Source: Candidatus Kaiserbacteria bacterium
GTDB lineage: Bacteria; Patescibacteriota; Minisyncoccia; Phycocordibacterales; UBA918
DNA length: 64,000 nt
NCBI GenBank assembly: GCA_016699245.1
Contig: CP064968.1
Location: 89,686 to 153,685 of the forward strand
Direction: 5' to 3'
Shown: one piece after another, positions 1 through 64,000 of the stretch
How the letters are laid out: every line of letters starts with the position of its first letter
How positions within the stretch are numbered: position 1 is the first letter of the stretch
Position numbers and translations under genes: made by a program
The notes under the pieces: generated by a model
The model's input: the letters and a program-made list of their open reading frames with translations, nothing else
The model's database searches: none
What the model was told of the DNA's origin: nothing

Positions 1-206
1 TCGATTTTTTCTCCCCCCGGAGGAAAAATCGACGTCGTAAGTCGTTACAATAAGCCCCCCCCTCCAGAGAAAAAACAGGCGATCCAAGGATTAAAGGCGG
101 CTCAGTCGTAATTTTCGTTTCGCCTCGAACTCTACTCAATCTTGCAATTCTAACTTACTCAACACTTTCATTTCTAAATTATCAAAAGTATTTTAATCAC
201 ATCACT

Positions 207-527
207 ATGAACATCTTAAATGAATATCGTGCATACATGAAGGATAACCCAAAAGGTCTTTGGTTTAAACGAAAGTTGTATGGGTGGGGATGGACGCCGG
301 TCACGTGGCAAGGGTGGATGGCAATACTCGGCTTCATCGTCATACTCGTAACTGATTCCATACGTACTGCACAACCGCTCTCTTCCACCGACGTCCCCCC
401 AATCGCATTTCTTCTCCGCATCGTGCTCTACATAGGAGTGCTCATAGCAGTCTGTTACAAGAAAGGCGAAAAACCCAAATGGCAGTGGGGCCTCCCCAAA
501 GACAAAGACATCACCCCCAAGGAATAA
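207..527 (+). CDS. small hypothetical membrane protein (Trp/Gly-rich N-terminus, 2 predicted TM helices)
   Basis: 106-aa ORF with hydrophobic segments ILGFIVILV and IVLYIGVLIAV; no recognisable family. Confidence 0.3.
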   Translation: MNILNEYRAYMKDNPKGLWFKRKLYGWGWTPVTWQGWMAILGFIVILVTDSIRTAQPLSSTDVPPIAFLLRIVLYIGVLIAVCYKKGEKPKWQWGLPKDKDITPKE

Positions 528-627
528 CGTATCCTATTGCCGACATCGTAAGTCGGCAATAAAAATGGCTATCCCAGAGGGAGTGGGTAATTATTTTTTG
601 TGTTGTCGGGTGCTGTATACTTAAGAT

Positions 628-1218
628 ATGTTTCAAAATAAAACACTCTCATGGCTCCTTATGGGCTATGCAGTACTTTTTACCATCCTCGCATTTAACC
701 CCGTGGATCGCTCAATTTGGTTTGATGAGAATCTCACTATATGGATAGTTCTCTCGGCCATACTCATACTCTATGCACGAGGTATTCGTTTTTCTTCGGT
801 TGCATACATACTTATGTTTGTGCTCGTGTATCTGCATACGATTGGCGGTCACTGGACCTTTGCGCTTGTACCGTTTGACTACGTGACCAATTTTTTTGAT
901 TTCGAGCGTAATCACTTTGATCGTATTGCACACTTCTCCGTGGGCTTTTATGCATACCCAGTGGCTGAGTGGCTCTATACAAAGCGCTTGGTAGCCAATA
1001 AGTTTCTTCTCTTTACGTATCCCATCTTTGTGATTGCGACCGTGGCTATGAGTTATGAACTCATAGAGTGGATATATGCAGCAGTTGCTAATCCAGAAGC
1101 AGGCATTGCATACCTCGGAAGCCAAGGCGACATCTGGGATGCTCAAAAGGACATGCTCGCAGACACCCTCGGCGCCCTCCTCGCGACAACCGCATATGTA
1201 TGGCGAAAGCACCTATAG
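628..1218 (+). CDS. polytopic membrane protein, DUF2238/YjdF-like
   Basis: 196 aa with multiple TM helices; pattern (HTIGGHWTF...SYELIEW) resembles the YjdF family. Assignment from memory. Confidence 0.4.
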   Translation: MFQNKTLSWLLMGYAVLFTILAFNPVDRSIWFDENLTIWIVLSAILILYARGIRFSSVAYILMFVLVYLHTIGGHWTFALVPFDYVTNFFDFERNHFDRIAHFSVGFYAYPVAEWLYTKRLVANKFLLFTYPIFVIATVAMSYELIEWIYAAVANPEAGIAYLGSQGDIWDAQKDMLADTLGALLATTAYVWRKHL

Positions 1219-1273
1219 ATATAACAAACAAAATGACGGACATCCGATGTCCGTCATTTTTAATTTATGATTA

Positions 1274-1849
1274 CTAGAAGGGGAGGGAGAAGGTTGTGGA
1301 GCGGTCGGCTTCGGCGGTCCAATTAGAGGTGTTGAGGGGGATTTCGAGTTTTTTTGAGCCTTCTTTGTAGAAGACTTTATGATTTGTGAGAGCGTATTCA
1401 AAAATCTCTTTTGTCACTTTTACATCTTGTTTACAGTATTTTTTAATAGAGGCAATGTCGCCTTCGCGCCACCACTTGATAGCCATGAGGCCGTTGCCTG
1501 CCTTTTTTGTGCCGACAGTTGCCTGTGCTACGGAGTCGAGTTTCAGGCGTCTGCCAAGTGATTCTCGAATCGACGACATGATGTCGATGCTTTTCATCTT
1601 GGTGAGGTCACCGGGATAATATTTATTGAGGAGAGGAATATCAAAATGGTCGCTGTTGTATCCCACGAGTACATCCGCCTTTTCGATAATGGGCCAGAGC
1701 TTCTGAAGCTCATCAATGGCCACGGTGGTGTACTCATTCGTGAGTGAATCGTATGCACACCCTACCGATATCGAAAGGTCCTTAGGGTCATTACTTTCGA
1801 CATCAGCAAAAGTATTTTGAGTTTCTAGGTCAAAGACGACGTATCGCAT
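1274..1849 (-). CDS. RNase-H-like 3'-5' exonuclease (DEDD/YprB-like)
   Basis: N-terminal VVFDLETQ (Exo I DxE motif) and later YNSDHFDIPLL; lies immediately downstream of hisS on the same strand. Confidence 0.5.
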   Translation of the reverse strand: MRYVVFDLETQNTFADVESNDPKDLSISVGCAYDSLTNEYTTVAIDELQKLWPIIEKADVLVGYNSDHFDIPLLNKYYPGDLTKMKSIDIMSSIRESLGRRLKLDSVAQATVGTKKAGNGLMAIKWWREGDIASIKKYCKQDVKVTKEIFEYALTNHKVFYKEGSKKLEIPLNTSNWTAEADRSTTFSLPF

Positions 1850-1860
1850 ACAATTACATT

Positions 1861-3138
1861 TTAGGCATGATTCGCAGTAAGAGAAGTTACCAGGTCCTGA
1901 ATAATGCCCTTGGTCTCCTGCTTTGAGGAGAGCTGTTTAAGTATGAATGACTGTGATGCACATTCATCACTTCCAACGACAAGCACATACTGCGCACCTC
2001 CATCGCTTGCGGCGGAAATCTTTTTAGCAAGTTTTTTATCGCTGATGTCGACTGCAGTGCGGATGTCACTTGCACGGAAAGTCTGTGCTATTTTTTCACT
2101 TTCAAGATTGAATGCGGAGTCTGTAGGAATAACCATGAGTGTTGGAGCGGTGACATGGATGTCTTTGGGAAGAAGTTTGTGGGTGAGGAGGAAATCCTTC
2201 ATAACGACGTCTCCCATGCCAAAGCCAATACCCGAAACAGCATCACCTCCAAAGAGCCCCGTGAGATTGTTGTAGCGGCCACCACCGAGCATTGAACGAC
2301 TATTTTCGGGGGAAGTATCAAAGACTTCAAAAATAGTCCCCGTGTAGTAATCGAAGCCGCGCGCGAGGGATGCATCAAAGACGACATTGGCAATACCAAG
2401 TTCTTTGAGTGCGTCGATTATTTTTGAGAGCGTGGTTTCTTCACGAAGCGCTTCAGGTGTTGTCGCGTCGAGGCCTGCTATGAGTCTGTCGGTGTCAGGC
2501 ACGATTGCACCGAGCATCATTTTAAACTCCGCAGCGCTTACTTTATGTTTGCGGTCGACAATACGGGTGACTGCACGGATAGAGTCTGCGTCGAGATGGA
2601 AGATGTGCGCATACCATGCTTCCATGAGCGCACGATCGTTGAGGCGGATTTTGAATGTGTCAGGAGTAGCACCAAAGGCGGTGAGTGTGTGATAGGCGAG
2701 TGCAATCATTTCAATCTCAGCCGCGATATCATTGACCCCAAACATGTCGCAGTTCAATTGCCAGTGCTCACGAAGTCGGCCACGCTGAGGGCGTTCATAC
2801 CGAAAGAGATTAGGAATAGCATACCAGCGCACGGGGAAGGAAAGGTCCCGCTTCCGTGCGGCTATCATACGCGCTACCGTCGGGGTCATTTCTGGACGAA
2901 GCGTCACTTCTCGCTCGCCACGGTCGATAAAGGTGTATGTTTGTTCATTAACAATCTCTTCACTTGTTTTTGAACGATAGAGTTCTGCGGGTTCAAGTAT
3001 AGACGCATCGTAACGTGCAAAGCCAAATGACTCAGCAGTTTTTGACCAGGTATCAAAAATGTACCTTTGCACGGCCATGTCTTCTGGATAAAAGTCTCGG
3101 GTACCTTTGTAGGCCTCGGTGCTTAATTTATTGGTCAT
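1861..3138 (-). CDS. hisS: histidine--tRNA ligase (class II aaRS)
   Basis: 425 aa; GTRDFYPEDM and RYERPQRGRLREHWQ motifs typical of HisRS; C-terminal anticodon-binding region. Confidence 0.9.
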   Translation of the reverse strand: MTNKLSTEAYKGTRDFYPEDMAVQRYIFDTWSKTAESFGFARYDASILEPAELYRSKTSEEIVNEQTYTFIDRGEREVTLRPEMTPTVARMIAARKRDLSFPVRWYAIPNLFRYERPQRGRLREHWQLNCDMFGVNDIAAEIEMIALAYHTLTAFGATPDTFKIRLNDRALMEAWYAHIFHLDADSIRAVTRIVDRKHKVSAAEFKMMLGAIVPDTDRLIAGLDATTPEALREETTLSKIIDALKELGIANVVFDASLARGFDYYTGTIFEVFDTSPENSRSMLGGGRYNNLTGLFGGDAVSGIGFGMGDVVMKDFLLTHKLLPKDIHVTAPTLMVIPTDSAFNLESEKIAQTFRASDIRTAVDISDKKLAKKISAASDGGAQYVLVVGSDECASQSFILKQLSSKQETKGIIQDLVTSLTANHA

Positions 3139-3186
3139 AATGTAGTTTTATTGTATGTGAAAGTTGTGCTGAACACAAGAAAGAAT

Positions 3187-3738
3187 TTATACCTCGGATT
3201 GAGTCTGAGGGGAGCGATGTGGCATGAGATTATCAGACGAATTAACAATAAGCGCCTTGATATCTGCGGGGCATGGAATGCCCGTTACTTTAAAGAGGTT
3301 CTCCTCACCCGCTGTCTGGATTTCGAGGGTACCGTAGTCGAGGAATGTCGCAAGAATGCCATCGACACGGACGCTGATATCTTGCATACGTTCGAGGCGA
3401 AAACTCGACATAGTGCGCCTGAAGAAACCCTGCTGGTCGGTAGCAATGAGTCGCTTGTTGGTGACCGTCCACACATCGAGGTAGTAGTTGGTCCAAATAC
3501 TAAAGAGCACCATCCAGAGTATGATGAGCCATGCACAATAGAGTGTGACGACAAAGGCATCGTTTATCGGGATGAGTTTTGTGATGGTTGTACTACTTGT
3601 TGCAACACCAAAAAAAGGAAGGGGGAGGATAGCAAGTACAACTATACTAATCACATGCATACAAAGTACAAACCAGTGTTTCCGTACTTGGAGGAGAATT
3701 TCCTCATCATCATCGAGTTGAATCTTTTCAGTTTTCAT
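3187..3738 (-). CDS. membrane protein with bacterial PH (bPH_2/YdbS-like) domain
   Basis: Two N-terminal TM helices followed by a ~100-aa soluble domain; architecture typical of DUF304/bPH proteins. Confidence 0.4.
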   Translation of the reverse strand: MKTEKIQLDDDEEILLQVRKHWFVLCMHVISIVVLAILPLPFFGVATSSTTITKLIPINDAFVVTLYCAWLIILWMVLFSIWTNYYLDVWTVTNKRLIATDQQGFFRRTMSSFRLERMQDISVRVDGILATFLDYGTLEIQTAGEENLFKVTGIPCPADIKALIVNSSDNLMPHRSPQTQSEV

Positions 3739-3947
3739 AGCGTGTTGATGCCGAGAGAAAGCGTTAAGAAGAGGACTGCGCCTCCGGTGAGGTATGTCGC
3801 GAGTGCTATAAGAGATATCTGTTTACTCGTTCCGTAGGTGAACCAATGGTAACTAAGAATGATGCCGTGGATTGTAAAAAAAAGAATGAGAACAAAAAAA
3901 AGCATTTCACTTGTAAAATGCATATATTGCCAGAATGGTGACGTCAT
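3735..3947 (-). CDS. small hypothetical membrane protein
   Basis: 70 aa with two hydrophobic helices; 4-bp overlap with the downstream gene suggests co-transcription. Confidence 0.3.
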   Translation of the reverse strand: MTSPFWQYMHFTSEMLFFVLILFFTIHGIILSYHWFTYGTSKQISLIALATYLTGGAVLFLTLSLGINTL

Positions 3948-3970
3948 AGACAGTATTGTGACACAAATAT

Positions 3971-4735
3971 TTACGTATCGCGAGTAAATCGTGTGTACCG
4001 AAGAACTCCATATTGGTCGGGATGCGTGGTAGGAGTCAGGCCTGCCATACGAGCGAATGCATGAATGGCGGTCACTTGTTCGGGTTCGTGTTCGAGATAA
4101 AGTACACCAGTAGGGGAGAGATGCTCGGGCGCACTCACTATAATTGTTTCAATGAATATCATGCCATCCTTGCCACCATAGAGAGCGAGAGCGGGTTCAT
4201 GGGTTTCGACCTCGGGCGCTACGCGCCCGAGGTTTTTATCAATATACGGAGGGTTACTCAAAATATAATCATACGTGCCAGTGATTTCATCAAAGAGCGA
4301 ACCACCAAAGATACAGGAGCGAGATGGGTCAAGCGTATTTTCGGTGAGATTTTTGAAAATCGTAGGATGGTGGTGTTCGGCTATTTCTCCAAAATCAACG
4401 TGCGACTCGGGAAGAGCATGTAATACTGCAACGCCCACACAGCCTGAGCCAGCACAGAGGTCGAGTACGTGGAGCGACTTTTCTTTTTGCATTGACATTT
4501 CTGCTATCGCTTTTTCCACCCAAAACTCAGTTTCGGTGCGGGGAATGAGAGGGCGAGCGCCTGTGAGTCTCGTTGTAGGAATGTCGAGAAAAATGGTGGT
4601 TCCTAAAAAGGCAACTGAGCCAATTACATATGCAAGCGGCTCACCATTTTTCAGACGCATACAGTCGGTGGAAAAACCTTCGGATTTCTCACCGTGGTAT
4701 TTTTCCTTGAGTAGCCACTCTTCATCTTGATTCAT
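3971..4735 (-). CDS. prmC: release-factor glutamine N5-methyltransferase PrmC/HemK
   Basis: LSNPPYI (NPPY) catalytic motif and LDLCAGSG SAM-binding motif. Confidence 0.8.
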   Translation of the reverse strand: MNQDEEWLLKEKYHGEKSEGFSTDCMRLKNGEPLAYVIGSVAFLGTTIFLDIPTTRLTGARPLIPRTETEFWVEKAIAEMSMQKEKSLHVLDLCAGSGCVGVAVLHALPESHVDFGEIAEHHHPTIFKNLTENTLDPSRSCIFGGSLFDEITGTYDYILSNPPYIDKNLGRVAPEVETHEPALALYGGKDGMIFIETIIVSAPEHLSPTGVLYLEHEPEQVTAIHAFARMAGLTPTTHPDQYGVLRYTRFTRDT

Positions 4736-4826
4736 ATTGAGACTATACGTGTTTCGAATCTATTACTCAAGATTGATATACACAAGAGTACGGGACTGTT
4801 TGCTGGCACGTGGTACAATTTTTGAT

Positions 4827-5846
4827 ATGAGAAATAATACTGATTTATATAATACGGTTGCGCAATTGATGCAGCCAGGGAAAGGTCTGCTTGCTGCTGA
4901 CGAAAGTGATGCAACTGCAGGAAAGCGTCTTGAGATTGCAAAGTTACCCAACCAGCCAGGCAACCGCCAAGATTTTCGCGAAATGCTCTTTACAGCGCCA
5001 GCTATTGAGGAGTACCTGTCGGGCGTTATTCTCTATGACTCAACCATTAAAGAAAGTACCGACCAAGGTGTACCCTTTGTTGATATTCTTGTAGCACGAG
5101 GGATTGTTCCGGGTATTAAGGTGGATATGGGTGTAAAGCCATTTCCGGAATCAGCAGGAGAGGTGATAACGCGTGGACTTGATGGTCTTGAAGATAGACT
5201 TAAGGAATACTATGACATCGGCGCACGCTTCACCAAGTGGCGGGGAGTAATTACCATTGGTGACAATGTCCCCACTGATGAATGTATTGAACTCAATGCA
5301 GTTCAAATGGCTATGTATGCACTCAGTGTGCAAGCACAGGGCATGGTGCCTATCGTGGAACCTGAGGTGATGTTCCAAGGTGACCATTCTCTTGAAGAGG
5401 CAGAAGAGGTGACTACCCGTACACTCACGACACTTTTTGCGGTGCTGAAGAAATACCATGTTGACCTGAAAGGACTCATCCTCAAATCAAGTATGGTGCT
5501 TGCGGGCGACGCATACAAAGAGCAGTCCACGCCTGAAGAAGTAGCTGCATCAACACTTCGCACCTTTAAACTTTCTGTCCCACGAGAGGTGGGAGGAATC
5601 GTATTTCTCTCTGGAGGGCAAACCTCAAAGCGTGCTACGGAGAATCTCCAAGCTATTGCGGCCTTTGGTCCACAACCGTGGCCTATTACATTCTCGTACT
5701 CACGCGCGATTCAGGAACCGGTACTTGTAGCATGGCAGGGTAAATCAGAAAATATTCCACAAGCACAAAAGATGCTTCTCTTCCGCTCAAAGATGAACAG
5801 TCTTGCACAACAGGGCAAGTACAATCCCGCAGATGAGGGTAAATAA
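4827..5846 (+). CDS. fba: fructose-bisphosphate aldolase, class I
   Basis: KGLLAADES signature of class-I aldolases near the N-terminus; likely start at M (4827) inside the longer ORF 4737..5846. Confidence 0.85.
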   Translation: MRNNTDLYNTVAQLMQPGKGLLAADESDATAGKRLEIAKLPNQPGNRQDFREMLFTAPAIEEYLSGVILYDSTIKESTDQGVPFVDILVARGIVPGIKVDMGVKPFPESAGEVITRGLDGLEDRLKEYYDIGARFTKWRGVITIGDNVPTDECIELNAVQMAMYALSVQAQGMVPIVEPEVMFQGDHSLEEAEEVTTRTLTTLFAVLKKYHVDLKGLILKSSMVLAGDAYKEQSTPEEVAASTLRTFKLSVPREVGGIVFLSGGQTSKRATENLQAIAAFGPQPWPITFSYSRAIQEPVLVAWQGKSENIPQAQKMLLFRSKMNSLAQQGKYNPADEGK

Positions 5847-5850
5847 ATAA

Positions 5851-5880
5851 AAAGACGAGGTACTGACCCCGTCTTTTACT
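5851..5880. terminator. bidirectional hairpin terminator between convergent fba and rpmG
   Basis: aagacgagg-tactga-ccccgtctt stem (8/9 bp) flanked by A- and T-runs. Confidence 0.4.
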
Positions 5881-6054
5881 TTATTTTTTCTCTTTGTAAA
5901 CAGTGTGTTTTTGTGCGATTGGGTTGAATTTCTTGAACTCAAATTTCTTGTCAGCGAGCTTCTTTTTATTCTTTCTTGTGTAATACGTATGACCTTTTCC
6001 GACACCTTTTGAGTCGCCCTGAGAGACAAGTTTAATTAGTTTATCCTGTGACAT
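5881..6054 (-). CDS. rpmG: 50S ribosomal protein L33 (Cys-less form)
   Basis: 57-aa ORF missing from the supplied ORF track. MSQDKLIKLVSQGDSKGVGKGHTYYTRKNKKKLADKKFEFKKFNPIAQKHTVYKEKK aligns closely with E. coli L33 (IKLVS..GTGHFYTTTKNKR...KLELRKFDP..RQHVIYKE). Confidence 0.8.
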   Translation of the reverse strand: MSQDKLIKLVSQGDSKGVGKGHTYYTRKNKKKLADKKFEFKKFNPIAQKHTVYKEKK

Positions 6055-6117
6055 AGTGGGACGATAGTACCAAAAATAAGGATATTAGTCAACGAAGCGT
6101 GGTTGGGTGCTCCCGCC

Positions 6118-6933
6118 CTAAAACCGCTTGGTCCAAAGACCGGTCTTTGGACCAAAGGAGAAGTAGCGGCCGATTTTGGTGCGGTGGATAGAATATGCGA
6201 GTCCGCCTGTACCCAATTGTGCTCCCACATACCCCGCTAACGAGCGCATATACGTACCCGAAGAGGCGACAATGGTGACGGTGATGAGGGGGAGTACTGA
6301 AGGTGCTTCAGTTGCAAACTGGTTCCATGACGCGCGCACGTCGTCGCGTCTAAAGTCTGCTCCGAGTGCCTTGCTTTTCTCAGTGACTTTGGGAATAGTT
6401 TCGATTTTTGTACGGACGTTCTCAAGTACCTCCTCGCGTGTTACCATGCGCACACTTTGGAGTGTGACATGGTGAATAATGGAGTGCTTCATAGGGATTT
6501 CAATCTCATGAAGGCGTTTTTCAAGTGCCCAGGTATGGAGTGGTTTGCCACGTACTGTTTTAGATGAGAAGTGCGGATAGGGAAGTGAAATAGGTCCACG
6601 AAGCCGTGAGAGTGTTCCAGAGATGTCCATTCGTGTAAGGGGCGGGAGGAAACATGGCTCGATGAGTCCGAGCACATCACCTGTGTCTGATCGTGCACCA
6701 AGGAGTATTTCCACGCAGTATTCTTTATCAAATGAGTGATATTCTTTTTGCTTTTTGCACTCATCACCAATGAGAATAAGTAGTTTTCCTGACGCCATAG
6801 GGTCGAGTCGACCGGCGTAGGCAAAGGGAACGCTTGCGGGAATCCTGAGGGATTCCCGCAAGCGTTCCGCTGCCACAAGTGGCGTCTCGCCGACAGCTTT
6901 TTCTACAGTAGCCCATATAGGGTAGGGATTCAT
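6118..6933 (-). CDS. truB: tRNA pseudouridine(55) synthase TruB
   Basis: AYAGRLDPMASGKLLILIGDECK matches the TruB catalytic motif (GxLDPxAxGxL) and downstream KEY...GARSDTGD resembles E. coli TruB. The 3' end overlaps a perfect 28-bp palindrome (6127-6154), so the exact C-terminus is uncertain. Confidence 0.65.
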   Translation of the reverse strand: MNPYPIWATVEKAVGETPLVAAERLRESLRIPASVPFAYAGRLDPMASGKLLILIGDECKKQKEYHSFDKEYCVEILLGARSDTGDVLGLIEPCFLPPLTRMDISGTLSRLRGPISLPYPHFSSKTVRGKPLHTWALEKRLHEIEIPMKHSIIHHVTLQSVRMVTREEVLENVRTKIETIPKVTEKSKALGADFRRDDVRASWNQFATEAPSVLPLITVTIVASSGTYMRSLAGYVGAQLGTGGLAYSIHRTKIGRYFSFGPKTGLWTKRF

Positions 6934-7010
6934 ACATACAAATATAGCACTTTTAAGAAGTATGAAAAAAGGCGATTCCGAAGAATCGCCTCATGTGGCA
7001 CAGAGAGCGC

Positions 7011-7310
7011 CTAGGTCGTATAGACCGGGAGTTGGAAGTAGAGCACCAAACGTTGGGCCGCTCTCTCGATTTCCTTTACGACGAGATTGAACTTCTTCAA
7101 GAGAGTATCAAAAAAGTTTTGGATTTCGTCGAGATGCACCGAATTGAGCATCGGGGTTCGCGAGTTTGGCTTTGCGATACCGATTGCCAACTTGAAATGT
7201 TCACCTTCTTGCCTGAACTGGTAATCAAGTTCTTGGGCATGCTTCAGCCAATTTGCGACGGCCCTCTTGATGCTCCGTACATGGTCACAGTTGCGTTTCT
7301 TTCTAGCCAT
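7011..7310 (-). CDS. hypothetical protein
   Basis: 99-aa ORF; the opposite strand carries an equally long overlapping ORF (6993..7361). Which strand is coding, if either, is unresolved. Confidence 0.2.
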   Translation of the reverse strand: MARKKRNCDHVRSIKRAVANWLKHAQELDYQFRQEGEHFKLAIGIAKPNSRTPMLNSVHLDEIQNFFDTLLKKFNLVVKEIERAAQRLVLYFQLPVYTT

Positions 7311-7485
7311 TGCTTGCTCCCATTTGTTGAAAAAACACGTTTCGAACCATTCAAAACGTAAGGAAGACTATAACACTACACAACAATAAACACAAGATGC
7401 ACAGGGTATATACCTGTGTAAGGTATACTTACTAGATTCGTCACTAGAAGTACACATTACTATTTTATTATTTCCTTGAAAATTC

Positions 7486-8676
7486 ATGATATCTCGATTC
7501 CTTGTTATTTCTTGTCTTATGACGCTCATTGGAGCGCCAGCCTTAAGTAGCGCCGCTACTTCTTCAAACGATTTAGAAGTATCGGGTTGGATGCCCTATT
7601 GGCGTGATTCAGAGGCCATTAAAGATGCAAAAAAGCATCTGGGAAGTATTGATGCGGTGTACCCGTTTGCCTTTACGGTGACTACCAAAGGCGAACTTCG
7701 TGACCAGGCCGGGCTCACTGACAAAGAATGGAAAGATTTCATCAAACTTGCACAGAAAAAGAAAGTGGAAGTAATTCCCACTGTTATGTGGAGTGATGGG
7801 GCGAGCATTCATACGGTCTTGAGTGCAACCACCACTCGTACTGCACATATCAAAGAAATTACTACGATGGTGAAGAAAGGAAAGTTTGATGGCGTGGATA
7901 TCGACTATGAGGGTAAGAAGTCAGAGACGATTAACTATTTTTCACTCTTTCTCAAGGAACTAAACGATGCACTTGGTGAGAAATCTCTCCTCTGCACTAT
8001 AGAAGCACGTACACCCCCTTCGTCTCTGTACAAAGAAGTACCTGCTGTCATAAATTACGCTAATGACTACAAAGCAATCGCGAAATACTGCGATCAGGTA
8101 GAAATCATGGCATATGATCAACAACGCGCCGATATTAAACTCAATGAAGAACGCTCCGGTAAGCCATACATGCCTGTCGCTGATGCAGAATGGGTAGAAA
8201 AAGTAATACAGCAAACACTTAAAGATATTCCAAAAGAAAAAATTGTTGTTGGTATTTCTTCATATGGGCATCACTATGCGGTGATGGTGGCTCCCAATTG
8301 GTATCGTGACTATTGGAAACTTGGTGCAATGAATGTACCAAGCCTTCTTGATATAGCAAAGGAAAACAAAGTGACTCCAACACGCAATGACGCAGGCGAA
8401 ATGAGTTTTACCTATTTACCAGAGTCTTCTAAAGTGAAATTCCCAAGTTCACTCAAAATTCCTAAAAACACACCAAAAGGGCAATTAGTTGCCGCGAAAG
8501 CACTAGCATATGCCAATAAGACAGGGAAGGAAGTGTATTTTCAAATGGGATGGTATTCAGATGTGGGCGCAATGGAGGATAAAATCAACCTCGCAAAAAA
8601 GTATGGTCTCAAGGGTGTTGCATTCTTTAAGATTGATGGAGAAGAGGATCAGAAGGTGTGGAAGATTTTGAAGTAG
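7486..8676 (+). CDS. secreted glycoside hydrolase family 18 (chitinase/YaaH-like)
   Basis: N-terminal signal peptide; DGVDIDYEG matches the GH18 catalytic DxxDxDxE motif. Confidence 0.75.
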   Translation: MISRFLVISCLMTLIGAPALSSAATSSNDLEVSGWMPYWRDSEAIKDAKKHLGSIDAVYPFAFTVTTKGELRDQAGLTDKEWKDFIKLAQKKKVEVIPTVMWSDGASIHTVLSATTTRTAHIKEITTMVKKGKFDGVDIDYEGKKSETINYFSLFLKELNDALGEKSLLCTIEARTPPSSLYKEVPAVINYANDYKAIAKYCDQVEIMAYDQQRADIKLNEERSGKPYMPVADAEWVEKVIQQTLKDIPKEKIVVGISSYGHHYAVMVAPNWYRDYWKLGAMNVPSLLDIAKENKVTPTRNDAGEMSFTYLPESSKVKFPSSLKIPKNTPKGQLVAAKALAYANKTGKEVYFQMGWYSDVGAMEDKINLAKKYGLKGVAFFKIDGEEDQKVWKILK

Positions 8677-9193
8677 TACGGAAGAGCGCACGGTACTCAT
8701 CATGAATGAGGTAGAGAATCACAAGGTCAACGATAATGACTCCTGCGAGTACGAGTGAATGCGTAATGGTAAAGCGTACTATGCCATAGAAAATAAAAAG
8801 TGCGATGAGACCCATAGCAATAGGAAATGCCTTTTTTATATGTTTGAGGAGACAAAGGGAAAGTATGATGTCAACAGTCCCCCAAAAGATAAAATAAAAT
8901 GCTATGAAATAGGTGACGGTGATGTCGTGTGTATTTAAAAGTACGTATGCCTTTCCGAGGAGAATATCAGTTGTCTTTCCTGTGAGTTCATGAGACATGA
9001 GTGAATACATATACTCAGAAAGAGGTTGTCCTGTAATTTTAAGCAAAGAGGTTCCCAAAATAAGACGCAAAAACCCGTAGAAAATGCGCCACCACATACT
9101 CAGCTTAAAAAGAAAGGAAAGATGGAGTTGGATTTCTTCTTCAATAGATTCTACGATATGAGACATGTGAGAAATAGTATAGCAGACAAGCAC
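8627..9193 (-). CDS. hypothetical polytopic membrane protein
   Basis: 188 aa with 4-5 hydrophobic helices; no recognised family. Confidence 0.35.
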   Translation of the reverse strand: MLVCYTISHMSHIVESIEEEIQLHLSFLFKLSMWWRIFYGFLRLILGTSLLKITGQPLSEYMYSLMSHELTGKTTDILLGKAYVLLNTHDITVTYFIAFYFIFWGTVDIILSLCLLKHIKKAFPIAMGLIALFIFYGIVRFTITHSLVLAGVIIVDLVILYLIHDEYRALFRTTSKSSTPSDPLLHQS

Positions 9194-9228
9194 AAAAAAA
9201 GACCTAGCGTAGGTCTTTTTTGTGGCTA

Positions 9229-10704
9229 TTATCCCTGTACAAAGGTCAGCGCCATTCCTTTTTCAGAACCACGGCCGGTGCGGCCGATACGGTGGACATA
9301 ATCCTCGTAACTGGACGGAAGGTCGTAATTGATGACATGTGTCACATTATCGACGTGAATACCGCGCGCAGCCACATCGGTGGCTACAAGCACGCGTGCG
9401 TGACCATCTTTGAATCGCTTCAAAGAACGTTGACGTTGTGGGTGTGACTTGTTGCCGTGGATAGACTCAGCACTGACACCGTGAGCAATGAGTTGTTCAC
9501 TCAATTTCTCGACACTGTGCTTCATTGCACCAAAGATGAGTACACGCTTGAGGCTTTGATCACCAAGTAATTTGGTAAGTGTCTCAAACTTGTCGCTGTG
9601 ACCGTAGTGGACTACATCCTGATGGACGCTATTCGTAATGTCTTGCTTCTTTACCGACACCGTAACAGGGTCACGGAGAAAGTCGTGTACGAGGCGTTTG
9701 ATATCGTCAGACATTGTTGCCGAGAAGAAGAGTGTCTCACGGTCGGCCTTGATACCTGAGAGAATGAGACGCATGTCGTTGATGAATCCCATGTCGAGCA
9801 TACGGTCGGCTTCATCGAGCACCACCGTGCTTACACCGCTGTTTCTAAACGCACCACGCTCAATGAGGTCAATCACCCGTCCAGGTGTACCAATCACAAA
9901 GTGATTCTTGCGCTTGAGTCCCTGAATTTGTGGACGAATGTTCGTACCGCCCACACAGGTGGTGGAATACAGTTTAAAGCCCGCTGAAAGTTTGCGGAGT
10001 TCAGTTTCAATCTGAATCGCGAGTTCACGGGTAGGCGTAAGGATAAGTGTCTGGCGTGAGTATTCGCGAAGGGTCTTGTCGATAAGGGGAATCAGAAAGG
10101 CCGCAGTTTTCCCAGTGCCGGTGTTTGCAAGGCCAATTACGTCACGTCCTTCCATGATGTGTGGAATGATTTCATCCTGAATCGGGGTAGGGGTGGTAAG
10201 ACCTGATGAGGTTACCGTGAATGCAAGTTTTTTGTCCAAACCAAATTCAGTAAATTTGTGCTTTGGAGTAAAGACTTCGGTTTCAGTATCGACAACGGGA
10301 TTTTTGTTAATGAACTTTGATACGTCAAAGGTCTTGAGTACACGACCGCGACTGGTGCGCTGACCTCCACTATTGTTGTTGTGCGTAAAGGGACGACTTC
10401 CGCTACCACTTCGTCCGCGACTGCCGCCACTAAAGCTGCCACGTGCGTGGCCACTATCACGACCACCTTCACGACGTGGTTCATAAGAACGTTCAGAAGT
10501 GCGTGCATGTGAAGTGCGTGGGCGTTCACCTCCTGCATCACGGCCGCCTTCGCGACGATGTGATGGGGTGTGTGATGCGCTCCGCGGTGCACGTGAATCG
10601 CTCTGACGAGCGCCCTGTGTTGTTGTACGAGTAAAAGGAGTTCGTCCTCCGGCAGTACGCACAGAAGACGGACCCCGACGCGATGGTCGGTTTGATGTGT
10701 TCAT
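9229..10704 (-). CDS. DEAD-box ATP-dependent RNA helicase with N-terminal Arg/Gly/Ser-rich extension
   Basis: TPIQ (motif Ia), GTGKTAAF (Walker A), VLDEADRML (DEAD), SAT and HRIGRTGR motifs; the first ~135 residues are low-complexity R/G/S-rich. Confidence 0.85.
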   Translation of the reverse strand: MNTSNRPSRRGPSSVRTAGGRTPFTRTTTQGARQSDSRAPRSASHTPSHRREGGRDAGGERPRTSHARTSERSYEPRREGGRDSGHARGSFSGGSRGRSGSGSRPFTHNNNSGGQRTSRGRVLKTFDVSKFINKNPVVDTETEVFTPKHKFTEFGLDKKLAFTVTSSGLTTPTPIQDEIIPHIMEGRDVIGLANTGTGKTAAFLIPLIDKTLREYSRQTLILTPTRELAIQIETELRKLSAGFKLYSTTCVGGTNIRPQIQGLKRKNHFVIGTPGRVIDLIERGAFRNSGVSTVVLDEADRMLDMGFINDMRLILSGIKADRETLFFSATMSDDIKRLVHDFLRDPVTVSVKKQDITNSVHQDVVHYGHSDKFETLTKLLGDQSLKRVLIFGAMKHSVEKLSEQLIAHGVSAESIHGNKSHPQRQRSLKRFKDGHARVLVATDVAARGIHVDNVTHVINYDLPSSYEDYVHRIGRTGRGSEKGMALTFVQG

Positions 10705-10885
10705 AATTTTTTCTATTTGAGAGGGCTGTGCAGGTTATAAACCGAAATGGTATTCGAACCTAGAGAGCCCTACACGAGAATCTTAAGGTATCGTAAGAGT
10801 AATATACAAAACATAAACTGTCAATACTTTGATACTCATAGAGAGACACTTTATGCAGTATCATGCACTATGAAAAGTAACAATC

Positions 10886-11341
10886 GTGCCGTATAGTTTT
10901 TGTATGAATAGTTTTTTGTTGTTTACTGATCCAAATGTGGTGTTTGTATTTAATCTCGGTCTTTCGTTGCTTGTTGGGCTTGCAATCGGTATTGAGCGTG
11001 AATCACGCGGAAAAGACGCAGGCATTAGCACCCATTCATTGGTGATTTTGGGTTCTATGCTTTTTACCTATCTTTCAATGCAGGTTGATCCCGAGTCCAC
11101 TTCACGTATTGCTGCACAGGTGGTGACCGGTATTGGCTTCCTTGGTGCAGGACTCATTTTAAAAGAAGGAACCTCTGTGCGTAACCTCACGACAGCTGCG
11201 AGTCTTTGGTTTGCAGCCGCAATTGGTATGGCTATTGGATTCCAGTTTTATGTTGCCGCTATTCTCTCGACATTTGTTGCACTCCTTGCGCTTCGTATTC
11301 CGCATATCATCGAGCCAGAAAAGGATGTGATTCTTAAATAA
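10886..11341 (+). CDS. MgtC/SapB family membrane protein
   Basis: 151 aa; LLVGLAIGIERE...GIGFLGAGLI...AASLWFAAAIGMAIG is the conserved MgtC core. Confidence 0.7.
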   Translation: MPYSFCMNSFLLFTDPNVVFVFNLGLSLLVGLAIGIERESRGKDAGISTHSLVILGSMLFTYLSMQVDPESTSRIAAQVVTGIGFLGAGLILKEGTSVRNLTTAASLWFAAAIGMAIGFQFYVAAILSTFVALLALRIPHIIEPEKDVILK

Positions 11342-11526
11342 AATATCTGCTCTCCATGGTCTTACCTCCTCTATGGAGGGGTGCTGAGGATATTTTGCTA
11401 CAAAAATAATACTTATGCACTATTCAAGAATCATTGAGTACACAAAATAAAGTAAAGGCGTGATATTATGAATACGACTGTAGAAGTCTTCCTGTCTATT
11501 GACTTGCACAGTTATTTTAATACGTC

Positions 11527-12744
11527 ATGAGGGTTTTGACATTCGGGTGGGATTATCCACCCATGAAAAACGGCGGTCTTGGCGTTGCGTGCCACGGCCT
11601 TACGGAAGAACTTATCGAACTCGGACTCGATATTGTTTTTGTGTTACCTCGTGAGCAGCCCACAATCGGGGGGCAGCGATTTATTTTTGCAAACAGAACA
11701 CCAGGAACGATTCATGTGTTTCCCTCAGGACTTTTGCCGTACCAGCATGCGCAGTCATTTATAGAATATTTCACTCCTGAAGGGCGACGTTTACAGTTTT
11801 CGCGCCGTATCATTGACGAGGTGTATCGCTATGCAGATGCAGCGTATTGCATTGCAATGCGTGAACAATTTGATCTCATTCACGCTCATGATTGGACTTC
11901 GTACCTTGCGGGAGTGGCAGCGAAACTTGCAACAGGAAAACCGTTAGTGCTTCATGTACATGCTACGGCATTTGATCAAGCGGGAGGCAATAATGTTGAT
12001 CCTGATATTTATGCTATCGAGCGCCATGCATTTCAGACTGCCGATTCAGTGGTGGCCATCAGCAATTACACGAAAGGTATTGTCGTTAATAATTATGGTG
12101 TTGACCCAGAAAAGGTTTCGGTGGTGCATAATGGTATTAAGCCCCTTGTGCCACCAATTTTATCCCCCGTGCTCAGTGAACTCAAAGCCCAGGGAAAGAA
12201 AATAGTATTTTATAACGGACGCATTACCATCCAGAAAGGTGTAGACCATTTCATCCGGGCGGCACGCAAGGTGGTTGACTATGACCCGTCAGTTGTGTTT
12301 GTGATTTCAGGATGGGGAGATATGGAGCATCAAATCATGCATCTCGTCGGCTCACTTGGACTTTCTAAGAATGTCATTTTCGCAGGAGCACTCTGGGATG
12401 ATGATCGTGATCGCATGTATCAAGCAGCAGATTTACTCGTGATGCCTTCCGTTTCTGAACCCTTTGGCCTCGTACCCCTTGAAGCAATACAGCATGGTAC
12501 GCCGGTCCTTATTTCGAAACAGTCAGGCGTGGCAGAGGTACTCACGCATGCACTTAAGGTGGATTTTTGGGATATTGATGAGATGGCCAATAAGATTATT
12601 GCCGCCCTTCATTATAGGGTACTCAATAAACAGTTGGTAGAAGAAGGACGAAAGGAACTCCTCCGCCTTACCTGGCTAAGGGCGGCAGACAAAGTACACG
12701 CATTATACAAAAAGTTACTGGATTGGGCTCACACGAAAAGGTAG
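11527..12744 (+). CDS. glycogen(starch)-synthase-like retaining glycosyltransferase (GT5/GT4, archaeal-type)
   Basis: KNGGLG (KxGGL donor-binding motif), HAHDWTSYLAG (cf. Pyrococcus glycogen synthase HFHDWHTVFAG) and C-terminal E-x7-E GT-B motif (EPFGLVPLEA). Confidence 0.7.
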   Translation: MRVLTFGWDYPPMKNGGLGVACHGLTEELIELGLDIVFVLPREQPTIGGQRFIFANRTPGTIHVFPSGLLPYQHAQSFIEYFTPEGRRLQFSRRIIDEVYRYADAAYCIAMREQFDLIHAHDWTSYLAGVAAKLATGKPLVLHVHATAFDQAGGNNVDPDIYAIERHAFQTADSVVAISNYTKGIVVNNYGVDPEKVSVVHNGIKPLVPPILSPVLSELKAQGKKIVFYNGRITIQKGVDHFIRAARKVVDYDPSVVFVISGWGDMEHQIMHLVGSLGLSKNVIFAGALWDDDRDRMYQAADLLVMPSVSEPFGLVPLEAIQHGTPVLISKQSGVAEVLTHALKVDFWDIDEMANKIIAALHYRVLNKQLVEEGRKELLRLTWLRAADKVHALYKKLLDWAHTKR

Positions 12745-12752
12745 AATATCGT

Positions 12753-14093
12753 ATGCTTACTGTTTGCCCCTATTTTCATGTTCATCAGCCGTATCGTATC
12801 AAGAAATACAGTGTCTTTGATATCGGTAAAGATAATGAATACTTTAATGCAAACGATCAAACCGATTTAAATAACGAACGCATTTTACGTAAGGTGGCAG
12901 CGAAGTCATATATTCCAACGACTCGACTTCTTGGTGACTTGCTTGCACGCTATCCCGAGTTTCGTTTCTCACTTTCATTCTCCGGTACCGTACTCGATCA
13001 GTTTGAAGAGTACTTACCCGAGGTTCTTAAAGCATTTCAAGATTTGGTAGCAACGGGGAGAGTAGAGATTCTTGCTGATACATATTACCACTCACTCGCA
13101 TTTTTCTATTCACGTTCAGAATTTGAAGCACAGGTGGCTAAGCATAAAGCAAAAGTACAAAAACTCTTTGGGTATACACCACGCGTTTTTCGCAACACCG
13201 AACTTTCATACACCAACTCACTTGCGAAATGGTGTGAGGATAATGGCTATATCGGTATCATGGCTGAGGGATGGGACCCGATTCTCGGATGGCGCAGCCC
13301 CAACTATCTCTACACACCAAAAGATTGCTCATCGATTAAAGTACTTCTTAAAAATTATAAACTCTCTGACGACATTGCATTTCGTTTTGGTAATCAAGGG
13401 TGGGAAAGTTATCCACTTTCCTCAGAAACGTATGCTGAGTGGGTGCACGCTCATCATGGAGATGGTGAAACCATTAACCTCTTTATGGACTTTGAAACCT
13501 TTGGTGAGCACCAATGGGAAAATACGGGAATCTTTAATTTCTTGAATGCACTTCCAGAAAAAATACTTTCCCGTAGCGATACGAGTTTCAAAACTGCAAG
13601 TGAAACCGTTGAATCCTATGGCTCCGTAGGAGAAATTGATGTACCACACATCCTCACCTGGGCTGACACGGATCGCGACCTCACTGCATGGGTAGGGAAT
13701 GACATTCAGCGTGATGCCATTTCTACAATCTACCGTATGGAGGAAGATGTACTCAAGGCTGATGATGAAGATATCACCGAGAAGTGGCGACGCCTCCAAA
13801 CCTCCGATCATTTCTATTATATGTGTACAAAATATTTTCAAGATGGTGATGTGCACGCATACTTCAGCCCCTACCAATCCCCATATGACGCGTATATCGC
13901 TTTCATGAATGCCTTAAGTAATTTACAATTAAGGGTAACGCACGCATTGCGTCCGGAGGTAGTACCAGAAGTGGTACGAGCGCCGAAGAAAGGTTTCTGG
14001 TCTCGAGTATGGGAATTCATCCGTACTGGATTCAGACGCATAAGAGATGCAGTGCACCGTATTCGTCGAAAAGTTCATCCACGCACATTTTAA
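12753..14093 (+). CDS. glycoside hydrolase family 57 alpha-glucan-active enzyme (amylase/branching-enzyme-like)
   Basis: N-terminal YFHVHQPYR (GH57 region I HQP motif); ~450 aa. Start taken at the second Met to avoid overlap with the upstream gene. Confidence 0.6.
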   Translation: MLTVCPYFHVHQPYRIKKYSVFDIGKDNEYFNANDQTDLNNERILRKVAAKSYIPTTRLLGDLLARYPEFRFSLSFSGTVLDQFEEYLPEVLKAFQDLVATGRVEILADTYYHSLAFFYSRSEFEAQVAKHKAKVQKLFGYTPRVFRNTELSYTNSLAKWCEDNGYIGIMAEGWDPILGWRSPNYLYTPKDCSSIKVLLKNYKLSDDIAFRFGNQGWESYPLSSETYAEWVHAHHGDGETINLFMDFETFGEHQWENTGIFNFLNALPEKILSRSDTSFKTASETVESYGSVGEIDVPHILTWADTDRDLTAWVGNDIQRDAISTIYRMEEDVLKADDEDITEKWRRLQTSDHFYYMCTKYFQDGDVHAYFSPYQSPYDAYIAFMNALSNLQLRVTHALRPEVVPEVVRAPKKGFWSRVWEFIRTGFRRIRDAVHRIRRKVHPRTF

Positions 14094-14120
14094 TAAAAAG
14101 AGTTTAGTTCATTAGTTCTT

Positions 14121-14486
14121 ATGCCCACAAAAAAAGTAGCCACAAAGGCCGCACCAAAAGTTACCAAAACACCCGCAAAGAAAGTTACAAAGAAAGCATC
14201 CTCAAAAGTAAAGGCAAAGCCAGAGCTTGCCTATGCTCCAAGCGAGCAATGTTTCTGGACAACTGATGGTCGCGTTCTTTCAAGTCTTGTCGATTTAAAA
14301 GAAGCACTTGCTTCAATGTCCGATGACGTTTTTGCGTACCACGTTTCAAAAGGACGCAATGACTTTGCTGAGTGGATTCAACATGTCCTCGGTGACGCCG
14401 AGCTTGCTGAAACATTTCGCAAATCAAAAAAACTCAACACCGCACATGACGTAGTCGTGACTCGACTCCGCATCTACAGCATCTAG
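14121..14486 (+). CDS. hypothetical protein with Lys/Ala/Pro-rich histone-H1-like N-terminal tail
   Basis: The first ~45 residues, PTKKVATKAAPKVTKTPAKKVTKKASSKVKAKP, are followed by a ~75-aa globular part; embedded in the glucan cluster. Confidence 0.4.
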   Translation: MPTKKVATKAAPKVTKTPAKKVTKKASSKVKAKPELAYAPSEQCFWTTDGRVLSSLVDLKEALASMSDDVFAYHVSKGRNDFAEWIQHVLGDAELAETFRKSKKLNTAHDVVVTRLRIYSI

Positions 14487-14489
14487 TAT

Positions 14490-16454
14490 ATGTCACGCTC
14501 TATCACTATTGGAAACGGGAATCTTCTCGTCGGCCTCGATAGTCGTGGTTTGGTGCGTGACTTTTATTTCCCGTATGTGGGACATGCCAATCATGTGAGC
14601 GGCGCAAGTGGTTCCTATGTGCATCGTATTGGTGTGTGGGTGGATGGTGCTATCGCATGGCTTTCTGATCCATCATGGTCGGTTGAGGTTCGATATTCGG
14701 CGTATTCAGGCACGAGCGATATTCTTGCAAAAAATTCTTCACGGGGAGTGTCACTTCATATTACTGATGGTGTACACAATGAAAAAAATCTTTTCATTCG
14801 CAAGATTGTTATTACGAATGAACGAGATGCACACCGTACAATAAAACTCTTTTTCGGGCAGGAATTTCGTATTACTGAGTCAAGACGTGGCGATACCGCT
14901 TTTTACGACCCGCGTGTGCGCTCCGTTATGCACTACAAAGGACATAATGCATTCTTGGTACACGCCACACTTGCAGGTGAGAGTTTTCAGGATTACACAG
15001 TAGGACTTTTTGATATTGAGGGGAAGCGTGGCTCCTTTACTGATGCAGAGGACGGTATCCTTTCGCGTAACCCAATTGAACATGGCTCGGTTGACTCAGT
15101 GATTGGACTCACGTTCGACGCACCAGCACATGCGTCAGAGACTGCATGGTATTGGGTAACGGTGGGGCACTCGGTTCAGGAAGCTCATGCGCTCCATCAT
15201 CATATACTCGAGGAAACCCCTCTGTCTCTCCTCGAGTCTACCGAGCGCTACTGGCAAGCGTGGACCGAAAAAGATTCACGCGTCTTCGATACCCTCGATG
15301 CGCGCATTGTGTCGGAGTACAAGCGCTCCCTTGCGGTGATTCGCACACACACCGACAACCGTGGCGGTATTATTGCATCATCTGATTCCGATATGCTCAA
15401 TCAGGGGCGTGATACGTATGCGTACGTCTGGCCTCGCGATGCGGCTGTTATAGCGAGCGCTCTCGATGGAGCAGGACATATTGATGTCACGCAACGCTTT
15501 TATAAATTTATGGCAGAGTGCATGGAGCCAGACGGATACCTCATGCATAAATACCGTGTTGATGGAGTGTTGGGGAGTTCATGGCATCCATGGGTGCAAA
15601 ATGGTGTTTTCAAATTACCGATTCAAGAAGATGAAACCGCAACGGTACTTCGCATGCTCGCCGACCATTATCGGTATGCAAAAGATTTAGAATTCATCGA
15701 GTCTTTGTATAATTCTTTTATTGAGCCCTGTGCAAACTTTATGGATGGCTATCTCGAGGAGGAGACCGGCTTACCCATAGACTCATACGACCTCTGGGAA
15801 GAGAAGTATGGTTCATCAACCTATACTGCTGCATCGGTGTATGCGGGGCTTACGGGAGCCGCAGAACTTTCAGCACTTCTCGGAAAGCGTGACAATGCAA
15901 CTCGCTATCGTAATACTGCAGAGGGTATCAAGCGAGCAATGCTTACCTATCTCTATGATGTTTCGTCCGGAACATTTATAAAGTCTGTACGGCATGAGCA
16001 GGGGAAAATTTCCTACGATAAAACACTCGATATGAGTAGCCTCTTTGGCATTATCTTTTTTGGGGTACTTGAGGTGACGGATAGACGTGTACAATCAGCA
16101 TTTGCCCGTTCGATAGAGCGGCTTAAAGTACCCGGAAAATTTGGCGGCTTCATGCGTTATGAGGGAGACAGGTACTACAAAACAAGCGAGAGCGCACCAC
16201 CGAATGCGTGGTGTATTACGACACTCTGGGTAGCACGCTACTACATTCGTATCGCAAAGAGTAAAGCGGATTTGGAACGAGCGGTAGAAATACTTCATTG
16301 GACGTGTGATAGAGCAACGCTTAGTGGTATTTTGCCTGAGCAGATACACCCCTACACCGGTGAACACCTCTCCACCGCACCCCTCGTCTGGAGCCATGCC
16401 GAGTACGTCATCACCGTCGACGAATACTTAAAAAAAGTCGCAACATTTAAATGA
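14490..16454 (+). CDS. glycoside hydrolase family 15 (glucoamylase/glucodextranase/trehalase-like)
   Basis: 654 aa; N-terminal beta-sandwich plus C-terminal (alpha/alpha)6 region with GH15-like segments (WPRDAA, LWEE...G). Confidence 0.65.
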   Translation: MSRSITIGNGNLLVGLDSRGLVRDFYFPYVGHANHVSGASGSYVHRIGVWVDGAIAWLSDPSWSVEVRYSAYSGTSDILAKNSSRGVSLHITDGVHNEKNLFIRKIVITNERDAHRTIKLFFGQEFRITESRRGDTAFYDPRVRSVMHYKGHNAFLVHATLAGESFQDYTVGLFDIEGKRGSFTDAEDGILSRNPIEHGSVDSVIGLTFDAPAHASETAWYWVTVGHSVQEAHALHHHILEETPLSLLESTERYWQAWTEKDSRVFDTLDARIVSEYKRSLAVIRTHTDNRGGIIASSDSDMLNQGRDTYAYVWPRDAAVIASALDGAGHIDVTQRFYKFMAECMEPDGYLMHKYRVDGVLGSSWHPWVQNGVFKLPIQEDETATVLRMLADHYRYAKDLEFIESLYNSFIEPCANFMDGYLEEETGLPIDSYDLWEEKYGSSTYTAASVYAGLTGAAELSALLGKRDNATRYRNTAEGIKRAMLTYLYDVSSGTFIKSVRHEQGKISYDKTLDMSSLFGIIFFGVLEVTDRRVQSAFARSIERLKVPGKFGGFMRYEGDRYYKTSESAPPNAWCITTLWVARYYIRIAKSKADLERAVEILHWTCDRATLSGILPEQIHPYTGEHLSTAPLVWSHAEYVITVDEYLKKVATFK

Positions 16455-16465
16455 GTGTAGTGTAT

Positions 16466-16540
16466 TAAAAAACAGCATCTATTGTTTTTAAACCCAGTCC
16501 TACCCCCGCCTTTTAAAAACAATAGATGCTGTTTTTTACG
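16466..16540. terminator. long hairpin between convergent GH15 and antiporter genes
   Basis: Perfect 18-bp inverted repeat acagcatctattgttttt / aaaaacaatagatgctgt separated by ~27 nt, followed by a T-run. Confidence 0.4.
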
Positions 16541-16548
16541 TGGAGTAC

Positions 16549-17496
16549 TTATATATTTACAATGCACTCTATGAGTATAAAGGTAAGCCAGAAAACAATG
16601 AGCACGAACGCTTCTTTGCTTGTTACCATTCTGCCTGAACGCATGAAACTGAAGAGGATGAATGCTGCAGAAACCATAAAGACTCCTGCAACATAAATGA
16701 TGGTGGTAGGGAAGGTGAATGGACTTAGAAGCGCCAGAAGGCCTACGACGATTGTGGCGTCGGCGAGTACGGTACCGAGTATGTCACCAAGGGCGAGTGA
16801 GTCGTGTGCATGCTTGACGGCATGAATAGAAAATGAAAGTTCAGGAATGGTGGTACCTAAGCCAACGATAAGCATACCAATAAGCACCGGGCTCACACCC
16901 CACATGCCTGCAAGTGAAGACGCAGCAGACACCGTGAAGTGTGCACCAATGAGGAGGAGTGCAATACCAAGGATGAGGAGGAGTATGTCGCGTACTCTCC
17001 GCGCACGTGGCTCACTTTTTGCCTCCGTACCACTTGTGTGTTTCAAGGTAAGTATATAAAAGACAAGTCCTGCAATAATAAGTGCGCCCCCATCTACACG
17101 GGAGAGATGTCCGTCGAGCCCGAGCACAATAGGGATAAGGAGCAGGAATGGGTAGAGTGCATGACTTACGAGAATCTTACTCTCCACACGAAGTGGACGC
17201 CTCGCATAGAGTGTCACAAGTGCCACAATAAGCGTGAGGTCGGCCACATTGGAGCCGATGAGCATGCCAAAGCCAAACTCGGGAATGCCCTCAAGCGCAG
17301 CATTGAACGCAATAAAGGTTTCCGGAAGGATAGAAATAATTGCAACAACAATGAAGCCCACTGTGTACTGTGAAAGATGAAAACTCCGCGCGAGGAGTGC
17401 TGCGTATTTTGTGGAGAGCATCGCTCCCCGCATCACAATAAGTATCGCAACCGTGAATATAAATATCTGAGTGAGCATGGCAATATTGTACACCAT
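16549..17496 (-). CDS. Ca2+/Na+ antiporter family (CaCA, YrbG-like) membrane protein
   Basis: Two alpha-repeat regions (ILPETFIAFNAALEG...GSNVADL and GLGTTIPELSFS...GDILG) in a ~10-TM protein. Confidence 0.65.
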   Translation of the reverse strand: MVYNIAMLTQIFIFTVAILIVMRGAMLSTKYAALLARSFHLSQYTVGFIVVAIISILPETFIAFNAALEGIPEFGFGMLIGSNVADLTLIVALVTLYARRPLRVESKILVSHALYPFLLLIPIVLGLDGHLSRVDGGALIIAGLVFYILTLKHTSGTEAKSEPRARRVRDILLLILGIALLLIGAHFTVSAASSLAGMWGVSPVLIGMLIVGLGTTIPELSFSIHAVKHAHDSLALGDILGTVLADATIVVGLLALLSPFTFPTTIIYVAGVFMVSAAFILFSFMRSGRMVTSKEAFVLIVFWLTFILIECIVNI

Positions 17497-17538
17497 ACAC
17501 TTCTTCGCTGAATTACCATATATACTTCTGATATACTT

Positions 17539-17706
17539 ATGCCTATGACTGGTTCCAATACATGGACATTTATGGCACTCGGATCTGTAGTTGGTGGATA
17601 CATTCCTGCACTGTGGGGAGCTGGCTTTTTCTCTTTTTCATCATTGATTTTTAGTACACTCGGTGCACTCGTCGGTATTTGGTTGGCCTACCGCATGAAC
17701 TCGTAA
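17539..17706 (+). CDS. small hypothetical membrane protein (55 aa)
   Basis: ATG-initiated ORF below the ORF-track cutoff, encoding two hydrophobic helices; sits between convergent genes. Confidence 0.25.
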   Translation: MPMTGSNTWTFMALGSVVGGYIPALWGAGFFSFSSLIFSTLGALVGIWLAYRMNS

Positions 17707-17827
17707 TATATACGTATCAAGGCGTCACCTTGCTACGTATATATAATTGTTTATAAGAAAACCCTCGGTATGCACTATATGCCGAGGGATTTCTTGAGTT
17801 CTTGCTACTATTTATTAATGGATTGGT

Positions 17828-18295
17828 TTACCGAGTAACTTCAATGATTGGTGTAACGTTATCAATTTTTTCAGCATCGGGTGCAGATACAACGACTCTA
17901 TTATTTGTATCTGCTAAAACTTCATAACCAACAGCACCGGGGGCAACATCGTTGCAGTCTTTTATTGGAGCACCCTTTTTAGTTGATTTTGGATCAGTGG
18001 GTAAAGCAGAAAGGTATTTTGGTATCAAATTATCACACAGTGCATCAGTAATCTCCTCTGCACCGGCGTCGACATTACTTGGTAGAGTCCCTTTATTATC
18101 TAACGTGTACTGTCCAACTGCATTTAAGATAGCATTTATATTACTTGCCCTTTGTGTATTGTTTGCTTGTGCAAATTGGCGTGAAGGATTAATCGCCACG
18201 AGCACGGTTGCAGCCAAGACTGCAATGATACCAATAACGATAAGGACCTCAATAAGTGTGAAGCCCCCATGTCTACTTTTTGTACGTTTGTTCAT
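17828..18295 (-). CDS. type IV (major) pilin
   Basis: Class III signal peptide, ...SRHGG|FTLIEVLIVIGIIAVLAA, with Glu+5; 155 aa. Confidence 0.8.
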   Translation of the reverse strand: MNKRTKSRHGGFTLIEVLIVIGIIAVLAATVLVAINPSRQFAQANNTQRASNINAILNAVGQYTLDNKGTLPSNVDAGAEEITDALCDNLIPKYLSALPTDPKSTKKGAPIKDCNDVAPGAVGYEVLADTNNRVVVSAPDAEKIDNVTPIIEVTR

Positions 18296-18415
18296 TGTAC
18301 ATTCAATTAATTTTTATAATCAATCAAAAAGGTGTACAAAAATGGTACTCCTGCTGCACTATCTCAGCAAGATACTTTTTGCGTATAAGTGGAAACAATT
18401 TTTCGCTCTCAGAAA

Positions 18416-18856
18416 TTACAGTTCAGTCCATGAGACGAAATCACCATTAGCATTATGTATCACGACACGGTACGTGGTTTGTGCGCTACCGCGATTGGCA
18501 GTTGCATCAACAATGCTTTCATTATTCTGGGGAGTGATGCTGAGAATGGTGCAGGATTCTTCACCCACAGGTATTATTCGATTTGAAATATCAGCCAAGG
18601 GATTATTGTACGTAGCGATGCGTGCTATATGAACACACGCCTCAGCAAGATGTTCGCTTGCACTTTTATTTTCCAGTTCGAGCATGAAGAAACGACTCGC
18701 AATACCAAATTGTGCAAGCGAAAGTGTTGTTACAAAAAACATTATCGACAAAATAGTGATAGACATGAGTGCAATGAAACCCTTTTGTGATGTGTAGTTT
18801 TTCATATTAGAAATGAAGGTAATAACGAATAGGTCCAACAGGAATATCACCCACAC
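18416..18856 (-). CDS. pilin-like (minor pilin/pseudopilin) protein
   Basis: N-terminal hydrophobic helix with KG|FIALMSITIL prepilin-like motif (lacks Glu+5). Confidence 0.4.
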   Translation of the reverse strand: MWVIFLLDLFVITFISNMKNYTSQKGFIALMSITILSIMFFVTTLSLAQFGIASRFFMLELENKSASEHLAEACVHIARIATYNNPLADISNRIIPVGEESCTILSITPQNNESIVDATANRGSAQTTYRVVIHNANGDFVSWTEL

Positions 18857-19331
18857 GAAAAGATACTTCGAGGGAACGTGGCGCGTCGCCCACAGGCGCG
18901 TGATGGGTGAAGGTTATGTTGTCTATAGTGACACGAGAAGCATTCAGTGGAAGAGGGTCCTTCCCATGGTCCATGAGCGTTACTTGACTACAAATGAGTG
19001 GTGGCGTACAGAAGGCATTTCCCGTATCGAGAGTGAATATGTACGCGACATGCCTGTCTTGCTCAAGTACAAGGGTGTCGCTTGTTTCTCCTTCGCCAGG
19101 CGTGGTGATGACACCCTGAGGGGTAGTGATGGTGTTGATCAGTGCATATCGGATTTTTGCAAGAATAAAGGAAGACTCATCTTCGTTTGTAATATTGCGG
19201 GAAAGCCGCTCGGCGCCGGTGAAGAATGGGTAAATACTGACGAAAATACCTGAGCATATAATTCCAAAAAGCCCCACATAGATTATGGTTTCAATGAGTG
19301 TGAAGCCGTTTTTATTATGGAGTACACACAT
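18807..19331 (-). CDS. minor pilin with prepilin N-terminal methylation motif
   Basis: NKNG|FTLIETIIYVGL motif; start chosen at the Met giving a 9-aa leader (ORF extends to 19412). Confidence 0.55.
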   Translation of the reverse strand: MCVLHNKNGFTLIETIIYVGLFGIICSGIFVSIYPFFTGAERLSRNITNEDESSFILAKIRYALINTITTPQGVITTPGEGETSDTLVLEQDRHVAYIFTLDTGNAFCTPPLICSQVTLMDHGKDPLPLNASRVTIDNITFTHHAPVGDAPRSLEVSFRVGDIPVGPIRYYLHF

Positions 19332-20913
19332 GTGGTTGGTCGCGTATAATGTCGAGCTTTGCATCTTTTTCATTTGCAACAAGAATATAACTTTGATAGT
19401 AGGCAAGCGCAACAGATTTTGAGTGACTCAAAGTATTGTCACAGGTGCTTATAGGGGAAATGATGGTGTCATTATCATTTTTTACATCCCATACATGAAA
19501 TGTTTGACTCGGGTCGGAGGTTATCAAAAACGCAACATCACTCTGCACGATAATATCAAGCACCTTAGTATTTGTTCCCAGACCAAGTTTTTTCCATTTT
19601 GTAGGTATGGGTATGTTTGAGTCACTGACATCAATTTTATATAAATCAGAATCACTGTTCGTGGTACGAGCACGCCCAAGATACACATATGAGCCAAGCG
19701 CATACACGCTTATACCATCAGCATTACCACTTGGATCGAATTTCATACCCGAGTCATCAGGAAGAACCATTGTCGCAGGTAAACGTATGTCAACTATCTG
19801 TAATTCTCCTGTGTTGTCTGAGGTGGCGAGATATGCGTGTGTCCCGCTCACCATAATATCGTTAATGTTGTGGTTGATGTTAAGGCTTTTAATATGTATA
19901 GGAGAAGTGCGAGCAGTTACGTCGTATACATGGAACTCATTATTCTGTGTCACAGCGCAACTTGAAGGACACGCAAGGTACTGCGTTCCCACATAGAGAC
20001 TATCGTCATAATAAAAAAGGCTTCGACCAACTGCAGTGTTTGTGTGGGGAATAGTGACGGCACCCACAAATGTTGGATATTCAGGATTTGATACATCGAG
20101 TATGTGAATCTGATTTGTTGTATCATTTTGAAGTGCATACGCCGTCTGATCAACCACAATAATTTTATTATACCCATATGGGGTAAAATCGACCTCAGCG
20201 ACAACTGTAGGATATTCTAAATTGGTGATGTCAATAACCATGAGGTCAGGCTCATTTGTGGTATCAGATTTCCCACTTATAAACACGTACGAAGTACCAT
20301 TAAGTATCGCAACATCCATATCGGTAGTGGTACCAGTAAAAGAACTTGGTGTAACGCTCCACCCAGTAACTTCTGGATTATCCCAATCGCCAGGAGGAAA
20401 TGGATCACAGGCGCCGCGGCCGTAGGACGCGGCAATATTGACATTACTGAGCGCAGTCCCGAATGAAATTTGGTGTTGACGCTCACGAAGTGACGTCCAG
20501 GTTGTTTTTCCCAGCACTTCCTTTACGCAGGGAGAAATATCGGTAACCTCGGGTGAAGCGTATGTGTAGATATCCACGGAGTCCGATGTATCAGTAGTGG
20601 GGATGAGTGCGCTCCAGTTTTCGGTGATGCTTCCCATGAGCGCGCCAAATTTATTGGAACTACTTGCAAGACCCTGACTGTCGAGGAGTGCATCAAGCGC
20701 TGCAGCTTGGCCACTTTCAAGTGATATTTGGCGGGCGAGTGTGGGGTCACTAAAGACAACCATTATTGCTGCAGAGAGAAAAATTATGCCGACACTAAAT
20801 GCAATAAGTATTTCGATAGTGGAAAATCCGGAAGTGAAGGTGTGTGGGGACGAGGTACGGCCTCGTCCCCACACACCTTTCTCAAATAACTTTGCGATGT
20901 GGAAAAATATCAT
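19315..20913 (-). CDS. large pilin-like protein: prepilin N-terminus fused to LVIVD-repeat beta-propeller
   Basis: N-terminal TSG|FSTIEILIAFSVGIIF, followed by repeated x-[LIV]-x-[IV]-x-D-[IV]-[ST]-N/D-P motifs (LMVIDITNLEYP, IHILDVSNPEYP, FHVYDVTARTSP, LQIVDIRLP, LYKIDVSDSNIP, FHVWDVKND) typical of LVIVD repeats. Confidence 0.6.
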   Translation of the reverse strand: MIFFHIAKLFEKGVWGRGRTSSPHTFTSGFSTIEILIAFSVGIIFLSAAIMVVFSDPTLARQISLESGQAAALDALLDSQGLASSSNKFGALMGSITENWSALIPTTDTSDSVDIYTYASPEVTDISPCVKEVLGKTTWTSLRERQHQISFGTALSNVNIAASYGRGACDPFPPGDWDNPEVTGWSVTPSSFTGTTTDMDVAILNGTSYVFISGKSDTTNEPDLMVIDITNLEYPTVVAEVDFTPYGYNKIIVVDQTAYALQNDTTNQIHILDVSNPEYPTFVGAVTIPHTNTAVGRSLFYYDDSLYVGTQYLACPSSCAVTQNNEFHVYDVTARTSPIHIKSLNINHNINDIMVSGTHAYLATSDNTGELQIVDIRLPATMVLPDDSGMKFDPSGNADGISVYALGSYVYLGRARTTNSDSDLYKIDVSDSNIPIPTKWKKLGLGTNTKVLDIIVQSDVAFLITSDPSQTFHVWDVKNDNDTIISPISTCDNTLSHSKSVALAYYQSYILVANEKDAKLDIIRDQPHVCTP

Positions 20914-20919
20914 AGTGTC

Positions 20920-21381
20920 TTACCAATCAATTTGACCCACATCGTTAATGGTGATTTGTTGCTCCTTACCATTGCCTGAAATGGTAAGTATTCCTGCGCC
21001 TTCAGATACACTTCCGGAAAGCCGTTCAAAGATAATATTTTCATGAGCAGCGCTGTGTGTGATGGTGATGTGTTCGCTCGTGAAAGGAGTAATACGATTA
21101 CTCGCTGTCCCTTCGATAAAGATCTCTCCTTCAAAAAGTACATACCGATGATTTGTGGTATCGACATGAACGCCGTAAGATACATTACCTGCATTTGCGA
21201 GAGCCTTCGCCCGCGCGCCAGAGAGAAGAAGAGATACAAAAAGATCGCGTTCCTGGAGAACACTCGCGCGTGCAATAGAGTCCATGTTCATGACTATGCC
21301 AAAGGAAAGGATGATACCGGTGAGCCCTACAACCATGAGGAGTTCGATGTATGTAAATCCTCTTTGCAGAATTTCTCTCAT
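20920..21381 (-). CDS. pseudopilin (GspH/FimT-like minor pilin)
   Basis: QRG|FTYIELLMVVGLTGIILSF prepilin motif; start at Met-23 of ORF 20920..21447. Confidence 0.6.
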   Translation of the reverse strand: MREILQRGFTYIELLMVVGLTGIILSFGIVMNMDSIARASVLQERDLFVSLLLSGARAKALANAGNVSYGVHVDTTNHRYVLFEGEIFIEGTASNRITPFTSEHITITHSAAHENIIFERLSGSVSEGAGILTISGNGKEQQITINDVGQIDW

Positions 21382-21391
21382 ACTATTCGTG

Positions 21392-22552
21392 TTAATTACT
21401 GAGGTGCTTTGTGACTTCGTAGATAGGAGTAATGACTGACACCGCAATGAGCCCTACCAAAATACCCATAGTCATAAGAAGTATAGGCTCAATTGAATTA
21501 GAAAGACTTTTTGTACTTTCATCTACTTCAGTCTCATAGAGACTCGACAGATAACTAAGCGTAACAGAAAGACTCCCTGTCGTTTCGCCAATAAGAAGCA
21601 TGTGGGGAAGCATATCAGGGAAGATGGAGAGATAGTGCATCATCCTGGTAGAAATTTTTTCACCTTTTTCAATATGCTCTGCAATATCGAGATATGCATT
21701 TTTGTATATGGTGTTTTTGGTAACACGGGCAGTGATGCGCATTGCTTCCACGACACCCACACCAGCAGAAATGTTGAGCCCTACTGTACGGCAGAAATTG
21801 GCGCAGTTGTACGCGCGAGCTATGTTGCCGATGATGGGAAGTCGTAAAAGAATCCAGTCAGAGATAGTGCGAAGCCGGGGGAACACGTTCCGTGAAATAA
21901 TGAAGACGAGTACGGCACCAATCAAGCCAAAAAAAGTTACTAGCCCCCATGTTTCTAGATATACGCTTATCGCAAGGAGGATACGTGTGGTAAGAGGGAG
22001 GGCGATATTGAGAGATATAAAGATAGGCATAATCTTCGGGAAAATGAACATCACCAACAGACTCGTTACGCCGAGTGTTGCAATGGTGATGAAAACTGGG
22101 TAAACGAGTGCGCTCTGCACCTTACGCTTTAATGCTTGTTTTTTAGCGAGTTCATCAGCGAGGTATATAAGGTTTTCTGAGAGAATGCCATTGTTTTCGC
22201 CAATGCGAATTATGTTAATGGTGAATTCACCAAATAGATGTTCATACCTTGCAAGACTTGTGGAAAGAAATTGTCCCGCAGAAACGTCCTGAATGATTGT
22301 ATAAAAAATAATTCGCTTTCGTTTTGATTTGGTTTGCGCATGAATCATGGTCATACTTTCGAGTATGGAGACACCTGCTTTCACCAAGAATGAAAGTCGC
22401 TTTGCAAAGAGGACTTGTTCTTGAATTGAAAAATGAAGAAAAAGAGTTGAAGCAGTAGGGAAGGAGGTTGTGTGTGAAGTGATTGTATTATTCACTTGGT
22501 CACGAGATGGTCCACGAAATCGTGCAACAAGATTTTGCAGTTTTGAGTGCAT
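21392..22552 (-). CDS. pilC: type IV pilus assembly platform protein PilC (GspF family)
   Basis: 386 aa with two GspF repeats and 3 TM segments. Confidence 0.8.
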   Translation of the reverse strand: MHSKLQNLVARFRGPSRDQVNNTITSHTTSFPTASTLFLHFSIQEQVLFAKRLSFLVKAGVSILESMTMIHAQTKSKRKRIIFYTIIQDVSAGQFLSTSLARYEHLFGEFTINIIRIGENNGILSENLIYLADELAKKQALKRKVQSALVYPVFITIATLGVTSLLVMFIFPKIMPIFISLNIALPLTTRILLAISVYLETWGLVTFFGLIGAVLVFIISRNVFPRLRTISDWILLRLPIIGNIARAYNCANFCRTVGLNISAGVGVVEAMRITARVTKNTIYKNAYLDIAEHIEKGEKISTRMMHYLSIFPDMLPHMLLIGETTGSLSVTLSYLSSLYETEVDESTKSLSNSIEPILLMTMGILVGLIAVSVITPIYEVTKHLSN

Positions 22553-22648
22553 AGTGTGATGTAAATGATGTGCCTGTCATGGGGTCAGTGTCAAGAGACA
22601 GAGGTGTCTTAAAAAAAGTAACAAGGCGACGTCTTGATACTTTGATAC

Positions 22649-22692
22649 GAAAATCCCCACGGCGTGCGGAGCACGCCGTGGGGATTTTCTTG
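22649..22692. terminator. hairpin terminator downstream of the SGNH hydrolase gene
   Basis: aaatccccacggcgtgc-ggag-cacgccgtggggatttt (17-bp stem) with flanking T-run on the minus strand. Confidence 0.45.
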
Positions 22693-22702
22693 ATTTCCAA
22701 TA

Positions 22703-24487
22703 TTATCTGTTCAAGAGGGCTCGCAGGTATGGCTCTACGCGGTCGGCGATGAGGTCGTGGCCGTTGTCGCGGGGGTGGACGAGGTCGGTTGTTCGGAATG
22801 GATTTCCGAGGATAGCTTCCATCACATTGGGGGTGTACGCTGCACCATTGTCCCAAGCGAGATTTCGGTACTGTGAGTCATAGTTAATCAAGAAGTAGTT
22901 TTTGTATCCGAGAATAAGCACTGCGGAGCCATCATCCGTGATACGCTCCACAATCGTGTCGAGATTTGAAAAGATTGTTGCGGTATTCACTTTTTGCAAG
23001 AAGTCGTTTCCTCCGAGGAATACAATAACGAGTGAAGGATTCTTTGAAAGCACATCAGCATCGAGACGGGCGAGTGCTTCAGTGGTGGTATCTCCATTTA
23101 CTCCCGCATTAATGATAGGCACGCTCAGTCTTTCACTGAGGAGAGAAACATAGTCATTGCCAATCGTCGCATCGCGTCCAAAGGTGATACTGTCACCGAG
23201 TGCAATGACTGGTCCATTTCGAAGTGGATAGTTTTCAATTCGTTCGAGGTTTACATACACCACACTAATCTCCGCACTTTTTACAATTACTGGATATCCC
23301 GTAGTAGAGATTCTGTACCCAAAGTAGTATGTGCCTGCCTTTGGTATTCTTATTGTTTTAGTTCCTGAGGGTGAGGAGCCTACCGTCACAGAGGAAACCT
23401 GTCTATCGGTCTCAGCATCATAGAGAATAATGTCGTCACCAGATTGGTGAGCATACGCCGGTGCAGCGTAGGTTATCGTAATCGGCTGGTCAATTTCTGC
23501 TGTAGTTATATTTGTCGAGAGGGTATAGAGAGATGCATCGGGAAGTTGTACGATGACTGGTCCTGCTGTTTTTACCACGGGCCTCCCTGTGATATTTATG
23601 CGGTATCCTATAGTGTAGTTACCGGGTGTGCGGAGGATGAATGTCTTCGTCCCAGTGTTCGTTTTGCCTATTGATTGAGAAGAAACCACACGGTTTGTAA
23701 CGGTATCAAACACGATGATACTGTCAGAAGACTGATAGGTAGTTGCTGGACTCCTGTAGGTTACGATAAGTGGCTCACCCATGCGTAGGGTTGTTGCATT
23801 GGTGGTAAGTGTATATTGTGATGCATCGGGGAGGCTCACGGTCACTGGCCCCACGGTTTTGATGATGGGTCTGCCGGTAATTCCCAGACGGTATCCTACG
23901 GTGTATATGCCGGGATTACGTACTACAAGGGTCTTTGTGCCAGAAGAGATTTTTCCGAGTGACCCAGAAGTCACCACTCTGTTTGTTGCCGTATCAATAA
24001 GCACAATACTGTCCGAAGATTGGTGCGCGCCCGTAGGTGCTGCGTAGGTTATTACGAGGGATTCACCACTCTGGAGCGATGTCTTATTGACCGAGAGTGT
24101 GTAGAGGGATGCACTCGGGACGTTGACCGTAACGCTTTCTGAAGTAGCAAGTATGGGGTATTTTGAAATACTTGCACGATACTTAAAAACATAGGTACCC
24201 GGCTTAAAGGTGGAAAATGTTTTGGTTCCACTTTGCGCATCACCGACACGCTGTGTTGCCACGATGTAGTTAGTATCCGCGTTCACCATGAGAATACTGT
24301 CGCTCGATCTATATGAGGTTGGAGCAACACTGTATGAGACAGTAATAGACTGACCAATAGACACCGAGGTAGGGGAGGCGGTAAGGGTTACATCTGCTGC
24401 ATGTGCGGACAGGCTAAACCCAAATAAAATGACTAAAAATATAGCGATACTAAAAGCGCATTTTGGGAGCGCATAAAGAAAATTCAT
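22703..24487 (-). CDS. secreted SGNH/GDSL hydrolase with four N-terminal ~100-aa tandem Ig-like repeats
   Basis: Signal peptide; four tandem repeats (each ...Y/A-x-PT/ATxYxSSDSIxLxDTxTNRVVxSxSxGKxxxGTKT...); C-terminal VIALGDSITFG (GDS block I), GVNGDTT (block II), FLGGNDF (block III) and DLVHPRDNGH (block V DxxH). Confidence 0.7.
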   Translation of the reverse strand: MNFLYALPKCAFSIAIFLVILFGFSLSAHAADVTLTASPTSVSIGQSITVSYSVAPTSYRSSDSILMVNADTNYIVATQRVGDAQSGTKTFSTFKPGTYVFKYRASISKYPILATSESVTVNVPSASLYTLSVNKTSLQSGESLVITYAAPTGAHQSSDSIVLIDTATNRVVTSGSLGKISSGTKTLVVRNPGIYTVGYRLGITGRPIIKTVGPVTVSLPDASQYTLTTNATTLRMGEPLIVTYRSPATTYQSSDSIIVFDTVTNRVVSSQSIGKTNTGTKTFILRTPGNYTIGYRINITGRPVVKTAGPVIVQLPDASLYTLSTNITTAEIDQPITITYAAPAYAHQSGDDIILYDAETDRQVSSVTVGSSPSGTKTIRIPKAGTYYFGYRISTTGYPVIVKSAEISVVYVNLERIENYPLRNGPVIALGDSITFGRDATIGNDYVSLLSERLSVPIINAGVNGDTTTEALARLDADVLSKNPSLVIVFLGGNDFLQKVNTATIFSNLDTIVERITDDGSAVLILGYKNYFLINYDSQYRNLAWDNGAAYTPNVMEAILGNPFRTTDLVHPRDNGHDLIADRVEPYLRALLNR

Positions 24488-24544
24488 ATGAGTATATTGT
24501 ACATCTTTTTTGACAAAATGTCAATAATATGAAGTTTTCATAAG

Positions 24545-25900
24545 TTACTCACTTATGGTACGAAGAATTTCCGCGAGGGTGGTTTTGCCTGCGACTGCTT
24601 TACGTAATCCATCTTCAAACATGGTAGTCATGCCTTCCTCAATCGCAATATTTTTAAGCACGACAGAAGATTTGCGTTCAAGAATTGCTTCGCGCACACG
24701 AGGGGAAGTAACAAGTACTTCGTATATTCCGATACGCCCCGAAAATCCAGTACGATCACACGCTTCACAGCCTTTACCTTTATAAAAAGTATTCGGAATG
24801 TTTTTAAGATTTTGTTTGAGGCGGTCGGGGAGTATGCGAAGGAGATTATGGCGCTCTGCCTCAGTGAGTGCGTGTGCTTCGGTACAATGTGGACATATTT
24901 TGCGAACAAGACGCTGACCGATGGCGATATTGATTGTTGATGCCACAAGGTATGCGTCGATTCCCATATCAAGAAGACGGGGAAGTGTGGTGGCTGCGTC
25001 ATTCGTATGAAGTGTGGAGAGAAGAAGGTGACCGGTGAGTGCAGTGTTGATTGCAATGCCTGCCGTCTCTGTATCACGTATTTCACCCACCATAATGATG
25101 TTGGGGTCCTGGCGCAAAATTGAGCGAAGTCCTTGTGCAAACGTGAGATTGGTACGAGTATTAATTTGAATTTGTGTGATACCCGGAATTGCGTACTCGA
25201 TGGGGTCTTCAATAGTGATAATCGATACCTCTTTTTTATTGAGCATTTTAATAAGCGTATAGAGGGATGTAGTTTTTCCGGAGCCTGTGGGGCCTGTGGC
25301 GAGAATCATTCCGTGGGGTTGCGCTATGGCGCGTTCAATTTTTTCTTGATCTTGAGGACTAAAGCCAAGCATCTCAAGTGTAAAATTGGATGAGTGATCG
25401 GCAAGGAGACGCAAGACGGCATTTTCCCCATAGTAGGTGGGAGTGATAGAAACACGAATATCGATAGGCTTGGTGTCGTTGGTGCCGGTTTGCATACGAA
25501 AGCGCCCGTCTTGCGCTGCCTGGTGCTCATCAGTGCGGAGCCCAGAAAGCACTTTGATGCGTGAAATGACTTCAGAGAGAATATTTTTTGGGAACGTACA
25601 CTTATCTTGTAATACACCATCAATGCGTAAACGCACGACCGCATCTTGTTCGGTGGGGTCAATGTGTATATCGGATGCACGAAGTGCGTATGCTTCTTCA
25701 ATACACGTTTGTACAAACTCAATAATAGGAATTGGTCCTGGGCGTGAAAGTATTTCCCGCACACTACCAGTTGTCGTTGGTGTTTGGCCCTGGTCTTTTA
25801 TGTCGATACTTTTCTCACCTTGAGACTGGTTCATGGTTTTGTGATTATGTGCTTCAGTGTGGGCCTTGTCTAGAGAGTCGGCTGGACAAGTGTTGGACAC
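24545..25900 (-). CDS. pilB: type IV pilus assembly ATPase PilB (GspE family)
   Basis: GPTGSGKTT Walker A, GEIRD Walker B/Asp box, His box, and tetracysteine motif CPHC...CEAC. Confidence 0.85.
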   Translation of the reverse strand: MSNTCPADSLDKAHTEAHNHKTMNQSQGEKSIDIKDQGQTPTTTGSVREILSRPGPIPIIEFVQTCIEEAYALRASDIHIDPTEQDAVVRLRIDGVLQDKCTFPKNILSEVISRIKVLSGLRTDEHQAAQDGRFRMQTGTNDTKPIDIRVSITPTYYGENAVLRLLADHSSNFTLEMLGFSPQDQEKIERAIAQPHGMILATGPTGSGKTTSLYTLIKMLNKKEVSIITIEDPIEYAIPGITQIQINTRTNLTFAQGLRSILRQDPNIIMVGEIRDTETAGIAINTALTGHLLLSTLHTNDAATTLPRLLDMGIDAYLVASTINIAIGQRLVRKICPHCTEAHALTEAERHNLLRILPDRLKQNLKNIPNTFYKGKGCEACDRTGFSGRIGIYEVLVTSPRVREAILERKSSVVLKNIAIEEGMTTMFEDGLRKAVAGKTTLAEILRTISE

Positions 25901-25967
25901 ATATAATATCCGTGGCAGAATATGGTGCAGTTTTTTGAGTATATTTCATATTCCTGAGGAGGAAAAG

Positions 25968-26345
25968 ATGGGAGATTCTGAGAGAAGTACTGTGTCATCC
26001 AGTCAAGAAGTTCTGGTAGCGCTGGCGCAGAAGGCTTGTGCGCTTGTTGATGCAGACATTAAGAAGCCTGAAGACGTCAAGATATGCTTTGGTGCAAGTT
26101 TTGAATTCGGGGTTATTACTTGCATCTGGAGCAAATTGTATCGCGATGGTAGTCAAACTGATGTGTTCTCGTATTTCTACCACCCGGAGTGCTGCTCAGG
26201 CCTCAAAAACGAAGGGGGTATACCTAGGTTGTGTGTGCAGACAGTGATGAGTTCATCTCCTCCGTATGTCACTACACCAAACGAATGGTACGAGATTCAA
26301 GGAATCTCTACCGAAAACCCAGTAGCAAAACGCATCGAAGTATGA
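25968..26345 (+). CDS. hypothetical protein
   Basis: GAGGAGG RBS 7 nt upstream of ATG at 25968; 125 aa, Cys-containing; no family recognised. Confidence 0.3.
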   Translation: MGDSERSTVSSSQEVLVALAQKACALVDADIKKPEDVKICFGASFEFGVITCIWSKLYRDGSQTDVFSYFYHPECCSGLKNEGGIPRLCVQTVMSSSPPYVTTPNEWYEIQGISTENPVAKRIEV

Positions 26346-26350
26346 TGTGC

Positions 26351-26392
26351 AAAGCCGCCAGAAAGCCCCTAGGGTTTTCGGCGGCTTTTTTA
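26351..26392 (+). terminator. rho-independent terminator
   Basis: aagccgcc...ggcggctt stem followed by TTTTTT. Confidence 0.5.
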
Positions 26393-26561
26393 ATTGAACT
26401 GGTTTTATTTAATAAAAATTATTTCAAATTATTTTTATAGTATCATTCTCTGAAAACTAATAAGATATCCATATTTTTATTGCTTTTTTCATAAATACCT
26501 GTATAACAGGCGTAGTAATTCCCCTCGTTCTTCAACAATTTAACACACCAGGAGGTGTATC

Positions 26562-28136
26562 GTGGCTGAAAGAAGAAATGGCACTCGCTTAAAGACTGCT
26601 ACCGGTCGTAAATCAATAAGACAAGAACCACCTCGTGAACTTCCCATCGTGCGCGCAATTCGCAAATTTGCCAATCGTGCGTGCGACGTATCAAGTATTG
26701 GTGAAGGCATGAGAAAGATTTTTGTGCTCGATACCAATGTGCTCATGCATGACCCCACGTGTATCTTCCGCTTTGAAGAACACGACGTCTTCATTCCGTT
26801 GATGACGCTTGATGAACTCGATAACCACAAGAAGGGAAAAGAGGAAATAAACCGAAATGTGCGTCAAGTTTTACGCGCAATCAAGGAACTTGCGGATGTA
26901 AAGGGATGCAAAATTACTGAAGGCATCGATCTTACTGGTCCATCAGAAGGACTTGCGACGGGCCGTCTCTTTTTGCAGAGCAAAAATATGGAAGGCGCAC
27001 TTCCTACATCCCTTCCAATGACCAAGGTTGATCATCAAATTCTCTCGGTGATCACCCACATGCAAGACAGTGAAGTGTATAAGGGTTGCATGATTATCTT
27101 GGTCACCAAAGATATCAATATGTATATCAAGGCGAAAGCGCTTGGCTACATGGTTGAAGACTATCTGAATGACAAGGTAATTGAAGATTCAGATTTGCTC
27201 TACTCGGGCGCTCTGGAACTTCCTGATGATTTTTGGTCAAATCATTCAGACGGTATGGTGGCCAAGAAAGATAGGCAGAGTGGGATATCAACATATCGTG
27301 TTACCGGTCCACTCTGTTCTACTTTTTACGTCAATCAGTTGCTTTGGTCGGAGTCACTCGATCTCGAATGTATCGTTCGTGAAGTGTCAGGGGATCATGC
27401 AGTGCTCCAGACGCTCGTGAATTACCGGAATCAAAAACACTCTGTCTTCGGTATTCACCCGAGAAATCGTGAGCAGAACTTCGCGTGTAATTTGCTCCTT
27501 GATCCGGACATTGATTTTGTATCTTTGCTTGGGCAGGCAGGTACCGGTAAAACCCTTCTCGCTATCGCCGCCGGTCTTCACCAGACGATTGATGGAAATA
27601 GGTTTGGTGACATCATCATGACCCGAGTCACCGTTTCAGTTGGCGAGGACATCGGCTTTCTTCCGGGTACCGAGGAAGAAAAGATGGGGGCATGGATGGG
27701 TGCACTCGAAGATAATCTTGAAGTGCTCGTATCAGTGGATGGGAATCATTCCAAGGATGACGGTGCATACGGTATCAATCATATTCCTTCGGACATAGCA
27801 CGAAAGGAGACACATCAACTGATAAGGAATCGTATCAAAGTGAAGTCACTCAACTTCATGCGTGGCCGTACATTTTTCAGGAGATACCTTATCATCGACG
27901 AGGCTCAAAATCTTACACCGAAGCAGATGAAAACTCTCATCACGCGAGCCGGTCCCGGCACCAAGGTGATTTGTCTTGGCAACATAGGGCAGATTGATTC
28001 ACCCTACCTTACGGAAGGGTCGTCGGGTCTTACCTATGTCGTTGATCGGTTCAAAGGTCAAAAACATGTGGGACACATCATCTTGCAGCGTGGTGAGCGT
28101 TCACGCCTTGCCGATTTGGCCAATGAATCACTCTGA
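26562..28136 (+). CDS. PhoH2-type protein (N-terminal PIN domain + PhoH ATPase, YlaK-like)
   Basis: GTG start 7 nt after AGGAGG; FVLDTNVLMHDP PIN motif; GQAGTGKT Walker A; IIDEAQN Walker B. Confidence 0.75.
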   Translation: MAERRNGTRLKTATGRKSIRQEPPRELPIVRAIRKFANRACDVSSIGEGMRKIFVLDTNVLMHDPTCIFRFEEHDVFIPLMTLDELDNHKKGKEEINRNVRQVLRAIKELADVKGCKITEGIDLTGPSEGLATGRLFLQSKNMEGALPTSLPMTKVDHQILSVITHMQDSEVYKGCMIILVTKDINMYIKAKALGYMVEDYLNDKVIEDSDLLYSGALELPDDFWSNHSDGMVAKKDRQSGISTYRVTGPLCSTFYVNQLLWSESLDLECIVREVSGDHAVLQTLVNYRNQKHSVFGIHPRNREQNFACNLLLDPDIDFVSLLGQAGTGKTLLAIAAGLHQTIDGNRFGDIIMTRVTVSVGEDIGFLPGTEEEKMGAWMGALEDNLEVLVSVDGNHSKDDGAYGINHIPSDIARKETHQLIRNRIKVKSLNFMRGRTFFRRYLIIDEAQNLTPKQMKTLITRAGPGTKVICLGNIGQIDSPYLTEGSSGLTYVVDRFKGQKHVGHIILQRGERSRLADLANESL

Positions 28137-28155
28137 AACCTGTTCTTAACCCCGT

Positions 28156-28186
28156 AACCCCGCGCGAAGCGCGGGGTTCTTTTTAT
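28156..28186 (+). terminator. rho-independent terminator after PhoH2
   Basis: ccccgcgc-gaa-gcgcgggg stem followed by ttctttttat. Confidence 0.5.
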
Positions 28187-28305
28187 CTCACTTTTGTGTA
28201 CATGTGTTCACAATGTGCGTCATGCTGTGAAGACAAGGAAATAGTCATCATATAAAGATCCCCGACAGCACAATTGCGCTGTCGGGGATTCATGGTGCGG
28301 AGACT

Positions 28306-28776
28306 TTATATCGTCACGGGTTGTCGCAGGGTATCAAACTGTTTCACAGGGTCAATAATAATCTTGCACATATACCTGAATTGAGTAGTAAATGTCCTCT
28401 GCATGAAGTTTTCATAAGCAATTAAGATGTCCTTAAACAGCTCAGTATACATTTCTGCTTCTGCATTCTGTCGATCAAAGTCTGTGCGACTGATATGACT
28501 ACTTCGATATGCGTCGATTAAGTTTTCTTGAATAGACTCATAGGTTTTCATCATGAAGTGTAGCTCTTTCGTTACGGCATCTAGTTCGTCTCCAGACCAT
28601 TGATTTTCGACCTGTTCAAGTACCTTGAGTAATTCAAGCGCTATTTTTCTTGAGGAGTGAAAAAGTTCGTGAAACAAGGGGTCTTTTGTATCAAGACGGG
28701 AAAGTGTGGTAAGTTGCAATATAAGCAGATTGCAAAAATGCTCAACCACTGTTGTGAAATAGATTATGGGGTGCAT
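28306..28776 (-). CDS. hypothetical protein
   Basis: 156-aa ORF, predicted helical; followed by a 10-bp perfect hairpin (28262-28293). Confidence 0.3.
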   Translation of the reverse strand: MHPIIYFTTVVEHFCNLLILQLTTLSRLDTKDPLFHELFHSSRKIALELLKVLEQVENQWSGDELDAVTKELHFMMKTYESIQENLIDAYRSSHISRTDFDRQNAEAEMYTELFKDILIAYENFMQRTFTTQFRYMCKIIIDPVKQFDTLRQPVTI

Positions 28777-28905
28777 GGCGCCTTCTCCTTAAAAATGAAC
28801 AAAGTTTGAAAATTCAATAACCCTTATATCACAACTTAGGAAAGTGAGCGAGCCGTGTACGAAAAACCCCCCGAAAATGCAGGGGGATTTTTGCACCGTT
28901 GGTGC

Positions 28906-29211
28906 CTATGCAATGGAGGCGTGACCTTTTGCAATGAGATCGTCCAAAGTCGATTTTTCGACACCGGCGTCGGTGTTATCAATGAGAAGTACTGTAAGTT
29001 CTTCTCCCCTGGATCGAAGTTTCGTCCACGTCGCTGGATAGTATCCCGCTTGGTATTCTTTCTTCGAACGTTTATTGGAGCTAAATACAGTTAATTCGAT
29101 TAGCTTATCGATTGGTTTAATAAGCTCGAGCCAGACTCTTTCCCCTAATTTAGGGGTAATAATTGGGGGGTTATTATGCGTAGACGACATTTGCTTCTCC
29201 TTCAAGTACAA
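28906..29211 (-). CDS. hypothetical protein
   Basis: 101-aa ORF; no family recognised. Confidence 0.25.
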   Translation of the reverse strand: MYLKEKQMSSTHNNPPIITPKLGERVWLELIKPIDKLIELTVFSSNKRSKKEYQAGYYPATWTKLRSRGEELTVLLIDNTDAGVEKSTLDDLIAKGHASIA

Positions 29212-29432
29212 GTGGTAGTAGGTGCTTCCTCGTGATTCCTCAGGGAGTATATTAGAAACACTCTGCTTTTGTCAACGTCTTGTATTTTGTGTGCCGAGAG
29301 GTTGCGAAGTAATGTGATGATACTCATTCATCCAGAATGCTACGGTGAAATATACAGTATCTTGTCGAGTATGAATTCAATTCGTGTATAGAATCATTTT
29401 TTATTCATTTGATTTGATACAATAGGATTGTA

Positions 29433-30866
29433 ATGAGGGATATAAAATACAGAGATCACGCGGTTGCACCTATGTTATGGTCACGATACGCTACCTATTT
29501 TTTTGTGATGCTCGCTATTCTTCTTATCCCAGTCTTATTAGCATTCAAAGTAGAAGCAGACGTTGCTATTTTTCATTCAGACACGTATCTCGAGCAGGGC
29601 GTTGAGATGACGCATGAGTCAGGAACTGAAAAATATATACAGTATGAACACTTTTGGAGTGATTTTGAAGGAGTTGTTCCCGAAGATGCTCTTGTAAACA
29701 ATATTACACTCCATCTTACGTGGTCACCGGTGACGCGCGTGGTCTCTGATGGGGCAGTGGAAGATTCTCCAAAAGAGGTGACTCCAGAAAGTACTCATGA
29801 AGAGGTGATGAATGAACTACCTACGCCTGAAGAGCAATTAGGGGAATCATTGCATGAGGAACTCCCTGTAGAGCCAGACGTTGCTATTCCTGAAGAAACA
29901 GAACCTTCTTCAGAGGCGGTTATTCCTGTAGACAGTATTGATGAGCCTGAAGAAGTAATTATAGAAGAATCCACCTCTGATTCGCCTCCCGAAGCGAGTG
30001 ATAATTCATCGGAGACTGTGGGATTTGAGGAGGTTTCATGGAATCATTTGTATTCATTAGTTAATGCGCAGATTGAAGAGGAAGTTGCAACAAATACAAT
30101 AGTAATAACTGAAGGAAGTGAACCTGAAGTGATAATTACTGAGTCTATTTCGACCACTTCAGGATTTGTCTCGGAAGATATTTTGATTGAAAATCAGGCT
30201 GAGAAGTTCTTTGAAGTGCGGTATACGATTGATGGGGTGACATGGCAAGAGCTTGGGAATGTTGGATTTGATGATGCACAGGATACAGTATTTGATCTTT
30301 CACCTATAGGTATTGATGCAATACCAAACCTACGCGTTGCTATTCGATACACCGTTCGTGATGGAGAAACGACGAAGATTATTTTTGATTCAATGCGACT
30401 CGAAGTCGGATATGGAGCACCGGTCATAGAGGAAGTCGCTCCGCCCACCCTACAAAATGATAGCGAACCAAATTTTGACGTTGGTGCAATTAAGGCTGAT
30501 GTCCAATCGGAAAATATTCGAGCGGTTGTACTCGAAAGAGGAGGAGTCTTTGAGTTTTGGTACTCCGTCACTGACCCGCAATCAGGTGCAGTTTTTTGGA
30601 ATAAAATTCTTGGAGGAGGGGCTGTTGATGAGAATGCACCGATCGGTATTAAAAAACGGACGATATTTTGGCTTGATCGCAATCAACAAACACTCTTTGG
30701 GTTTGCTGTTGATGAAGAATCAATATTTGCAACTCCATTTCAAGATGACCAGGAAAGTAAAGTCTTTCTCCTTCCATTTACAGATGAAAATGGCAAGCCG
30801 TGGGAAGCACTATTTAATTCCTCAGAGAACGTACTTGAGTTCAGTAAAGTAAAAAGTGAATCATGA
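29433..30866 (+). CDS. membrane-anchored surface protein with E/P/S-rich acidic linker
   Basis: N-terminal TM (FFVMLAILLIPVLLAF), ~120-aa acidic low-complexity region, then a ~250-aa globular region; stop overlaps the start of the giant gene (ATGA). Confidence 0.5.
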   Translation: MRDIKYRDHAVAPMLWSRYATYFFVMLAILLIPVLLAFKVEADVAIFHSDTYLEQGVEMTHESGTEKYIQYEHFWSDFEGVVPEDALVNNITLHLTWSPVTRVVSDGAVEDSPKEVTPESTHEEVMNELPTPEEQLGESLHEELPVEPDVAIPEETEPSSEAVIPVDSIDEPEEVIIEESTSDSPPEASDNSSETVGFEEVSWNHLYSLVNAQIEEEVATNTIVITEGSEPEVIITESISTTSGFVSEDILIENQAEKFFEVRYTIDGVTWQELGNVGFDDAQDTVFDLSPIGIDAIPNLRVAIRYTVRDGETTKIIFDSMRLEVGYGAPVIEEVAPPTLQNDSEPNFDVGAIKADVQSENIRAVVLERGGVFEFWYSVTDPQSGAVFWNKILGGGAVDENAPIGIKKRTIFWLDRNQQTLFGFAVDEESIFATPFQDDQESKVFLLPFTDENGKPWEALFNSSENVLEFSKVKSES

Positions 30867-33800
30867 TGCGAGAGCGGCTCTTTCCATACATACGAGCGTT
30901 GTCGAAAAGACACATACTCATGGTGGGTGTTAGTTTTTTTATTATGGGCGTGTGTATTCTTGGCACACGACACCTTCTCGTTGGTGAAAAAGTTGGGCAG
31001 TTTATAAGGACGAATCGGGCGCTTGCACACTACCAATTCACCCCCACGCATGGCACCATCGTCACCGGCGCATCCACCACCATCACCTCAGCTACCGGAA
31101 ATACTACTGAAGGAGTCAATGTGGGTTCATGGAAGGGAACACTCTCCGACGATAACTATCACTGGGTCGTCGCTGGGGCAGGAGCAAGCGGACTTGATGT
31201 CAACCTCACCATGGGTGGGGTACAGTTAAACGGCGCCAACAAACTCATTGTCCAAACAGAATTTGACCTCGATGCGACCATTCTTGCAACTGAGGTACAG
31301 ATTTGTGACTGGACGTCATCAACTGATGTGGACGATGCCGCAGACAGTGAATGTACGGGTGGCGGGTGGCGTACCCTCAACACAAAAAATGAACTGCAAG
31401 GCCCGCAACGCCTCGTACACAGCACCGGTATCCCATTTCAGTGGCACCTTTATAACGGGTATTGGTCTACCGGCACGACCGGGGGAGCAGCGGTTGATAC
31501 GCCACTCACGAACTTCCTCAACGGTGCCGATCAGATGAAATTCCGATACTTCTCTGCCTCATCGAGCGTGTCCGAAATCGCCATTGACTACCTTCGTGTG
31601 TACGCGGTCGTCGACCCGGTCTATCACGCGGGAGGATTTGTACAGGAATCAGGCGGCACGCCGAGTGGCCACTATGGCAACACCTTTAGCGTCGGCCATT
31701 CCGTGACCGCACAATTCGCGGTGACTACCGGTGATAATATCTACCTCGGTGTCCCCGGTACGGTTGCGACTACATCAAACTTCTACCTCACCTTCAAGAA
31801 CGTGAAGACATACACCGGCATGAATACCATTCTCGTGAACGCCGAGACACTCTGTTCTCTCGCAACGGCTGGTCTCCAGTACCGATTCAAGATTCGCAAT
31901 TTTAATACCAGTATCTGGGAAGATATTTCACAACCACTCGACTGTTCTACCAACGGGTTTTTCAACAACTTTGCCTTAAACAACATCGTCATTGATGACT
32001 ACATCAATGCGTCAAACGAAATATGGGTGGGTGTCTCTGCGCTCTCAAACTCGACGACACAAATTCGCATCGACTCCATCTACCTCATGCTCGGCACTAC
32101 CAACACCGACACGAACAGTTGTGAAATATCATTTGGATCAAACACTGCAGGACGCATTGCCTCAAACCCCTCTGCGCCAGGAGCGGATCGTATCCAAGCA
32201 CTCACCTCAGATGGTACGTATATGTACGCTTCGGGATACGACAGTGCGGGAATCGATAATGAGTGGCGCATAGAGAAGCGCAATCTTTCCGACGGAGACC
32301 TCGTCTCGGCATTTGGTGTTGGTGGCGCAACCTCAACCGATCCCTCAGTTGGTGCCGACCAAATTTTCGCCATCGCCACAACCTCGGGTGCGATATTTGT
32401 TGCGGGGTATGACACAGCAGCGGGCACGGGGCAGTGGCGTATCGAGAAGCGCGATAGTACCGATGGTACGCTCGAAACCGCGTTTGATACGGATGGCATT
32501 ATCACCACAAATCCTTCAGCAAGCCTCGATCACATCAATGCGATTGCCACTGATGCGAGTTACCTCTACGTGGCAGGAGTTGAAAATACTACGAGTGGTA
32601 CGTGGCGCATTCATAAGTATGACATCACCACCGGTGCACTCGTTACCGCATTTGATGGAGATGGTATCGCGACGAGCACGCTTGCTGCCTCGGGCGACGA
32701 ACGACCGCAGGCGCTCAAGGTGGATGGCGACTATCTGTACATCGGGGGATACGACAACCTCTCCGGGAACATCGAGTGGCGTCTCGAGAAGCGCAACAAG
32801 ACCACCGGTGCACTTTGTGCGGGTGGAGGGGAGTGTGCCGCAGGTGCATTTGATACCGATGGTGTGGTGCAGACAAACCCCTCTTCGGGTATTGATGCAA
32901 TACGTGCACTCGCCATTACCGACGCACACGTGTTCCTTGCAGGATACGACTCATCAACCACAAACAACCAGTGGCGCATCGAAAAGCGCGATATCGCGAC
33001 CGGCGCACTCGATACTGCATTCGATACCGATGGTATTATGCAATATAACCCAAGTACCGGTGCTGACTGGATAACCGCACTCGCACTCGATGACACCACA
33101 CTCTACGCGATTGGAAATGTGAGCAACGGTGCGTGGCGTGTTGATGCTCGCGATATCACGACCGGTGCCTCGACGACGTTCTCCGGTAACGGTACGACAC
33201 TCTCTGAAGATGGTGGTGATGACCAGCCACTTGCCGTCGTACAGGAGGGTGGGTATCTCTATGTTGCAGGATACGGCACTGCTCCAGGAGACAACCAATG
33301 GCTCATCGAAAAACTTGCGACGAACACAGGGCTGCGGAGCACCGACAGCTTTGGTGCAAATGATTGCACCGGAACACGAAACATTGATATCACCGGCGGG
33401 AACAGAGATGCATGGACAATCCAGACACAAGATGAATCAACGAATCACAGTACTCCATACTATGCACTCGATACCGACGGTGATGCAGCAATTGAGGAAG
33501 CGGGATCAGCAACCATCGGGTTTTCGGTTGCGGTACCGGGAAACAGTGCTGTCACCGGTATCTACTGGGCAGGACGCGCAATGAACGGTGCAGGAGCGGG
33601 TACGGTGCGCCTTGCCGTGAAGGACTACTCAGGATTCACCGGCCTTACAGGAGGCAGAAGTCTCGTCGGTTCCTCACCAGGAATTGCTATGACATACACT
33701 GATCCCTTGATAGTTGGTGGTATTACCTCAGGAGGTATGGCAGGGTACCTCACAAACCCTGAGGATTATATTGATACCTTAAATAATGAGATGTCACTCA

Positions 33801-34270
33801 GTCTCGTGACCAACTCGGATGGTGCGAGTACCACGAATGCCGTGAACGTATGGGACTTTGCGATGGTGAGTTTTAGTTGGGTGGAGGATCCTGATCATGA
33901 AAGCGCCACGTATCAATTCACCCCCACGCATGGCACCATCGTCACCGGCGCATCCACCACCATCACCTCAGCTACCGGAAATACTACTGAAGGAGTCAAT
34001 GTGGGTTCATGGAAGGGAACACTCTCCGACGATAACTATCACTGGGTCGTCGCTGGGGCAGGAGCAAGCGGACTTGATGTCAACCTCACCATGGGTGGGG
34101 TACAGTTAAACGGCGCCAACAAACTCATTGTCCAAACAGAATTTGACCTCGATGCGACCATTCTTGCAACTGAGGTACAGATTTGTGACTGGACGTCATC
34201 AACTGATGTGGACGATGCCGCAGACAGTGAATGTACGGGTGGCGGGTGGCGTACCCTCAACACAAAATGA
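30863..34270 (+). CDS. giant surface beta-propeller protein, part 1 (N-terminal TM + repeat unit 1 + start of unit 2; truncated by TGA created by an A4 tract)
   Basis: N-terminal TM; ~60-aa repeats of form AGYD...WRIEKRDxxDGTLxTAFDTDGI resembling delta-60-type beta-propeller repeats; terminates at 34268 where copy 2 has A4 instead of A6. Confidence 0.6.
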   Translation: MMRERLFPYIRALSKRHILMVGVSFFIMGVCILGTRHLLVGEKVGQFIRTNRALAHYQFTPTHGTIVTGASTTITSATGNTTEGVNVGSWKGTLSDDNYHWVVAGAGASGLDVNLTMGGVQLNGANKLIVQTEFDLDATILATEVQICDWTSSTDVDDAADSECTGGGWRTLNTKNELQGPQRLVHSTGIPFQWHLYNGYWSTGTTGGAAVDTPLTNFLNGADQMKFRYFSASSSVSEIAIDYLRVYAVVDPVYHAGGFVQESGGTPSGHYGNTFSVGHSVTAQFAVTTGDNIYLGVPGTVATTSNFYLTFKNVKTYTGMNTILVNAETLCSLATAGLQYRFKIRNFNTSIWEDISQPLDCSTNGFFNNFALNNIVIDDYINASNEIWVGVSALSNSTTQIRIDSIYLMLGTTNTDTNSCEISFGSNTAGRIASNPSAPGADRIQALTSDGTYMYASGYDSAGIDNEWRIEKRNLSDGDLVSAFGVGGATSTDPSVGADQIFAIATTSGAIFVAGYDTAAGTGQWRIEKRDSTDGTLETAFDTDGIITTNPSASLDHINAIATDASYLYVAGVENTTSGTWRIHKYDITTGALVTAFDGDGIATSTLAASGDERPQALKVDGDYLYIGGYDNLSGNIEWRLEKRNKTTGALCAGGGECAAGAFDTDGVVQTNPSSGIDAIRALAITDAHVFLAGYDSSTTNNQWRIEKRDIATGALDTAFDTDGIMQYNPSTGADWITALALDDTTLYAIGNVSNGAWRVDARDITTGASTTFSGNGTTLSEDGGDDQPLAVVQEGGYLYVAGYGTAPGDNQWLIEKLATNTGLRSTDSFGANDCTGTRNIDITGGNRDAWTIQTQDESTNHSTPYYALDTDGDAAIEEAGSATIGFSVAVPGNSAVTGIYWAGRAMNGAGAGTVRLAVKDYSGFTGLTGGRSLVGSSPGIAMTYTDPLIVGGITSGGMAGYLTNPEDYIDTLNNEMSLSLVTNSDGASTTNAVNVWDFAMVSFSWVEDPDHESATYQFTPTHGTIVTGASTTITSATGNTTEGVNVGSWKGTLSDDNYHWVVAGAGASGLDVNLTMGGVQLNGANKLIVQTEFDLDATILATEVQICDWTSSTDVDDAADSECTGGGWRTLNTK

Positions 34271-36770
34271 ACTGCAAGGCCCGCAACGCCTCGTACACAG
34301 CACCGGTATCCCATTTCAGTGGCACCTTTATAACGGGTATTGGTCTACCGGCACGACCGGGGGAGCAGCGGTTGATACGCCACTCACGAACTTCCTCAAC
34401 GGTGCCGATCAGATGAAATTCCGATACTTCTCTGCCTCATCGAGCGTGTCCGAAATCGCCATTGACTACCTTCGTGTGTACGCGGTCGTCGACCCGGTCT
34501 ATCACGCGGGAGGATTTGTACAGGAATCAGGCGGCACGCCGAGTGGCCACTATGGCAACACCTTTAGCGTCGGCCATTCCGTGACCGCACAATTCGCGGT
34601 GACTACCGGTGATAATATCTACCTCGGTGTCCCCGGTACGGTTGCGACTACATCAAACTTCTACCTCACCTTCAAGAACGTGAAGACATACACCGGCATG
34701 AATACCATTCTCGTGAACGCCGAGACACTCTGTTCTCTCGCAACGGCTGGTCTCCAGTACCGATTCAAGATTCGCAATTTTAATACCAGTATCTGGGAAG
34801 ATATTTCACAACCACTCGACTGTTCTACCAACGGGTTTTTCAACAACTTTGCCTTAAACAACATCGTCATTGATGACTACATCAATGCGTCAAACGAAAT
34901 ATGGGTGGGTGTCTCTGCGCTCTCAAACTCGACGACACAAATTCGCATCGACTCCATCTACCTCATGCTCGGCACTACCAACACCGACACGAACAGTTGT
35001 GAAATATCATTTGGATCAAACACTGCAGGACGCATTGCCTCAAACCCCTCTGCGCCAGGAGCGGATCGTATCCAAGCACTCACCTCAGATGGTACGTATA
35101 TGTACGCTTCGGGATACGACAGTGCGGGAATCGATAATGAGTGGCGCATAGAGAAGCGCAATCTTTCCGACGGAGACCTCGTCTCGGCATTTGGTGTTGG
35201 TGGCGCAACCTCAACCGATCCCTCAGTTGGTGCCGACCAAATTTTCGCCATCGCCACAACCTCGGGTGCGATATTTGTTGCGGGGTATGACACAGCAGCG
35301 GGCACGGGGCAGTGGCGTATCGAGAAGCGCGATAGTACCGATGGTACGCTCGAAACCGCGTTTGATACGGATGGCATTATCACCACAAATCCTTCAGCAA
35401 GCCTCGATCACATCAATGCGATTGCCACTGATGCGAGTTACCTCTACGTGGCAGGAGTTGAAAATACTACGAGTGGTACGTGGCGCATTCATAAGTATGA
35501 CATCACCACCGGTGCACTCGTTACCGCATTTGATGGAGATGGTATCGCGACGAGCACGCTTGCTGCCTCGGGCGACGAACGACCGCAGGCGCTCAAGGTG
35601 GATGGCGACTATCTGTACATCGGGGGATACGACAACCTCTCCGGGAACATCGAGTGGCGTCTCGAGAAGCGCAACAAGACCACCGGTGCACTTTGTGCGG
35701 GTGGAGGGGAGTGTGCCGCAGGTGCATTTGATACCGATGGAGTGGTGCAGACAAACCCCTCTGCTGGTGTCGATACAATACGCGCACTCGCCATTACCGA
35801 CACACATGTTTTCGTTGCAGGATACGACTCCTCAACCACGAACAACCAGTGGCGCATCGAAAAGCGCGATATCGCGACCGGCGCACTTGAAACTGCATTC
35901 GATACCGATGGTATTATGCAATATAACCCAAGTACCGGTGCTGACTGGATAACCGCACTCGCACTCGATGACACCACACTCTACGCGATTGGAAATGTGA
36001 GCAACGGTGCGTGGCGTGTTGATGCCCGTGACATAACAACAGGTGCCTCGACGACGTTCTCCGGTAACGGTACGACACTCTCTGAAGATGGTGGTGATGA
36101 CCAGCCACTTGCCGTCGTACAGGAGGGTGGGTATCTCTATGTTGCAGGATACGGCACTGCTCCAGGAGACAACCAATGGCTCATCGAAAAACTTGCGACG
36201 AACACAGGGCTGCGGAGCACCGACAGCTTTGGTGCAAATGATTGCACCGGAACACGAAACATTGATATCACCGGCGGGAACAGAGATGCATGGACAATCC
36301 AGACACAAGATGAATCAACGAATCACAGTACTCCATACTATGCACTCGATACCGACGGTGATGCAGCAATTGAGGAAGCGGGATCAGCAACCATCGGGTT
36401 TTCGGTTGCGGTACCGGGAAACAGTGCTGTCACCGGTATCTACTGGGCAGGACGCGCAATGAACGGTGCAGGAGCGGGTACGGTGCGCCTTGCCGTGAAG
36501 GACTACTCAGGATTCACCGGCCTTACAGGAGGCAGAAGTCTCGTCGGTTCCTCACCAGGAATTGCTATGACATACACTGATCCCTTGATAGTTGGTGGTA
36601 TTACCTCAGGAGGTATGGCAGGGTACCTCACAAACCCTGAGGATTATATTGATACCTTAAATAATGAGATGTCACTCAGTCTCGTAACGAACTCGGATGG
36701 TGCAAGTACCACGAATGCCGTGAACGTATGGGACTTTGCGATGGTGAGTTTTAGTTGGGTGGAGCCGGAA
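31023..36770 (+). repeat. 2 x 2,874-bp near-identical tandem duplication inside the giant surface gene
   Basis: Copy 1 31023-33896 and copy 2 33897-36770; the 5' ~1.85 kb is identical apart from the A-tract, with clustered substitutions in the 3' third. Confidence 0.9.
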
Positions 36771-37172
36771 CCCGTGCCAGTCTATTCGATATCAATTACC
36801 AGTGATGGAACAATACAGTATGGGTTTGTAGACCTGAGTGTAGCGAGTTCGACCGTTGGTGGGGATACACAGGCAGCAGAAAATACGGGAAGCCTTAATG
36901 AAAAAATAAATATTCGTTCAAGTAACGCTCTTGGCGGGACGAGCTGGCTTCTTGCATCAGTAATTGGAAGTAATCAGTATACTCATGAATTTTCGACAAC
37001 GACGGGAGTAACGTGGAAAACAATGCCCGATAGCAGTACATACGTGGTTGCAGATCCGTCTGTGACACCAAGTGGTACGGTAGATTTTGATTTTAGACTC
37101 ACGATGCCAAGCGGCACCACTGATTTTGTTGAAAAATCAATTACTATTACAGTCCAGGCCGTCGCCCCATAG
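34266..37172 (+). CDS. giant surface beta-propeller protein, part 2 (remainder of repeat unit 2 + unique C-terminal ~130-aa domain)
   Basis: Frame continuing copy 2 after the A-tract shift (ORF-track 34128..37172; the first ~45 residues of that ORF are out-of-frame read-through). Confidence 0.6.
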   Translation, partial: NELQGPQRLVHSTGIPFQWHLYNGYWSTGTTGGAAVDTPLTNFLNGADQMKFRYFSASSSVSEIAIDYLRVYAVVDPVYHAGGFVQESGGTPSGHYGNTFSVGHSVTAQFAVTTGDNIYLGVPGTVATTSNFYLTFKNVKTYTGMNTILVNAETLCSLATAGLQYRFKIRNFNTSIWEDISQPLDCSTNGFFNNFALNNIVIDDYINASNEIWVGVSALSNSTTQIRIDSIYLMLGTTNTDTNSCEISFGSNTAGRIASNPSAPGADRIQALTSDGTYMYASGYDSAGIDNEWRIEKRNLSDGDLVSAFGVGGATSTDPSVGADQIFAIATTSGAIFVAGYDTAAGTGQWRIEKRDSTDGTLETAFDTDGIITTNPSASLDHINAIATDASYLYVAGVENTTSGTWRIHKYDITTGALVTAFDGDGIATSTLAASGDERPQALKVDGDYLYIGGYDNLSGNIEWRLEKRNKTTGALCAGGGECAAGAFDTDGVVQTNPSAGVDTIRALAITDTHVFVAGYDSSTTNNQWRIEKRDIATGALETAFDTDGIMQYNPSTGADWITALALDDTTLYAIGNVSNGAWRVDARDITTGASTTFSGNGTTLSEDGGDDQPLAVVQEGGYLYVAGYGTAPGDNQWLIEKLATNTGLRSTDSFGANDCTGTRNIDITGGNRDAWTIQTQDESTNHSTPYYALDTDGDAAIEEAGSATIGFSVAVPGNSAVTGIYWAGRAMNGAGAGTVRLAVKDYSGFTGLTGGRSLVGSSPGIAMTYTDPLIVGGITSGGMAGYLTNPEDYIDTLNNEMSLSLVTNSDGASTTNAVNVWDFAMVSFSWVEPEPVPVYSISITSDGTIQYGFVDLSVASSTVGGDTQAAENTGSLNEKINIRSSNALGGTSWLLASVIGSNQYTHEFSTTTGVTWKTMPDSSTYVVADPSVTPSGTVDFDFRLTMPSGTTDFVEKSITITVQAVAP

Positions 37173-37255
37173 TTTTAGAAAGTATAAAAAATGTTGATAA
37201 GCGTGAAGTAATCATGATGTTACTTGATACAATATAATAGAATTAATTAAATACT

Positions 37256-37807
37256 ATGTACCATCTTAATCACCACCAACTTTTTGGAGTAATAGAAAAA
37301 GCACGACACCAACTTTTTTTCATTGTAGTAAGTATGCTTTCGATCGCGATTGTTTTTGGTGGTATGAATGCTTTTGCACAGAGTACTGATACGGTGACTG
37401 CTACCGTGACCGCAACGAATCTTGCAGTCTCTGTTTCTGATGGTACTATCGCCTTTGGCTCAGTGGCGCTCAATACCGCAACAACGACCGTTGGCACCGC
37501 GCAAACACAAACCGTTTCTAATGATGGTTCGGCTGCAGTGCTTAATGTTAAATCGAGCAATGCAACAAATGGTACATTGTGGACTCTCGGCACAAGTCCT
37601 GGTTCGGATATTTTTAAACTCGAAGTATCAACAACGACGGGATCAACATACGGGACGCTTCAGGCTACTGACGTATATCTCACCGCATCATCAACGTTTG
37701 CCTCACTCACAAATCAAAACGTTGATTTCCGCTTCACGACACCAACTGTCTCCACAGACTTCGTCCAAAAGTCACTCACTATTACCGTGCAGGTGACGAC
37801 ACCATAA
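37256..37807 (+). CDS. small secreted protein paralogous to the C-terminal domain of the giant protein
   Basis: TM/signal, then a domain aligning with 36771..37172 (LWTLGTS vs SWLLASV; EVSTTTGSTYG vs EFSTTTGVTWK; DFRFTTP vs DFDFRLTMP; KSLTITVQV vs KSITITVQA). Confidence 0.5.
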   Translation: MYHLNHHQLFGVIEKARHQLFFIVVSMLSIAIVFGGMNAFAQSTDTVTATVTATNLAVSVSDGTIAFGSVALNTATTTVGTAQTQTVSNDGSAAVLNVKSSNATNGTLWTLGTSPGSDIFKLEVSTTTGSTYGTLQATDVYLTASSTFASLTNQNVDFRFTTPTVSTDFVQKSLTITVQVTTP

Positions 37808-37819
37808 TTACCTATTTAG

Positions 37820-38479
37820 ATGAAATATGGTATACCTATCTACATGCGATTAGCCACATACTCAGTTTTAGTAAAAATTCTGTTTGTCTTTGGGATTGTT
37901 TCTGTACTATTTTTACTCTCCTCAGAGGAGATGTTTGCGAAAGTTGGTGTGGGGATGGGTGCAGGTGAGATTCGAGTAACAGAATCCATAAAGCCAGGGG
38001 GGATTTACTCACTTCCCAGCCTTCGTGTGTTTAATACCGGAGATGAAACGACTACGTATGGAATGAATATTGCGTATCATCAGGACAATCCACAACTACG
38101 ACCAGGAAAATCATGGTTTTCTTTTACTCCTGCAACGTTCACGATAGAACCAGGTGAAAGTCAGGAAGTTCAGATATCGATGTCAGTCCCGGTGAAAACT
38201 GATCCGGGAGAATATTTTGCTTTTCTCGAAAGCGGACCAGTTGCGGAGGGTGGCCCAGGAACATCGGTAGGTGTTGCTGTTGCTACAAAACTCTATTTTG
38301 ATGTTGTACATGCAAATCTTTGGAGCGCACTGACGTACAGAGTTTCTACATTTCTCACGATATATGCACCGTGGTCATGGATTGGCTTAGGGCTTCTCGT
38401 GTGTGGTGCCGTTGCTTTTATCTTTGCGCGATTCTTTTCCCTGGACGTTTCCTTACGAAAAAAGAAAACACAAGAGTAA
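37820..38479 (+). CDS. membrane-anchored beta-sandwich surface protein (DUF916/DUF3324-like architecture)
   Basis: N-terminal signal/TM, Ig-like segment (FTIEPGESQEVQISMSVPVKTDPGEYFAFLE), C-terminal TM + basic tail RKKKTQE. Confidence 0.4.
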   Translation: MKYGIPIYMRLATYSVLVKILFVFGIVSVLFLLSSEEMFAKVGVGMGAGEIRVTESIKPGGIYSLPSLRVFNTGDETTTYGMNIAYHQDNPQLRPGKSWFSFTPATFTIEPGESQEVQISMSVPVKTDPGEYFAFLESGPVAEGGPGTSVGVAVATKLYFDVVHANLWSALTYRVSTFLTIYAPWSWIGLGLLVCGAVAFIFARFFSLDVSLRKKKTQE

Positions 38480-38484
38480 TTTTA

Positions 38485-39462
38485 ATGGTCTCAAAATCTT
38501 ACGTTTTTGTTTTTTCTATACTCATCCTGTGCGCTACTGCTTTTCTCAGTTATTTTGTGGTGAGTTATGCAGCAGATATTAATGCAACCATAACAACGGG
38601 CTTATTTACTCCACTCAGCCCTCTCAATCTCGCAGTCTCTATTTCTGACAGAAGTGTCGATCTTTCATGGTCGCCACCAGCATCGAATGGGGGATCGGTA
38701 CTTATTGATTATGTGATTGAATATAAGCTCACAACTGGGGGCGTTTGGGCTGTTTTTGTTGACTCCGTTTCAACAAGTACATCAGTAACAGTAACGGGTC
38801 TTACCAATGATACCTCCTATGATTTTAGGGTTTCTGGAGTGAATGCGATTGGTCAAGGCCCCGCTTCTACACCGGTGAGCGCAACACCGGGTGCTCCCGC
38901 TCAGGTACTCGTCACTGGTATGAGCGATGTAACCATTCCAACTATCAGTACATCGGTGAGAATTACCAACGAAGGTGCGGTTGCATACGAGTACCAGTAC
39001 ACGTGGTGTGTGACGAATTCTGACGTTAATCTGTGTGGAGGAGGGGATGATATTTTTAATTCCACCGCAGCAAAACTTATTCTTCCGGGAGAGAGTTGGG
39101 ATACGAGCCTTAGTTCTACGGTACCAATAATCGGCAACTACTGGTTTCATGTGCAAGTCCTGTTTGGCTCTGATTCTTCGTATGCAAGCCAATCATTTAC
39201 GACACTGAGTGAACCCAGTGGTGGTGGGGGAGGAGGGGGAAGCAGTGGGTCAAAAAGTAAGTCTCGGTCTTGCTCGGGCGGTGACTTTAACCGAGATAAG
39301 ATTGTGAACTTGGTCGACTTTTCAATTTTCCTCATGTCGTATAACAAACCTGCACCATTCCCCAATCCTTGTGTGGATATCAATAGTGACACAAAAGTAA
39401 ACGTGGTTGATTTTTCTATTCTTCTGACACAATGGGGTAAAAAGCCGATTCTCTATAAATAA
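38485..39462 (+). CDS. secreted FN3-domain protein with Gly-rich linker and C-terminal type-I dockerin
   Basis: Signal peptide; FN3 (LSWSPPASNGGSVLIDYVIEY...TSYDFRVSGVNAIG); GGGGGGSSGS linker; two Ca-binding dockerin loops exactly matching D1-x-N3-x-D5-x-x-V8-N9-x-x-D12 (DFNRDKIVNLVD, DINSDTKVNVVD) each followed by FSI(F/L)L helix. Confidence 0.65.
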   Translation: MVSKSYVFVFSILILCATAFLSYFVVSYAADINATITTGLFTPLSPLNLAVSISDRSVDLSWSPPASNGGSVLIDYVIEYKLTTGGVWAVFVDSVSTSTSVTVTGLTNDTSYDFRVSGVNAIGQGPASTPVSATPGAPAQVLVTGMSDVTIPTISTSVRITNEGAVAYEYQYTWCVTNSDVNLCGGGDDIFNSTAAKLILPGESWDTSLSSTVPIIGNYWFHVQVLFGSDSSYASQSFTTLSEPSGGGGGGGSSGSKSKSRSCSGGDFNRDKIVNLVDFSIFLMSYNKPAPFPNPCVDINSDTKVNVVDFSILLTQWGKKPILYK

Positions 39463-39467
39463 ATTGT

Positions 39468-40340
39468 ATGACACTCACGCATCTTTCTCATTTTTATAAA
39501 ATCAGTGTGGTTATCATATTGTTTTTTTGTGCGCAAATCACCTTTGCAGCGCACGTGACATTTGAAGTGGTTCCGGCACTTGTGCCCGATGATACGGCAA
39601 CAATTATTGAAGTGCGGATGAATCCGGATGGGGTACCCATTAATGCGGTTGAGGGTACGATAGGGCTCTTTGGTGCAGGACTATCAGCCGTCTCCTCAAT
39701 TATTGTTGAAACCGGTGGTTCCGCACTGACACTCTGGCCAAGTATCCCTGAGTACTCACCTTTAGAAAAGGTGATTCGATTCACCGGCGGCACTCCCGAA
39801 ACATTTTCCGGAGACGTATTACTATTTCGCATGAGAATCTTTTCAAAAAAACCAGGAGAAATTACCACGTCGTGGCTCGGAGGCTCAGCATATCAGAGTG
39901 ATGGAATCGGTACTAAAGAAGGTGTTTCCTCACGTTCACTCACCGTATCACTTGCTCAGAATGAACCAAATCAAATAAACGCAGCATCGATCGATTCAAC
40001 ACCGCCTCGCTTTGAAGATATTCTAATCTCACAAGATATAGATGCGTATGATGGAAAGCATTTTTTGAGTTGGAATGCAATTGATGATATCTCTGGAATC
40101 GCGAGGTATGAAGTTGTGGAAGGCACCACGACCACAGAAGTGAATAATGGTGTGTATGTATTACATGATCAAGAACGAAAGACGAAGATAATTGTTATTG
40201 CATATGACCATGCAGGAAATAGTACGTCAATCAAAGTTTCGACACGATACAATACACTCGGTATCATCGTCGTCGGTGTCGTAATTGCGCTCACGCTCCT
40301 TGGGGTTTTCATTGTTCGAAGAAGATACCTCAAGCAATAA
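39468..40340 (+). CDS. membrane-anchored cohesin-like domain protein (putative dockerin receptor)
   Basis: Signal peptide; ~140-aa N-terminal beta-sandwich with cohesin-like segments (VTFEVVPALVPDDTATIIEVRMNPDGVPINAVEGTIGL...LEKVIRFTGG); C-terminal TM LGIIVVGVVIALTLLGVFIV + RRRYLKQ. Confidence 0.4.
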   Translation: MTLTHLSHFYKISVVIILFFCAQITFAAHVTFEVVPALVPDDTATIIEVRMNPDGVPINAVEGTIGLFGAGLSAVSSIIVETGGSALTLWPSIPEYSPLEKVIRFTGGTPETFSGDVLLFRMRIFSKKPGEITTSWLGGSAYQSDGIGTKEGVSSRSLTVSLAQNEPNQINAASIDSTPPRFEDILISQDIDAYDGKHFLSWNAIDDISGIARYEVVEGTTTTEVNNGVYVLHDQERKTKIIVIAYDHAGNSTSIKVSTRYNTLGIIVVGVVIALTLLGVFIVRRRYLKQ

Positions 40341-40416
40341 ACGAAAACACACGATATGCGTCGAAGCCGAAAATATCGAGACTTGGTGTTGGAGGATTAA
40401 TTGGGGATGGTATGAG

Positions 40417-43400
40417 TTATACCACGCGTCTTTTTTCTTCGATTTTCTTTTCGTTTCTGTAGAAGAGAGCAGGCACGAGAACGAGGGTGAGAATCATTGC
40501 AAAGGAAAGTCCAAACATAATGGCGAATGCGAGCGGGCTCCAGAAATCAGAGATGGTTGAAAGTGGAATCATACCAACTACGGTGGTGATGGTGGTAAGG
40601 AATATTGGTCGAAGGCGAGATACGGACGCGTCAGCAACCACCTCAATGAGTGAATCCCCAGGCTTCATTGCATTGTGGTAGTGGATCATTGAGTCGAGCA
40701 GGATAATGGCGTGATTGATGATAACGCCCGCAAGTGCGATGACTCCAAGGAGTGATGTGAAGGACAGTGCTTGGCCAGTGATAGTAAGCCCCACAAAGAC
40801 GCCAATGAGTGAGAGCGGTACAGCAAGCAATAGGTAGATAGAGTAACGGATAGAGTTGAAGGAAAGTACCAAAATTGCAAGCATGAGGACAAGTCCTGCT
40901 ACGAAGGCAAGCCCCATTTCGGTAAATGACTTGTTGATGTCTTCTGTTTCTCCACCGTAGGAGATGCGTACCGAGGAGGGAAGTGTGAGTTCCGCCTCTT
41001 TCGCCTTAAATGTTGCAACAATCTCTGCGGCGGTCACACCATCTTTGGTATACGCGGAGACTGTTTCAATACGCTCTTCGTCTTCATGTGCAATATTTGA
41101 GTTTGCGGGTGCAAGTCGGTCGCGTACTACAGAACCGACGAGCACCGGCTTGCCCGTCACACTTATGACGGTGAGGTTCCTTAGGGTATCGAGGGTGACT
41201 TTTGGTGATGCGGCAAAATCAGTTTCATTCGCATCAGTTTCAATTTTTACTATGACATCGGTATCGTCACCGTCTTCGGTGATAGTCGTCGCAGTGACGC
41301 CGAATACTGCAGAACGAAGCACTTCGCCTATCATTCCTGGTGAGACACCTGCAGCACTTGCTTTGCTTCTATCAACTTCGAGGATGAGCTCGGTAGCGCT
41401 ATTGTTGGTGCTCAGTGTTACATCGCGTGTCCCATTAATGGATTCAAGAAGTCTCCCTGCGTTTTCCACCGCGAGCGCAAGTTCGTTTAAGTCTGACCCA
41501 ATAAATTTAAGCGTCACTGGTGCACCCGTTGGCGGGCCGTTTTGTTGTTCGGCAACCTTTACATCAATATTTGGTATTACGTCGAGTGTGTCACGAAGGT
41601 CTGTCGCAATTTCTTCACTTGACTCAGTACGTTCTGGTTTCAGCGTAAGTGTGATGTTAGCAAATTTTTGCCCACTTTTTCCCTCACCCGTGAAGGAAGA
41701 CCCCGCACCTGCAGTCGAGGTAAATGACTCAATGTATCCTTTGTCATAGAGTAATTCTTCAGCAGTACGAAGTGAAAGGTCGGTCTCCGCGAGTGTGGTT
41801 CCCTGACGCGTCTCTAATTCCACAAAAACAAAGTCCACGTTTTCAGGCGGGAAGAAGATAACCTTAAGGAGTCCGCTTATGGGAAGGATAAAGACGAGAA
41901 GGAAGCCAACACCCAAGGAAATGAAGAAGTATCGTTGTGCGCGTGCATTCTTAAGAAACGTGATGAGATGACTGCGATACCATGCCTGTGCGCGCCTTGT
42001 ATATTCTTCTTGCTTTGCTTCGAAACGGTTGGCATGCGAGTGCTTGGTGAGGTACACCGCAATGAGTGGTACCATGCCGAGCGCGACAATAATGGAGGCA
42101 AGAAGTACAAAGATAATGGTGAAGGGAATTGACTTAATGAATTCACCTACAATTCCCGAGAGAAAAAAGAGTGGTGCAAAAACTGCAATGGTGGTCATGG
42201 TGCCTCCGATAAGTGGCCATGCGTATTCCTTGATTGCAGCTTTTGCCGCTTCATCCGCATTGCCGTACTTTTGCATGCGTGTATGAATCGCTTCGGTAAT
42301 CACAATACCTGAGTCCACCAAGATACCCACTGCAAGGATAAGTGAAAAAAGAGAAATGAAGTTAATAGTGTTACCCGACGCGTAGAGTCCGATAAATGCA
42401 ATGACAAAAGAAAGTGGAATAGAAAGCGCTGCTACAAGGGATTCGCGCCATCCAATCGTGAGGAGGAGGCAGATGATGACGAGCGCGACAGTCTCAAAAC
42501 CCGTAGTAACTAGTTCAGAAAGGTCGGTGCGCACGGTTTCTCCCTGGTCATAGACTACAAGAACTTGTGAAGAGGCGAGGAGACCACCTTCTTTTTGCAT
42601 GGATTCCATTCTTTCAAGTGCAGCAGCCGACATTTCGGTTACGTCCACACCCGCACGCTTAAAGATTGAGAGTGTGAATGCAGACTCTGCCGGAGCACCC
42701 GCTACGGAAACGCGAGAAATACTCGTCTCACGCTCAACTCCGTTTTTCACTGTTGCAACGTCACGTACGTACACTGGTACGCCGCTACCCATACTCACGG
42801 GAATGTTTTCAATTTCACTCACTTCTTTGAGTTTGCCTTCGTAGCGTACTGCATACTCAATGTCATCAGTCACCACGGTACCTATGGGTAACGTGAGGTT
42901 GGCGAGTCCGAGTGAACGTGAGACATCACTGAGGGTGAGTCCGTATGCATTCAGTGCCGATTCACGTACTGATACTTGTACTTGATGTGCACGAACACCT
43001 TCAATGGTGACTTCTGAAACACCACGGACATTTTTAAATTCATCAGCCACGGTCTCAGCGAGTGCAGTAAATTCAAGCGCCGGCAAATCAGATGATACGG
43101 AGAGTTGAAGTATCGGTTGGTTGGCAAAATCTACTTTGTTTACCTGTGGATCGGTGGCATCAGTAGGAAGGTCTTGTTTACCTCTATCTACTGCATCTTT
43201 TAAATCTTGAATAGATTTGTCGATATCTGCACTCGCATCAAAGTTGACTACAATAATAGACGCACCATCGCGCGATGTTGAGGTAAGTGAGTCGAGGTTA
43301 TCGACATTGCTTATCTCTCGCTCGAGTTTGTTGGTGATGAGTTCTTCAATATCAAGTGCAGATGCACCAGGATATATCGTGCTCACAATACCAATCGGTA

Positions 43401-43527
43401 CAATGATTTCTGGCGCTGATTCCTTAGGAATCGCAAAGAGGGAATAGAGTCCAATACCAACGAGCGCTGCAATGAGAAGCAGACTAAATTCGCGTTTTCG
43501 AAGAAAGAAAAACCAAAGTGCATGCAT
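40417..43527 (-). CDS. RND superfamily efflux transporter (AcrB/HAE-like)
   Basis: 1036 aa, 12-TM topology with two large periplasmic loops and AcrB-like N-terminus. Confidence 0.8.
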   Translation of the reverse strand: MHALWFFFLRKREFSLLLIAALVGIGLYSLFAIPKESAPEIIVPIGIVSTIYPGASALDIEELITNKLEREISNVDNLDSLTSTSRDGASIIVVNFDASADIDKSIQDLKDAVDRGKQDLPTDATDPQVNKVDFANQPILQLSVSSDLPALEFTALAETVADEFKNVRGVSEVTIEGVRAHQVQVSVRESALNAYGLTLSDVSRSLGLANLTLPIGTVVTDDIEYAVRYEGKLKEVSEIENIPVSMGSGVPVYVRDVATVKNGVERETSISRVSVAGAPAESAFTLSIFKRAGVDVTEMSAAALERMESMQKEGGLLASSQVLVVYDQGETVRTDLSELVTTGFETVALVIICLLLTIGWRESLVAALSIPLSFVIAFIGLYASGNTINFISLFSLILAVGILVDSGIVITEAIHTRMQKYGNADEAAKAAIKEYAWPLIGGTMTTIAVFAPLFFLSGIVGEFIKSIPFTIIFVLLASIIVALGMVPLIAVYLTKHSHANRFEAKQEEYTRRAQAWYRSHLITFLKNARAQRYFFISLGVGFLLVFILPISGLLKVIFFPPENVDFVFVELETRQGTTLAETDLSLRTAEELLYDKGYIESFTSTAGAGSSFTGEGKSGQKFANITLTLKPERTESSEEIATDLRDTLDVIPNIDVKVAEQQNGPPTGAPVTLKFIGSDLNELALAVENAGRLLESINGTRDVTLSTNNSATELILEVDRSKASAAGVSPGMIGEVLRSAVFGVTATTITEDGDDTDVIVKIETDANETDFAASPKVTLDTLRNLTVISVTGKPVLVGSVVRDRLAPANSNIAHEDEERIETVSAYTKDGVTAAEIVATFKAKEAELTLPSSVRISYGGETEDINKSFTEMGLAFVAGLVLMLAILVLSFNSIRYSIYLLLAVPLSLIGVFVGLTITGQALSFTSLLGVIALAGVIINHAIILLDSMIHYHNAMKPGDSLIEVVADASVSRLRPIFLTTITTVVGMIPLSTISDFWSPLAFAIMFGLSFAMILTLVLVPALFYRNEKKIEEKRRVV

Positions 43528-43531
43528 ATTA

Positions 43532-45004
43532 TTATTTGGTTACTGATACAAGGTCACCTTCTTTGCGTCCACGGGCGTCAGTAATGATGCGACTTTCGCG
43601 AGTAATACCCTCTGTTACCTCGACTGAATCTCCGAGTATTGCACCAAGTATCACAGGATACGCTTCAAGGGTATTCGTGTCACTTACACCAAAGACCACT
43701 GAGCCTGAGGCGAGCATTTTAATTGCCTTTAAGGGTACTACTATTACTGTTGATTCCTTCTTTGTACTTTCAGAAAATACGACTGATACCGTACTACCAT
43801 TCTTGAGTGAAAGAGATTCATCGACACTAATTTTCACCTCACTCTTTCCCGTTGTGGGGTCAATAGCAGGAGCGATTTGACCGTTGTTTGCAACAATTGC
43901 GGTCTGTGCACCAATACTGATGTATTCACCTTGTGTGATGTTAAGCGCGTTCACGATGCCCGATATAGGTGTTCGCACCAATGTTTTCTCGTAGTTTACC
44001 TGTGCACTTCTGAGTCCGCCGAGTGCTTGCTTCACCTGTGCATTTGCGAGTGATGCTGTGGGATTCTCGGTGCCGCCAATTTGCGCACGACGCACATTCT
44101 CGCGAGCATTGGTGAGAGCTGTTTTTGCATTTGCAAGTGCACTGAGGGTACCGTTAAGGGAGGTCCGTGCACTATTGAGTCCGGGCATATATTCGCTGAC
44201 AAGCTTGTCTTTGAGAGAATCATTATTTTCTGCCTTGCCTACAGCATAGACGAGTGCATCTAAAATACTAATAAGATCTTTTGTACGTTCCTCTGCATCA
44301 CGAAGTGCATCATCAAGGTCACTTGACGTCGTGAGTGACGTACTTTCTTTTTGCCAAAGTATAAGCGTCTTTCCGAATGCATAGCGTGACGTATTGAGGT
44401 AGTCGCTTTTACCCTCAGAACTAATACGAACACCAGGAGTGGGTGACTCAGGATTCCCAAAGAATACATCAACCGTGTCGAGCGTGATGTCGTGTACAGA
44501 GATATACGCATTGCGGTAGGTAGTGACGGCACTGTTTTCAGCAGAGAGGAGTGCGCTCTCTGCGTCCCCCACAGAAATTTCACTTACCGCTGCACTCGCG
44601 AGTGCAGATTCATATCCAGCTTCTGCTTGAAGGAGTTGTGCACGCTCACTGCCATTCTCAATCGAGCCGAGAATGCTGCCTGCCGTGACGCGGTCACCAA
44701 TTTTTGTATTGACGGTGGTGATACGCCCACCAGCCTCTGCTTGGAGTCTTGCTTCGGAGATAGCACGCACGGTACCCACTACAGAAAAGGTGCTTTCACT
44801 ACCAAAATTCCCTACGGTCGCAAGAGTGACGGAAGGAAGGGAGGGCTCTGCTACATCAGTAGTTGTGTCATCACCAGTAACGAGGATAACGAGTATCACA
44901 AGCACCAACATGAGTCCTCCAATACGAAAGACCTTAGCACGAGTGCTTTGAGGCATAAAGAAAGCGACTGTTTTCCGAAGAAAACCAGTTATTGATTGAA
45001 TCAT
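43532..45004 (-). CDS. efflux periplasmic adaptor (membrane fusion protein, HlyD/AcrA family)
   Basis: N-terminal TM, long coiled-coil, beta-barrel/lipoyl-like segments; immediately upstream of the RND gene with 5-bp spacing. Confidence 0.6.
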   Translation of the reverse strand: MIQSITGFLRKTVAFFMPQSTRAKVFRIGGLMLVLVILVILVTGDDTTTDVAEPSLPSVTLATVGNFGSESTFSVVGTVRAISEARLQAEAGGRITTVNTKIGDRVTAGSILGSIENGSERAQLLQAEAGYESALASAAVSEISVGDAESALLSAENSAVTTYRNAYISVHDITLDTVDVFFGNPESPTPGVRISSEGKSDYLNTSRYAFGKTLILWQKESTSLTTSSDLDDALRDAEERTKDLISILDALVYAVGKAENNDSLKDKLVSEYMPGLNSARTSLNGTLSALANAKTALTNARENVRRAQIGGTENPTASLANAQVKQALGGLRSAQVNYEKTLVRTPISGIVNALNITQGEYISIGAQTAIVANNGQIAPAIDPTTGKSEVKISVDESLSLKNGSTVSVVFSESTKKESTVIVVPLKAIKMLASGSVVFGVSDTNTLEAYPVILGAILGDSVEVTEGITRESRIITDARGRKEGDLVSVTK

Positions 45005-45225
45005 ACGGTAAAAAATATAAAGAAACTAAGACCAAAACTCTACATGATTATTTCAAGAAAGTCAATGCTTGCGCTGTGGTTCTGTGATGGAATAGAAATA
45101 AATAATGGGCCTGTATTCTCCCAATTTAATACAAAAAAGAGCCACCGTGCTAAGATGCAGTGGAAAAGGCACAAAAATATTTGAGTTTATAAAGAAGTAT
45201 TCCCCTACAATAATCAATCTATCTT

Positions 45226-45756
45226 ATGAAAAACGTGTATCACATCGTCACACATCCAAATCTCGATAAGTCTCGCGTGAATAAAGAAGTATTAAAGGCA
45301 TTTGAGGGAAAAGAAGGTGTGGAAACTCGAAAGCTCTATGAAACGTACCCTGATTGGGAGATTGATGTTGCGAGAGAAAAAGAAAGTCTTTTGAAAGCAG
45401 ATATTATCGTAGTGCAGACTCCATTTTATTGGTATTCAACTCCAGGTCTTTTTAAGGAGTGGGAAGACCGTGCTCTCGAATACGGATTTGCCTATGGTGA
45501 AGGGGGCGATAAATTAAAAGACAAAAAGTTGCAGATTGTACTTTCAGCATTTGGTCCCGAGGAAGCGTATCAGCATGGAGGATACAACAGATTTACTATT
45601 GAGGAACTACTCCGCCCTCTTGAACAGACTGCTTTCTTGTGCAAAATGAGTTTTCTGAAACCTCTCGCACTCCTTGGAGTTGCACACAAGACTGATGTGG
45701 AATTGGTCGCCTTCAAGGACCTTGTTGAAAAAACAATCGAGAATCTCCGAATATAA
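45226..45756 (+). CDS. flavodoxin-like NAD(P)H dehydrogenase (quinone), Flavodoxin_2/KefG/MdaB family
   Basis: 176 aa; HPNLDKSRVNKEVL...ADIIVVQTPFYWYSTPGLFKEWEDR matches the family. Confidence 0.6.
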   Translation: MKNVYHIVTHPNLDKSRVNKEVLKAFEGKEGVETRKLYETYPDWEIDVAREKESLLKADIIVVQTPFYWYSTPGLFKEWEDRALEYGFAYGEGGDKLKDKKLQIVLSAFGPEEAYQHGGYNRFTIEELLRPLEQTAFLCKMSFLKPLALLGVAHKTDVELVAFKDLVEKTIENLRI

Positions 45757-45810
45757 ATTCACGGACAAAAGAAAAGCCACCCGAGGGAAAGCTTTTCCCT
45801 GGGGTGGCTA

Positions 45811-46323
45811 CTATGCAAGACTGATGATGACGCGTCGATCTACTTTCTGCTCAATCGGTACTTGAAGCAGGTCGTCGGTGGTAACTTTAGTCCAGCCCCG
45901 TTCTGGATCAGCTGTCTCATAGTCAGTGATTGCGAAAACGAATGAATGATTTCCCACCGTTACCGTCACGCGGTCATTCACTTCGCCTGTATCTGCGCCC
46001 GGCTTGAAAGCATTGTACAGCTTAGTCGCCAGTGTGAACATGTCAATACTTTCATCTTTGATGACTTCAGCCGCTTGCGCTGTCACACCTACATACCCGC
46101 CATCGAAAGCACAGTGACAAAAGTCTTCCGGGCCAGGTTCGCGCTTGTCGATCCTGATGTCTTGCATGAGGAAGTATGCGTCATTGAACGTCATTTGAAA
46201 ACATTCAGAAAACAAGCAAGCTGGAACTTTTACTACAAGGAACAAATGATTTTCTCGTGCTATCTCCTCTTTTTTCACTTTGTATCTCCTTTGATAAAAT
46301 GTGCCGGAACTGCAACTATGCAA
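45811..46323 (-). CDS. hypothetical protein
   Basis: 170-aa ORF; an internal Met at 46194 would give a 128-aa product. Confidence 0.25.
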   Translation of the reverse strand: MHSCSSGTFYQRRYKVKKEEIARENHLFLVVKVPACLFSECFQMTFNDAYFLMQDIRIDKREPGPEDFCHCAFDGGYVGVTAQAAEVIKDESIDMFTLATKLYNAFKPGADTGEVNDRVTVTVGNHSFVFAITDYETADPERGWTKVTTDDLLQVPIEQKVDRRVIISLA

Positions 46324-46368
46324 TAACTCTCAGTAAATTGCAAATTTATAACTGATACATGAAACATT

Positions 46369-46437
46369 AATTTAAACAGGAAAGACCTGTTTAGTTAGGA
46401 AGGACCTTAGTTTAAACAGGAAGGACCTGTTTAGTTA
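46369..46437. repeat. two tandem copies of a 28-bp palindromic motif gtttaaacaggaaRgacctgtttagttag
   Basis: Inverted core AAACAGG-N6-CCTGTTT; a third copy lies at 47146-47175 on the other side of hicAB. Confidence 0.7.
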
Positions 46438-46455
46438 GATGCCTGTCGACAAAAA

Positions 46456-46504
46456 TTAAAACCCCAACAACCCGGAATGTGAATTCTGTTTGTTGGGGTT
46501 TTGT
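46456..46504. terminator. bidirectional rho-independent terminator
   Basis: aaccccaacaa...ttgttggggtt 11-bp stem flanked by an A-run and a T-run; downstream of hicA. Confidence 0.55.
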
Positions 46505-46540
46505 AGAGAGGTAATGGGGTCAGCTACCATTTCTCCATAT

Positions 46541-46765
46541 CTACTTAAAAGATTCTCTTGCAATTCCACTCATGCGAATAATGGAAAGTAATGTTCCCTT
46601 CGGTAAGTCCTTTGAATGATATGGCAGAGTCACACGCTTTTTTGAAATTGAGTGATACATAATGTGATGACTTCCTGTTGTATGATCTATCTCAAAACCA
46701 TTCTCTTGCAGAATTGTGAGAACGTTTTTAGACGTCAATGCAGGCAACTTAGGCATGTCACACAT
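46541..46765 (-). CDS. hicA: HicA toxin (mRNA interferase, YcfA-like)
   Basis: 74 aa; LTSKNVLTILQENGFEIDHTTGSHHIMYH resembles HicA; 8-bp overlap with upstream hicB. Confidence 0.7.
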   Translation of the reverse strand: MCDMPKLPALTSKNVLTILQENGFEIDHTTGSHHIMYHSISKKRVTLPYHSKDLPKGTLLSIIRMSGIARESFK

Positions 46766-47018
46766 TCATTACCCTCGGGAGAGAAATGAGGCTTACGTAG
46801 TTTTCTTTATCTGAAGGTATTGGTTCGTTGTGTTTTGCAAGCGAGGCAACATATCCTTCTATGGCATCGAGTATCATTTTTTTTGCCTCAGCAATGTCTT
46901 TACCATAACTAACACAACCCGGTAGCGACGGGACTTGAGCCGTAAACCCCCCTTCCGGTTCGTGGGTAAATATGACGTTATATTGTAGGGTTTCTTCTTT
47001 CATATATATAGGATACAT
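46758..47018 (-). CDS. hicB: HicB antitoxin (UPF0150/RNase-H-like fold)
   Basis: 86 aa; YNVIFTHEPEGGFTAQVPSLPGCVSYGKDIAEAKKMILDAIEGYV matches HicB. Confidence 0.65.
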   Translation of the reverse strand: MYPIYMKEETLQYNVIFTHEPEGGFTAQVPSLPGCVSYGKDIAEAKKMILDAIEGYVASLAKHNEPIPSDKENYVSLISLPRVMNV

Positions 47019-47145
47019 GAAAACAATAATTTCATCAACAAAAATTATTGTTTCGGTGAGTACTTTTTGCCAATCAGTACAATCTATCCATCACTTCGTA
47101 TCAAAATGACACGATGCTAACTGCTAAATGATACGATACAACTTT

Positions 47146-47175
47146 TTTGTTTAAACAGGAAGGATCTGTTTAGAT
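47146..47175. repeat. third copy of the AAACAGG/CCTGTTT palindromic motif upstream of hicB
   Basis: tgtttaaacaggaaggatctgtttagatgtttag. Confidence 0.6.
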
Positions 47176-47182
47176 GTTTAGA

Positions 47183-48024
47183 TTACGAAACGAAAAATTC
47201 TATGTATCGCTTTTTCCAGGATGATTTGAATTGAGCAACAGGAATAGAACCATTGCCTCTTGGCTCCGCGGGGTCATTATAGAAAAGCGTATCATCCTTG
47301 ATACCATTTACAATTACTAAATGCGGAATGGGGTTGGTGGGAGTGAAGGTGTAATGCACCGATGCCATCACTGGTCCTACGATGAGTGCTTTTTCAAATG
47401 CAGCAAATGCGACATCCATGCTCGAACCTCCAAAATCGTGCGTGGTGCCGTCGAGACCATATTTGTGTGAGACTTCTATAAGTCCTGCGTAGGTCCATCC
47501 TGCACTCGAGTATGCATCTATAGCAATACCTTCCTTGAGAAGTGTGTCGACTGAGGTGAATGAATCGGGATTATAAAACTTAATGAGCATTGCAAGACTT
47601 GCAATACCACAACCTATTTTCTTCCACGCAGGCGCTGTGATGTCGGTGAGTTGAGAATAGAAGGGAACGGAGAAGACATCTGTCTTTTGTGTAACATCAG
47701 CCTTCGGTTGTTGCACTTTTCTTTCACTTCTATAACCACTTCTGGGGTGGGCTCTGGCTCAGGAAGTATTTCTGGTAGCGACTGTTCTTCAGTCATTACT
47801 TCTTCTTCTGTATCTATTTCTGCAATAGTCTGAGACGAGGAAGTAGCAACCTCGGTAATAGGTGCACTAATGGTGGTAGCAGGGATAGGAGCGCTGTACG
47901 TAATGGTAGTGCTTGGTATAAGCCCAAGTGCGATAAAAATCGCACTTGCGCACACAACACCAACAATGAACTTTGTATTCAGCAAAACGTTATCAGTGTA
48001 CCGTGTGAGTACCCTTGCCAACAA
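47183..48024 (-). CDS. membrane-anchored C39-like (papain-fold) cysteine peptidase, apparently frameshifted
   Basis: ORF 47614..48024 gives a TM segment plus Thr/Pro/Glu-rich linker; ORF 47183..47716 gives GCGIASLAMLIKFY (C39_2-type catalytic Cys) and a later His; the two frames overlap by ~100 nt. Confidence 0.5.
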
Positions 48025-48039
48025 TACACATTACGTGGT

Positions 48040-48957
48040 CTAGTCCCGCACGGTTACTTTCATGCCCAACTCAGCCCATGCGTAAAGTTTTCCTGCATCA
48101 CTCGGAAGTAGATTTACACAACCATGCGAGTAGGGTATACCAAAACTATCATGCCAGTATGCACCGTGTATCACTGCGCCTTCATTAGTAAAGTAGAGAT
48201 TCCAAGGTACTCCGGGCAAATCATACACATCGGTATACCCAGGAAGTGGACCTTGCATATATCGTGTCGGGGTCATTTTAAATACGGTAAATGTACCGCG
48301 CGGAGTAGGGGATAGTTCAAGTCCCGTAGAAATACTTATTTCCATAAAAGGTGTCTCGCCCTCGTACGCATAGAGCTTTTGCTCACTCCTGTCGACAATG
48401 ACACGCTTTGTGGTGGTAGCACTCTCGTTTTCCCAGATTGTTTTATTACCTTCATCAGTAAAAATATCAACAAAGTCTCCCGCCACATACCATTTGCTTG
48501 CAACACGCTCAGGATAGGCGAGTGATTCATCAAAGACAATCTGATACCACGTATGACCGTCAGCCTCAACAGTAGTCGTGCTCACCATAAGGAGAATATT
48601 ATTGCGCAGTTTCGTGACTACGGGGAAGGAGACACCGGGGCCCCCGCGCACACGCACACACTCGCCCAAAAAATGAACATCACAACTATCTTTGATAGTG
48701 ATAAATGTAAAAAGTTTCTTGGGAGGTGGAACCTCTGTTCCTTCGTCTATTTTCGCTTTTGGAGTCGATGGAGTAATCACTGCCTCAATGCTTCCGGGAA
48801 CAGTACCTTGATTACTATTTCGAGAACCTTGATAAAAAATCCATAGTGCATATAAACATGCAAGAATACATAAGAAAGAGAACATACGTAAAAGTATGCG
48901 TTTTACCTGCTTTTCAGTGCTTCGGTCCATATACTCAAGTATATGCTTATTTTGCAC
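48040..48957 (-). CDS. L,D-transpeptidase (YkuD/ErfK family) with N-terminal TM
   Basis: Catalytic HGAYWHDSFGIPYSHGCVNL motif. Confidence 0.75.
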   Translation of the reverse strand: MQNKHILEYMDRSTEKQVKRILLRMFSFLCILACLYALWIFYQGSRNSNQGTVPGSIEAVITPSTPKAKIDEGTEVPPPKKLFTFITIKDSCDVHFLGECVRVRGGPGVSFPVVTKLRNNILLMVSTTTVEADGHTWYQIVFDESLAYPERVASKWYVAGDFVDIFTDEGNKTIWENESATTTKRVIVDRSEQKLYAYEGETPFMEISISTGLELSPTPRGTFTVFKMTPTRYMQGPLPGYTDVYDLPGVPWNLYFTNEGAVIHGAYWHDSFGIPYSHGCVNLLPSDAGKLYAWAELGMKVTVRD

Positions 48958-49050
48958 ACTGTGTAACAGGTGTACGTGCGGAGATGATTACATAGTATAC
49001 AAAAAACAACTATCGAATATGCTTCGATAGTTGTTTTTGATGTATGCGTA

Positions 49051-49482
49051 TTATACTTCTCCTCCTATGTTTGCTGAATCGTCAACACCTCTTTCAGTAC
49101 GACATTCCTTACGGTCTGTTTTGAATTCTGCCCACGCGCCCTTCTTTGCATTTTTCCAGGCTGTGCGCGCATCCTTTATATCTTTCTTGAAGGCTCCCCA
49201 CACTTCTTTGACTGAGGATTTAATATTTTTGCTATTTTCTTGCGAATACGCATCTTCGAGCCCCTCTCCGCGCTCTGTGTACGCTTTAAGGATTGAAGTG
49301 TTGTAAGTTGTTACTGCTGTCTTGAGTGTTGCTTCTCGAGTCTTTACCGTAGCCTTAAGACAAGAAACACTATTATTTGTGGTTGTACCAGGTACTCCAT
49401 CAACTTCCACTTGTGCTTGAGCCATAGGGGTAGCAACGAGCATAAATGCAACGATGCTGAAAGTAGTAATTAATTTTTGCAT
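49051..49482 (-). CDS. secreted Lys-rich hypothetical protein
   Basis: Signal peptide ending AQAQ; charged helical remainder; unknown family. Confidence 0.35.
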   Translation of the reverse strand: MQKLITTFSIVAFMLVATPMAQAQVEVDGVPGTTTNNSVSCLKATVKTREATLKTAVTTYNTSILKAYTERGEGLEDAYSQENSKNIKSSVKEVWGAFKKDIKDARTAWKNAKKGAWAEFKTDRKECRTERGVDDSANIGGEV

Positions 49483-49609
49483 AGATCTAAAATAGATGTG
49501 TTTGAAACTATTATTGATTAAAAGAGTATTGCACTGGTTAATTATATATTATATACATATAAAAATAATACTTTAATCCTCATTATGTGGATTATTGATA
49601 GTAACAATT

Positions 49610-50209
49610 CTAGTTATTATATAGCTTCCGTAGGCCGATAGCGTCTGCTTCGGGTAGGCGATGTTTCATACTGACGCGGAATTGGTAGAGGCCAAAACCA
49701 AGGAAGACAAATACAATAGCTTGCTTATATAGCACCCATTCATCGGCCGAGAGAAACATACGTACTAATTCATTCGAAACAGCAGAGAATACAAAAAAAA
49801 TAAACCACCGCCCTTCGAGTATGCGCCAGCCCTCCTCAGTAATAGCAAAGATATGACCAAAAAAAGTCTTGAAAAGAGACTTCTTCTGCCATAGGCTGAC
49901 GCCTAAAAACAGAGCAAAAAGTCCATAGTACACAGAATCTTTTATGATAAGTATCCAGGGGGCAGTGAATATGTACGTGAGCAGGGCAGTGAGGATAGTG
50001 ATAGAGCCAGAAAAAATCGCAAACCACGGTACTCGCTTGTTCACAAACTGTGAAAGCACAAGCGCTACGAGCGTTGCCGCACCGAGGGCTAGGGCTGCCT
50101 TAAGAAAATCAAAGAGATAATACGCAACAAAGAATACACCCACTGGGCCAAACTCAATCACAAACATATCAAATATGAGTATCTTCCAAATATGGCTATG
50201 TTTTTTCAT
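49610..50209 (-). CDS. inner-membrane protein, YciB/septation-protein-A-like
   Basis: 199 aa, 5 TM helices; N-terminal EFGPVGVFFVAYY resembles YciB (LDFLPLVVFFAFY). Assignment tentative. Confidence 0.4.
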   Translation of the reverse strand: MKKHSHIWKILIFDMFVIEFGPVGVFFVAYYLFDFLKAALALGAATLVALVLSQFVNKRVPWFAIFSGSITILTALLTYIFTAPWILIIKDSVYYGLFALFLGVSLWQKKSLFKTFFGHIFAITEEGWRILEGRWFIFFVFSAVSNELVRMFLSADEWVLYKQAIVFVFLGFGLYQFRVSMKHRLPEADAIGLRKLYNN

Positions 50210-50453
50210 TTTACATAGTATACAGGATTTGAATGAGAATCTTTGTACGAGGGTACATAAAATTTGATGGGGGAGTCTAAAAGATTTTGCTATTTATGAA
50301 TGACAAATAAATCATGCAAGAAAGAAATTATGGAAACGCACAGTGGTATACTACGACGATACAGAGCAGACGATTACATGCACAGGGTCGCGCATTGTCC
50401 GTATTAGAAAAAATATTTTCTTATTTTCATCTTAATCTATTTATACTCAATTT

Positions 50454-50744
50454 ATGATAACTCTCTATGTAAAAACAGGATGCCCATATTGCGCTCGAGT
50501 GCTTGGGGTACTTGATTCACAAAGTGTTCCGTATGAAATGAAGAATATTGCAGATGATGCTGTTATGAATGAACTCATTACCCTTGGAGGGAAACGACAA
50601 GTCCCGTTTCTCATTGATGAAGATGTGTCCCTATATGAATCACAGAATATTATCGACCATATTAATGCGAAGTATCAGGTAGTACAAGGCGAGGACTCTT
50701 CTCCAGATTCAGAAAAGAGCAGTGGTGTGTGTCCCATAGAGTAA
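50454..50744 (+). CDS. glutaredoxin
   Basis: CPYC active site at residues 10-13; thioredoxin-fold length with C-terminal extension. Confidence 0.7.
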   Translation: MITLYVKTGCPYCARVLGVLDSQSVPYEMKNIADDAVMNELITLGGKRQVPFLIDEDVSLYESQNIIDHINAKYQVVQGEDSSPDSEKSSGVCPIE

Positions 50745-50995
50745 TTATCTCGTGTAATTCCTAAAAGAATTCTAAAGATTATATTTGCGCAATGAGTAAC
50801 TGCGACACTTTATTTATTGTCCATACTAGTAATGATCTCAGACAATGGAGTTGCTCATGTCTTAATCAAATACGTTTGATTTTATATCTATTTTCGGATA
50901 AGGTATCTTTGGAGTCGATTCAGTTCGTAAAGCCAACAGCACGGCTTAATGTGCTCTTTTGAACATTGAAACAACCAAAACTGGAGGATTTTCTC

Positions 50996-51910
50996 ATGAT
51001 TACTCTCACAAATGGACATGCTTTCGAACACATGGTCGCAAGCGGATCTCTTGCCTTCGATGGCAGGGGCTGGCCTTGGGAACGACCATTCGTGTGGCTC
51101 GGTCTCATCAAACCCCAACTCTTCACTACCGTCATCAAGTCTCTGACGCGCAACCCGCGTCCTGGGAATTTGCGATGGTGGAAGCCATGGACGTGTGTCC
51201 GCCTGATTCCAGGCGGAGCGGTCAACAAGGTTGGGCTCACCAACCCTGGTGTCGAGTGGTGGTGCCGTGAAGTCGGTCCCACAATCGATTTCCAAAAGTT
51301 CCCGACTGCCGGATCTATCTTTGGCGAGGAGAAGGAACTGGTGGAAATGGCGGAGATGCTCAATTGCTTTGATCTTGTTGCGCTTAAAGTGAACGTCTCA
51401 TGTCCGAATAGCGGCCACGCAATCGAGCAAGCAGAGATGGTGGTGAATAGTGTGAAGGCGGTCAAACGCGCTTCGCGTCATCCCATCATCGTCAAACTCT
51501 CAGCCGATCAAGACTATCTCGCCATTGCGCGCGGACTTGTTGGTATCGCTGAAGCGATTGCTCTCAACAGCGTACCGTGGAAGACAGTCTTCACTAACGG
51601 TGAGCTGACTCCTTTGGCAAAGCTCGAGAAGCAAGTCGGTGGCGGAGGCGGAGGCGTCTCCGGCAAGCCTGCACAGAAACATAACTGGGTGGCAGTTGAA
51701 GCCCTTGCAAAACAAGGATTAATCCCCGTGATTGGTCCAAGTGTCATGGAATTCGAAGACATGGAAAAACTCCGGAAACTCGGCGCGAAAGCGATTAGTT
51801 TCGGAGCAATTCATCTGCGGACTCCGTGGAAACCAACCTCGTTCGTCAACAAAGAAATGAAGGAGAAAACTCATGAAAGAAACCTCGGTAACAATCCCTC
51901 GGTGGTTTGA
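50996..51910 (+). CDS. pyrD: dihydroorotate dehydrogenase family TIM-barrel protein (PyrD-like)
   Basis: NKVGLTNPG, LKVNVSCPN, PIIVKLS, GGGGGGVSG and IPVIGPSVM motifs parallel DHODH signature regions; GC content clearly above the window average. Confidence 0.55.
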   Translation: MITLTNGHAFEHMVASGSLAFDGRGWPWERPFVWLGLIKPQLFTTVIKSLTRNPRPGNLRWWKPWTCVRLIPGGAVNKVGLTNPGVEWWCREVGPTIDFQKFPTAGSIFGEEKELVEMAEMLNCFDLVALKVNVSCPNSGHAIEQAEMVVNSVKAVKRASRHPIIVKLSADQDYLAIARGLVGIAEAIALNSVPWKTVFTNGELTPLAKLEKQVGGGGGGVSGKPAQKHNWVAVEALAKQGLIPVIGPSVMEFEDMEKLRKLGAKAISFGAIHLRTPWKPTSFVNKEMKEKTHERNLGNNPSVV

Positions 51911-52958
51911 TCGCCACATTCACATCCGCGATAACGACATGATGGAAGCCGTTCTTCCGTCTACGCTCAGGCAGCGTGCGACGGGAGCGGTCATCATGCC
52001 TAACCTAGCAGATCCGATTTCCACGATCGAGAAAGCGAAAGCCTATCGTCACCGGATTAGTGAAGTGCGTGGAAATTACTTCATGAATCGCGTTCCTTTT
52101 ATCGGGAATGCAAAAGATCAATTCGAACCGTGTATGACGCTCTATCTAACGGATCACATCGATCCCGAGGAAGTTGTGCGTGGTTTCGAAGAAGGTGTCT
52201 GGCGTGCGGTAAAACTCTATATGGCCAATCAAAAAGGCCAAGGTGGAACTACCGGGTCTGCACACGGCGTGAAGAATCTTCTCGGCCGCTATAAGGTGTT
52301 CGAGGCAATGGAGAAACACAGGATTCCGCTCCTCGGGCACTTCGAAGCGGTCGAAGATGATGTTGATGAGTTTGATCGCGAAATCGTTTCTGCTGAGCGC
52401 GACCTCGAGCCCATTCTCAAGTCCTTCCCAGGACTGCCGGTGGTTTTCGAACATCTCACGGATGGACGCGCGGCTGACTTCGTAGCACAAGCAAGTCATG
52501 ACATTTATGCGACGGTGACTGCTCATCATCTGATGATTAATCGCAACGATATGTTCTCGGGTGGCATGAACCCAGGCAACTATTGCAAGCCTGTGCCGAA
52601 GCGCGAAGAACATCGCGTAAGGGTCCGGCAGTATGTGACATCGGGCAATCGCCGCTTTGGTGCAGGAACCGATTCAGCTCCGCATGATGAAAGTGTGAAG
52701 TCTCGTTGCTACGGCTGCGCGGCAGGCATCTTCACCGCACCGATAGCAGTCGAGCTCTACACAGGTATCTTCGACGAAGACAACGCCCTCCAACATCTCG
52801 GTCCGTTCATGTCCGAGAACTTTCTCGCGCTGTATGGCATGAAGGTGAGTTCGGAGACAATGACCATCAAACGAATGGCACATGTCGTTCCGCAGAAGAT
52901 CGGAGGCGTTCAGGTCTTCAAAGGAGGCTCCGAGATTCCGTGGAAACTCGTTGGTTGA
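51873..52958 (+). CDS. pyrC: dihydroorotase, class II (E. coli PyrC type)
   Basis: DRHIHIRD (cf. DDWHLHLRDG), AVIMPNL, LYLTD, PLLGH, VVFEHLT, HHLM.NRN, GTDSAPH and CYGCAAG all align with E. coli PyrC; overlaps pyrD-like stop by 38 nt. Confidence 0.85.
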   Translation: MKETSVTIPRWFDRHIHIRDNDMMEAVLPSTLRQRATGAVIMPNLADPISTIEKAKAYRHRISEVRGNYFMNRVPFIGNAKDQFEPCMTLYLTDHIDPEEVVRGFEEGVWRAVKLYMANQKGQGGTTGSAHGVKNLLGRYKVFEAMEKHRIPLLGHFEAVEDDVDEFDREIVSAERDLEPILKSFPGLPVVFEHLTDGRAADFVAQASHDIYATVTAHHLMINRNDMFSGGMNPGNYCKPVPKREEHRVRVRQYVTSGNRRFGAGTDSAPHDESVKSRCYGCAAGIFTAPIAVELYTGIFDEDNALQHLGPFMSENFLALYGMKVSSETMTIKRMAHVVPQKIGGVQVFKGGSEIPWKLVG

Positions 52959-53206
52959 ATCAAAAGCGAGAACGTTAACCCAACCCTGACACTTAATTGT
53001 TGTCAGGGTTGTTTTTTATTAACTGCTACTTCCGAGATACATTATTCCAGAGTAGTTCAAACAGTGATTGCCTAAATTCAATAAGTACGCGTGTTTTGAC
53101 AAACTGTTAAAAAGTAAGTTTATTGTGTTATTCTTGCTAATTATTATCTATTTTATAATAACTATGTATACTATTAATATAGTTTAGGTAGTAATTATAT
53201 TAATTT

Positions 53207-54649
53207 ATGAATAATTTATATAAATCAGAACTCAAGAACTTTTTAGAGTTAAGTTACGCAGAACTTGAAGCGCTCAATCTAAAAGCAAAAGAGGATGCAG
53301 AGAAGCTTTCGCCCGAGGTACTCCAAAAGCAGTACACAGAATACCTCACGAAAGAGAAGCGTATCAAGGCAGTCACTATATGTTTTAGTGACGTTGAAGG
53401 AAGACTCCATATGCTTGACTATGATAAGAACTTTCTTTTGAGTTCACTTTCAAATCTCACCTTCGATGGTTCATCAATCAGAGGATTCACACAACAACAT
53501 GAATCAGACTTGCGTATTGAAGTAGATTGGGCAAGTATTAGATTTTTCCCCGCAGATGTATTCGGACCTGGAAAGGTCATTTTTTTTGCCACCGTACTCA
53601 ATCGTGACCGAACTCCGTATGTAAATGATTTCAGAGGGAGACTCAAAGAGTACACAACGGAGATAAAAAAGAAGCAGGGTCTCACTGCGTATTCTGCAGG
53701 TGAGATTGAGGGATTCCTTGTCGACGGGGTGGAAGCTGAGCAACACTTTACCTCACGAGAGGGATTTAAACTGGTGAGCTCAGGTGGATATTTCCACTCG
53801 CTTCCCATGGACAAACTCCGCATCTTTATTGATCAGTGTGCTGAAGCACAACGAGCGATGGGATTCCAAAATGAGAAGGATCACCCCGAAGTAGCACCGT
53901 CGCAGTTTGAAATGAATTTCTCATATGCGGAAGTGATGCGTGCTGCTGACAATGTGCAACTCTATAAACTCATTTGCAGACAAGTTGCTCGAAACCTCGG
54001 TATGACGGCAACATTTCTGCCCAAGCCCTTTACCGGTATCAATGGCTCCGGCATGCATACGAATTTTTCACTCAAAAAAAATGGGAAGAACATTTTCCAT
54101 GAAGCAAAGGGTCAAGATGGTCTTTCAAAAATTGCATGGGAGTTTATTTCACGATTGCTCAATCACGCACCGGAGATATGTCTTATCTTCAATCCATCAG
54201 TCAATAGTTATAGACGTCTTGACCCGCATTTTGAAGCGCCCAATCAAATTAAAGTGTCGGCACTCGACAGAGGTTCAATGATTCGTATTCCTGTAGGAAA
54301 TGAAAAAACAGCTCGTATTGAAGTGCGCTCAGTAGCACCGGATGCAAATCCATACCTCGTTCTCTTTACGATTCTCAAAATTGGGCTTGAGGGAGAATCA
54401 CTCAAGAAGGATGAAAATAAACGTGACCGACTTCGCTTCTTGCCCGACAATATCAACGATGCGATTGCTCTTTTTAAGTCGAGTAAGTTCATTGGCAAAA
54501 TATTAGGTGAGGAAAGTAAAGAGCGCATCGCGTTATTCAAGCAAATTGCAGCCGATAGATCGCCGAAGGCACTCGGAAGCTACATTAAGGCATCCGAGGT
54601 GCTCTATCACCATGAGGTGACCAACCAGTTCCTTTGGACAAAATTCTAA
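53207..54649 (+). CDS. glnA: glutamine synthetase
   Basis: KPFTGINGSGMHTNFS, NSYRRL and RIP signature regions; 480 aa; preceded by a very AT-rich ~170-bp region. Confidence 0.8.
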   Translation: MNNLYKSELKNFLELSYAELEALNLKAKEDAEKLSPEVLQKQYTEYLTKEKRIKAVTICFSDVEGRLHMLDYDKNFLLSSLSNLTFDGSSIRGFTQQHESDLRIEVDWASIRFFPADVFGPGKVIFFATVLNRDRTPYVNDFRGRLKEYTTEIKKKQGLTAYSAGEIEGFLVDGVEAEQHFTSREGFKLVSSGGYFHSLPMDKLRIFIDQCAEAQRAMGFQNEKDHPEVAPSQFEMNFSYAEVMRAADNVQLYKLICRQVARNLGMTATFLPKPFTGINGSGMHTNFSLKKNGKNIFHEAKGQDGLSKIAWEFISRLLNHAPEICLIFNPSVNSYRRLDPHFEAPNQIKVSALDRGSMIRIPVGNEKTARIEVRSVAPDANPYLVLFTILKIGLEGESLKKDENKRDRLRFLPDNINDAIALFKSSKFIGKILGEESKERIALFKQIAADRSPKALGSYIKASEVLYHHEVTNQFLWTKF

Positions 54650-54752
54650 GCGTCTCGGACTCACCCCTATGGATACATTTTGAGGTGTGCATAAAGAAAT
54701 GTGATATAGGGGTGAGTCTTAGAAAGACCATTTTATTAGTCACAAAAGTAAT

Positions 54753-56090
54753 ATGAACTCATTAAAAAAATATTCACTCTGGCTACTTATTCTCGGGGGC
54801 TTTGTAAGTCTCCTTGCAATGGGGTATGCCGGAAGTTCTGCGGGCGATTTTGATCCTGCAAGTATTAATTCGGGGGATACCGCGTGGATGCTCATGGCTA
54901 CTGCGCTCGTGATGCTTATGACACCTGCTGTCGGTTTCTTTTATGGTGGCATGGTATCTGCAAAGAACGTGGTGAGTGTCCTTAAACAATCGTTTATTAT
55001 TCTTGCACTTGTGAGTATTCAATGGGTGATTGTAGGGTACAGTCTTGTGTTTGGTACAGATATTAAAGGAATTATTGGTGGCATGGATTACTTCGCACTT
55101 CAGGGTGTCGGGTATGCCCCGAATGCTGATTACGCAGCGACAATTCCACACCTTATGTTCATGATGTTCCAAGGAATGTTTGCCATTATTACACCTGCAC
55201 TCATTATTGGTGCGTTTGTAGGGCGTATGAAGTTTAAAGCACTTGTCGCCTTTACTTTACTTTGGACCACACTCGTCTATGACCCGATTGCACACTGGGT
55301 GTGGGGGATTGGAGGATGGCTCAGAGACTCGGGAGCGCTCGACTTTGCAGGAGGTACTGTCGTACACATGAGTGCAGGTTTTTCTGCACTTGCAGCAGCA
55401 CTCCTCATTGGTAAGCGTATTACCTCAGGACATCCATCCTCAAATGCAAACAACGTGCCGTTTGTTATTCTCGGTGCTGTATTGCTGTGGTTTGGGTGGT
55501 TTGGCTTTAATGCGGGTTCTGCACTTGGTGCAGGAGCACTTGCGTCGGGAGTATTTGTTGTAACGAATATTGCAGCAGCGGCGTCAGCCCTTGCGTGGGT
55601 CATTCTCTCATATGCGGAAAATGGAAAGCCTTCTGCGATGGCAGCGGCTATTGGTGCAGTCTGTGGACTCGTTTCGATTACTCCTGCATCAGGCTACGTT
55701 GGTCCTGTATCAGCAATTGCTATTGGACTCATCGGGGGAGTCGTCACCTATCTCGCGGTGTACTGGCGCATGCATAAGTCGAGTATTGATGACAGTCTCG
55801 ATGTGTGGGCAGCACATGGTATGGGAGGACTCGTGGGAGCAATACTCACGGGAGTTTTTGCTGAGAAAGCCGTGAACTCATTTGGGAACGACGGATTACT
55901 CTTTGGAAATGCAGGACTCGTATGGACACAAATTGTTGCTGTACTATGTACCGCACTCTATGCGTTCGTCGCGACCTACATCATTCTCAAAGTGCTCTCG
56001 ATGTTTACACCACTCCGTGTAACCTCAAAGCAAGAGGAAGAGGGACTCGACATAGCGAGCCACGGTGAAATGGGCTACCGTCTCCAATAA
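54753..56090 (+). CDS. amt: ammonium transporter (Amt/MEP family)
   Basis: 445 aa, 11 TM; DFAGGTVVHMSAGF signature and conserved twin-His region. Confidence 0.85.
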   Translation: MNSLKKYSLWLLILGGFVSLLAMGYAGSSAGDFDPASINSGDTAWMLMATALVMLMTPAVGFFYGGMVSAKNVVSVLKQSFIILALVSIQWVIVGYSLVFGTDIKGIIGGMDYFALQGVGYAPNADYAATIPHLMFMMFQGMFAIITPALIIGAFVGRMKFKALVAFTLLWTTLVYDPIAHWVWGIGGWLRDSGALDFAGGTVVHMSAGFSALAAALLIGKRITSGHPSSNANNVPFVILGAVLLWFGWFGFNAGSALGAGALASGVFVVTNIAAAASALAWVILSYAENGKPSAMAAAIGAVCGLVSITPASGYVGPVSAIAIGLIGGVVTYLAVYWRMHKSSIDDSLDVWAAHGMGGLVGAILTGVFAEKAVNSFGNDGLLFGNAGLVWTQIVAVLCTALYAFVATYIILKVLSMFTPLRVTSKQEEEGLDIASHGEMGYRLQ

Positions 56091-56181
56091 TAAAAACAAG
56101 AAATCACCCATACACAAAATCACCCAGTAATGGGTGATTTTGAGTTATCTGCTCAAATTGGAAGTAATCCCTAGGGGAACC

Positions 56182-57489
56182 TTAGGGATTAGAAATTTCG
56201 GACTCGATGGCGAGGAGGCGGTTGTATTTTGCGAGGCGTTCACCGCGTGAGAGGGAGCCTGTTTTAATACACTCTGCACCGGTACCTACGGCGAGGTCGG
56301 CGATGAAGTCGTCAACGGTTTCTCCTGAACGGTGTGACACGACAACACGGATATCATGTGTCTGTGCGAGTCGAATACACTCGAGAGTCTCTGAGAGGGT
56401 GCCGATTTGATTTACCTTAATCAAAATTGCGTTGCATGACTTTCCCTCAATTGCTTGCTGTAGGCGCTTTGGATTGGTGACGAGCAAATCATCCCCAACG
56501 AGCATAAATGCTGTTTCAAGTTTTTCTGGGTGTGACGCAAATACGAAACGCTTCTTTGATTCAAGTGTTTCTTTCATCGTTGCCCATCCAGTCCAATCAT
56601 CTTCTTGAAGTCCGTCCTCAATGGAAACGAGGTGATACTTTTGAATCCAACTTTCGTAGAGTGCAATCATTGCTTCGGTACTGAGGTTTTTATTTTCTGG
56701 CTTGAGGAGATACTGGTTGAGACCCGTGTCATAGAATGAAGTTGATGCGGTATCGAGTGCAATAGATACCTGTTCACCAGGGACGTACCCCGCTGTTTCA
56801 ATCGCTTTAATGAGGTACTCAAATGCCTCATCATGGCTCGTGAGACGTGGTGCAAAACCTCCTTCATCTCCAACACTGGTGACAAAGCCCTTGGCTTCAA
56901 GTAATTTTTTGAGTGCGTGAAATATTTCACTTCCAGCTCGGAGTTGTTCGCTGTATGTTGCTATGCCCGTAGGGACGAGCATAAACTCTTGGAAAGAAAG
57001 TCCCGAGTCACTATGCATACCACCATTGAGGACATTAAACATAGGGACGGGAAGCGCGACTTTTTTATCAGTGTGCAACAGTGTATTGATATGCGCATAG
57101 AGGGGAATTGATTGCTCGAGTGCAGATGCACGAGCGGTTGCAAGTGAAATACCCAAGATTGCATTTGCTCCAAGGCGTCCCTTATTTTCTGTACCATCAA
57201 GTGCAATCATGGCATCATCGAGTGCCTTTTGGTCGCTTGCTTCCATACCGATAACAGCCTCTTTGAGTTCGGTGTTTACATGAGCGACCGCGTTCAAAAC
57301 TCCTTTTCCGTTGTAGCGAGCCTTATCACCATCGCGGAGTTCTATTGCTTCGTGTGCACCGGTGGATGCGCCCGAGGGGACCATTGCTACTCCCTCCGTT
57401 CCACTTTCAAGAGTTACCAAAACTTCGATGGTTGGGTTGCCGCGTGAATCAAGAATTTCTCGTCCTTGTACGTTTACAATTTTAGACAT
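56182..57489 (-). CDS. eno: enolase (phosphopyruvate hydratase)
   Basis: REILDSRGNPTIEV N-terminus; SHRSGETED; 435 aa. Confidence 0.95.
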   Translation of the reverse strand: MSKIVNVQGREILDSRGNPTIEVLVTLESGTEGVAMVPSGASTGAHEAIELRDGDKARYNGKGVLNAVAHVNTELKEAVIGMEASDQKALDDAMIALDGTENKGRLGANAILGISLATARASALEQSIPLYAHINTLLHTDKKVALPVPMFNVLNGGMHSDSGLSFQEFMLVPTGIATYSEQLRAGSEIFHALKKLLEAKGFVTSVGDEGGFAPRLTSHDEAFEYLIKAIETAGYVPGEQVSIALDTASTSFYDTGLNQYLLKPENKNLSTEAMIALYESWIQKYHLVSIEDGLQEDDWTGWATMKETLESKKRFVFASHPEKLETAFMLVGDDLLVTNPKRLQQAIEGKSCNAILIKVNQIGTLSETLECIRLAQTHDIRVVVSHRSGETVDDFIADLAVGTGAECIKTGSLSRGERLAKYNRLLAIESEISNP

Positions 57490-57567
57490 GCTGATTATTT
57501 AATACGTTAATAAATATAAAGTGCAAGTGCACAGTATACAGGGAAGTTATTTTTCGTCACACCCTTG

Positions 57568-59086
57568 TTATGGGTGTACGAGGCATCTGCCGGTCATTAC
57601 TGCCGGCTGTGGAAGATTCATTAAGTGAAGGATAGTGGGCGCCACATCAGCGAGTGTCCCGTTTTCAATTTTTTCTTCATGGGAGGTCACAATAACGGGG
57701 ACGTGGTTGGTGGTGTGTGCGGTATGCATTTCACCCGTCTCATGGTTGATATTTTCTTCTGCATTGCCATGATCTGCGGTAATGAGCACAACCCCATCGT
57801 GTGAAAGTGCCGCCTCCACCACACGCTTCAATTGCGTATCCACTTCTGTAAGTGCAATGTGGAGCGCTTCTGTATTGCCGGTGTGTCCCACCATGTCGGC
57901 ATTAGCGAAATTGATAAAAATGAAGTCAGTTCCTTTCTCTATGGATTCGAGCGCCTTATCAGCAATTTCTTTTGCACGCATTTTTGGCGCGAGGTCATGC
58001 GTGAGTACGTCTTTGCGACTCGGTACGAGAATGTGCTCCTCACCAGGGTAGGGAAGTTCATGGCAGCAATTGAGAAAGAATGTTGCATGCGCATACTTTT
58101 CTGTTTCGGCAATGTGTGCCTGTGAAAGTCCGGCATCAGAAACTTCTTTTGCGAGCGTTGTCGTAATTTCTATTGGAGGGAATGCAACATGCGCAGGAAT
58201 TCCTTTCTCGTACTCGGTAAGTGTCACAAAACACAAATCCTTCTTCTCTGCATGCGTCACAATTTTACTCGAGAGCATGCGCGCTCGATCAGAGCGGAAA
58301 TTAAAAAAAGAAAATTCCATCATGATCCATCACCGTGTACTGGTGCCCCTCTTCATCAAGGAAAACGGTGGGTTTCACATGCTCATCAAAGACACCCTCT
58401 GCATACAACTTCTCCATTATCTCAGATGGTCTGCATGTATGCTCAGTGTTATCACATCGTCCATGGAAAATTGCATCCTCAACACGCTCGAGCCTGTCCC
58501 AGTTGTTGTCTCTATCCATTGCATAGAAACGTCCGGCGGTGGTGGCAATAAATCCGATGCCTAAATCATCGATGACGTCCTCAAGTTCCTTGAGATACTG
58601 TGCTGCACTTCGTGGCCCTGTGTCGCGTCCGTCGGTAAATGCGTGAATGGCTATTTTTGTTACACCCGCCTCTTTTGCCGCCTTCATAAAAGCGTACAGA
58701 TGGCTACTGTGACTATGGATTCCTCCCGGGGAGAGGAGCCCTTTGATATGCAACACCGAATCGTGCTTTTTTACATGGTCAAATAGTTTTATAAAAGCAG
58801 GATTCGTCGCAAACTCATTATTTTTTACCGCCTTTGATATGCGGAGTAAGTCGGTATCAATAATTTTACCTGCACCGATGGTCATGTGTCCCACTTCACT
58901 ATTTCCCATCTGGCCAGAGGGAAGACCGACACTCTCCGAACTTGCTTCAAGAAGCGCATGAGGATAGGTATTCCACAAGGAATCAAAAAATGGTGTCGGC
59001 GCTTCTGCTATGGCATTATCGCGCGTCTCTTCGCGATGCCCCCATCCATCGAGAACAATGAGAACCGTTGGTTTTTTATCGTGCAT
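57568..59086 (-). CDS. gpmI: 2,3-bisphosphoglycerate-independent phosphoglycerate mutase, split by a -1/+1 frameshift at a T7/A7 tract near 58294-58325
   Basis: N-terminal half (58301..59086: VLDGWGH, catalytic Ser region) and C-terminal half (57568..58323: FNFRSDRAR...DHGN) together equal a full ~510-aa iPGM; junction ...IFF|FNFR falls in a homopolymer run. Confidence 0.8.
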
Positions 59087-59150
59087 ATCAATATTTTAAA
59101 TAAGTTCCAAGTATACTACATAATTTGTGTGTATCTATAGATATGTATAT
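58950..59150. repeat. copy A of a ~190-bp diverged direct repeat (gpmI 5' end + upstream region)
   Basis: Roughly 80-85% identical to 60740-60900. Confidence 0.6.
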
Positions 59151-59206
59151 GTTAAAAAAAGATAGAAAGTTGTGTCCTGTTGCTCTTGAGGTCAGACATC
59201 AAAAAC

Positions 59207-60673
59207 CTATAGCGAGAGTCTATATTGTGTATAATTTAAGAAATCATTGATACTTACTAAATTACCTTGACAACTGGAACAAGAGTAAATATGAATATCT
59301 TTTGGGATAGTTCCACCATGTATGTCGAATAGTGGTACCAGGCAGTGAGGACACATATAAGGTTGCTGCGTATTGCTCCGTTGTGTACCAGAGTCTAGAT
59401 ATTTTACAAAATAATCCTTGGTGTCAATACTCGATAGTGAATAGAATGAACCTTTATCAAACCAGATGTTAATACATACACCACATACCCAGGCCTTTCT
59501 CTGTATGTCGTGTGGCCCTAATGCATCAATCTGTGTAAGTGTATGGCCGCACACGCTGCAGGCTAATAATTTTATTGGGCTATACGACTCGGTAACTGTA
59601 GGGTCAAAACTTTTTATTAGTCGTAACCTTTCTTCAATGAGTTGTTCTTCGAAAGATTGATCTTTTTCTGACGTACTTGCTAAAAAGAAAGGTGAGTAGT
59701 AGGCAAATTCCTGATATGTCTCATCTTGTACAATCATTAATACTTTGTTCAATGCAGAATAGAGTGCTTGTGGATGACGAGTAAGTTCAAGTGCTTTAAG
59801 GTCTGCATAAATTGCCTCACCATAATTCATGGTGTAGTAAATGAATCCCGTGATCAGTACGATAATCAAATGAATCGGGTTCATCACTAAAAAGACTAAA
59901 CCAGCCCCAATAGTGTTGTTTAATGATTTATGCTCATCTAAAAATATCCCGACGACAATTGCGACATACATTCCAAGCCATATGAGTGGTAAAAACGGGT
60001 GTATGGTTCCAAGGAGAAGTAAGAATGAGAGTAGCCCAACAACTTTAGTTATAGTAATTAACCATTCAACAGTCCTTCTCGTTGATATCTCATCGGAAAG
60101 ATAGTGGCCAATTTCATGTGCAATGTATGCTTCTGCTTCACTCACACTAAAATATTGAAGTAAACTCGTACTGACATGTAGTTGTGGGGCACCAATAGTC
60201 CTTAGGTGTAAGAAGAGTTTTGGCATATTTCCTGCATACATAATCAGTTGTGGCGTTTCGATGCCTGCCGTTTTTGATAAGTTTTCTAGAATTTTTTGTA
60301 TCGTAACTCTGTCGACGTGTTTTGTGTGATCAGTATGTGTTCCGTTTTGGACAATGAATTCTTGAGCAAAATATGCAACAACAAGAAGTATTATGCTAAA
60401 CCACACGTCATTATAAATATACGTGTCGTGCAGGTACGTCGTATGTACAAAGAGTTGATATGCCAGATACGATATGCCAAGTATCAGGAATATAAGTGCC
60501 AGAATAATATATGCGCGTTTTCTTTTTACACGATCAACAACCGTCCAATAGGTCTCATTCTTTTTATTAGAAAAAATTGTCTGACTGAATAGTTTTCCCA
60601 AATACCTCGCAATTACATCATTTTTGAATGCTAGGGGAAAGACAATTATGATATATATAAAAACAGATGACAT
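59207..60673 (-). CDS. membrane M48-family zinc metallopeptidase (HtpX-like) with C-terminal double Zn-ribbon
   Basis: AHEIGHYL (HExxH) with flanking TM helices; C-terminal CSVCGH...CGVC and CPHC...CSSC pairs. Confidence 0.65.
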   Translation of the reverse strand: MSSVFIYIIIVFPLAFKNDVIARYLGKLFSQTIFSNKKNETYWTVVDRVKRKRAYIILALIFLILGISYLAYQLFVHTTYLHDTYIYNDVWFSIILLVVAYFAQEFIVQNGTHTDHTKHVDRVTIQKILENLSKTAGIETPQLIMYAGNMPKLFLHLRTIGAPQLHVSTSLLQYFSVSEAEAYIAHEIGHYLSDEISTRRTVEWLITITKVVGLLSFLLLLGTIHPFLPLIWLGMYVAIVVGIFLDEHKSLNNTIGAGLVFLVMNPIHLIIVLITGFIYYTMNYGEAIYADLKALELTRHPQALYSALNKVLMIVQDETYQEFAYYSPFFLASTSEKDQSFEEQLIEERLRLIKSFDPTVTESYSPIKLLACSVCGHTLTQIDALGPHDIQRKAWVCGVCINIWFDKGSFYSLSSIDTKDYFVKYLDSGTQRSNTQQPYMCPHCLVPLFDIHGGTIPKDIHIYSCSSCQGNLVSINDFLNYTQYRLSL

Positions 60674-60750
60674 ACACTTTATTATACTTCACTGTATATG
60701 TTAGAAGTGTATATTATCCTTGTTCTCAAGGTCCGACTCCGGGAATCGTA

Positions 60751-60852
60751 TCAAAAAAGTGCAAGAGTTTCCGCAATGGCACTATCGAGAGTTTCCTCGC
60801 GATGCTCCCACTCGTCGAGAACAATAAAAATCGTTGGTTTTTTATCGTGCAT
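60751..60852 (-). pseudogene. duplicated 5' fragment of gpmI (33 codons: MHDKKPTIFIVLDEWEHREETLDSAIAETLALF*)
   Basis: Copy B of the direct repeat; cf. authentic [33 protein letters not shown]. Confidence 0.55.
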
Positions 60853-61017
60853 ATCAATGTGTTACATAAGTCCCAAGTATACTACATAATCAACATGCAT
60901 ATAAAAATGTATGTATGCAAAGAAAGAGTAAGGGACTGTAATTTGCTCACCGTATGAGGTGTGATTTTTATTTATTTCCTGAACGCGGACTGGTGTATAA
61001 TGAAAAACCGTTCGCAA

Positions 61018-61467
61018 TTATCTAACCATAATTGTATTTTCATCTGATGGGGCATTTGAATTAAGGGTTCCTTTGAAGACCTCAATACTACTCACAGACA
61101 AAGAACCTTCCCCTTGGTGTTCCCAGAAAACAATACTTTCATCTGCATTAGCATACCGAGCACCACTAGCAGAGATGGCTTGAGGCAAAGTTATTGTTCC
61201 GGTTTTTGGGTGTGTAAAAGTAACTGTATTATGTGAATTGTTAAAATTGACAGCGAGAGACTCTTGTCCAGAATGATATATGACAGAAACAATAGACGAC
61301 TCATCCTGTTCTTGTGTGTTTATTTCACGTTCATATTTATTCCAGCCATCAGTCGTCATAAAGAAAGGAAGGTAATTATTGAGTGAACCGTTTTTCCATA
61401 CGACAGCAAAAAATACAAATAGGATAATAGCAATAATAATATAAATATTTTTTTGAGTTGTTTGCAT
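61018..61467 (-). CDS. membrane-anchored MliC/PliC-like lysozyme inhibitor
   Basis: N-terminal TM; ISASGARYANADESIVFWEHQGEGSL resembles the MliC SxSGAxY...W.KG.E block. Confidence 0.45.
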   Translation of the reverse strand: MQTTQKNIYIIIAIILFVFFAVVWKNGSLNNYLPFFMTTDGWNKYEREINTQEQDESSIVSVIYHSGQESLAVNFNNSHNTVTFTHPKTGTITLPQAISASGARYANADESIVFWEHQGEGSLSVSSIEVFKGTLNSNAPSDENTIMVR

Positions 61468-61832
61468 ATCTCATACGATACCACAAGTTCGAACTTACTA
61501 CATGAAAAGTGAAAAGGAGAGTGAAAAGAAAAGTAAAAAAGTATCAAGGTTTTGAAAATCTCTGGCAGGGAAGGATTGATAAAAGTTACCGTTTCTACTT
61601 TCACGTAGTTGAACCTTATTACATTATTGTTTCAGCCATTATTCATTCCAAGTGATGTACTCTTATTGGTGTCTATTAAGTGAGACACGGATTAGGAGGG
61701 GTTTTTTCAAGGTTCCCGAGGACCGACCTCGGGAAACTTTTAATAAGCTCCGTCGACAGGAGGATTCTTCCATTACATGGACTGTTTAGGTCGTATGACA
61801 ATTTAAGTTCCCTAGGGCTCCCCTGGGAACAA

Positions 61833-61866
61833 AGAAAATCGCCTGACCAAGGTCAGGCGATTTTGG
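61833..61866. terminator. bidirectional rho-independent terminator
   Basis: aatcgcctgacc-aa-ggtcaggcgatt perfect 12-bp stem with flanking T-runs on both strands. Confidence 0.55.
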
Positions 61867-61886
61867 TGGATTGTGGGTAGGGAAAA

Positions 61887-62177
61887 TCAACTGAGAAGTG
61901 TACCAACGGCGACAAGGAAGTTGCCCACTGTGCCGGTCCCAAAAAGGAAGCCGAGTAGAGTGCAAACAGCAACCGCAGGCCATAAGATATAAAAACCCAA
62001 ACGGTGATCATGCCAGCGATGGCCAAACCCCCAATGTCCCACAGCCTCGGAAACGATAACAATCCCAAGTGCTCCAAAAAGAACAATCATCCATGCGGTT
62101 ACGAGTATGGGAGAAAATATACCCAACCCAAGACCGACGATAAAACCAACAAAATACAGAAACAGTAACTCTAACAT
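61887..62177 (-). CDS. small hypothetical membrane protein (His-rich C-terminal half)
   Basis: 96 aa, 3 TM helices; a truncated paralog lies at 63367..63570. Confidence 0.4.
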   Translation of the reverse strand: MLELLFLYFVGFIVGLGLGIFSPILVTAWMIVLFGALGIVIVSEAVGHWGFGHRWHDHRLGFYILWPAVAVCTLLGFLFGTGTVGNFLVAVGTLLS

Positions 62178-62260
62178 CAGGATTCTCCTTTAAATAACAC
62201 GAAAGCAAAGCAGATTCTATCACTCGTATTGACTACTGTATAGAGACACTCTTTCCTTTG
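62031..62260. repeat. copy A of a ~225-bp direct repeat (~93% identical) flanking the fic gene
   Basis: Matches 63424-63650; covers the 5' half and upstream region of the small membrane-protein gene. Confidence 0.8.
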
Positions 62261-62448
62261 CATACTGTTTCTAAAATATTATCATTTAGAAACTGCCTAT
62301 GGATTTTCTGATGTATGTATATCACTATGCTACTCGTCTCTCATAGTAAATATTAGTGAATAAGTGTCTATTTTAACTACCTATTCACTAAACTTTGACA
62401 ATAAGGTGTGAAAACACTATAATATTAAAGGTTAATTAACTAAACATT

Positions 62449-63342
62449 ATGGCTATCACCAAACCAATCATAACGAGACTCCAAAATCTCAAGATTGCCT
62501 TTGAGACTCTCAAAAAAGGCAAAGAATCACTCTTGGTACTAGTAGATGAGGCTGAAGTGGCTGAGGCAGTCTACAACTCTAATGCTATCGAAAACTCGAC
62601 ACTCACACTCAAAGAGACAGAGAAGATTCTTTTGGAAATGGCTGTGGCTCGAGAGGTATCTGTTCGAGAAGTTTTTGAAGCAAAGAATCTCGCTCGAGTA
62701 GTTGCGTACATTAGGAACAAATCGCAAGAGCTCGAAATAAATAAAGAAGTAATTCTTTTTCTCCATCAGATGCTTATTAGTGGTATCAACGATGAGATTG
62801 CAGGCCGTTTTCGAAAGACAGGTGAATACGTTCGGGTTGGTACACATGTCGCTCCCGCACCAGAACATGTTGAAAGAATGATTGACTCATTACTTTCCGA
62901 ATATACAGGTAATCTCTCAAACTTTTTTTTGGATAAAATTGCAAAATTTCACCTCGAGTTTGAGACGATTCATCCGTTCTGTGATGGTAATGGTCGTATT
63001 GGTCGTGTCCTTATAAACTATCAATTACAAAGACTTGGGTTTCCAGGTATTATTATTCGTGATAAAGAAAAGAAAGAGTATTACAGCACCTTTACTGAAT
63101 ATCGAGACAAAAAGACAGCGAAGAAAATGGAAAAGATACTCGCTCTTGCTCTCACGGAATCACTCCATAAAAGAATCACGTATCTTAAGGGTGATAAAAT
63201 TGTGACTCTTTCTGATTATGCAAAAACTAGTCATGCATCAGCATCTGCAATCTCTAATGCTGCGCGCCGACAAAACATTCCTGCCTTCAGAGAGAAAGGT
63301 GTTTGGAAAATTGCGGAAGGATTTGTTTATAATCCAAGTTAG
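62449..63342 (+). CDS. fic: Fic/Doc family protein (AMPylase-like) with C-terminal wHTH
   Basis: HPFCDGNGRIGR matches the Fic motif HPFx(D/E)GNGRxxR. Confidence 0.8.
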   Translation: MAITKPIITRLQNLKIAFETLKKGKESLLVLVDEAEVAEAVYNSNAIENSTLTLKETEKILLEMAVAREVSVREVFEAKNLARVVAYIRNKSQELEINKEVILFLHQMLISGINDEIAGRFRKTGEYVRVGTHVAPAPEHVERMIDSLLSEYTGNLSNFFLDKIAKFHLEFETIHPFCDGNGRIGRVLINYQLQRLGFPGIIIRDKEKKEYYSTFTEYRDKKTAKKMEKILALALTESLHKRITYLKGDKIVTLSDYAKTSHASASAISNAARRQNIPAFREKGVWKIAEGFVYNPS

Positions 63343-63366
63343 AAAATTCAATATACTCTCATTCGT

Positions 63367-63570
63367 CTATGAGTACTCAGCGGTACACACCAACATTCGT
63401 GAATAGAGATACTTCAATCGAACCCAATGTCCCACAGCCTCGGAAACGATAGCAATCCCAAGTCCCCCAAAAAGAACAATCATCCATGCAGGTACGAGTA
63501 TGGGAGAAAATATACCCAACACAAGACCAACGATAAAACCAACAAGATACAGAAACAGTAATTCTAACAT
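63367..63570 (-). CDS. truncated/diverged duplicate of the small membrane protein gene
   Basis: The first 48 residues are nearly identical to the 61887..62177 product; the C-terminus differs. Confidence 0.35.
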   Translation of the reverse strand: MLELLFLYLVGFIVGLVLGIFSPILVPAWMIVLFGGLGIAIVSEAVGHWVRLKYLYSRMLVCTAEYS

Positions 63571-63650
63571 CAGGATTCTCCTTTAAATAACAAGAAATCA
63601 AAGCAGATTCTATCACTCGTATTGACTACTGTATAGAGAACTCACGGAAA
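63424..63650. repeat. copy B of the ~225-bp direct repeat flanking fic
   Basis: See copy A. Confidence 0.8.
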
Positions 63651-63770
63651 AATTTTTCTCACTCAACAATCCCGAGGAAAGACTGTACATTTTTGGATGT
63701 AAGTACCTATTGAGTATAAAAAGAAACCGCCCAACTAAAGCCAGACGGCTTCGGTAGGGTGGTTGGTTAG

Positions 63771-63995
63771 TCAGTACTGATGAGATTTTGCAGCTTTATG
63801 CTCGTCAATTACCAAACGTCTAGATGCTAGTTTCTTCACACCAAGTTTACTCAGGAGTTCGAGACTTTCGATCCGGATGTCTTGCAGGCGGATGGGAAAG
63901 CATTCGGTTGGCGTCTTGTCGACTATCTCGAGAAAGAGTCGTTTTGCTAACCGCTTCTTTCTCATCTTAAGCGCTAATAAGCCAAATCGATACAA
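63771..63995 (-). CDS. hypothetical protein (possibly truncated at window edge)
   Basis: 74-aa basic ORF; no family recognised. Confidence 0.15.
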   Translation of the reverse strand: MYRFGLLALKMRKKRLAKRLFLEIVDKTPTECFPIRLQDIRIESLELLSKLGVKKLASRRLVIDEHKAAKSHQY

Positions 63996-64000
63996 ACCTT

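Follow-up and report, generated by a model that had tools for sequence, protein, structure and literature searches.

The window, a 64-kb stretch of DNA from a Candidatus Kaiserbacteria genome, carries on its forward strand two consecutive genes, A and B, whose coding sequences overlap by 38 nt. An earlier note on this DNA had read them as a TIM-barrel gene of the dihydroorotate dehydrogenase (DHODH) family followed by an overlapping dihydroorotase (DHOase) gene, that is, as two steps of pyrimidine synthesis in an organism with a reduced genome. The gene content agrees with this reading, given that a DHODH-like and a DHOase gene are found side by side, and a protein identical to the gene B product (P0001, 100%) is encoded on a 1,054,716-bp contig of Candidatus Kaiserbacteria.

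Gene B (51873..52958, forward strand, 361 aa) starts at the ATG at 51873, with the sequence AAGGAG just before it, and encodes a class II (homodimeric, E. coli-type) dihydroorotase, PyrC. This assignment, already made in the earlier note, is sustained by a score of 308.1 bits against the TIGR00856 model (pyrC_dimer), above its curated cut-off of 292.95, and by the presence of the motifs DRHIHIRD and CYGCAAG in the translation. Comparison with solved proteobacterial enzymes yielded 266 bits for that of Burkholderia (4lfy) and 249 bits for that of E. coli (1j79). In the alignment with 4lfy, the segments DRHIHIRD, MPNL, VKLY, GGTTGSAHGV, LLGHFE, VFEHLT, and GTDSAPH all match up, and the ligands of the binuclear metal center (HxH, Lys, His, His, Asp) as well as the Asn and the Thr-Thr of the substrate loop are aligned. 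The Lys of the metal center is carboxylated in E. coli PyrC. Thus, gene B matches the E. coli type over its full length, with all the zinc ligands and loop residues aligned, but it differs from it by an insertion of five residues in the flexible substrate loop (MANQKGQGGTTGS), by an extra segment past residue 60, by a start that overlaps the upstream gene, and by its membership of a Patescibacteria-specific clade, 66–82% identical among the matches listed. The enzyme is predicted to cyclize N-carbamoyl-L-aspartate to dihydroorotate.

Gene A (50996..51910, forward strand, 304 aa) was assigned to a divergent class 1-like DHODH on the basis of the domain PF01180, its fold, and its context. Its reading frame extends from the ATG at 50996 to a stop at 51910; the TTG at 50966, listed by the ORF tool, is an unlikely start because it lies inside the conserved leader RNA described below. 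The product scored 62.8 bits against PF01180 (DHO_dh), above the gathering score of 27, but remained far below the curated cut-offs for PyrD (85 of 269 bits for PRK07259, 72 of 270 for TIGR01037, and 68 of 330 for the archaeal PyrD). Judged by these scores, gene A represents a distinct DHODH subfamily, whose members form 164 clusters at 50% identity (E ≤ 1e-30) and are mostly labeled 'hypothetical protein' at NCBI. The closest solved sequence is the DHODB PyrD of L. lactis (53.6 bits), with an identity of ~23% in the fold comparison. The AF2 model (pLDDT 79.2, pTM 0.82) has the DHODH TIM-barrel fold, and in the Foldseek ranking against the PDB the leading structures were DHODB 1ep3/1ep1 (TM 0.70–0.72), class 1A DHODHs, and DPD.

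The alignment of gene A with 1ep1 paired NVSCPN with NISCPN, VKLS with VKLS, and NKVGLTNPG with NAIGLQNPG, and no variation was seen among 38 homologues at K48, N77, N133, C136, K167, and N191 (A4, A7). The protein therefore resembles the class 1 DHODHs (1ep1, DHODA 1dor, and the trypanosomatid enzymes) in its TIM-barrel fold (TM 0.70–0.72), in the catalytic Cys within S-C-P-N, in the Asn and Lys residues of the orotate/FMN site, which bind orotate and contact FMN, respectively, and in its location in a pyr operon context. In contrast, its identity to these enzymes is only ~20–25%, it carries a poly-Gly insert (VGGGGGGVSGKPAQ), and its FMN-phosphate loops are IGPS (IGP-SV) and FGAI instead of GxGG and GTA. 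Unlike the class 1B enzyme, a PyrD–PyrK heterotetramer, gene A has no adjacent PyrK, which was not found among its recurrent neighbors in 105 related loci, and it lacks a quinone-binding N-terminal domain. Its product would oxidize dihydroorotate to orotate by means of FMN and the catalytic Cys. How the electrons are disposed of is a biochemical question posed by this uncharacterized subfamily, most of it unnamed by NCBI; Patescibacteria are not known to have respiratory quinones.

The noncoding sequences around both genes contain several expression signals on the same strand. A promoter-like site (TTGATT, 17 nt, TAAGGT; 50876..50904) was recognized by its conserved position and by the consensus TTGATTTTATGTCAATTTTnnGnTAAGGT in alignment A1. 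Its score did not reach the cut-off of the consensus scan, so that its putative role as a promoter is proposed from conservation and from reading of the sequence. The Shine-Dalgarno sequence of gene A, GGAGG (50983..50987), was likewise identified by reading and is kept in A1. Downstream of gene B, folding revealed an intrinsic terminator (52981..53017) formed by a 12-bp stem with one bulged base followed by U6. This terminator was missed by the promoter/terminator pattern scan and was confirmed by folding (−18.8 kcal/mol, z = −4.4); the hairpin is kept across loci with compensatory changes (alignment A2).

Between the promoter-like site and gene A there is a structured 5′ leader RNA of ~70 nt (50908..50976, forward strand). 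The covariance model R1 detected it with 74.7 bits (E = 4e-14), and this was the sole match in the window. In 940 kb of related loci, the same model produced 43 matches with E < 0.01, all 43 of them on the coding strand; those that could be placed end ~2–90 nt ahead of the start of A, of an OPRT-like gene, or of PyrF, whereas two were not placed (the second match in L075, for the next gene, and that of L099, for the start). The leader comprises a P1 hairpin (50914–50928), weak or degenerate in this copy but intact in those of L001 and L003, an H-type pseudoknot with stems S1 (50930–50934 with 50943–50947) and S2 (50938–50942 with 50951–50955), and a conserved single-stranded tail, UGAACAUUGAAA (50960–50971).

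This hairpin and pseudoknot model was derived by hand and then tested on the alignments A6 and A5. In A6, 93.8% of the cells pair and compensatory changes occur in 12 of the 16 pairs; the covariation score was 0.395, compared with 0.198 for shuffles and 0.03–0.05 for slid controls, and none of 500 shuffles reached the observed value. Stem S1, which had been left out of the search model, was still 89% paired, and the picture obtained with A5, an alignment made with MAFFT only, agrees with that of A6. The MFE folding z-scores of whole leaders were not significant, and the MFE folds revealed no consistent expression platform; the evidence for the structure comes from covariation, not from thermodynamics. 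A different fold, obtained with RNAalifold from a small MAFFT alignment, did not covary and was discarded in favor of the hairpin and pseudoknot. Pairing of the tail with the loop and the 3′ strand of P1, considered as a possible switch, showed no covariation and was rejected because its pairing (70%) was not above that of the shuffles.

A search of Rfam 15 returned no match at E ≤ 1 covering the leader, either in the 49000–55000 segment of the window or in 10 related loci, so that it corresponds to no Rfam family, including the PyrR binding site (RF00515); its sequence is presumably also unlike the consensus of the PyrR loop. The closest known systems are the small riboswitches built on an H-type pseudoknot (preQ1-I/II, SAM-II/V, guanidine-III) and the pyr leader regulators (PyrR, RF00515, and the E. 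coli pyrC and pyrD hairpins); the points of resemblance are a compact pseudoknot (stems of 5 bp and 5 bp, loops of 3–4 nt) in a 5′ UTR and its repetition before several operons of one pathway. In the leaders of OPRT-like genes and PyrF, the conserved 3′ tail directly adjoins the ribosome-binding site; no terminator was found between the leader motif and the Shine-Dalgarno sequence, and no pairing with the latter was identified. From these features, we propose that the leader is an uncatalogued candidate cis-regulatory RNA for pyrimidine genes, with a presumed regulatory role. That it constitutes a new class of riboswitch, sensing a metabolite of the pyrimidine pathway (uracil/UMP, orotate, or PRPP) and traveling with a spreading cassette, is a tentative proposal that we regard as rather doubtful. 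For pyrimidine bases or nucleotide end-products, no dedicated natural riboswitch is known to have been established, and the regulatory RNAs of Patescibacteria are, as far as is known, essentially unexplored; our literature search retrieved no description of genes A and B or of such an RNA in this group. The leader is a small and concrete candidate, amenable to testing, for regulation by RNA in Patescibacteria; it could also become a tool, since no inducible expression systems are available for these bacteria.

The genes that accompany A in other genomes bear on the metabolic direction of the pair. Across 105 loci, its only recurrent partners were DHOase, OPRT-like, PyrF, and PyrB genes; the order A-B-OPRT-like-PyrF is found in five loci (L006, L026, L032, L035, and L045) and A-B-PyrB in L014. 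The PyrF and PyrB proteins of the related loci exceed their curated cut-offs; for PyrB (ATCase), the query was an E. coli PyrB sequence, and the matches were then verified with NCBIfam. Homologues of OPRT, PyrF, and PyrB are absent from the window, and a PyrF homologue search gave no match from the 1,054,716-bp Kaiserbacteria contig among the best 120. This absence, together with the GlnA and Amt genes located directly downstream, would be compatible with the reverse, catabolic route, in which orotate is converted to dihydroorotate, carbamoyl-aspartate, and finally aspartate, NH3, and CO2, the ammonia feeding the neighboring glutamine synthetase and ammonium transporter; both reactions are reversible in principle, according to established enzymology. 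However, the GlnA/Amt neighborhood occurs in this genome alone among the loci compared, all the recurrent partners in the 105 loci are biosynthetic, and no ureidosuccinase-like gene recurs, all of which makes the catabolic route quite unlikely. Because in other genomes the genes continue into OPRT-like, PyrF, or PyrB, we consider that the pair serves biosynthesis. Patescibacteria generally lack nucleotide synthesis and depend on their hosts or on scavenged DNA (PMC11665869).

The composition of the region sets it apart from its surroundings. The GC content of 50966–52958 is 0.524, compared with 0.440 for the window minus its two GC-rich islands, so the values estimated by eye in the earlier note (52–56% versus 40–45%) were accurate. 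None of 496 equally long background windows comes up to this value (maximum 0.483, z = 3.1). Both borders are sharp: in steps of 100 bp, the GC content rises from 0.32 to 0.40 and 0.54 on the left (50800–51099) and drops from 0.49 to 0.35 and 0.18 on the right (52900–53199). The GC3 values of genes A and B are 0.559 and 0.561, while those of the 39 other ORFs measured in the window range from 0.31 to 0.54. The tetranucleotide profile of 50862–53030 correlates with the background at 0.255 (median window, 0.794), and only one other island in the window, at ~30.8–37.2 kb, is equally deviant. Sliding GC and tetranucleotide analyses thus revealed a composition that is deviant, not uniform, and the block is foreign-looking in GC, GC3, and tetranucleotide usage alike.

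The sharp compositional edges and the fact that the genome is a MAG could suggest an assembly artifact, either a chimeric join, the alternative raised in the earlier note, or a contaminant fragment inserted into the contig. A chimera would have a single junction, not a 2.2-kb insert between matching flanks, and a join is unlikely because the left and right flanks agree in tetranucleotide composition (r = 0.73). Moreover, the cassette has intact regulatory ends and recurs in many independent assemblies at 67–86% nucleotide identity, never identical, embedded in contigs of considerable length (among them ones of 129 kb, 245 kb, and 441 kb) that differ in their flanks. In view of these data, an artifact is very improbable.

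The extent of the shared unit was defined by blastn against other Patescibacteria genomes. Matches between the window and 25 loci showed 67–86% identity, starting at 50862–50996 and ending at 52958–53030; the full extent of nucleotide homology (50862..53030, forward strand) includes the noncoding leader and the terminator, and the flanks beyond it showed no homology to the 25 loci. In these 25 loci the A→B pair is kept and the flanking genes are not syntenic, and across the 105 related loci the same cassette appears in unrelated gene neighborhoods. The 120 best homologues listed for each protein are 66–100% identical (A, 67–89%; B, 66–82%), and every named match among them (about one quarter in the case of PyrC) belongs to a Patescibacteria group, those named being Kaiser-, Taylor-, Staskawicz-, and Vogelbacteria and Paceibacterota.

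This distribution modifies the proposal of horizontal acquisition made in the earlier note: lateral transfer is upheld, and the proteobacterial source that it implied is not. One could suspect that the genes came directly and recently from a proteobacterium or from some other donor outside the CPR, given that class II PyrC is known from Proteobacteria and that the GC content of the island (~52%) is like that of many proteobacterial genomes. Nevertheless, the named matches among the 120 best listed per protein are all from Patescibacteria, the solved proteobacterial PyrC enzymes score only 249–266 bits, none of the solved structures is closely related to A, and CPR-type contigs carry a continuous range of family members that have equilibrated with their hosts; such a donor is therefore hardly credible. 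The term 'class II' or 'E. coli-type' is a family label and does not denote origin. Genes A and B do group with the superphylum of the host; on the scale of the host genome, however, their inheritance is not vertical.

Codon usage and synonymous sites allowed us to evaluate vertical inheritance with a GC-richness kept fixed in every host by selection, be it on codon usage, on the level of expression, or on amino acid content. Both proteins are very conserved, and some distant members whose composition tracks that of the host are somewhat GC-richer than it (0.41 versus 0.20 in L071, 0.37 versus 0.24 in L063), as would be expected under such selection. However, the same proteins are encoded with a low GC3 in L014 (0.27–0.30), L040 (0.31–0.34), and L035 (0.38–0.41), indicating that a high GC3 is not required, and other conserved window genes, those for enolase, aldolase, and HisRS, have GC3 values of 0.41–0.47. 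Close relatives keep a GC3 of ~0.55–0.60 irrespective of their host. In the 23 loci in which A is at least 70% identical to that of the window, its GC3 is 0.53 ± 0.09 and correlates poorly with that of the host, which varies from 0.23 to 0.62 (r = 0.30); in contrast, in 28 loci with a more distant A, the GC3 of the gene follows that of the host (r = 0.83).

Identity at four-fold sites between the window and L001–L006 was 0.64–0.73 for A and 0.57–0.70 for B, compared with 0.31 ± 0.04 predicted from codon bias alone. In the same genome pairs, the T2SS ATPase and PhoH, with amino acid identities of 0.59 and 0.66, showed a four-fold identity of 0.23 in both cases, and genes c8 and c9 of the L002/L007 pair, with amino acid identities of 0.87–0.89, showed four-fold identities of 0.32–0.41; the flanking housekeeping genes of these pairs are synonymously saturated. 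These results, together with the lack of synteny, make vertical inheritance unlikely, and the cassette is young relative to its hosts. The pyr gene family as such is old and widespread in Patescibacteria, and it is the exchange of a single GC-rich lineage of the cassette among them that is recent.

Considering the distribution of the homologues, the non-synteny, the host-independent GC3, and the high four-fold identity, we conclude that 50862–53030 is probably a self-contained pyr expression cassette that was recently exchanged among distant Patescibacteria. It would comprise the promoter-like site, the structured leader of ~70 nt, genes A and B, and the intrinsic terminator. According to this model, a GC-rich lineage (GC ~52–55%) would have been swapped recently among distantly related Paceibacteria-type genomes, and the copy analyzed here would not yet have drifted toward the 44% GC of its Kaiserbacteria host. 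A compact, self-regulated pyrimidine module, extended elsewhere to steps 2–6, may thus circulate among ultrasmall bacteria; if the module is passed around, auxotrophy in Patescibacteria would be patchy and dynamic.

The cassette resembles genomic islands in its atypical GC, GC3, and tetranucleotide usage, its sharp borders, and the discordance between the history of its genes and that of the host, but it differs from them by the absence of an integrase, a tRNA target, flanking repeats, and a phage or plasmid backbone; here, nothing more than an expression cassette of ~2.2 kb would have been transferred. No tRNA was detected within the window, and no recombinase is encoded by the four genes upstream, by the two downstream, or by the ORFs of at least 150 aa elsewhere in the window. 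An att-like repeat of 17 nt (50885–50901 and 53145–53161, 82% match) lies in AT-rich DNA and was judged to be due to chance. Viral contigs scanned with protein A, protein B, and the leader DNA pattern gave no match, and the analysis revealed no donor and no empty site. With all these marks of mobility missing from the cassette, the mechanism of transfer can only be inferred; the most likely route would be natural transformation and subsequent recombination. Patescibacteria have documented competence machinery and are documented to undergo natural transformation (PMC11665869), and gene flow inside the radiation with no mobile-element signature is consistent with natural competence.

In some genomes, the incoming copy may have replaced a resident allele. 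In the L002/L007 pair, in which the context is syntenic, A is 88% identical (four-fold identity, 0.66), in contrast to the adjacent DHOase (47% and 0.32). This contrast fits the replacement of A alone, which appears to have occurred in this pair. Relatives of A at 61% identity are also present on contigs with 67–70% GC (L058 and L069).

The GC content of the block at 50966-52958, which the earlier note had described as a compositionally distinct two-gene island, was 52.4%, compared with 44.0% in the window minus two GC-rich islands (45.1% for the whole window). None of 496 background windows of equal length reached this value (maximum 48.3%, z = 3.1), and both edges were abrupt, successive 100-bp GC values rising through 0.32, 0.40 and 0.54 at the left edge and falling through 0.49, 0.35 and 0.18 at the right. 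The surplus sits in synonymous positions; GC at third codon positions (GC3) was 0.56 in both genes and 0.31-0.54 in the 39 other measured ORFs. Tetranucleotide usage at 50862-53030 was also deviant, showing a correlation with the background of 0.255 (median window, 0.794), so the earlier description is correct. The two flanks correlated with each other (0.73), and this resemblance already disfavours a simple chimeric contig join, the alternative that had been proposed. Long antisense ORFs (155-375 aa) cross both genes (50920-51465 and 52146-52613, minus strand) and recur in L001, L010 and other loci with relatives of the island; they misled a length-based gene caller and are probably a by-product of GC-rich codon usage.

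Nucleotide homology to the related loci spans 50862-53030, past both coding ends. It includes a conserved promoter-like sequence upstream of the first gene, TTGATT-17-TAAGGT (50876-50904), which is inferred and falls under the scan threshold, and a conserved intrinsic terminator downstream of the second (52981-53017; -18.8 kcal/mol, z = -4.4). The second gene (gene B, 51873-52958, plus strand) encodes a class II dihydroorotase of 361 aa, which is a new member of a known enzyme family. It scored 308.1 bits against TIGR00856, the homodimeric class II model (curated cut-off 292.95), and its alignments with the enzymes of Burkholderia (266 bits) and E. coli (249 bits) were full-length. It retains the HxH motif, the Asn, the lysine of VKLY, the Thr-Thr loop, two His and the aspartate of GTDSAPH, and has five extra residues in the flexible loop. 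Its ATG is preceded by AAGGAG, and its start overlaps the end of the upstream TIM-barrel gene by 38 nt, the overlap itself having been reported in the earlier note; overlapping tblastn matches imply a similar overlap in some relatives.

The upstream gene (gene A, ATG at 50996, 50996-51910, plus strand) encodes a PF01180 protein of 304 aa (62.8 bits) that lies well under every curated PyrD cut-off (85 vs 269 bits) and whose relatives are mostly named 'hypothetical protein' at NCBI. Of the solved proteins, the one closest in sequence is the PyrD subunit of L. lactis DHODB (53.6 bits). The best fold matches of its AlphaFold model (pLDDT 79, pTM 0.82) were DHODB and class 1A DHODHs (TM 0.70-0.72), with dihydropyrimidine dehydrogenase ranking behind. 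Across the family there is no variation in the catalytic Cys of class 1 (NVSCPN) or in the Lys and Asn of the orotate/FMN site; the FMN-phosphate loops depart from the canonical form. The protein is a divergent variant of a known enzyme family, in a distinct subfamily of 164 clusters (50% identity, E <= 1e-30) among 1.8 billion representatives. Two contigs of 67-70% GC (L058, JAABUU010000505.1; L069, JAABUY010000519.1) carry relatives at 61% identity adjoining an OPRT-like gene and an ATCase gene, without the leader RNA found upstream of gene A; the subfamily may extend beyond Patescibacteria.

We examined the neighbourhoods of gene A in 105 loci, 25 from species-representative genomes and 80 from metagenomes. 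The A-B pair is kept while the neighbouring genes differ in nearly every genome, and the only recurrent neighbours were pyrimidine genes: a class II dihydroorotase of the B type or of an alternative type, B2 (23-63% identical), OPRT-like phosphoribosyltransferases, and PyrF (TIGR01740, 99.4 bits; cut-off 92.3). ATCase was found near gene A in L014 (TIGR00670, 272.5 bits; cut-off 237) and in the two high-GC contigs. The orders A-B-OPRT-PyrF (L006, L026, L032, L035 and L045) and A-B-PyrB (L014) put gene A at the DHODH position of the de novo UMP pathway, and since PyrK is not a recurrent neighbour in the 105 loci, A is not a 1B-type heterotetramer. B2 scored 223 bits against TIGR00856, under the cut-off, and replaces the PyrC type after gene A in L002 (10655-11743), L007, L022 and about 20 metagenome loci; therefore, the cassette is modular, its genes having separate histories. 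Genes A and B are the only pyrimidine genes of the window: no OPRT, PyrF or ATCase homologues were found within its 64 kb, and none of the best 120 matches listed in a PyrF search came from its contig. The context of the downstream GlnA/Amt genes is not conserved in the related loci.

The best 120 matches listed for each protein were 66-100% identical, and the organism names, carried by a minority of them, belonged to Patescibacteria groups only (Kaiser-, Taylor-, Staskawicz- and Vogelbacteria, Paceibacterota); a protein 100% identical to B lies on a 1,054,716-bp Candidatus Kaiserbacteria contig. In close relatives, the island had a GC content of 0.51-0.55 and the host flanks 0.33-0.54 (in L005, 0.525 vs 0.333). 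Among A genes with 70% identity or more to that of the window (n = 23), GC3 was 0.53 +/- 0.09, independent of host GC3 (0.23-0.62; r = 0.30), whereas in more distant ones (n = 28) GC3 followed that of the host (r = 0.83). This pattern indicates an old, usually equilibrated family in which one GC-rich lineage remains un-ameliorated in many hosts; since low-GC3 versions of the same proteins exist (L014, L040, L035), high GC3 is not functionally required. Four-fold degenerate sites of A were 64-73%, and those of B 57-70%, identical between the window and L001-L006, with values of up to 81% between these loci themselves, compared with 0.31 +/- 0.04 expected from codon bias alone (permutation within codon families). 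Non-cassette genes of the same genome pairs were saturated at these sites: four-fold identity was 0.23 for the T2SS ATPase and T2SS F between the window and L005 (amino-acid identity 0.59 and 0.40) and for PhoH between the window and L013 (0.66). L002 and L007 share flanking synteny, and two proteins 87-89% identical between them had four-fold identities of 0.32-0.41, compared with 0.66 for A; their dihydroorotase genes are only 47% identical, which fits replacement of the A allele alone.

We concluded that distantly related Patescibacteria exchanged the cassette long after their genomes had diverged (d4 ~0.3-0.6). With this block a reduced genome laterally acquired two pyrimidine steps, and a chimera is rejected; that part of the earlier reading stood, but the Proteobacteria source that it implied did not, the donor pool being other Patescibacteria and the unit a complete expression cassette. 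Classical mobility hallmarks are absent from the island; the cassette was accompanied by neither a tRNA or recombinase nor a flanking repeat or viral copy. The likely route is DNA uptake followed by recombination, made plausible by the competence and natural transformation described for this group (PMC11665869). Two copies of a 17-nt direct repeat, TATCTATTTTCGGATAA / TATCTATTTTATAATAA (82% identical), occur within the promoter region of the cassette (50885-50901) and upstream of glnA (53145-53161); the match is probably chance in AT-rich DNA or promoter similarity.

A conserved leader RNA occupies 50908-50976 (plus strand), the sole covariance-model match in the window. It comprises a hairpin, P1, which is degenerate in this copy, a compact H-type pseudoknot (stems S1, AAGCC/GGCUU, and S2, AGCAC/GUGCU) and an invariant single-stranded UGAACAUUGAAA. 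Second copies, within longer cassettes, precede the OPRT-like/PyrF operon in L004 (2769-2838), L010 (12077-12146), L026 (4711-4781), L032 (2451-2520) and L035 (8058-8128), and others lie before OPRT-like or PyrF genes in L045 (8040-8110) and L015 (6023-6109). Compensatory changes occur in both pseudoknot stems of these copies (in the first five, AAGGC/GCCUU and GUGCU/AGCAU), and their conserved tail, UUGAAAGGA, abuts the ribosome-binding site. The model, built from 14 sequences with P1 and S2 only, gave 43 matches (E < 0.01) in 940 kb, all 43 on the coding strand; where the gene downstream could be placed, it was A, an OPRT-like gene or PyrF, with the match a short way before it. In the alignment of these matches, pairing is kept in 93.8% of cells, and double changes are seen at 12 of 16 pairs. 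Covariation scored 0.395, compared with 0.198 +/- 0.011 for shuffles (0/500 reached 0.395) and 0.03-0.05 for slid partners. S1, left out of the model, was nevertheless 89% paired, with CG->UA in 13 sequences and CG->GC in 4, and a MAFFT-only alignment gave the same outcome. In our view the leader is a genuine structured cis-acting RNA and a candidate riboswitch or protein-binding leader, in which no expression platform was identified. It is so far uncatalogued: the Rfam 15 covariance search returned no family match and no literature on it was found. As leads, this RNA and the orphan DHODH subfamily offer the most promise. A variant leader before the DHODH-like gene in L006 (7890-7954), L011 (2207-2234) and L026 (2633-2678) retains the SD and the tail UGAACAUUGAAA, with the pseudoknot region swapped for a different AT-rich sequence that includes TAGTCT(A/C)A; this variant could be either a second type of leader or a decayed form. 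In the low-GC, ameliorated cassette of L014, the leader motif and the start codon are 89 nt apart (9912-10000); this spacer contains the direct repeat ACTACGGCGTACTAAG twice, plus hairpins, and resembles sequence inserted in the leader.

Elsewhere in the window, a second GC-rich (52%), tetranucleotide-deviant island at 30863-37172 contains two large ORFs (1135 and 1014 aa) without a Pfam match. They are built from tandem copies of close to 100% identity, repeating every ~2878-2880 bp (e.g. 31031-31330 = 33911-34210; 31382-31681 = 34260-34559), with internal repeats mostly 168-171 nt apart that code for a W-R-I-E-K-R-D-like motif; the island could represent a repeat protein that was duplicated recently or a duplication introduced in assembly. 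The cofactor-independent phosphoglycerate mutase (57568-59086, minus strand) is split into two overlapping ORFs, 58301-59086 and 57568-58323, matching positions 1-253 and 251-504 of TIGR01307, which suggests a frameshift, whether through a pseudogene, a sequencing error or a programmed event. The low-GC stretch at 59000-64000 (37-40%) includes a Fic / 'mobile mystery protein B'-like gene (62449-63342) that matches L001 (13007-13819) at 68% nucleotide identity; amino-acid identity is 0.63 and four-fold identity 0.46, somewhat over saturation.

Follow-up and report, generated by a model that had tools for sequence, protein, structure and literature searches.

Homopolymer frame breaks in gpmI and two further genes of a complete Patescibacteria genome most likely reflect Nanopore consensus errors

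Three genes in a 64,000-nt stretch of a 'Candidatus Kaiserbacteria' genome (hereafter the window) are broken in frame, each at a single-base run: gpmI, which lies beside eno, a C39-like peptidase gene, and a giant surface-protein gene. As judged from assemblies, we consider it highly probable that all three breaks are homopolymer-length consensus errors in a Nanopore R9.4.1 metagenome assembly. The breaks are most likely miscalls, since both gpmI and the peptidase gene are intact in a second, independent assembly of this strain. A preliminary description of this DNA had preferred indel sequencing errors, and that preference gains support from the T6 and A5 runs found in SRR11674051 and from the ONT R9.4.1 source of the assembly. 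The features concerned are listed in Table 1.

Table 1. Location of the broken genes, their homopolymer runs and the neighbouring enolase gene, in window coordinates
Feature	Position	Strand	Description
gpmI N-terminal ORF	58301..59086	-	261 aa; phosphatase-domain N-terminus and most of the iPGM_N transferase domain
gpmI C-terminal ORF	57568..58323	-	251 aa; end of iPGM_N and Metalloenzyme domain
gpmI frame-shifting run	58303..58309	-	T7 as assembled (A7 on the + strand); T6 in the independent assembly
eno, enolase QQR65070	56182..57489	-	Directly downstream of gpmI, co-oriented
Giant surface-protein gene	30863..37172	+	ORFs 30863..34270 / 34128..37172; 2,880-nt tandem duplication
A6 run, repeat copy 1 of giant gene	31384..31389	+	In frame; reference state
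A4 run, repeat copy 2 of giant gene	34264..34267	+	Two bases shorter than in copy 1
C39-like peptidase gene	47183..48024	-	Split as 47614..48024 and 47183..47716
A4 run, linker of C39-like peptidase gene	47717..47720	-	A5 in the independent assembly

The gene for cofactor-independent phosphoglycerate mutase (iPGM), gpmI, was present as two minus-strand ORFs in adjacent frames that part at the T7 run. The N-terminal ORF finished with the residues ...VMDHDGIFFF*, and the C-terminal ORF started with MMEFSFFNFRSDRARM..., its true coding sequence beginning at NFRSDRAR; the coding strand at the break was ATT TTC TTT TTT TAA. In Pfam searches, the N-terminal ORF matched iPGM_N over 1-177/217 (E 6e-59), while the C-terminal ORF matched the remainder of the same family (176-217) followed by Metalloenzyme (64-251/252, E 3e-49). 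Since iPGM_N is continuous across both ORFs, they represent a single gpmI gene in which the frame is lost once and all of the sequence is retained. The ORFs, the Pfam coverage and the T7 run all agree with the earlier statement that the gpmI beside eno is split by a frameshift in a 7-nt homopolymer; the run had, however, been placed at 58294-58300, 9 nt away from its actual position at 58303-58309, yet within the broader span given for the feature (58280-58330).

Removal of one T generated a protein of 505 aa identical to P0122, which is encoded on contig L084 of the Logan assembly. The repaired iPGM aligned end to end with PDB 1EJJ (residues 3-503 versus 2-509, E 4e-144) and comprised Metalloenzyme (PF01676) with an inserted iPGM_N (PF06415) in a single polypeptide, for which the expected size is about 505-515 aa. 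The motifs DGWG, GNSEVGH, DMVGH, ADHGN, and TAHT were all found in the repaired protein and aligned with those of 1EJJ, whose residues in these motifs we take to be Asp12, Ser62, Asp403/His407, Asp444/His445, and His462 (the catalytic Ser and metal ligands). Thus, the repaired protein has the same domains and motifs as GpmI of Geobacillus stearothermophilus (1EJJ), with its gene likewise beside eno; there was no notable difference, and it is an ordinary ortholog from Patescibacteria that shares 90% identity with the nearest representative of a cluster. The gpmI-eno gene order was also seen in the relative L002.

In the same region, we observed a degenerate second copy (~82% identity) of the gpmI upstream region and first ~35 codons, at 60750-60890 on the minus strand (versus 58982-59124). 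This copy translates as MHDKKPTIFIVLDEWEHREETLDSAIAE...*, with the DGWG motif spoiled, and sits just upstream of an M48-like gene (59207..60673). The M48-like gene is therefore flanked by two gpmI 5' ends, an arrangement that an insertion or duplication may have left behind.

The proteins of the window correspond to QQR65016-QQR65072 of the 'Candidatus Kaiserbacteria' MAG CP064968, that is, Damh_18-Q3-R51-60_MAXAC.235_fly, which is circular, has a length of 1,054,716 bp, and was placed by its authors in the GTDB lineage Patescibacteria; Paceibacteria; UBA9983_A; UBA2163 (Singleton et al. 2021, PMC8012365, Supplementary Data 3). Its coverage was 33.5x for Illumina and 32.5x for Nanopore, with a polymorphic-site rate of 1.26% (PMC8012365). 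MAGs with the "fly" label came from Flye 2.6 re-assembly of PromethION R9.4.1 reads basecalled with Guppy 2.2.3 flip-flop, and were polished by Racon with the ONT reads, by medaka, and by one Racon round with Illumina reads (PMC8012365); the reads belong to BioProject PRJNA629478. The same laboratory later described how ONT consensus sequences keep homopolymer indels that result in frameshift errors in gene calling (PMC9262707).

The independent assembly consisted of six Logan contigs (L084-L089) of run SRR11674051, among which P0122 was found via the 90%-identity cluster of the best gpmI homolog, and P0133 via the cluster of the C39-like protein. Together, these contigs covered 21,716 bases of the window at 99.97% identity, with 5 SNPs and exactly 2 indels, and both indels were frame breaks, specifically that of gpmI (T6 for T7) and that of the C39-like gene (A5 for A4). 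At the gpmI run, L084 reads ...GGAATTTTC-TTTTTTAATTTCC..., which is the sole indel across 2,623 aligned bases, and at the C39-like run L085 reads GTGAAAGAAAAAGTGC, the only indel in 5,741 bases. The contigs directly encode an intact 505-aa iPGM (P0122) and an intact 257-aa C39-like peptidase (P0133). Moreover, 60 of 61 long homopolymers (A/T runs of at least 6 or G/C runs of at least 5) agreed between window and contigs over the ranges compared, A8 and T8 runs included. The run lengths of both genes, T6 in gpmI and A5 in the C39-like gene, were in this way checked against an accurate independent assembly, the nearest equivalent of reads.

As to the nature of this run, SRR11674035 is an Illumina run and SRR11673978 an ONT run of the same project from another treatment plant (PMC11809585). 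Since SRR11674035 is Illumina, SRR11674051 would fall in the Illumina accession block, and this placement, together with contigs that are too accurate for a k-mer assembly of R9.4.1 reads, leads us to infer that SRR11674051 derives from an Illumina library within that project. Irrespective of which sample was sequenced, both genes are intact in a sequence that matches the window at 99.97% identity. The sole substitutions between window and contigs over the 21.7 kb were at 20628-20629, 49264, 56494, and 56497; they form three clusters, of which two are pairs with a spacing of 1-3 nt and one is located at the end of a contig. These substitutions are likely strain polymorphisms of the population.

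The C39-like peptidase gene encodes a TM helix, an acidic and Pro-rich linker, and then a Peptidase_C39_2 domain, the last of these in a different frame from the helix and linker. One base is missing from the run in the linker, where the coding strand reads GAAAAG, and this 4-nt run at 47717-47720 bears out the earlier claim that the gene is broken at or near a homopolymer. With one A added, the translation contained the intact 257-aa P0133 of the Logan contigs, and the homolog in L002 had the same architecture in one ORF of 255 aa. A HicB-like antitoxin gene (46758..47018) adjoins the peptidase gene (window 46500-47018; L085 2745-3207), and gene calls on the Logan contigs placed a 71-aa HicA toxin beside it as well.

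The giant surface-protein gene contains an in-frame duplication with repeat units at 31031-33910 and 33911-36790. The two copies were identical over 1.83 kb apart from A6 in the first, which is in frame, versus A4 in the second, which is broken, in keeping with the A6/A4 break of the preliminary description. Downstream of the break and beyond these 1.83 kb, 22 codons differed between the copies, of which 16 were synonymous and 6 conservative, as expected for translation in a continuous giant-gene frame. Insertion of AA at 34264 gave one ORF of 2103 aa with no internal stop, and the repaired product aligned with P0221 (2103 aa) without gaps at 92.8% identity. Additionally, the ENA scaffolds L090 and L091, which come from different samples and have ~91% nucleotide identity, carried the two-unit gene as a single 2103-aa ORF, and both had A6 at gene positions 512 and 3392, that is, in both copies. 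Searching for homologs of the giant protein's repeat unit recovered no same-strain fragments, the best match being 73% identical, and this break was judged on the sister copy and the 91%-identical relatives only. Based on these comparisons, we infer that the A4 run is probably an error as well, with the remaining probability divided between a real recent deletion and a change resembling phase variation.

Relatives carried giant-gene alleles of one unit (P0219, 1143 aa) and of two units (P0221, 2103 aa), and the repeat copies of P0221 appeared identical to one another yet differed from the window by about 9%, which suggests copy-number variation with concerted evolution of the repeats. The giant protein had no match to a Pfam family. 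Downstream of its gene, a 183-aa protein at 37256-37807 ended in ...NVDFRFTTPTVSTDFVQKSLTITVQVTTP, closely resembling the C-terminus of the giant protein (36900-37172), ...TVDFDFRLTMPSGTTDFVEKSITITVQAVAP; this looks like a C-terminal module common to neighbouring secreted or surface proteins that lack a Pfam match.

Across the window, runs of at least 4 bases made up 7.3% of the sequence, and the location of all three breaks, those of gpmI, the C39-like gene and the giant gene, in such runs (chance p about 4e-4) is therefore not a matter of chance. Long runs were nevertheless compatible with intact genes, in that 21 of the 22 runs of at least 7 bases inside genes left the frame intact. No further split genes were identified among the about 51 genes of the window based on ORF layout and Pfam coverage. 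Specifically, overlapping ORF pairs at 18.4-19.4, 20.9-22.9, 37.8-38.5, and 50.9-52.0 kb were alternative-start artefacts of the ORF list and not frame breaks. The consecutive accessions of GlnA and enolase had raised the suspicion that the ammonium transporter gene (54753..56090) was another, fourth pseudogene, but this was rejected, the gene corresponding to QQR65438, which has a later start codon and full Pfam coverage. In GenBank this transporter comprises 423 aa from the later start under its out-of-series accession, and the Logan gene call is the 445-aa ORF; both versions cover the Pfam family completely. Scans of the window for tRNAs and Rfam families returned no matches.

Several other features of the window were noted. 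On the minus strand, positions 17828-25900 held a cluster that resembles type IV pilus genes. Its products were pilin-like proteins bearing methylation motifs at their N-termini, an LVIVD beta-propeller protein, a PilC-like T2SS-F protein, and a T2SS-E ATPase; between the T2SS-F and T2SS-E genes lay a gene for a repeat protein of 594 aa that includes a GDSL lipase domain. Positions 1-100 contained the runs C6, C8, T6, and A6 as well as a short inverted repeat, tcgattttttctcc...ggaggaaaaatcga; this segment appeared to be non-coding and precedes an ORF for a small membrane protein.

We also considered the evolutionary state of gpmI. Each of the 120 homologs listed, the best of 8,000 at E<=1e-20, was a single protein of about 500-560 aa, and in all of the roughly 80 genome loci compared the gpmI alignment was continuous across the break site. 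A search of genome contigs with the repaired iPGM returned, among the matches listed, only distant relatives with at most 66% identity. Exact-sequence look-ups of the two gpmI halves matched no record, and JGI metagenome contigs scanned for the gpmI site with T5-T9 permitted gave no match. The closest DNA compared came from L001 (82% nucleotide identity) and L002 (73%), both of which read ATT TTC TTT TTC AAC/AAT at the site, such that the window differed from them there by a synonymous C-to-T change and one extra T, the latter being the sole frame-disturbing indel in 1.5 kb of gpmI. The dN/dS relative to L001 was 0.03 upstream and 0.065 downstream of the break, and with L002 as outgroup 14 unique amino-acid changes fell on the window lineage versus 21 on that of L001. 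Hence, relative to L001 and L002, gpmI exhibited neither relaxed selection nor a second lesion, and amino-acid changes were not in excess along the lineage of the window. The equal constraint downstream of the break rules out an old pseudogene, and because the shift site is not conserved among relatives, programmed recoding is argued against as well.

Pseudogenisation had been offered in the preliminary description as an alternative, but it is at odds with the selection on gpmI just described, and the lesions are absent from L084 and L085. A version that would still accommodate an intact near-identical relative is that the Damhusaen strain acquired genuine, very recent frameshifts, leaving it with real pseudogenes (iPGM and the C39-like peptidase lost, the surface protein truncated), while SRR11674051 represents that relative. 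We regard this as very unlikely. It draws on the polymorphic-site rate of the MAG (1.26%), which implies that several strains coexist, on the few SNPs by which the Logan contigs differ from the window, and on the fact that homopolymers are natural hotspots of slipped-strand mutation, and the T7, A4, and A4 alleles could indeed be real minor or strain-specific variants. Nevertheless, genes with a dN/dS of about 0.05 would hardly be expected to show 2 disabling indels against only 5 SNPs over 21.7 kb, and several independent frameshifts would be needed in a lineage whose remaining divergence is about 0.02%. Furthermore, gpmI showed neither a second lesion nor surplus amino-acid changes, every relative examined had an intact copy, Pfam matches and ORF layout revealed no second phosphoglycerate mutase in the 64-kb window, and the assembly platform predicts exactly such errors. 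For the giant surface gene, phase variation, in which the length of the A run would switch the distal half on or off, is more doubtful than the pseudogene account; the run does lie in a surface-protein gene, its length differs between two otherwise identical copies, and the copy number of the gene varies among relatives, but A6 is short for a contingency locus, which typically has runs of 7-8 or more. The change is also one of 2 nt, the relatives have A6 in both copies, and the two other breaks of the same assembly are absent from the independent one.

Recoding of gpmI, the other alternative raised earlier in the form of programmed frameshifting, is mechanistically feasible on the sequence as assembled. 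The string AUU UUC UUU UUU UAA UUU permits perfect +1 re-pairing of tRNA-Phe, with a 0-frame stop after the slip site, so that in a prfB-like manner a P-site tRNA-Phe would slip from UUU to the overlapping UUU with the stop codon in the A site; alternatively, RNA polymerase could slip and lose one U. Either route would yield the exact conserved protein, ...IFFFNFRSDRAR..., and the downstream half of gpmI is under strong purifying selection. Transcriptional slippage at poly(A) tracts is known to rescue frameshifted genes in the endosymbionts Buchnera and Blochmannia, and here too an A/T-homopolymer frameshift lies in a conserved, essential-looking gene of a reduced-genome bacterium. However, the gpmI tract is 7 nt as assembled and 6 nt in the accurate data, with no sign of a frameshift in the DNA, and transcriptional slippage is usually efficient only on runs of at least 9. 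Likewise, the assembled gpmI shares with the +1 frameshift of prfB (RF2; CUU UGA C) a slippery UUU, a 0-frame stop UAA, and a conserved product after the +1 slip, but unlike in prfB the site is not conserved in orthologs, L001 and L002 reading TTC TTT TTC AAC/AAT without a long run or stop. A slippery P-site UUU followed by the 0-frame UAA was thus present in the assembled gpmI sequence only. No SD-like stimulator was evident by eye at prfB spacing, where only GAUGGA and no GGAGG or AGGGGG occurred upstream, and the window had no Rfam matches. The independent same-strain assembly has T6 and needs no recoding, which, with the lack of conservation of the site, renders recoding unnecessary. Accordingly, expression of the T7 allele by +1 ribosomal frameshifting at UUU-UAA or by polymerase slippage is the least probable of the explanations considered here. 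That a T7 gpmI exists in a sub-population and is kept functional by one of these routes is rated above it and below phase variation, and is extremely improbable too; if true, the T7 allele would be an instance of a CPR bacterium recoding a core glycolytic gene.

Homopolymer sequencing error is thus the reading that we prefer, and under it the one- or two-base miscalls would have survived Racon, medaka, and the single Illumina Racon round. The organism itself would carry an intact gpmI with T6, encoding a 505-aa cofactor-independent phosphoglycerate mutase co-oriented with eno, an intact C39-like peptidase gene with A5 (257 aa), and most likely one surface-protein gene for 2103 aa with A6 in both repeat copies. 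The breaks resemble known ONT R9.4.1 homopolymer errors (PMC9262707; an IDEEL-type problem) in platform and in being changes of +/-1-2 nt in single-base runs, for which correction restores full-length ORFs that match homologs, and two of them are absent from the accurate assembly. They differ from typical errors of this kind in that the true runs, at 5-6, are among the shortest that typically fail, and in that the assembly had undergone Illumina polishing, a step that usually eliminates most errors of this type and at 33x is a point against this reading. Two others are that the gpmI case is an over-call, with T6 read as T7, whereas R9.4.1 under-calls homopolymers more often than it over-calls, and that the giant gene differs by 2 nt between copies with identical flanks, where a purely systematic error would be expected in both.

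The consequences for users of the public genome are concrete. There is no accession between enolase (QQR65070) and the next gene (QQR65071), and gpmI is therefore evidently without a protein record. The peptidase annotated in GenBank, QQR65061 (177 aa), lacks the membrane anchor, and the surface protein is divided into QQR65049 and QQR65050. A metabolic reconstruction from the CP064968 annotation would wrongly score lower glycolysis as incomplete. Extrapolating from 2 indels in 21.7 kb and 3 breaks in 64 kb, similar errors across the 1.05-Mb genome would number in the tens, roughly 50-100. The practical value of these observations thus lies in quality control of CP064968 as a public "complete" reference genome of uncultured Patescibacteria. 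For the organism itself, our results support the view that the frame breaks are no biological feature, and that it possesses a normal gpmI-eno pair and a normal C39-like peptidase; its giant surface-protein gene is very likely continuous.

Follow-up and report, generated by a model that had tools for sequence, protein, structure and literature searches.

Class II Fic proteins, including FICD/HYPE, Bacteroides BT_2513, Clostridioides CdFic and Shewanella SoFic, carry an inhibitory motif in cis, and the Fic protein described here likewise combines a core (HPFCDGNGRIGR) with such a motif. Its predicted fold resembles that of FICD, and the model suggests a C-terminal winged helix as in SoFic. However, it is only ~25% identical to any solved structure, and in contrast to the known class II proteins it represents a separate subfamily that is extremely conserved and has a conserved operator-promoter leader of its own. 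The SoFic and PDC-S04 single-gene systems are anti-phage candidates in PADLOC-DB, and the present family resembles them in its HMM matches and in its restriction-modification company. SoFic has been reported to be paired with a downstream 47-aa antitoxin, AS1 (PMC12249575). In contrast to SoFic/AS1, the locus here offers no space for a downstream antitoxin, the host belongs to the CPR/Patescibacteria, and a defence role is a candidate function only.

The arrangement around fic also recalls several known kinds of gene acquisition. Merodiploids formed by suicide vectors (Campbell-type integration) show the same target-homology repeats around the insert, with one gene copy truncated and the other intact, and the present arrangement would likewise be reversible by recombination between its repeats, but here the homology is just 217 bp, the copies are 5% diverged, and no replicon, circle or donor was identified. 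Integrase islands (attL/attR) and transposons with target-site duplications similarly bracket their cargo by a target duplication and keep the target functional, whereas the present locus has no integrase or transposase, att core or terminal inverted repeats, and its duplication is far longer than that of a transposon and variable in length between loci. In plants, single non-transposon genes are reported to have been relocated together with long direct repeats on their flanks (Woodhouse et al. 2010, PMC2869330); these transposed genes serve here only as the nearest described pattern, and they are a eukaryotic phenomenon. Our literature search returned no account of this Fic subfamily, nor of bacterial insertions with long duplications.

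We propose, with a probability of roughly 60% for the joint explanation including its mechanism and function, that a foreign fic gene was inserted into the chromosome of a Candidatus Kaiserbacteria bacterium, with duplication of its target, in a single, recombinase-independent step. The gene acquisition is real and tidy, and its kind is broadly known. A tiny, streamlined CPR genome has gained a single accessory gene of defence type with no visible mobile-element machinery, and the empty site in relatives, two adjacent independent events and exact junctions make this an unusually well-defined case. Should target duplications of this length and variability turn out to recur regularly, they would be the mark of horizontal gene gain by a route that is independent of recombinases and is not sought by current island and transposon finders.

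Insertion of fic into a small membrane-protein gene

A repeat search of the window (the whole 64,000-nt stretch of DNA that was analysed) revealed one direct-repeat pair of 217 nt, copies A and B (Table 1), identical at 206 of 217 positions (95%). Because the window holds just four repeat families of ≥50 nt, the pair is not a chance occurrence. The original prediction had described direct repeats of ~225 bp around fic, at 62031-62260 and 63424-63650 and with ~93% identity; self-comparison confirmed the pair, at a length of 217 nt, and showed that the outer boundary had been overshot by 11-14 nt. It had further described two copies of the promoter-proximal half of a small membrane-protein gene, the downstream one truncated, with fic lying precisely between them, and both points were borne out. 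Between copies A and B fic is the sole gene, and with its operator-like repeats and its own consensus promoter it makes up a self-contained module. The truncated copy forms a 67-aa ORF, in which residues 1-49 are common to the 96-aa protein (44/49 identical) and are followed by 18 unrelated, insert-derived codons.

The 217 bp that are duplicated begin 4 nt ahead of the -35 box and end with codon 49. Each copy carries, on the minus strand, a predicted promoter of the extended -10 type (TATACA-17-TAGAAT with TG) and a ribosome-binding site (AGGAG). The duplication left one side of the insert with an intact promoter-gene unit, and the target gene thereby survived; target duplication of this kind lets a recipient gene outlast an insertion. 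On the other side lies a promoter-bearing truncated pseudogene aimed at the 3' end of fic, and the predicted promoter in copy B, with no terminator after it, would probably give antisense transcription over fic. Hydropathy analysis of the 96-aa protein placed two hydrophobic spans in its N-terminal part; a His-rich loop follows, and then one or two more spans. Exact look-up returned no record for the 96-aa protein or for the 67-aa protein of NCBI.

Table 1. Features of the fic locus and of the adjoining second insertion (window coordinates)
Feature	Position	Strand	Remarks
D2a, proximal copy	58987..59159	-	promoter and 5' end of iPGM; runs on into the full gene
M48/HtpX-like metalloprotease cargo, 488 aa	59207..60673	-	C-terminal zinc ribbons
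D2b, distal copy	60753..60925	-	iPGM promoter and 33 codons, truncated; 77% identical to D2a
Intrinsic terminator of the small gene	61835..61864	-	kept in relatives
Intact small membrane-protein gene, 96 aa, insertion target	61887..62177	-	92% identical to P0001 of relatives
Repeat copy A	62030..62246	-	promoter 62242-62214, RBS, codons 1-49; runs on into the intact gene
Inserted foreign DNA, 1176 bp	62247..63422	+	37.2% GC vs 45.6% (window); not in relatives L002-L006
Operator-like inverted repeat TAGTGAATA-N19-TATTCACTA	62354..62390	+	just upstream of the fic promoter
fic's own promoter, perfect TTGACA-17-TATAAT	62395..62423	+	predicted; conserved at other loci
fic, class II Fic, putative AMP-transferase, 297 aa	62449..63342	+	Pfam Fic; motif; predicted fold
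Truncated ORF, 67 aa	63367..63570	-	NCBI: hypothetical protein IPH92_00645
Repeat copy B	63423..63639	-	promoter 63635-63607, RBS, codons 1-49; joined to the native upstream region

The repeats could in principle be an artefact of a long-read MAG, if sequences had been wrongly joined or a collapsed region duplicated during assembly. Homopolymer frameshifts do occur in the assembly, at least once (iPGM is split by an additional T in a T7 run), and the junction between the insert and copy B was not spanned by any independent contig among those retrieved. However, the copies differ at 11/217 positions and have different unique flanks. An independent Logan short-read contig (L001, run SRR11674051) corresponds to window 62217-63411 with 100% identity and spans the junction between copy A and the insert, ending exactly where copies A and B become identical. 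Copy D2b of the second insertion is internal to another independent contig of that run (L087, covering ~59076-62036). We consider an artefact extremely unlikely.

The search for an uninterrupted locus in related genomes, suggested with the original prediction, was successful. Five contigs (L002-L006), from a relative with ~90% nucleotide identity, carry the locus uninterrupted and without fic, with genes for TrmB, a 129-aa protein, a 96-aa protein, a 70-aa protein and iPGM. Positions 5002-5330 of L002 align colinearly with window 63744-63423, and positions 5114-5527 with window 62246-61833, which shows that the 217 bp is single-copy in the relative and that the flanks are colinear. The uninterrupted locus thus identifies the arrangement as an insertion, in which low-GC foreign DNA entered the 5' half of the 96-aa gene and 217 bp of the target were cleanly duplicated. 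L002 also contains a piece of 66 bp with 98.5% identity to the promoter region of the window lineage and only ~80% identity to its own copy, indicating that this segment was exchanged between lineages.

An empty site can also be restored when the repeats recombine, and the relatives therefore give the event no strict polarity. If the fic arrangement were ancestral, the relatives would have lost fic in this way and their empty site would be secondary. Recombination between the 217-bp repeats does give back a perfect single copy, and the age of the duplication seems similar to that of the split from the relatives. However, the relative's copy is no left/right chimera of B-type and A-type sequence: the copy-specific sites along the repeats, which were inspected for a crossover point with no outgroup, are interleaved. 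In addition, fic, MliC and the M48 gene are all missing together from 5/5 relative contigs, and the insert is compositionally foreign. An earlier insertion with duplication would still be required, which changes the timing of the event and not its nature. Ancestral presence of fic is therefore very unlikely.

A donor search with the parts of the insert flanking fic (62247-62344 and 63343-63422) gave only chance-level short matches. The closest fic has 86% nucleotide identity, with homology ending inside the insert; at the closest fic loci, homology goes no further than 62301-62321 to the left and 63335 to the right. An Rfam search of 57-64 kb gave only a sub-threshold match to PK-repZ (24.8 bits vs 44), which was taken as chance.

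Other fic loci and the mode of insertion

The fic family has at least 8000 members, with 65-94% protein identity across phyla, and the hosts of the module include Patescibacteria classes, Latescibacterota, Elusimicrobia, Desulfobacteria and Gemmatimonadota, among others. The low GC content of the insert and the occurrence of the same module across many phyla point to a foreign origin. Recurrent neighbours at 80 other fic copies were HsdM/S and HsdR, and the company of the family also includes GmrSD and toxin genes.

Flanking duplications were present at 7/68 fic loci (~10%), compared to 7/178 neighbouring ORFs (4%), a modest enrichment (Fisher p=0.067). The flanking repeats at other fic loci are 37-252 nt long, all locus-specific and unrelated between loci; in unrelated phyla the duplications are 37-70 nt, in unrelated targets. 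Two of these loci (L032, L074) have a truncated 5' gene fragment before fic and an intact gene after it. Among nine repeat-flanked inserts, the distance between fic and the junction varies (94-264 nt at the left end, 9-241 nt at the right end), and no terminal sequence is common to the nine.

A second event of like shape is found 1.3 kb away from the fic insertion, where the M48/HtpX-like gene is flanked on either side by a 173-nt copy of the promoter and 5' end of iPGM (D2a and D2b, Table 1). The second insert (59160-60752) has a GC content of 37.0%, and the M48/HtpX-like gene is downstream of the duplicated iPGM promoter in the same orientation. In both events the whole predicted promoter is inside the duplication.

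Cargo within direct repeats, here and at several other fic loci, is what a site-specific mobile element would leave, with a recombinase or transposase acting in trans and the repeats being att-like or target-site duplications. However, no integrase or transposase was found in the insert, nor did any recur near the 80 other fic copies. The insert ends have no inverted repeats or conserved sequence, the duplications are not of fixed length, unlike those of transposons or IS elements, their sequences are unrelated between loci, and the adjoining M48 cargo has nothing in common with fic. Such an element is highly improbable. Features of an integron cassette, in which a promoterless ORF is followed by attC, were not seen either: no conserved 3' element was found, palindromes are confined to the operator-like repeats on the 5' side, and the module has its own promoter. 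Searches of viral contigs, plasmids and phages with Fic returned only Fic proteins at ≤35% identity, with no vector and no close relative. The sequence TCCCGAGGA was considered as a junction or recombination signal (11 copies vs 3 expected, some near junctions), and was rejected as its placement relative to the repeats is inconsistent.

Copies A and B differ at 11 positions, and each differs from the relative at 10-11. Among the 217 sites, six states are specific to A, five to B and five to the relative. The differences in the intact copy are codon-changing only, and those in the truncated copy are mostly synonymous. The D2 copies show the same equidistance. A metagenome scan with the 96-aa protein gave 442 pattern matches and 0 relatives, and with the iPGM N-terminus the best identity was 60%; as these scans yielded no further close relatives of the locus, the tree of A, B and the relative is left unrooted. 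The equidistance of the copies, together with the substitution pattern, suggests either an old event or the import of a copy from a related lineage. Both observations are opposite to what a recent in-situ duplication predicts.

Import would correspond to Campbell-type integration, in which a circle of ~1393 bp, consisting of the fic fragment and one 217-bp copy, came from related Kaiserbacteria and entered by a single RecA-dependent crossover. The circle might have been looped out in the donor lineage via the same repeats, and then taken up by transformation. The geometry of the locus equals that of single-crossover integration of a fragment with the 5' end of the gene but without its 3' end, and the divergence between A and B is about that from the relative. 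The mostly synonymous differences in copy B look as if they had evolved in a functional gene elsewhere, the D2 copies are equidistant too, and the 66-bp piece of L002 shows exchange of the segment between lineages. However, this route only shifts the problem to an earlier time, since formation of the first circle would itself require a duplicative insertion at this place, and no circle, plasmid or viral copy of the module was found in the searches. Nor could a foreign circle bring the homology required for the 37-70 nt duplications in unrelated phyla and targets, and 217 nt with no outgroup is too small a sample to decide. We regard Campbell-type integration as possible, though on the unlikely side.

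In the one-step insertion that we favour, the foreign fragment would have been integrated by recombinase-independent, illegitimate duplicative joining. Two staggered breaks, or breaks in sister chromatids, 217 bp apart may have allowed the incoming fragment to be joined between them; alternatively, a replicative template switch may have given the same product. Selection may have retained the event because a complete promoter and gene were restored through the duplication. The 'duplication-mediated capture' of the original prediction finds no backing here, as nothing indicates a pre-existing duplication, and the data fit a single insertion/duplication event or a single-crossover integration.

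A broader proposal is that the fic module is a recombinase-free selfish or defence cassette, which crosses phyla as naked DNA and integrates by an undescribed duplicative process that copies tens to hundreds of bp of its target. This proposal is quite unlikely in our estimation. If true, target copying (217 bp here, 37-252 bp elsewhere) would rebuild whichever part of the gene struck had been hit, be it promoter, 5' end or terminator. The same route would also account for the M48 insertion and for a third pair of repeats that the relative has at the same promoter, and would point to a general way in which naturally competent CPR bacteria gain genes.

The Fic protein and its leader

The 297-aa protein matched Pfam Fic (PF02661) with 76.9 bits, against a cut-off of 24. 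The catalytic loop HPFCDGNGRIGR at aa 175-186 fits HxFx(D/E)GNGRxxR, and residues H175, F177, D179, G180, N181, G182, R183 and R186 are invariant in 41 homologues. Also invariant in the 41 homologues is an inhibitory motif, SNAIEN, at aa 44-49 (S44, E48, N49), which aligns to TVAIEG of FICD, fits (S/T)xxxE(G/N) and is N-terminal to the core in the same chain. A neighbouring antitoxin or an inhibitory motif had been suggested as a check on the gene; the motif is present, within Fic itself, and there is no separate antitoxin. The presence of the motif in cis indicates a class II, self-inhibited Fic, for which no separate antitoxin is expected. No ORF of the class I antitoxin type (FicT/FicA, VbhT/VbhA) was found in the 1176-bp insert. 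Only 80 nt of the insert follow the fic stop codon, and the sole ATG-initiated ORF there (27 codons) crosses the junction into copy B; no AS1-like small antitoxin was found downstream, and 80 nt leave no room for 47 aa.

An AF2 model built from the 41-sequence alignment had pLDDT 66 and pTM 0.70, with the N-terminal half at only moderate confidence; a single-sequence prediction gave pLDDT 35. In a Foldseek search the AF2 model matched FICD, BT_2513, CdFic and SoFic (E down to 6e-8, TM 0.63). A C-terminal winged helix-turn-helix is predicted at ~aa 250-290, seen only in the model, and the isolated C-terminal 57 aa matched no Pfam family.

Among the PADLOC HMMs, the protein matched PDC-S04 (9e-38) and SoFic (1.6e-27). 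The NCBIfam equivalogs gave 31.9 bits for SoFic (NF046030, cut-off 550) and 30.4 bits for NmFic (cut-off 230). Judged by its sequence, the protein is a relative of SoFic and not an orthologue. The motifs suggest an AMP-transferase that would be held off by Glu48 of its own inhibitory helix, and by analogy with SoFic and PDC-S04 it may act as a toxin of the defence or abortive-infection type. The 'effector' reading that was first entertained is unlikely, because the family is found in restriction-modification and defence neighbourhoods and matches PADLOC candidates.

The operator-like repeat upstream of fic lies within a leader of ~100 nt, which is conserved across phyla and travels with the gene. 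We hypothesize that fic is transcriptionally auto-repressed, with the C-terminal winged helix binding to predicted TAGTGAAT half-sites. The operator-like repeats and the recognition helix of Fic co-vary, and this provides a directly testable regulation model for class II Fic proteins with DNA-binding tails.

Repeat pair, insert and empty site

A repeat search of the window, which holds only four repeat families of at least 50 nt in its entire 64 kb, revealed a direct repeat of 217 nt (copy A, 62030-62246; copy B, 63423-63639; 206/217 identical). The original prediction had placed these repeats correctly on either side of a fic gene, except that it overshot the outer boundary by 11-14 nt. By hydropathy, the protein encoded by the intact small gene has ~43 hydrophobic residues at its N terminus, arranged as two spans, followed by a His-rich loop and one or two more spans. 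NCBI annotates the truncated ORF and Fic (locus tags IPH92_). The GC content is 37.2% in the insert between the copies, 45.6% in the window as a whole and 47% in the core genes on either side.

Features of the fic locus and the neighbouring accessory region
Feature	Position in window	Strand	Remarks
Predicted extended -10 promoter of small gene	copy A 62242-62214; copy B 63635-63607	minus	TATACA-17-TAGAAT with preceding TG; promoter prediction
AGGAG ribosome-binding site	in copies A and B	minus	
Codons 1-49 of small gene	in copies A and B	minus	
Intact small gene	61887..62177	minus	96 aa; copy A reads on into the ORF
Terminator of 96-aa gene	61864-61835	minus	
Insert between copies	62247-63422		1176 bp; one gene only, fic
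Inverted pair of TAGTGAAT half-sites	62354-62390		upstream of -35 box
fic promoter	62395-62423		perfect TTGACA-17-TATAAT; in conserved leader
fic	62449..63342	plus	convergent with truncated ORF
Truncated ORF	63367..63570	minus	67 aa; at copy B end; residues 1-49 shared, then 18 unrelated codons
Second repeat pair	58987-59159 and 60753-60925		173 nt, 77% identical; iPGM promoter and first 33 codons duplicated
M48/HtpX-like protease gene	59207..60673		488 aa, with zinc ribbons; between 173-nt repeats
MliC-like lysozyme-inhibitor gene	61018..61467		between the two insertion events
RelE/ParE-like toxin remnant	61542-61655	plus	C-terminal half; between the two insertion events

An orthologue of the 96-aa protein (92% identical) is present on five contigs from other samples (L002-L006), in the gene order TrmB, 129-aa gene, 96-aa gene, 70-aa gene (opposite strand) and 507-aa iPGM. 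The fic, MliC-like and M48 genes are all absent from this locus in L002-L006; the uninterrupted locus, which the original prediction had proposed to look for in related genomes, was found. L002 5002-5330 aligned with window 63744-63423 (upstream region and copy B), and L002 5114-5527 with window 62246-61833 (copy A, the remainder of the gene and the terminator). The relative thus has just one copy of the 217 bp, with colinear flanks on both sides, as an insertion with a 217-bp target duplication would predict. Foreign DNA with one self-sufficient gene was inserted, and 217 bp of the target were duplicated around it. The locus is a well-documented, polarised case of single-gene acquisition in a CPR genome.

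Two short-read contigs of an independent Logan assembly (SRR11674051) matched the window with 100% identity. L001 (window 62217-63411) spans the copy A/insert junction and starts at the exact point where copies A and B share their final 30 nt, and L087 covers window ~59076-62036. Neither crosses the insert/copy B junction. In view of these matches an artefact of assembly is very unlikely; of the two junctions, the copy A/insert one was crossed independently.

The Fic protein and its module

Fic contains a canonical catalytic loop, HPFCDGNGRIGR, and has a Pfam Fic score of 76.9 bits. The original prediction had proposed checking for a neighbouring antitoxin or an inhibitory motif. The motif is present within Fic itself (S44-N-A-I-E48-N49); no antitoxin gene fits within the insert, and none is expected for a class II Fic. 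The motif aligned to TVAIEG of human FICD, whose glutamate, as established for class II Fic proteins, is auto-inhibitory, and was invariant across 41 homologues. Its location in the Fic chain and its invariance identify Fic as a predicted class II, cis-inhibited protein. A structure model based on a 41-sequence alignment (pLDDT 66, pTM 0.70) matched FICD, BT_2513, CdFic and SoFic. The best-predicted region was aa 220-297 (pLDDT 84-92), and the terminal fold is a predicted beta-helix-helix-beta-beta winged helix.

Fic matched the PADLOC models PDC-S04 (9e-38) and SoFic (1.6e-27), but fell far short of the NCBIfam SoFic and NmFic equivalog cut-offs, which indicates a relative, rather than an orthologue, of these defence candidates. 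SoFic was reported to require a 47-aa downstream antitoxin (PMC12249575), whereas just 80 nt of insert follow the stop codon of this fic. The gene adds a new member to the known class II Fic family and shows affinities to the SoFic/PDC-S04 defence candidates.

More than 463 full-length relatives with 65-93% protein identity were found in the genome collection, in many Patescibacteria classes, Latescibacterota, Elusimicrobia, Desulfobacteria, Gemmatimonadota, Thermodesulfovibrionia and others. The protein database contained at least 8000 Fic family matches at E<=1e-30. Nucleotide similarity of fic loci to the window begins ~100 nt before the ATG (~62343-62356), or farther upstream in the closest relatives (62301-62321), and ends at the stop codon. 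At other loci the genes that recur next to fic are type I R-M HsdM/S and HsdR, and the two closest homologues (94% and 92%) adjoin an EcoRI-type methylase, GmrSD and HigB. No recurring integrase or transposase was found near this self-contained and very mobile module, and no close Fic relative was found on a plasmid, phage or viral contig.

The conserved leader (window 62345-62448), also found upstream of fic at the other loci (L007-L086), contains three or four copies of the 8-nt half-site TAGTGAAT. Besides the inverted pair, one copy lies in the promoter spacer and often one ahead of the ATG. The half-sites contain GTGAAT or GTTAAT, and seven loci have GTTAAT throughout all copies. At Fic residues 264-269, which form the second helix (predicted recognition helix) of the predicted winged helix, S-(V/I)-(H/N)-x-L-L replaces S-A-(S/P)-A-x-x in exactly six GTTAAT loci, the six of the seven with readable C-terminal sequence (L074 was unscored). 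This co-variation gives good, though indirect, support to repression by Fic of its own promoter via its C-terminal domain.

Second insertion and accessory mosaic

A second pair of repeats surrounds an M48/HtpX-like gene (Table), and the relatives contain iPGM without this gene. The M48 insert has a GC content of 37.0%. Its gene lies downstream of, and in the same orientation as, the duplicated iPGM promoter, so the duplication may also drive this cargo. The sole homologue of the protein (54% identical), in another CPR genome, has GmrSD and an EcoRI-type methylase as neighbours. In each of the contig regions with the closest Fic homologues and this M48/HtpX-like homologue (L088 6001-9195, L089 2978-6172, L170 3844-8411), the cargo homologue adjoins the same pair of an EcoRI-type methylase and GmrSD (type IV restriction). 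The two cargo genes thus derive from defence islands of one kind.

Over 38 aa the toxin remnant, which lies next to the MliC-like gene, shares 87% identity with an 81-aa gene in L002, where the full RelE/ParE-like toxin adjoins a MazE-type antitoxin. Accessory and defence-type genes thus make up a small mosaic at 59160-63422, with conserved genes on either side.

Two further observations concern this region. Compared with the 507-aa gene of the relatives, iPGM in the window (57568-59086) has an additional T in a T7 run near 58301-58323, which breaks it into two overlapping ORFs; this is most likely a homopolymer error of long reads and not a pseudogene. An Rfam PK-repZ match at 60638-60777 (+), overlapping the M48 gene start and the distal repeat copy, is probably due to chance (24.8 bits against a gathering score of 44, E=0.035).

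Mechanism and age of the duplication

The duplication starts 4 nt upstream of the -35 box, so a complete promoter-gene unit was regenerated. The fic insert contains no mobility gene or conserved end. The most likely explanation would be a one-step, recombinase-independent duplicative integration. A DNA fragment would have been joined into the gap between two breaks lying 217 bp from each other, either on the same duplex or on sister chromosomes, or else a replicative template switch would have placed it there. Selection would filter for events after which the target gene still works. In form the event is similar to Campbell-type integration or to a target-duplicating island insertion, but it has no recombinase, att core or transposon ends. 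The copy B remnant is a promoter-bearing pseudogene facing fic, with no predicted terminator between them, which makes antisense transcription from its promoter into fic plausible.

Among the 68 other fic loci with enough flanking DNA, seven have a direct repeat on both sides within 500 nt; an eighth case, L032, lies outside the test because its flank is too short. The repeats (37-252 nt, 77-98% identical) are unrelated from locus to locus. They are terminator hairpins in L048 and L051, other local sequence in L022, L049 and L057, and the promoter and 5' coding sequence of the downstream gene in L032 and L074, with the same truncated/intact geometry as in the window. The repeat-flanked inserts share no common terminal sequence, and the distance from fic to the junction ranges from 94 to 264 nt upstream and from 9 to 241 nt downstream, which argues for random break points rather than site-specific recombination. 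Among neighbouring ORFs comparable in size, 7/178 are flanked by such repeats (odds ratio 2.8, Fisher p=0.067). The enrichment at fic loci is modest. A more novel reading, a general recombinase-free duplicative route of gene gain, would be compatible with the evidence, though not strongly supported by it.

With the relative as third taxon, the 217 sites include 6 differences unique to copy A, 5 to copy B and 5 to the relative; the corresponding numbers for the second repeat (138 core sites; proximal, distal, relative) are 7, 18 and 6. The distance between the duplicated copies is thus about the same as that to the orthologue in a species-level relative; either the events are not recent or one of the copies derives from another lineage. 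Oddly, all differences in intact copy A are codon-changing (four amino-acid changes), while those in truncated copy B are three synonymous and one non-synonymous (p ~0.05 on nine sites). A 66-bp piece of the small-gene promoter region also lies at L002 1821-1886, 3.2 kb upstream of the relative's own copy, and is 98.5% identical to window 63683-63618 but only ~80% to that proximal copy. The promoter region has been exchanged or duplicated more than once. These patterns keep alive the main rival, in which a circle bearing the 217-bp segment integrated by one homologous crossover; this accounts for the geometry and divergence as well as duplicative integration does, but presupposes an earlier event of the latter kind. 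Two metagenome scans yielded no closer relatives of the locus.

The 66-bp piece forms a third direct-repeat pair at this promoter, flanking GH-like, TrmB and 128-aa genes. Elsewhere in the window, a tandem duplication at 30863-37172 (period ~2878-2880 bp) includes stretches that are 100% identical. It covers two very large ORFs, of 1135 and 1014 aa, neither of which matches Pfam, in a region whose GC content is 53% against 45% for the window. The motif TTCCCGAGGA (<=1 mismatch) occurs 11 times against 3.05 expected, at 61702-61746, 63669-63678 and nine other sites; two copies pair as a hairpin (61713-61735), and a further copy is situated 24 nt outside copy B.
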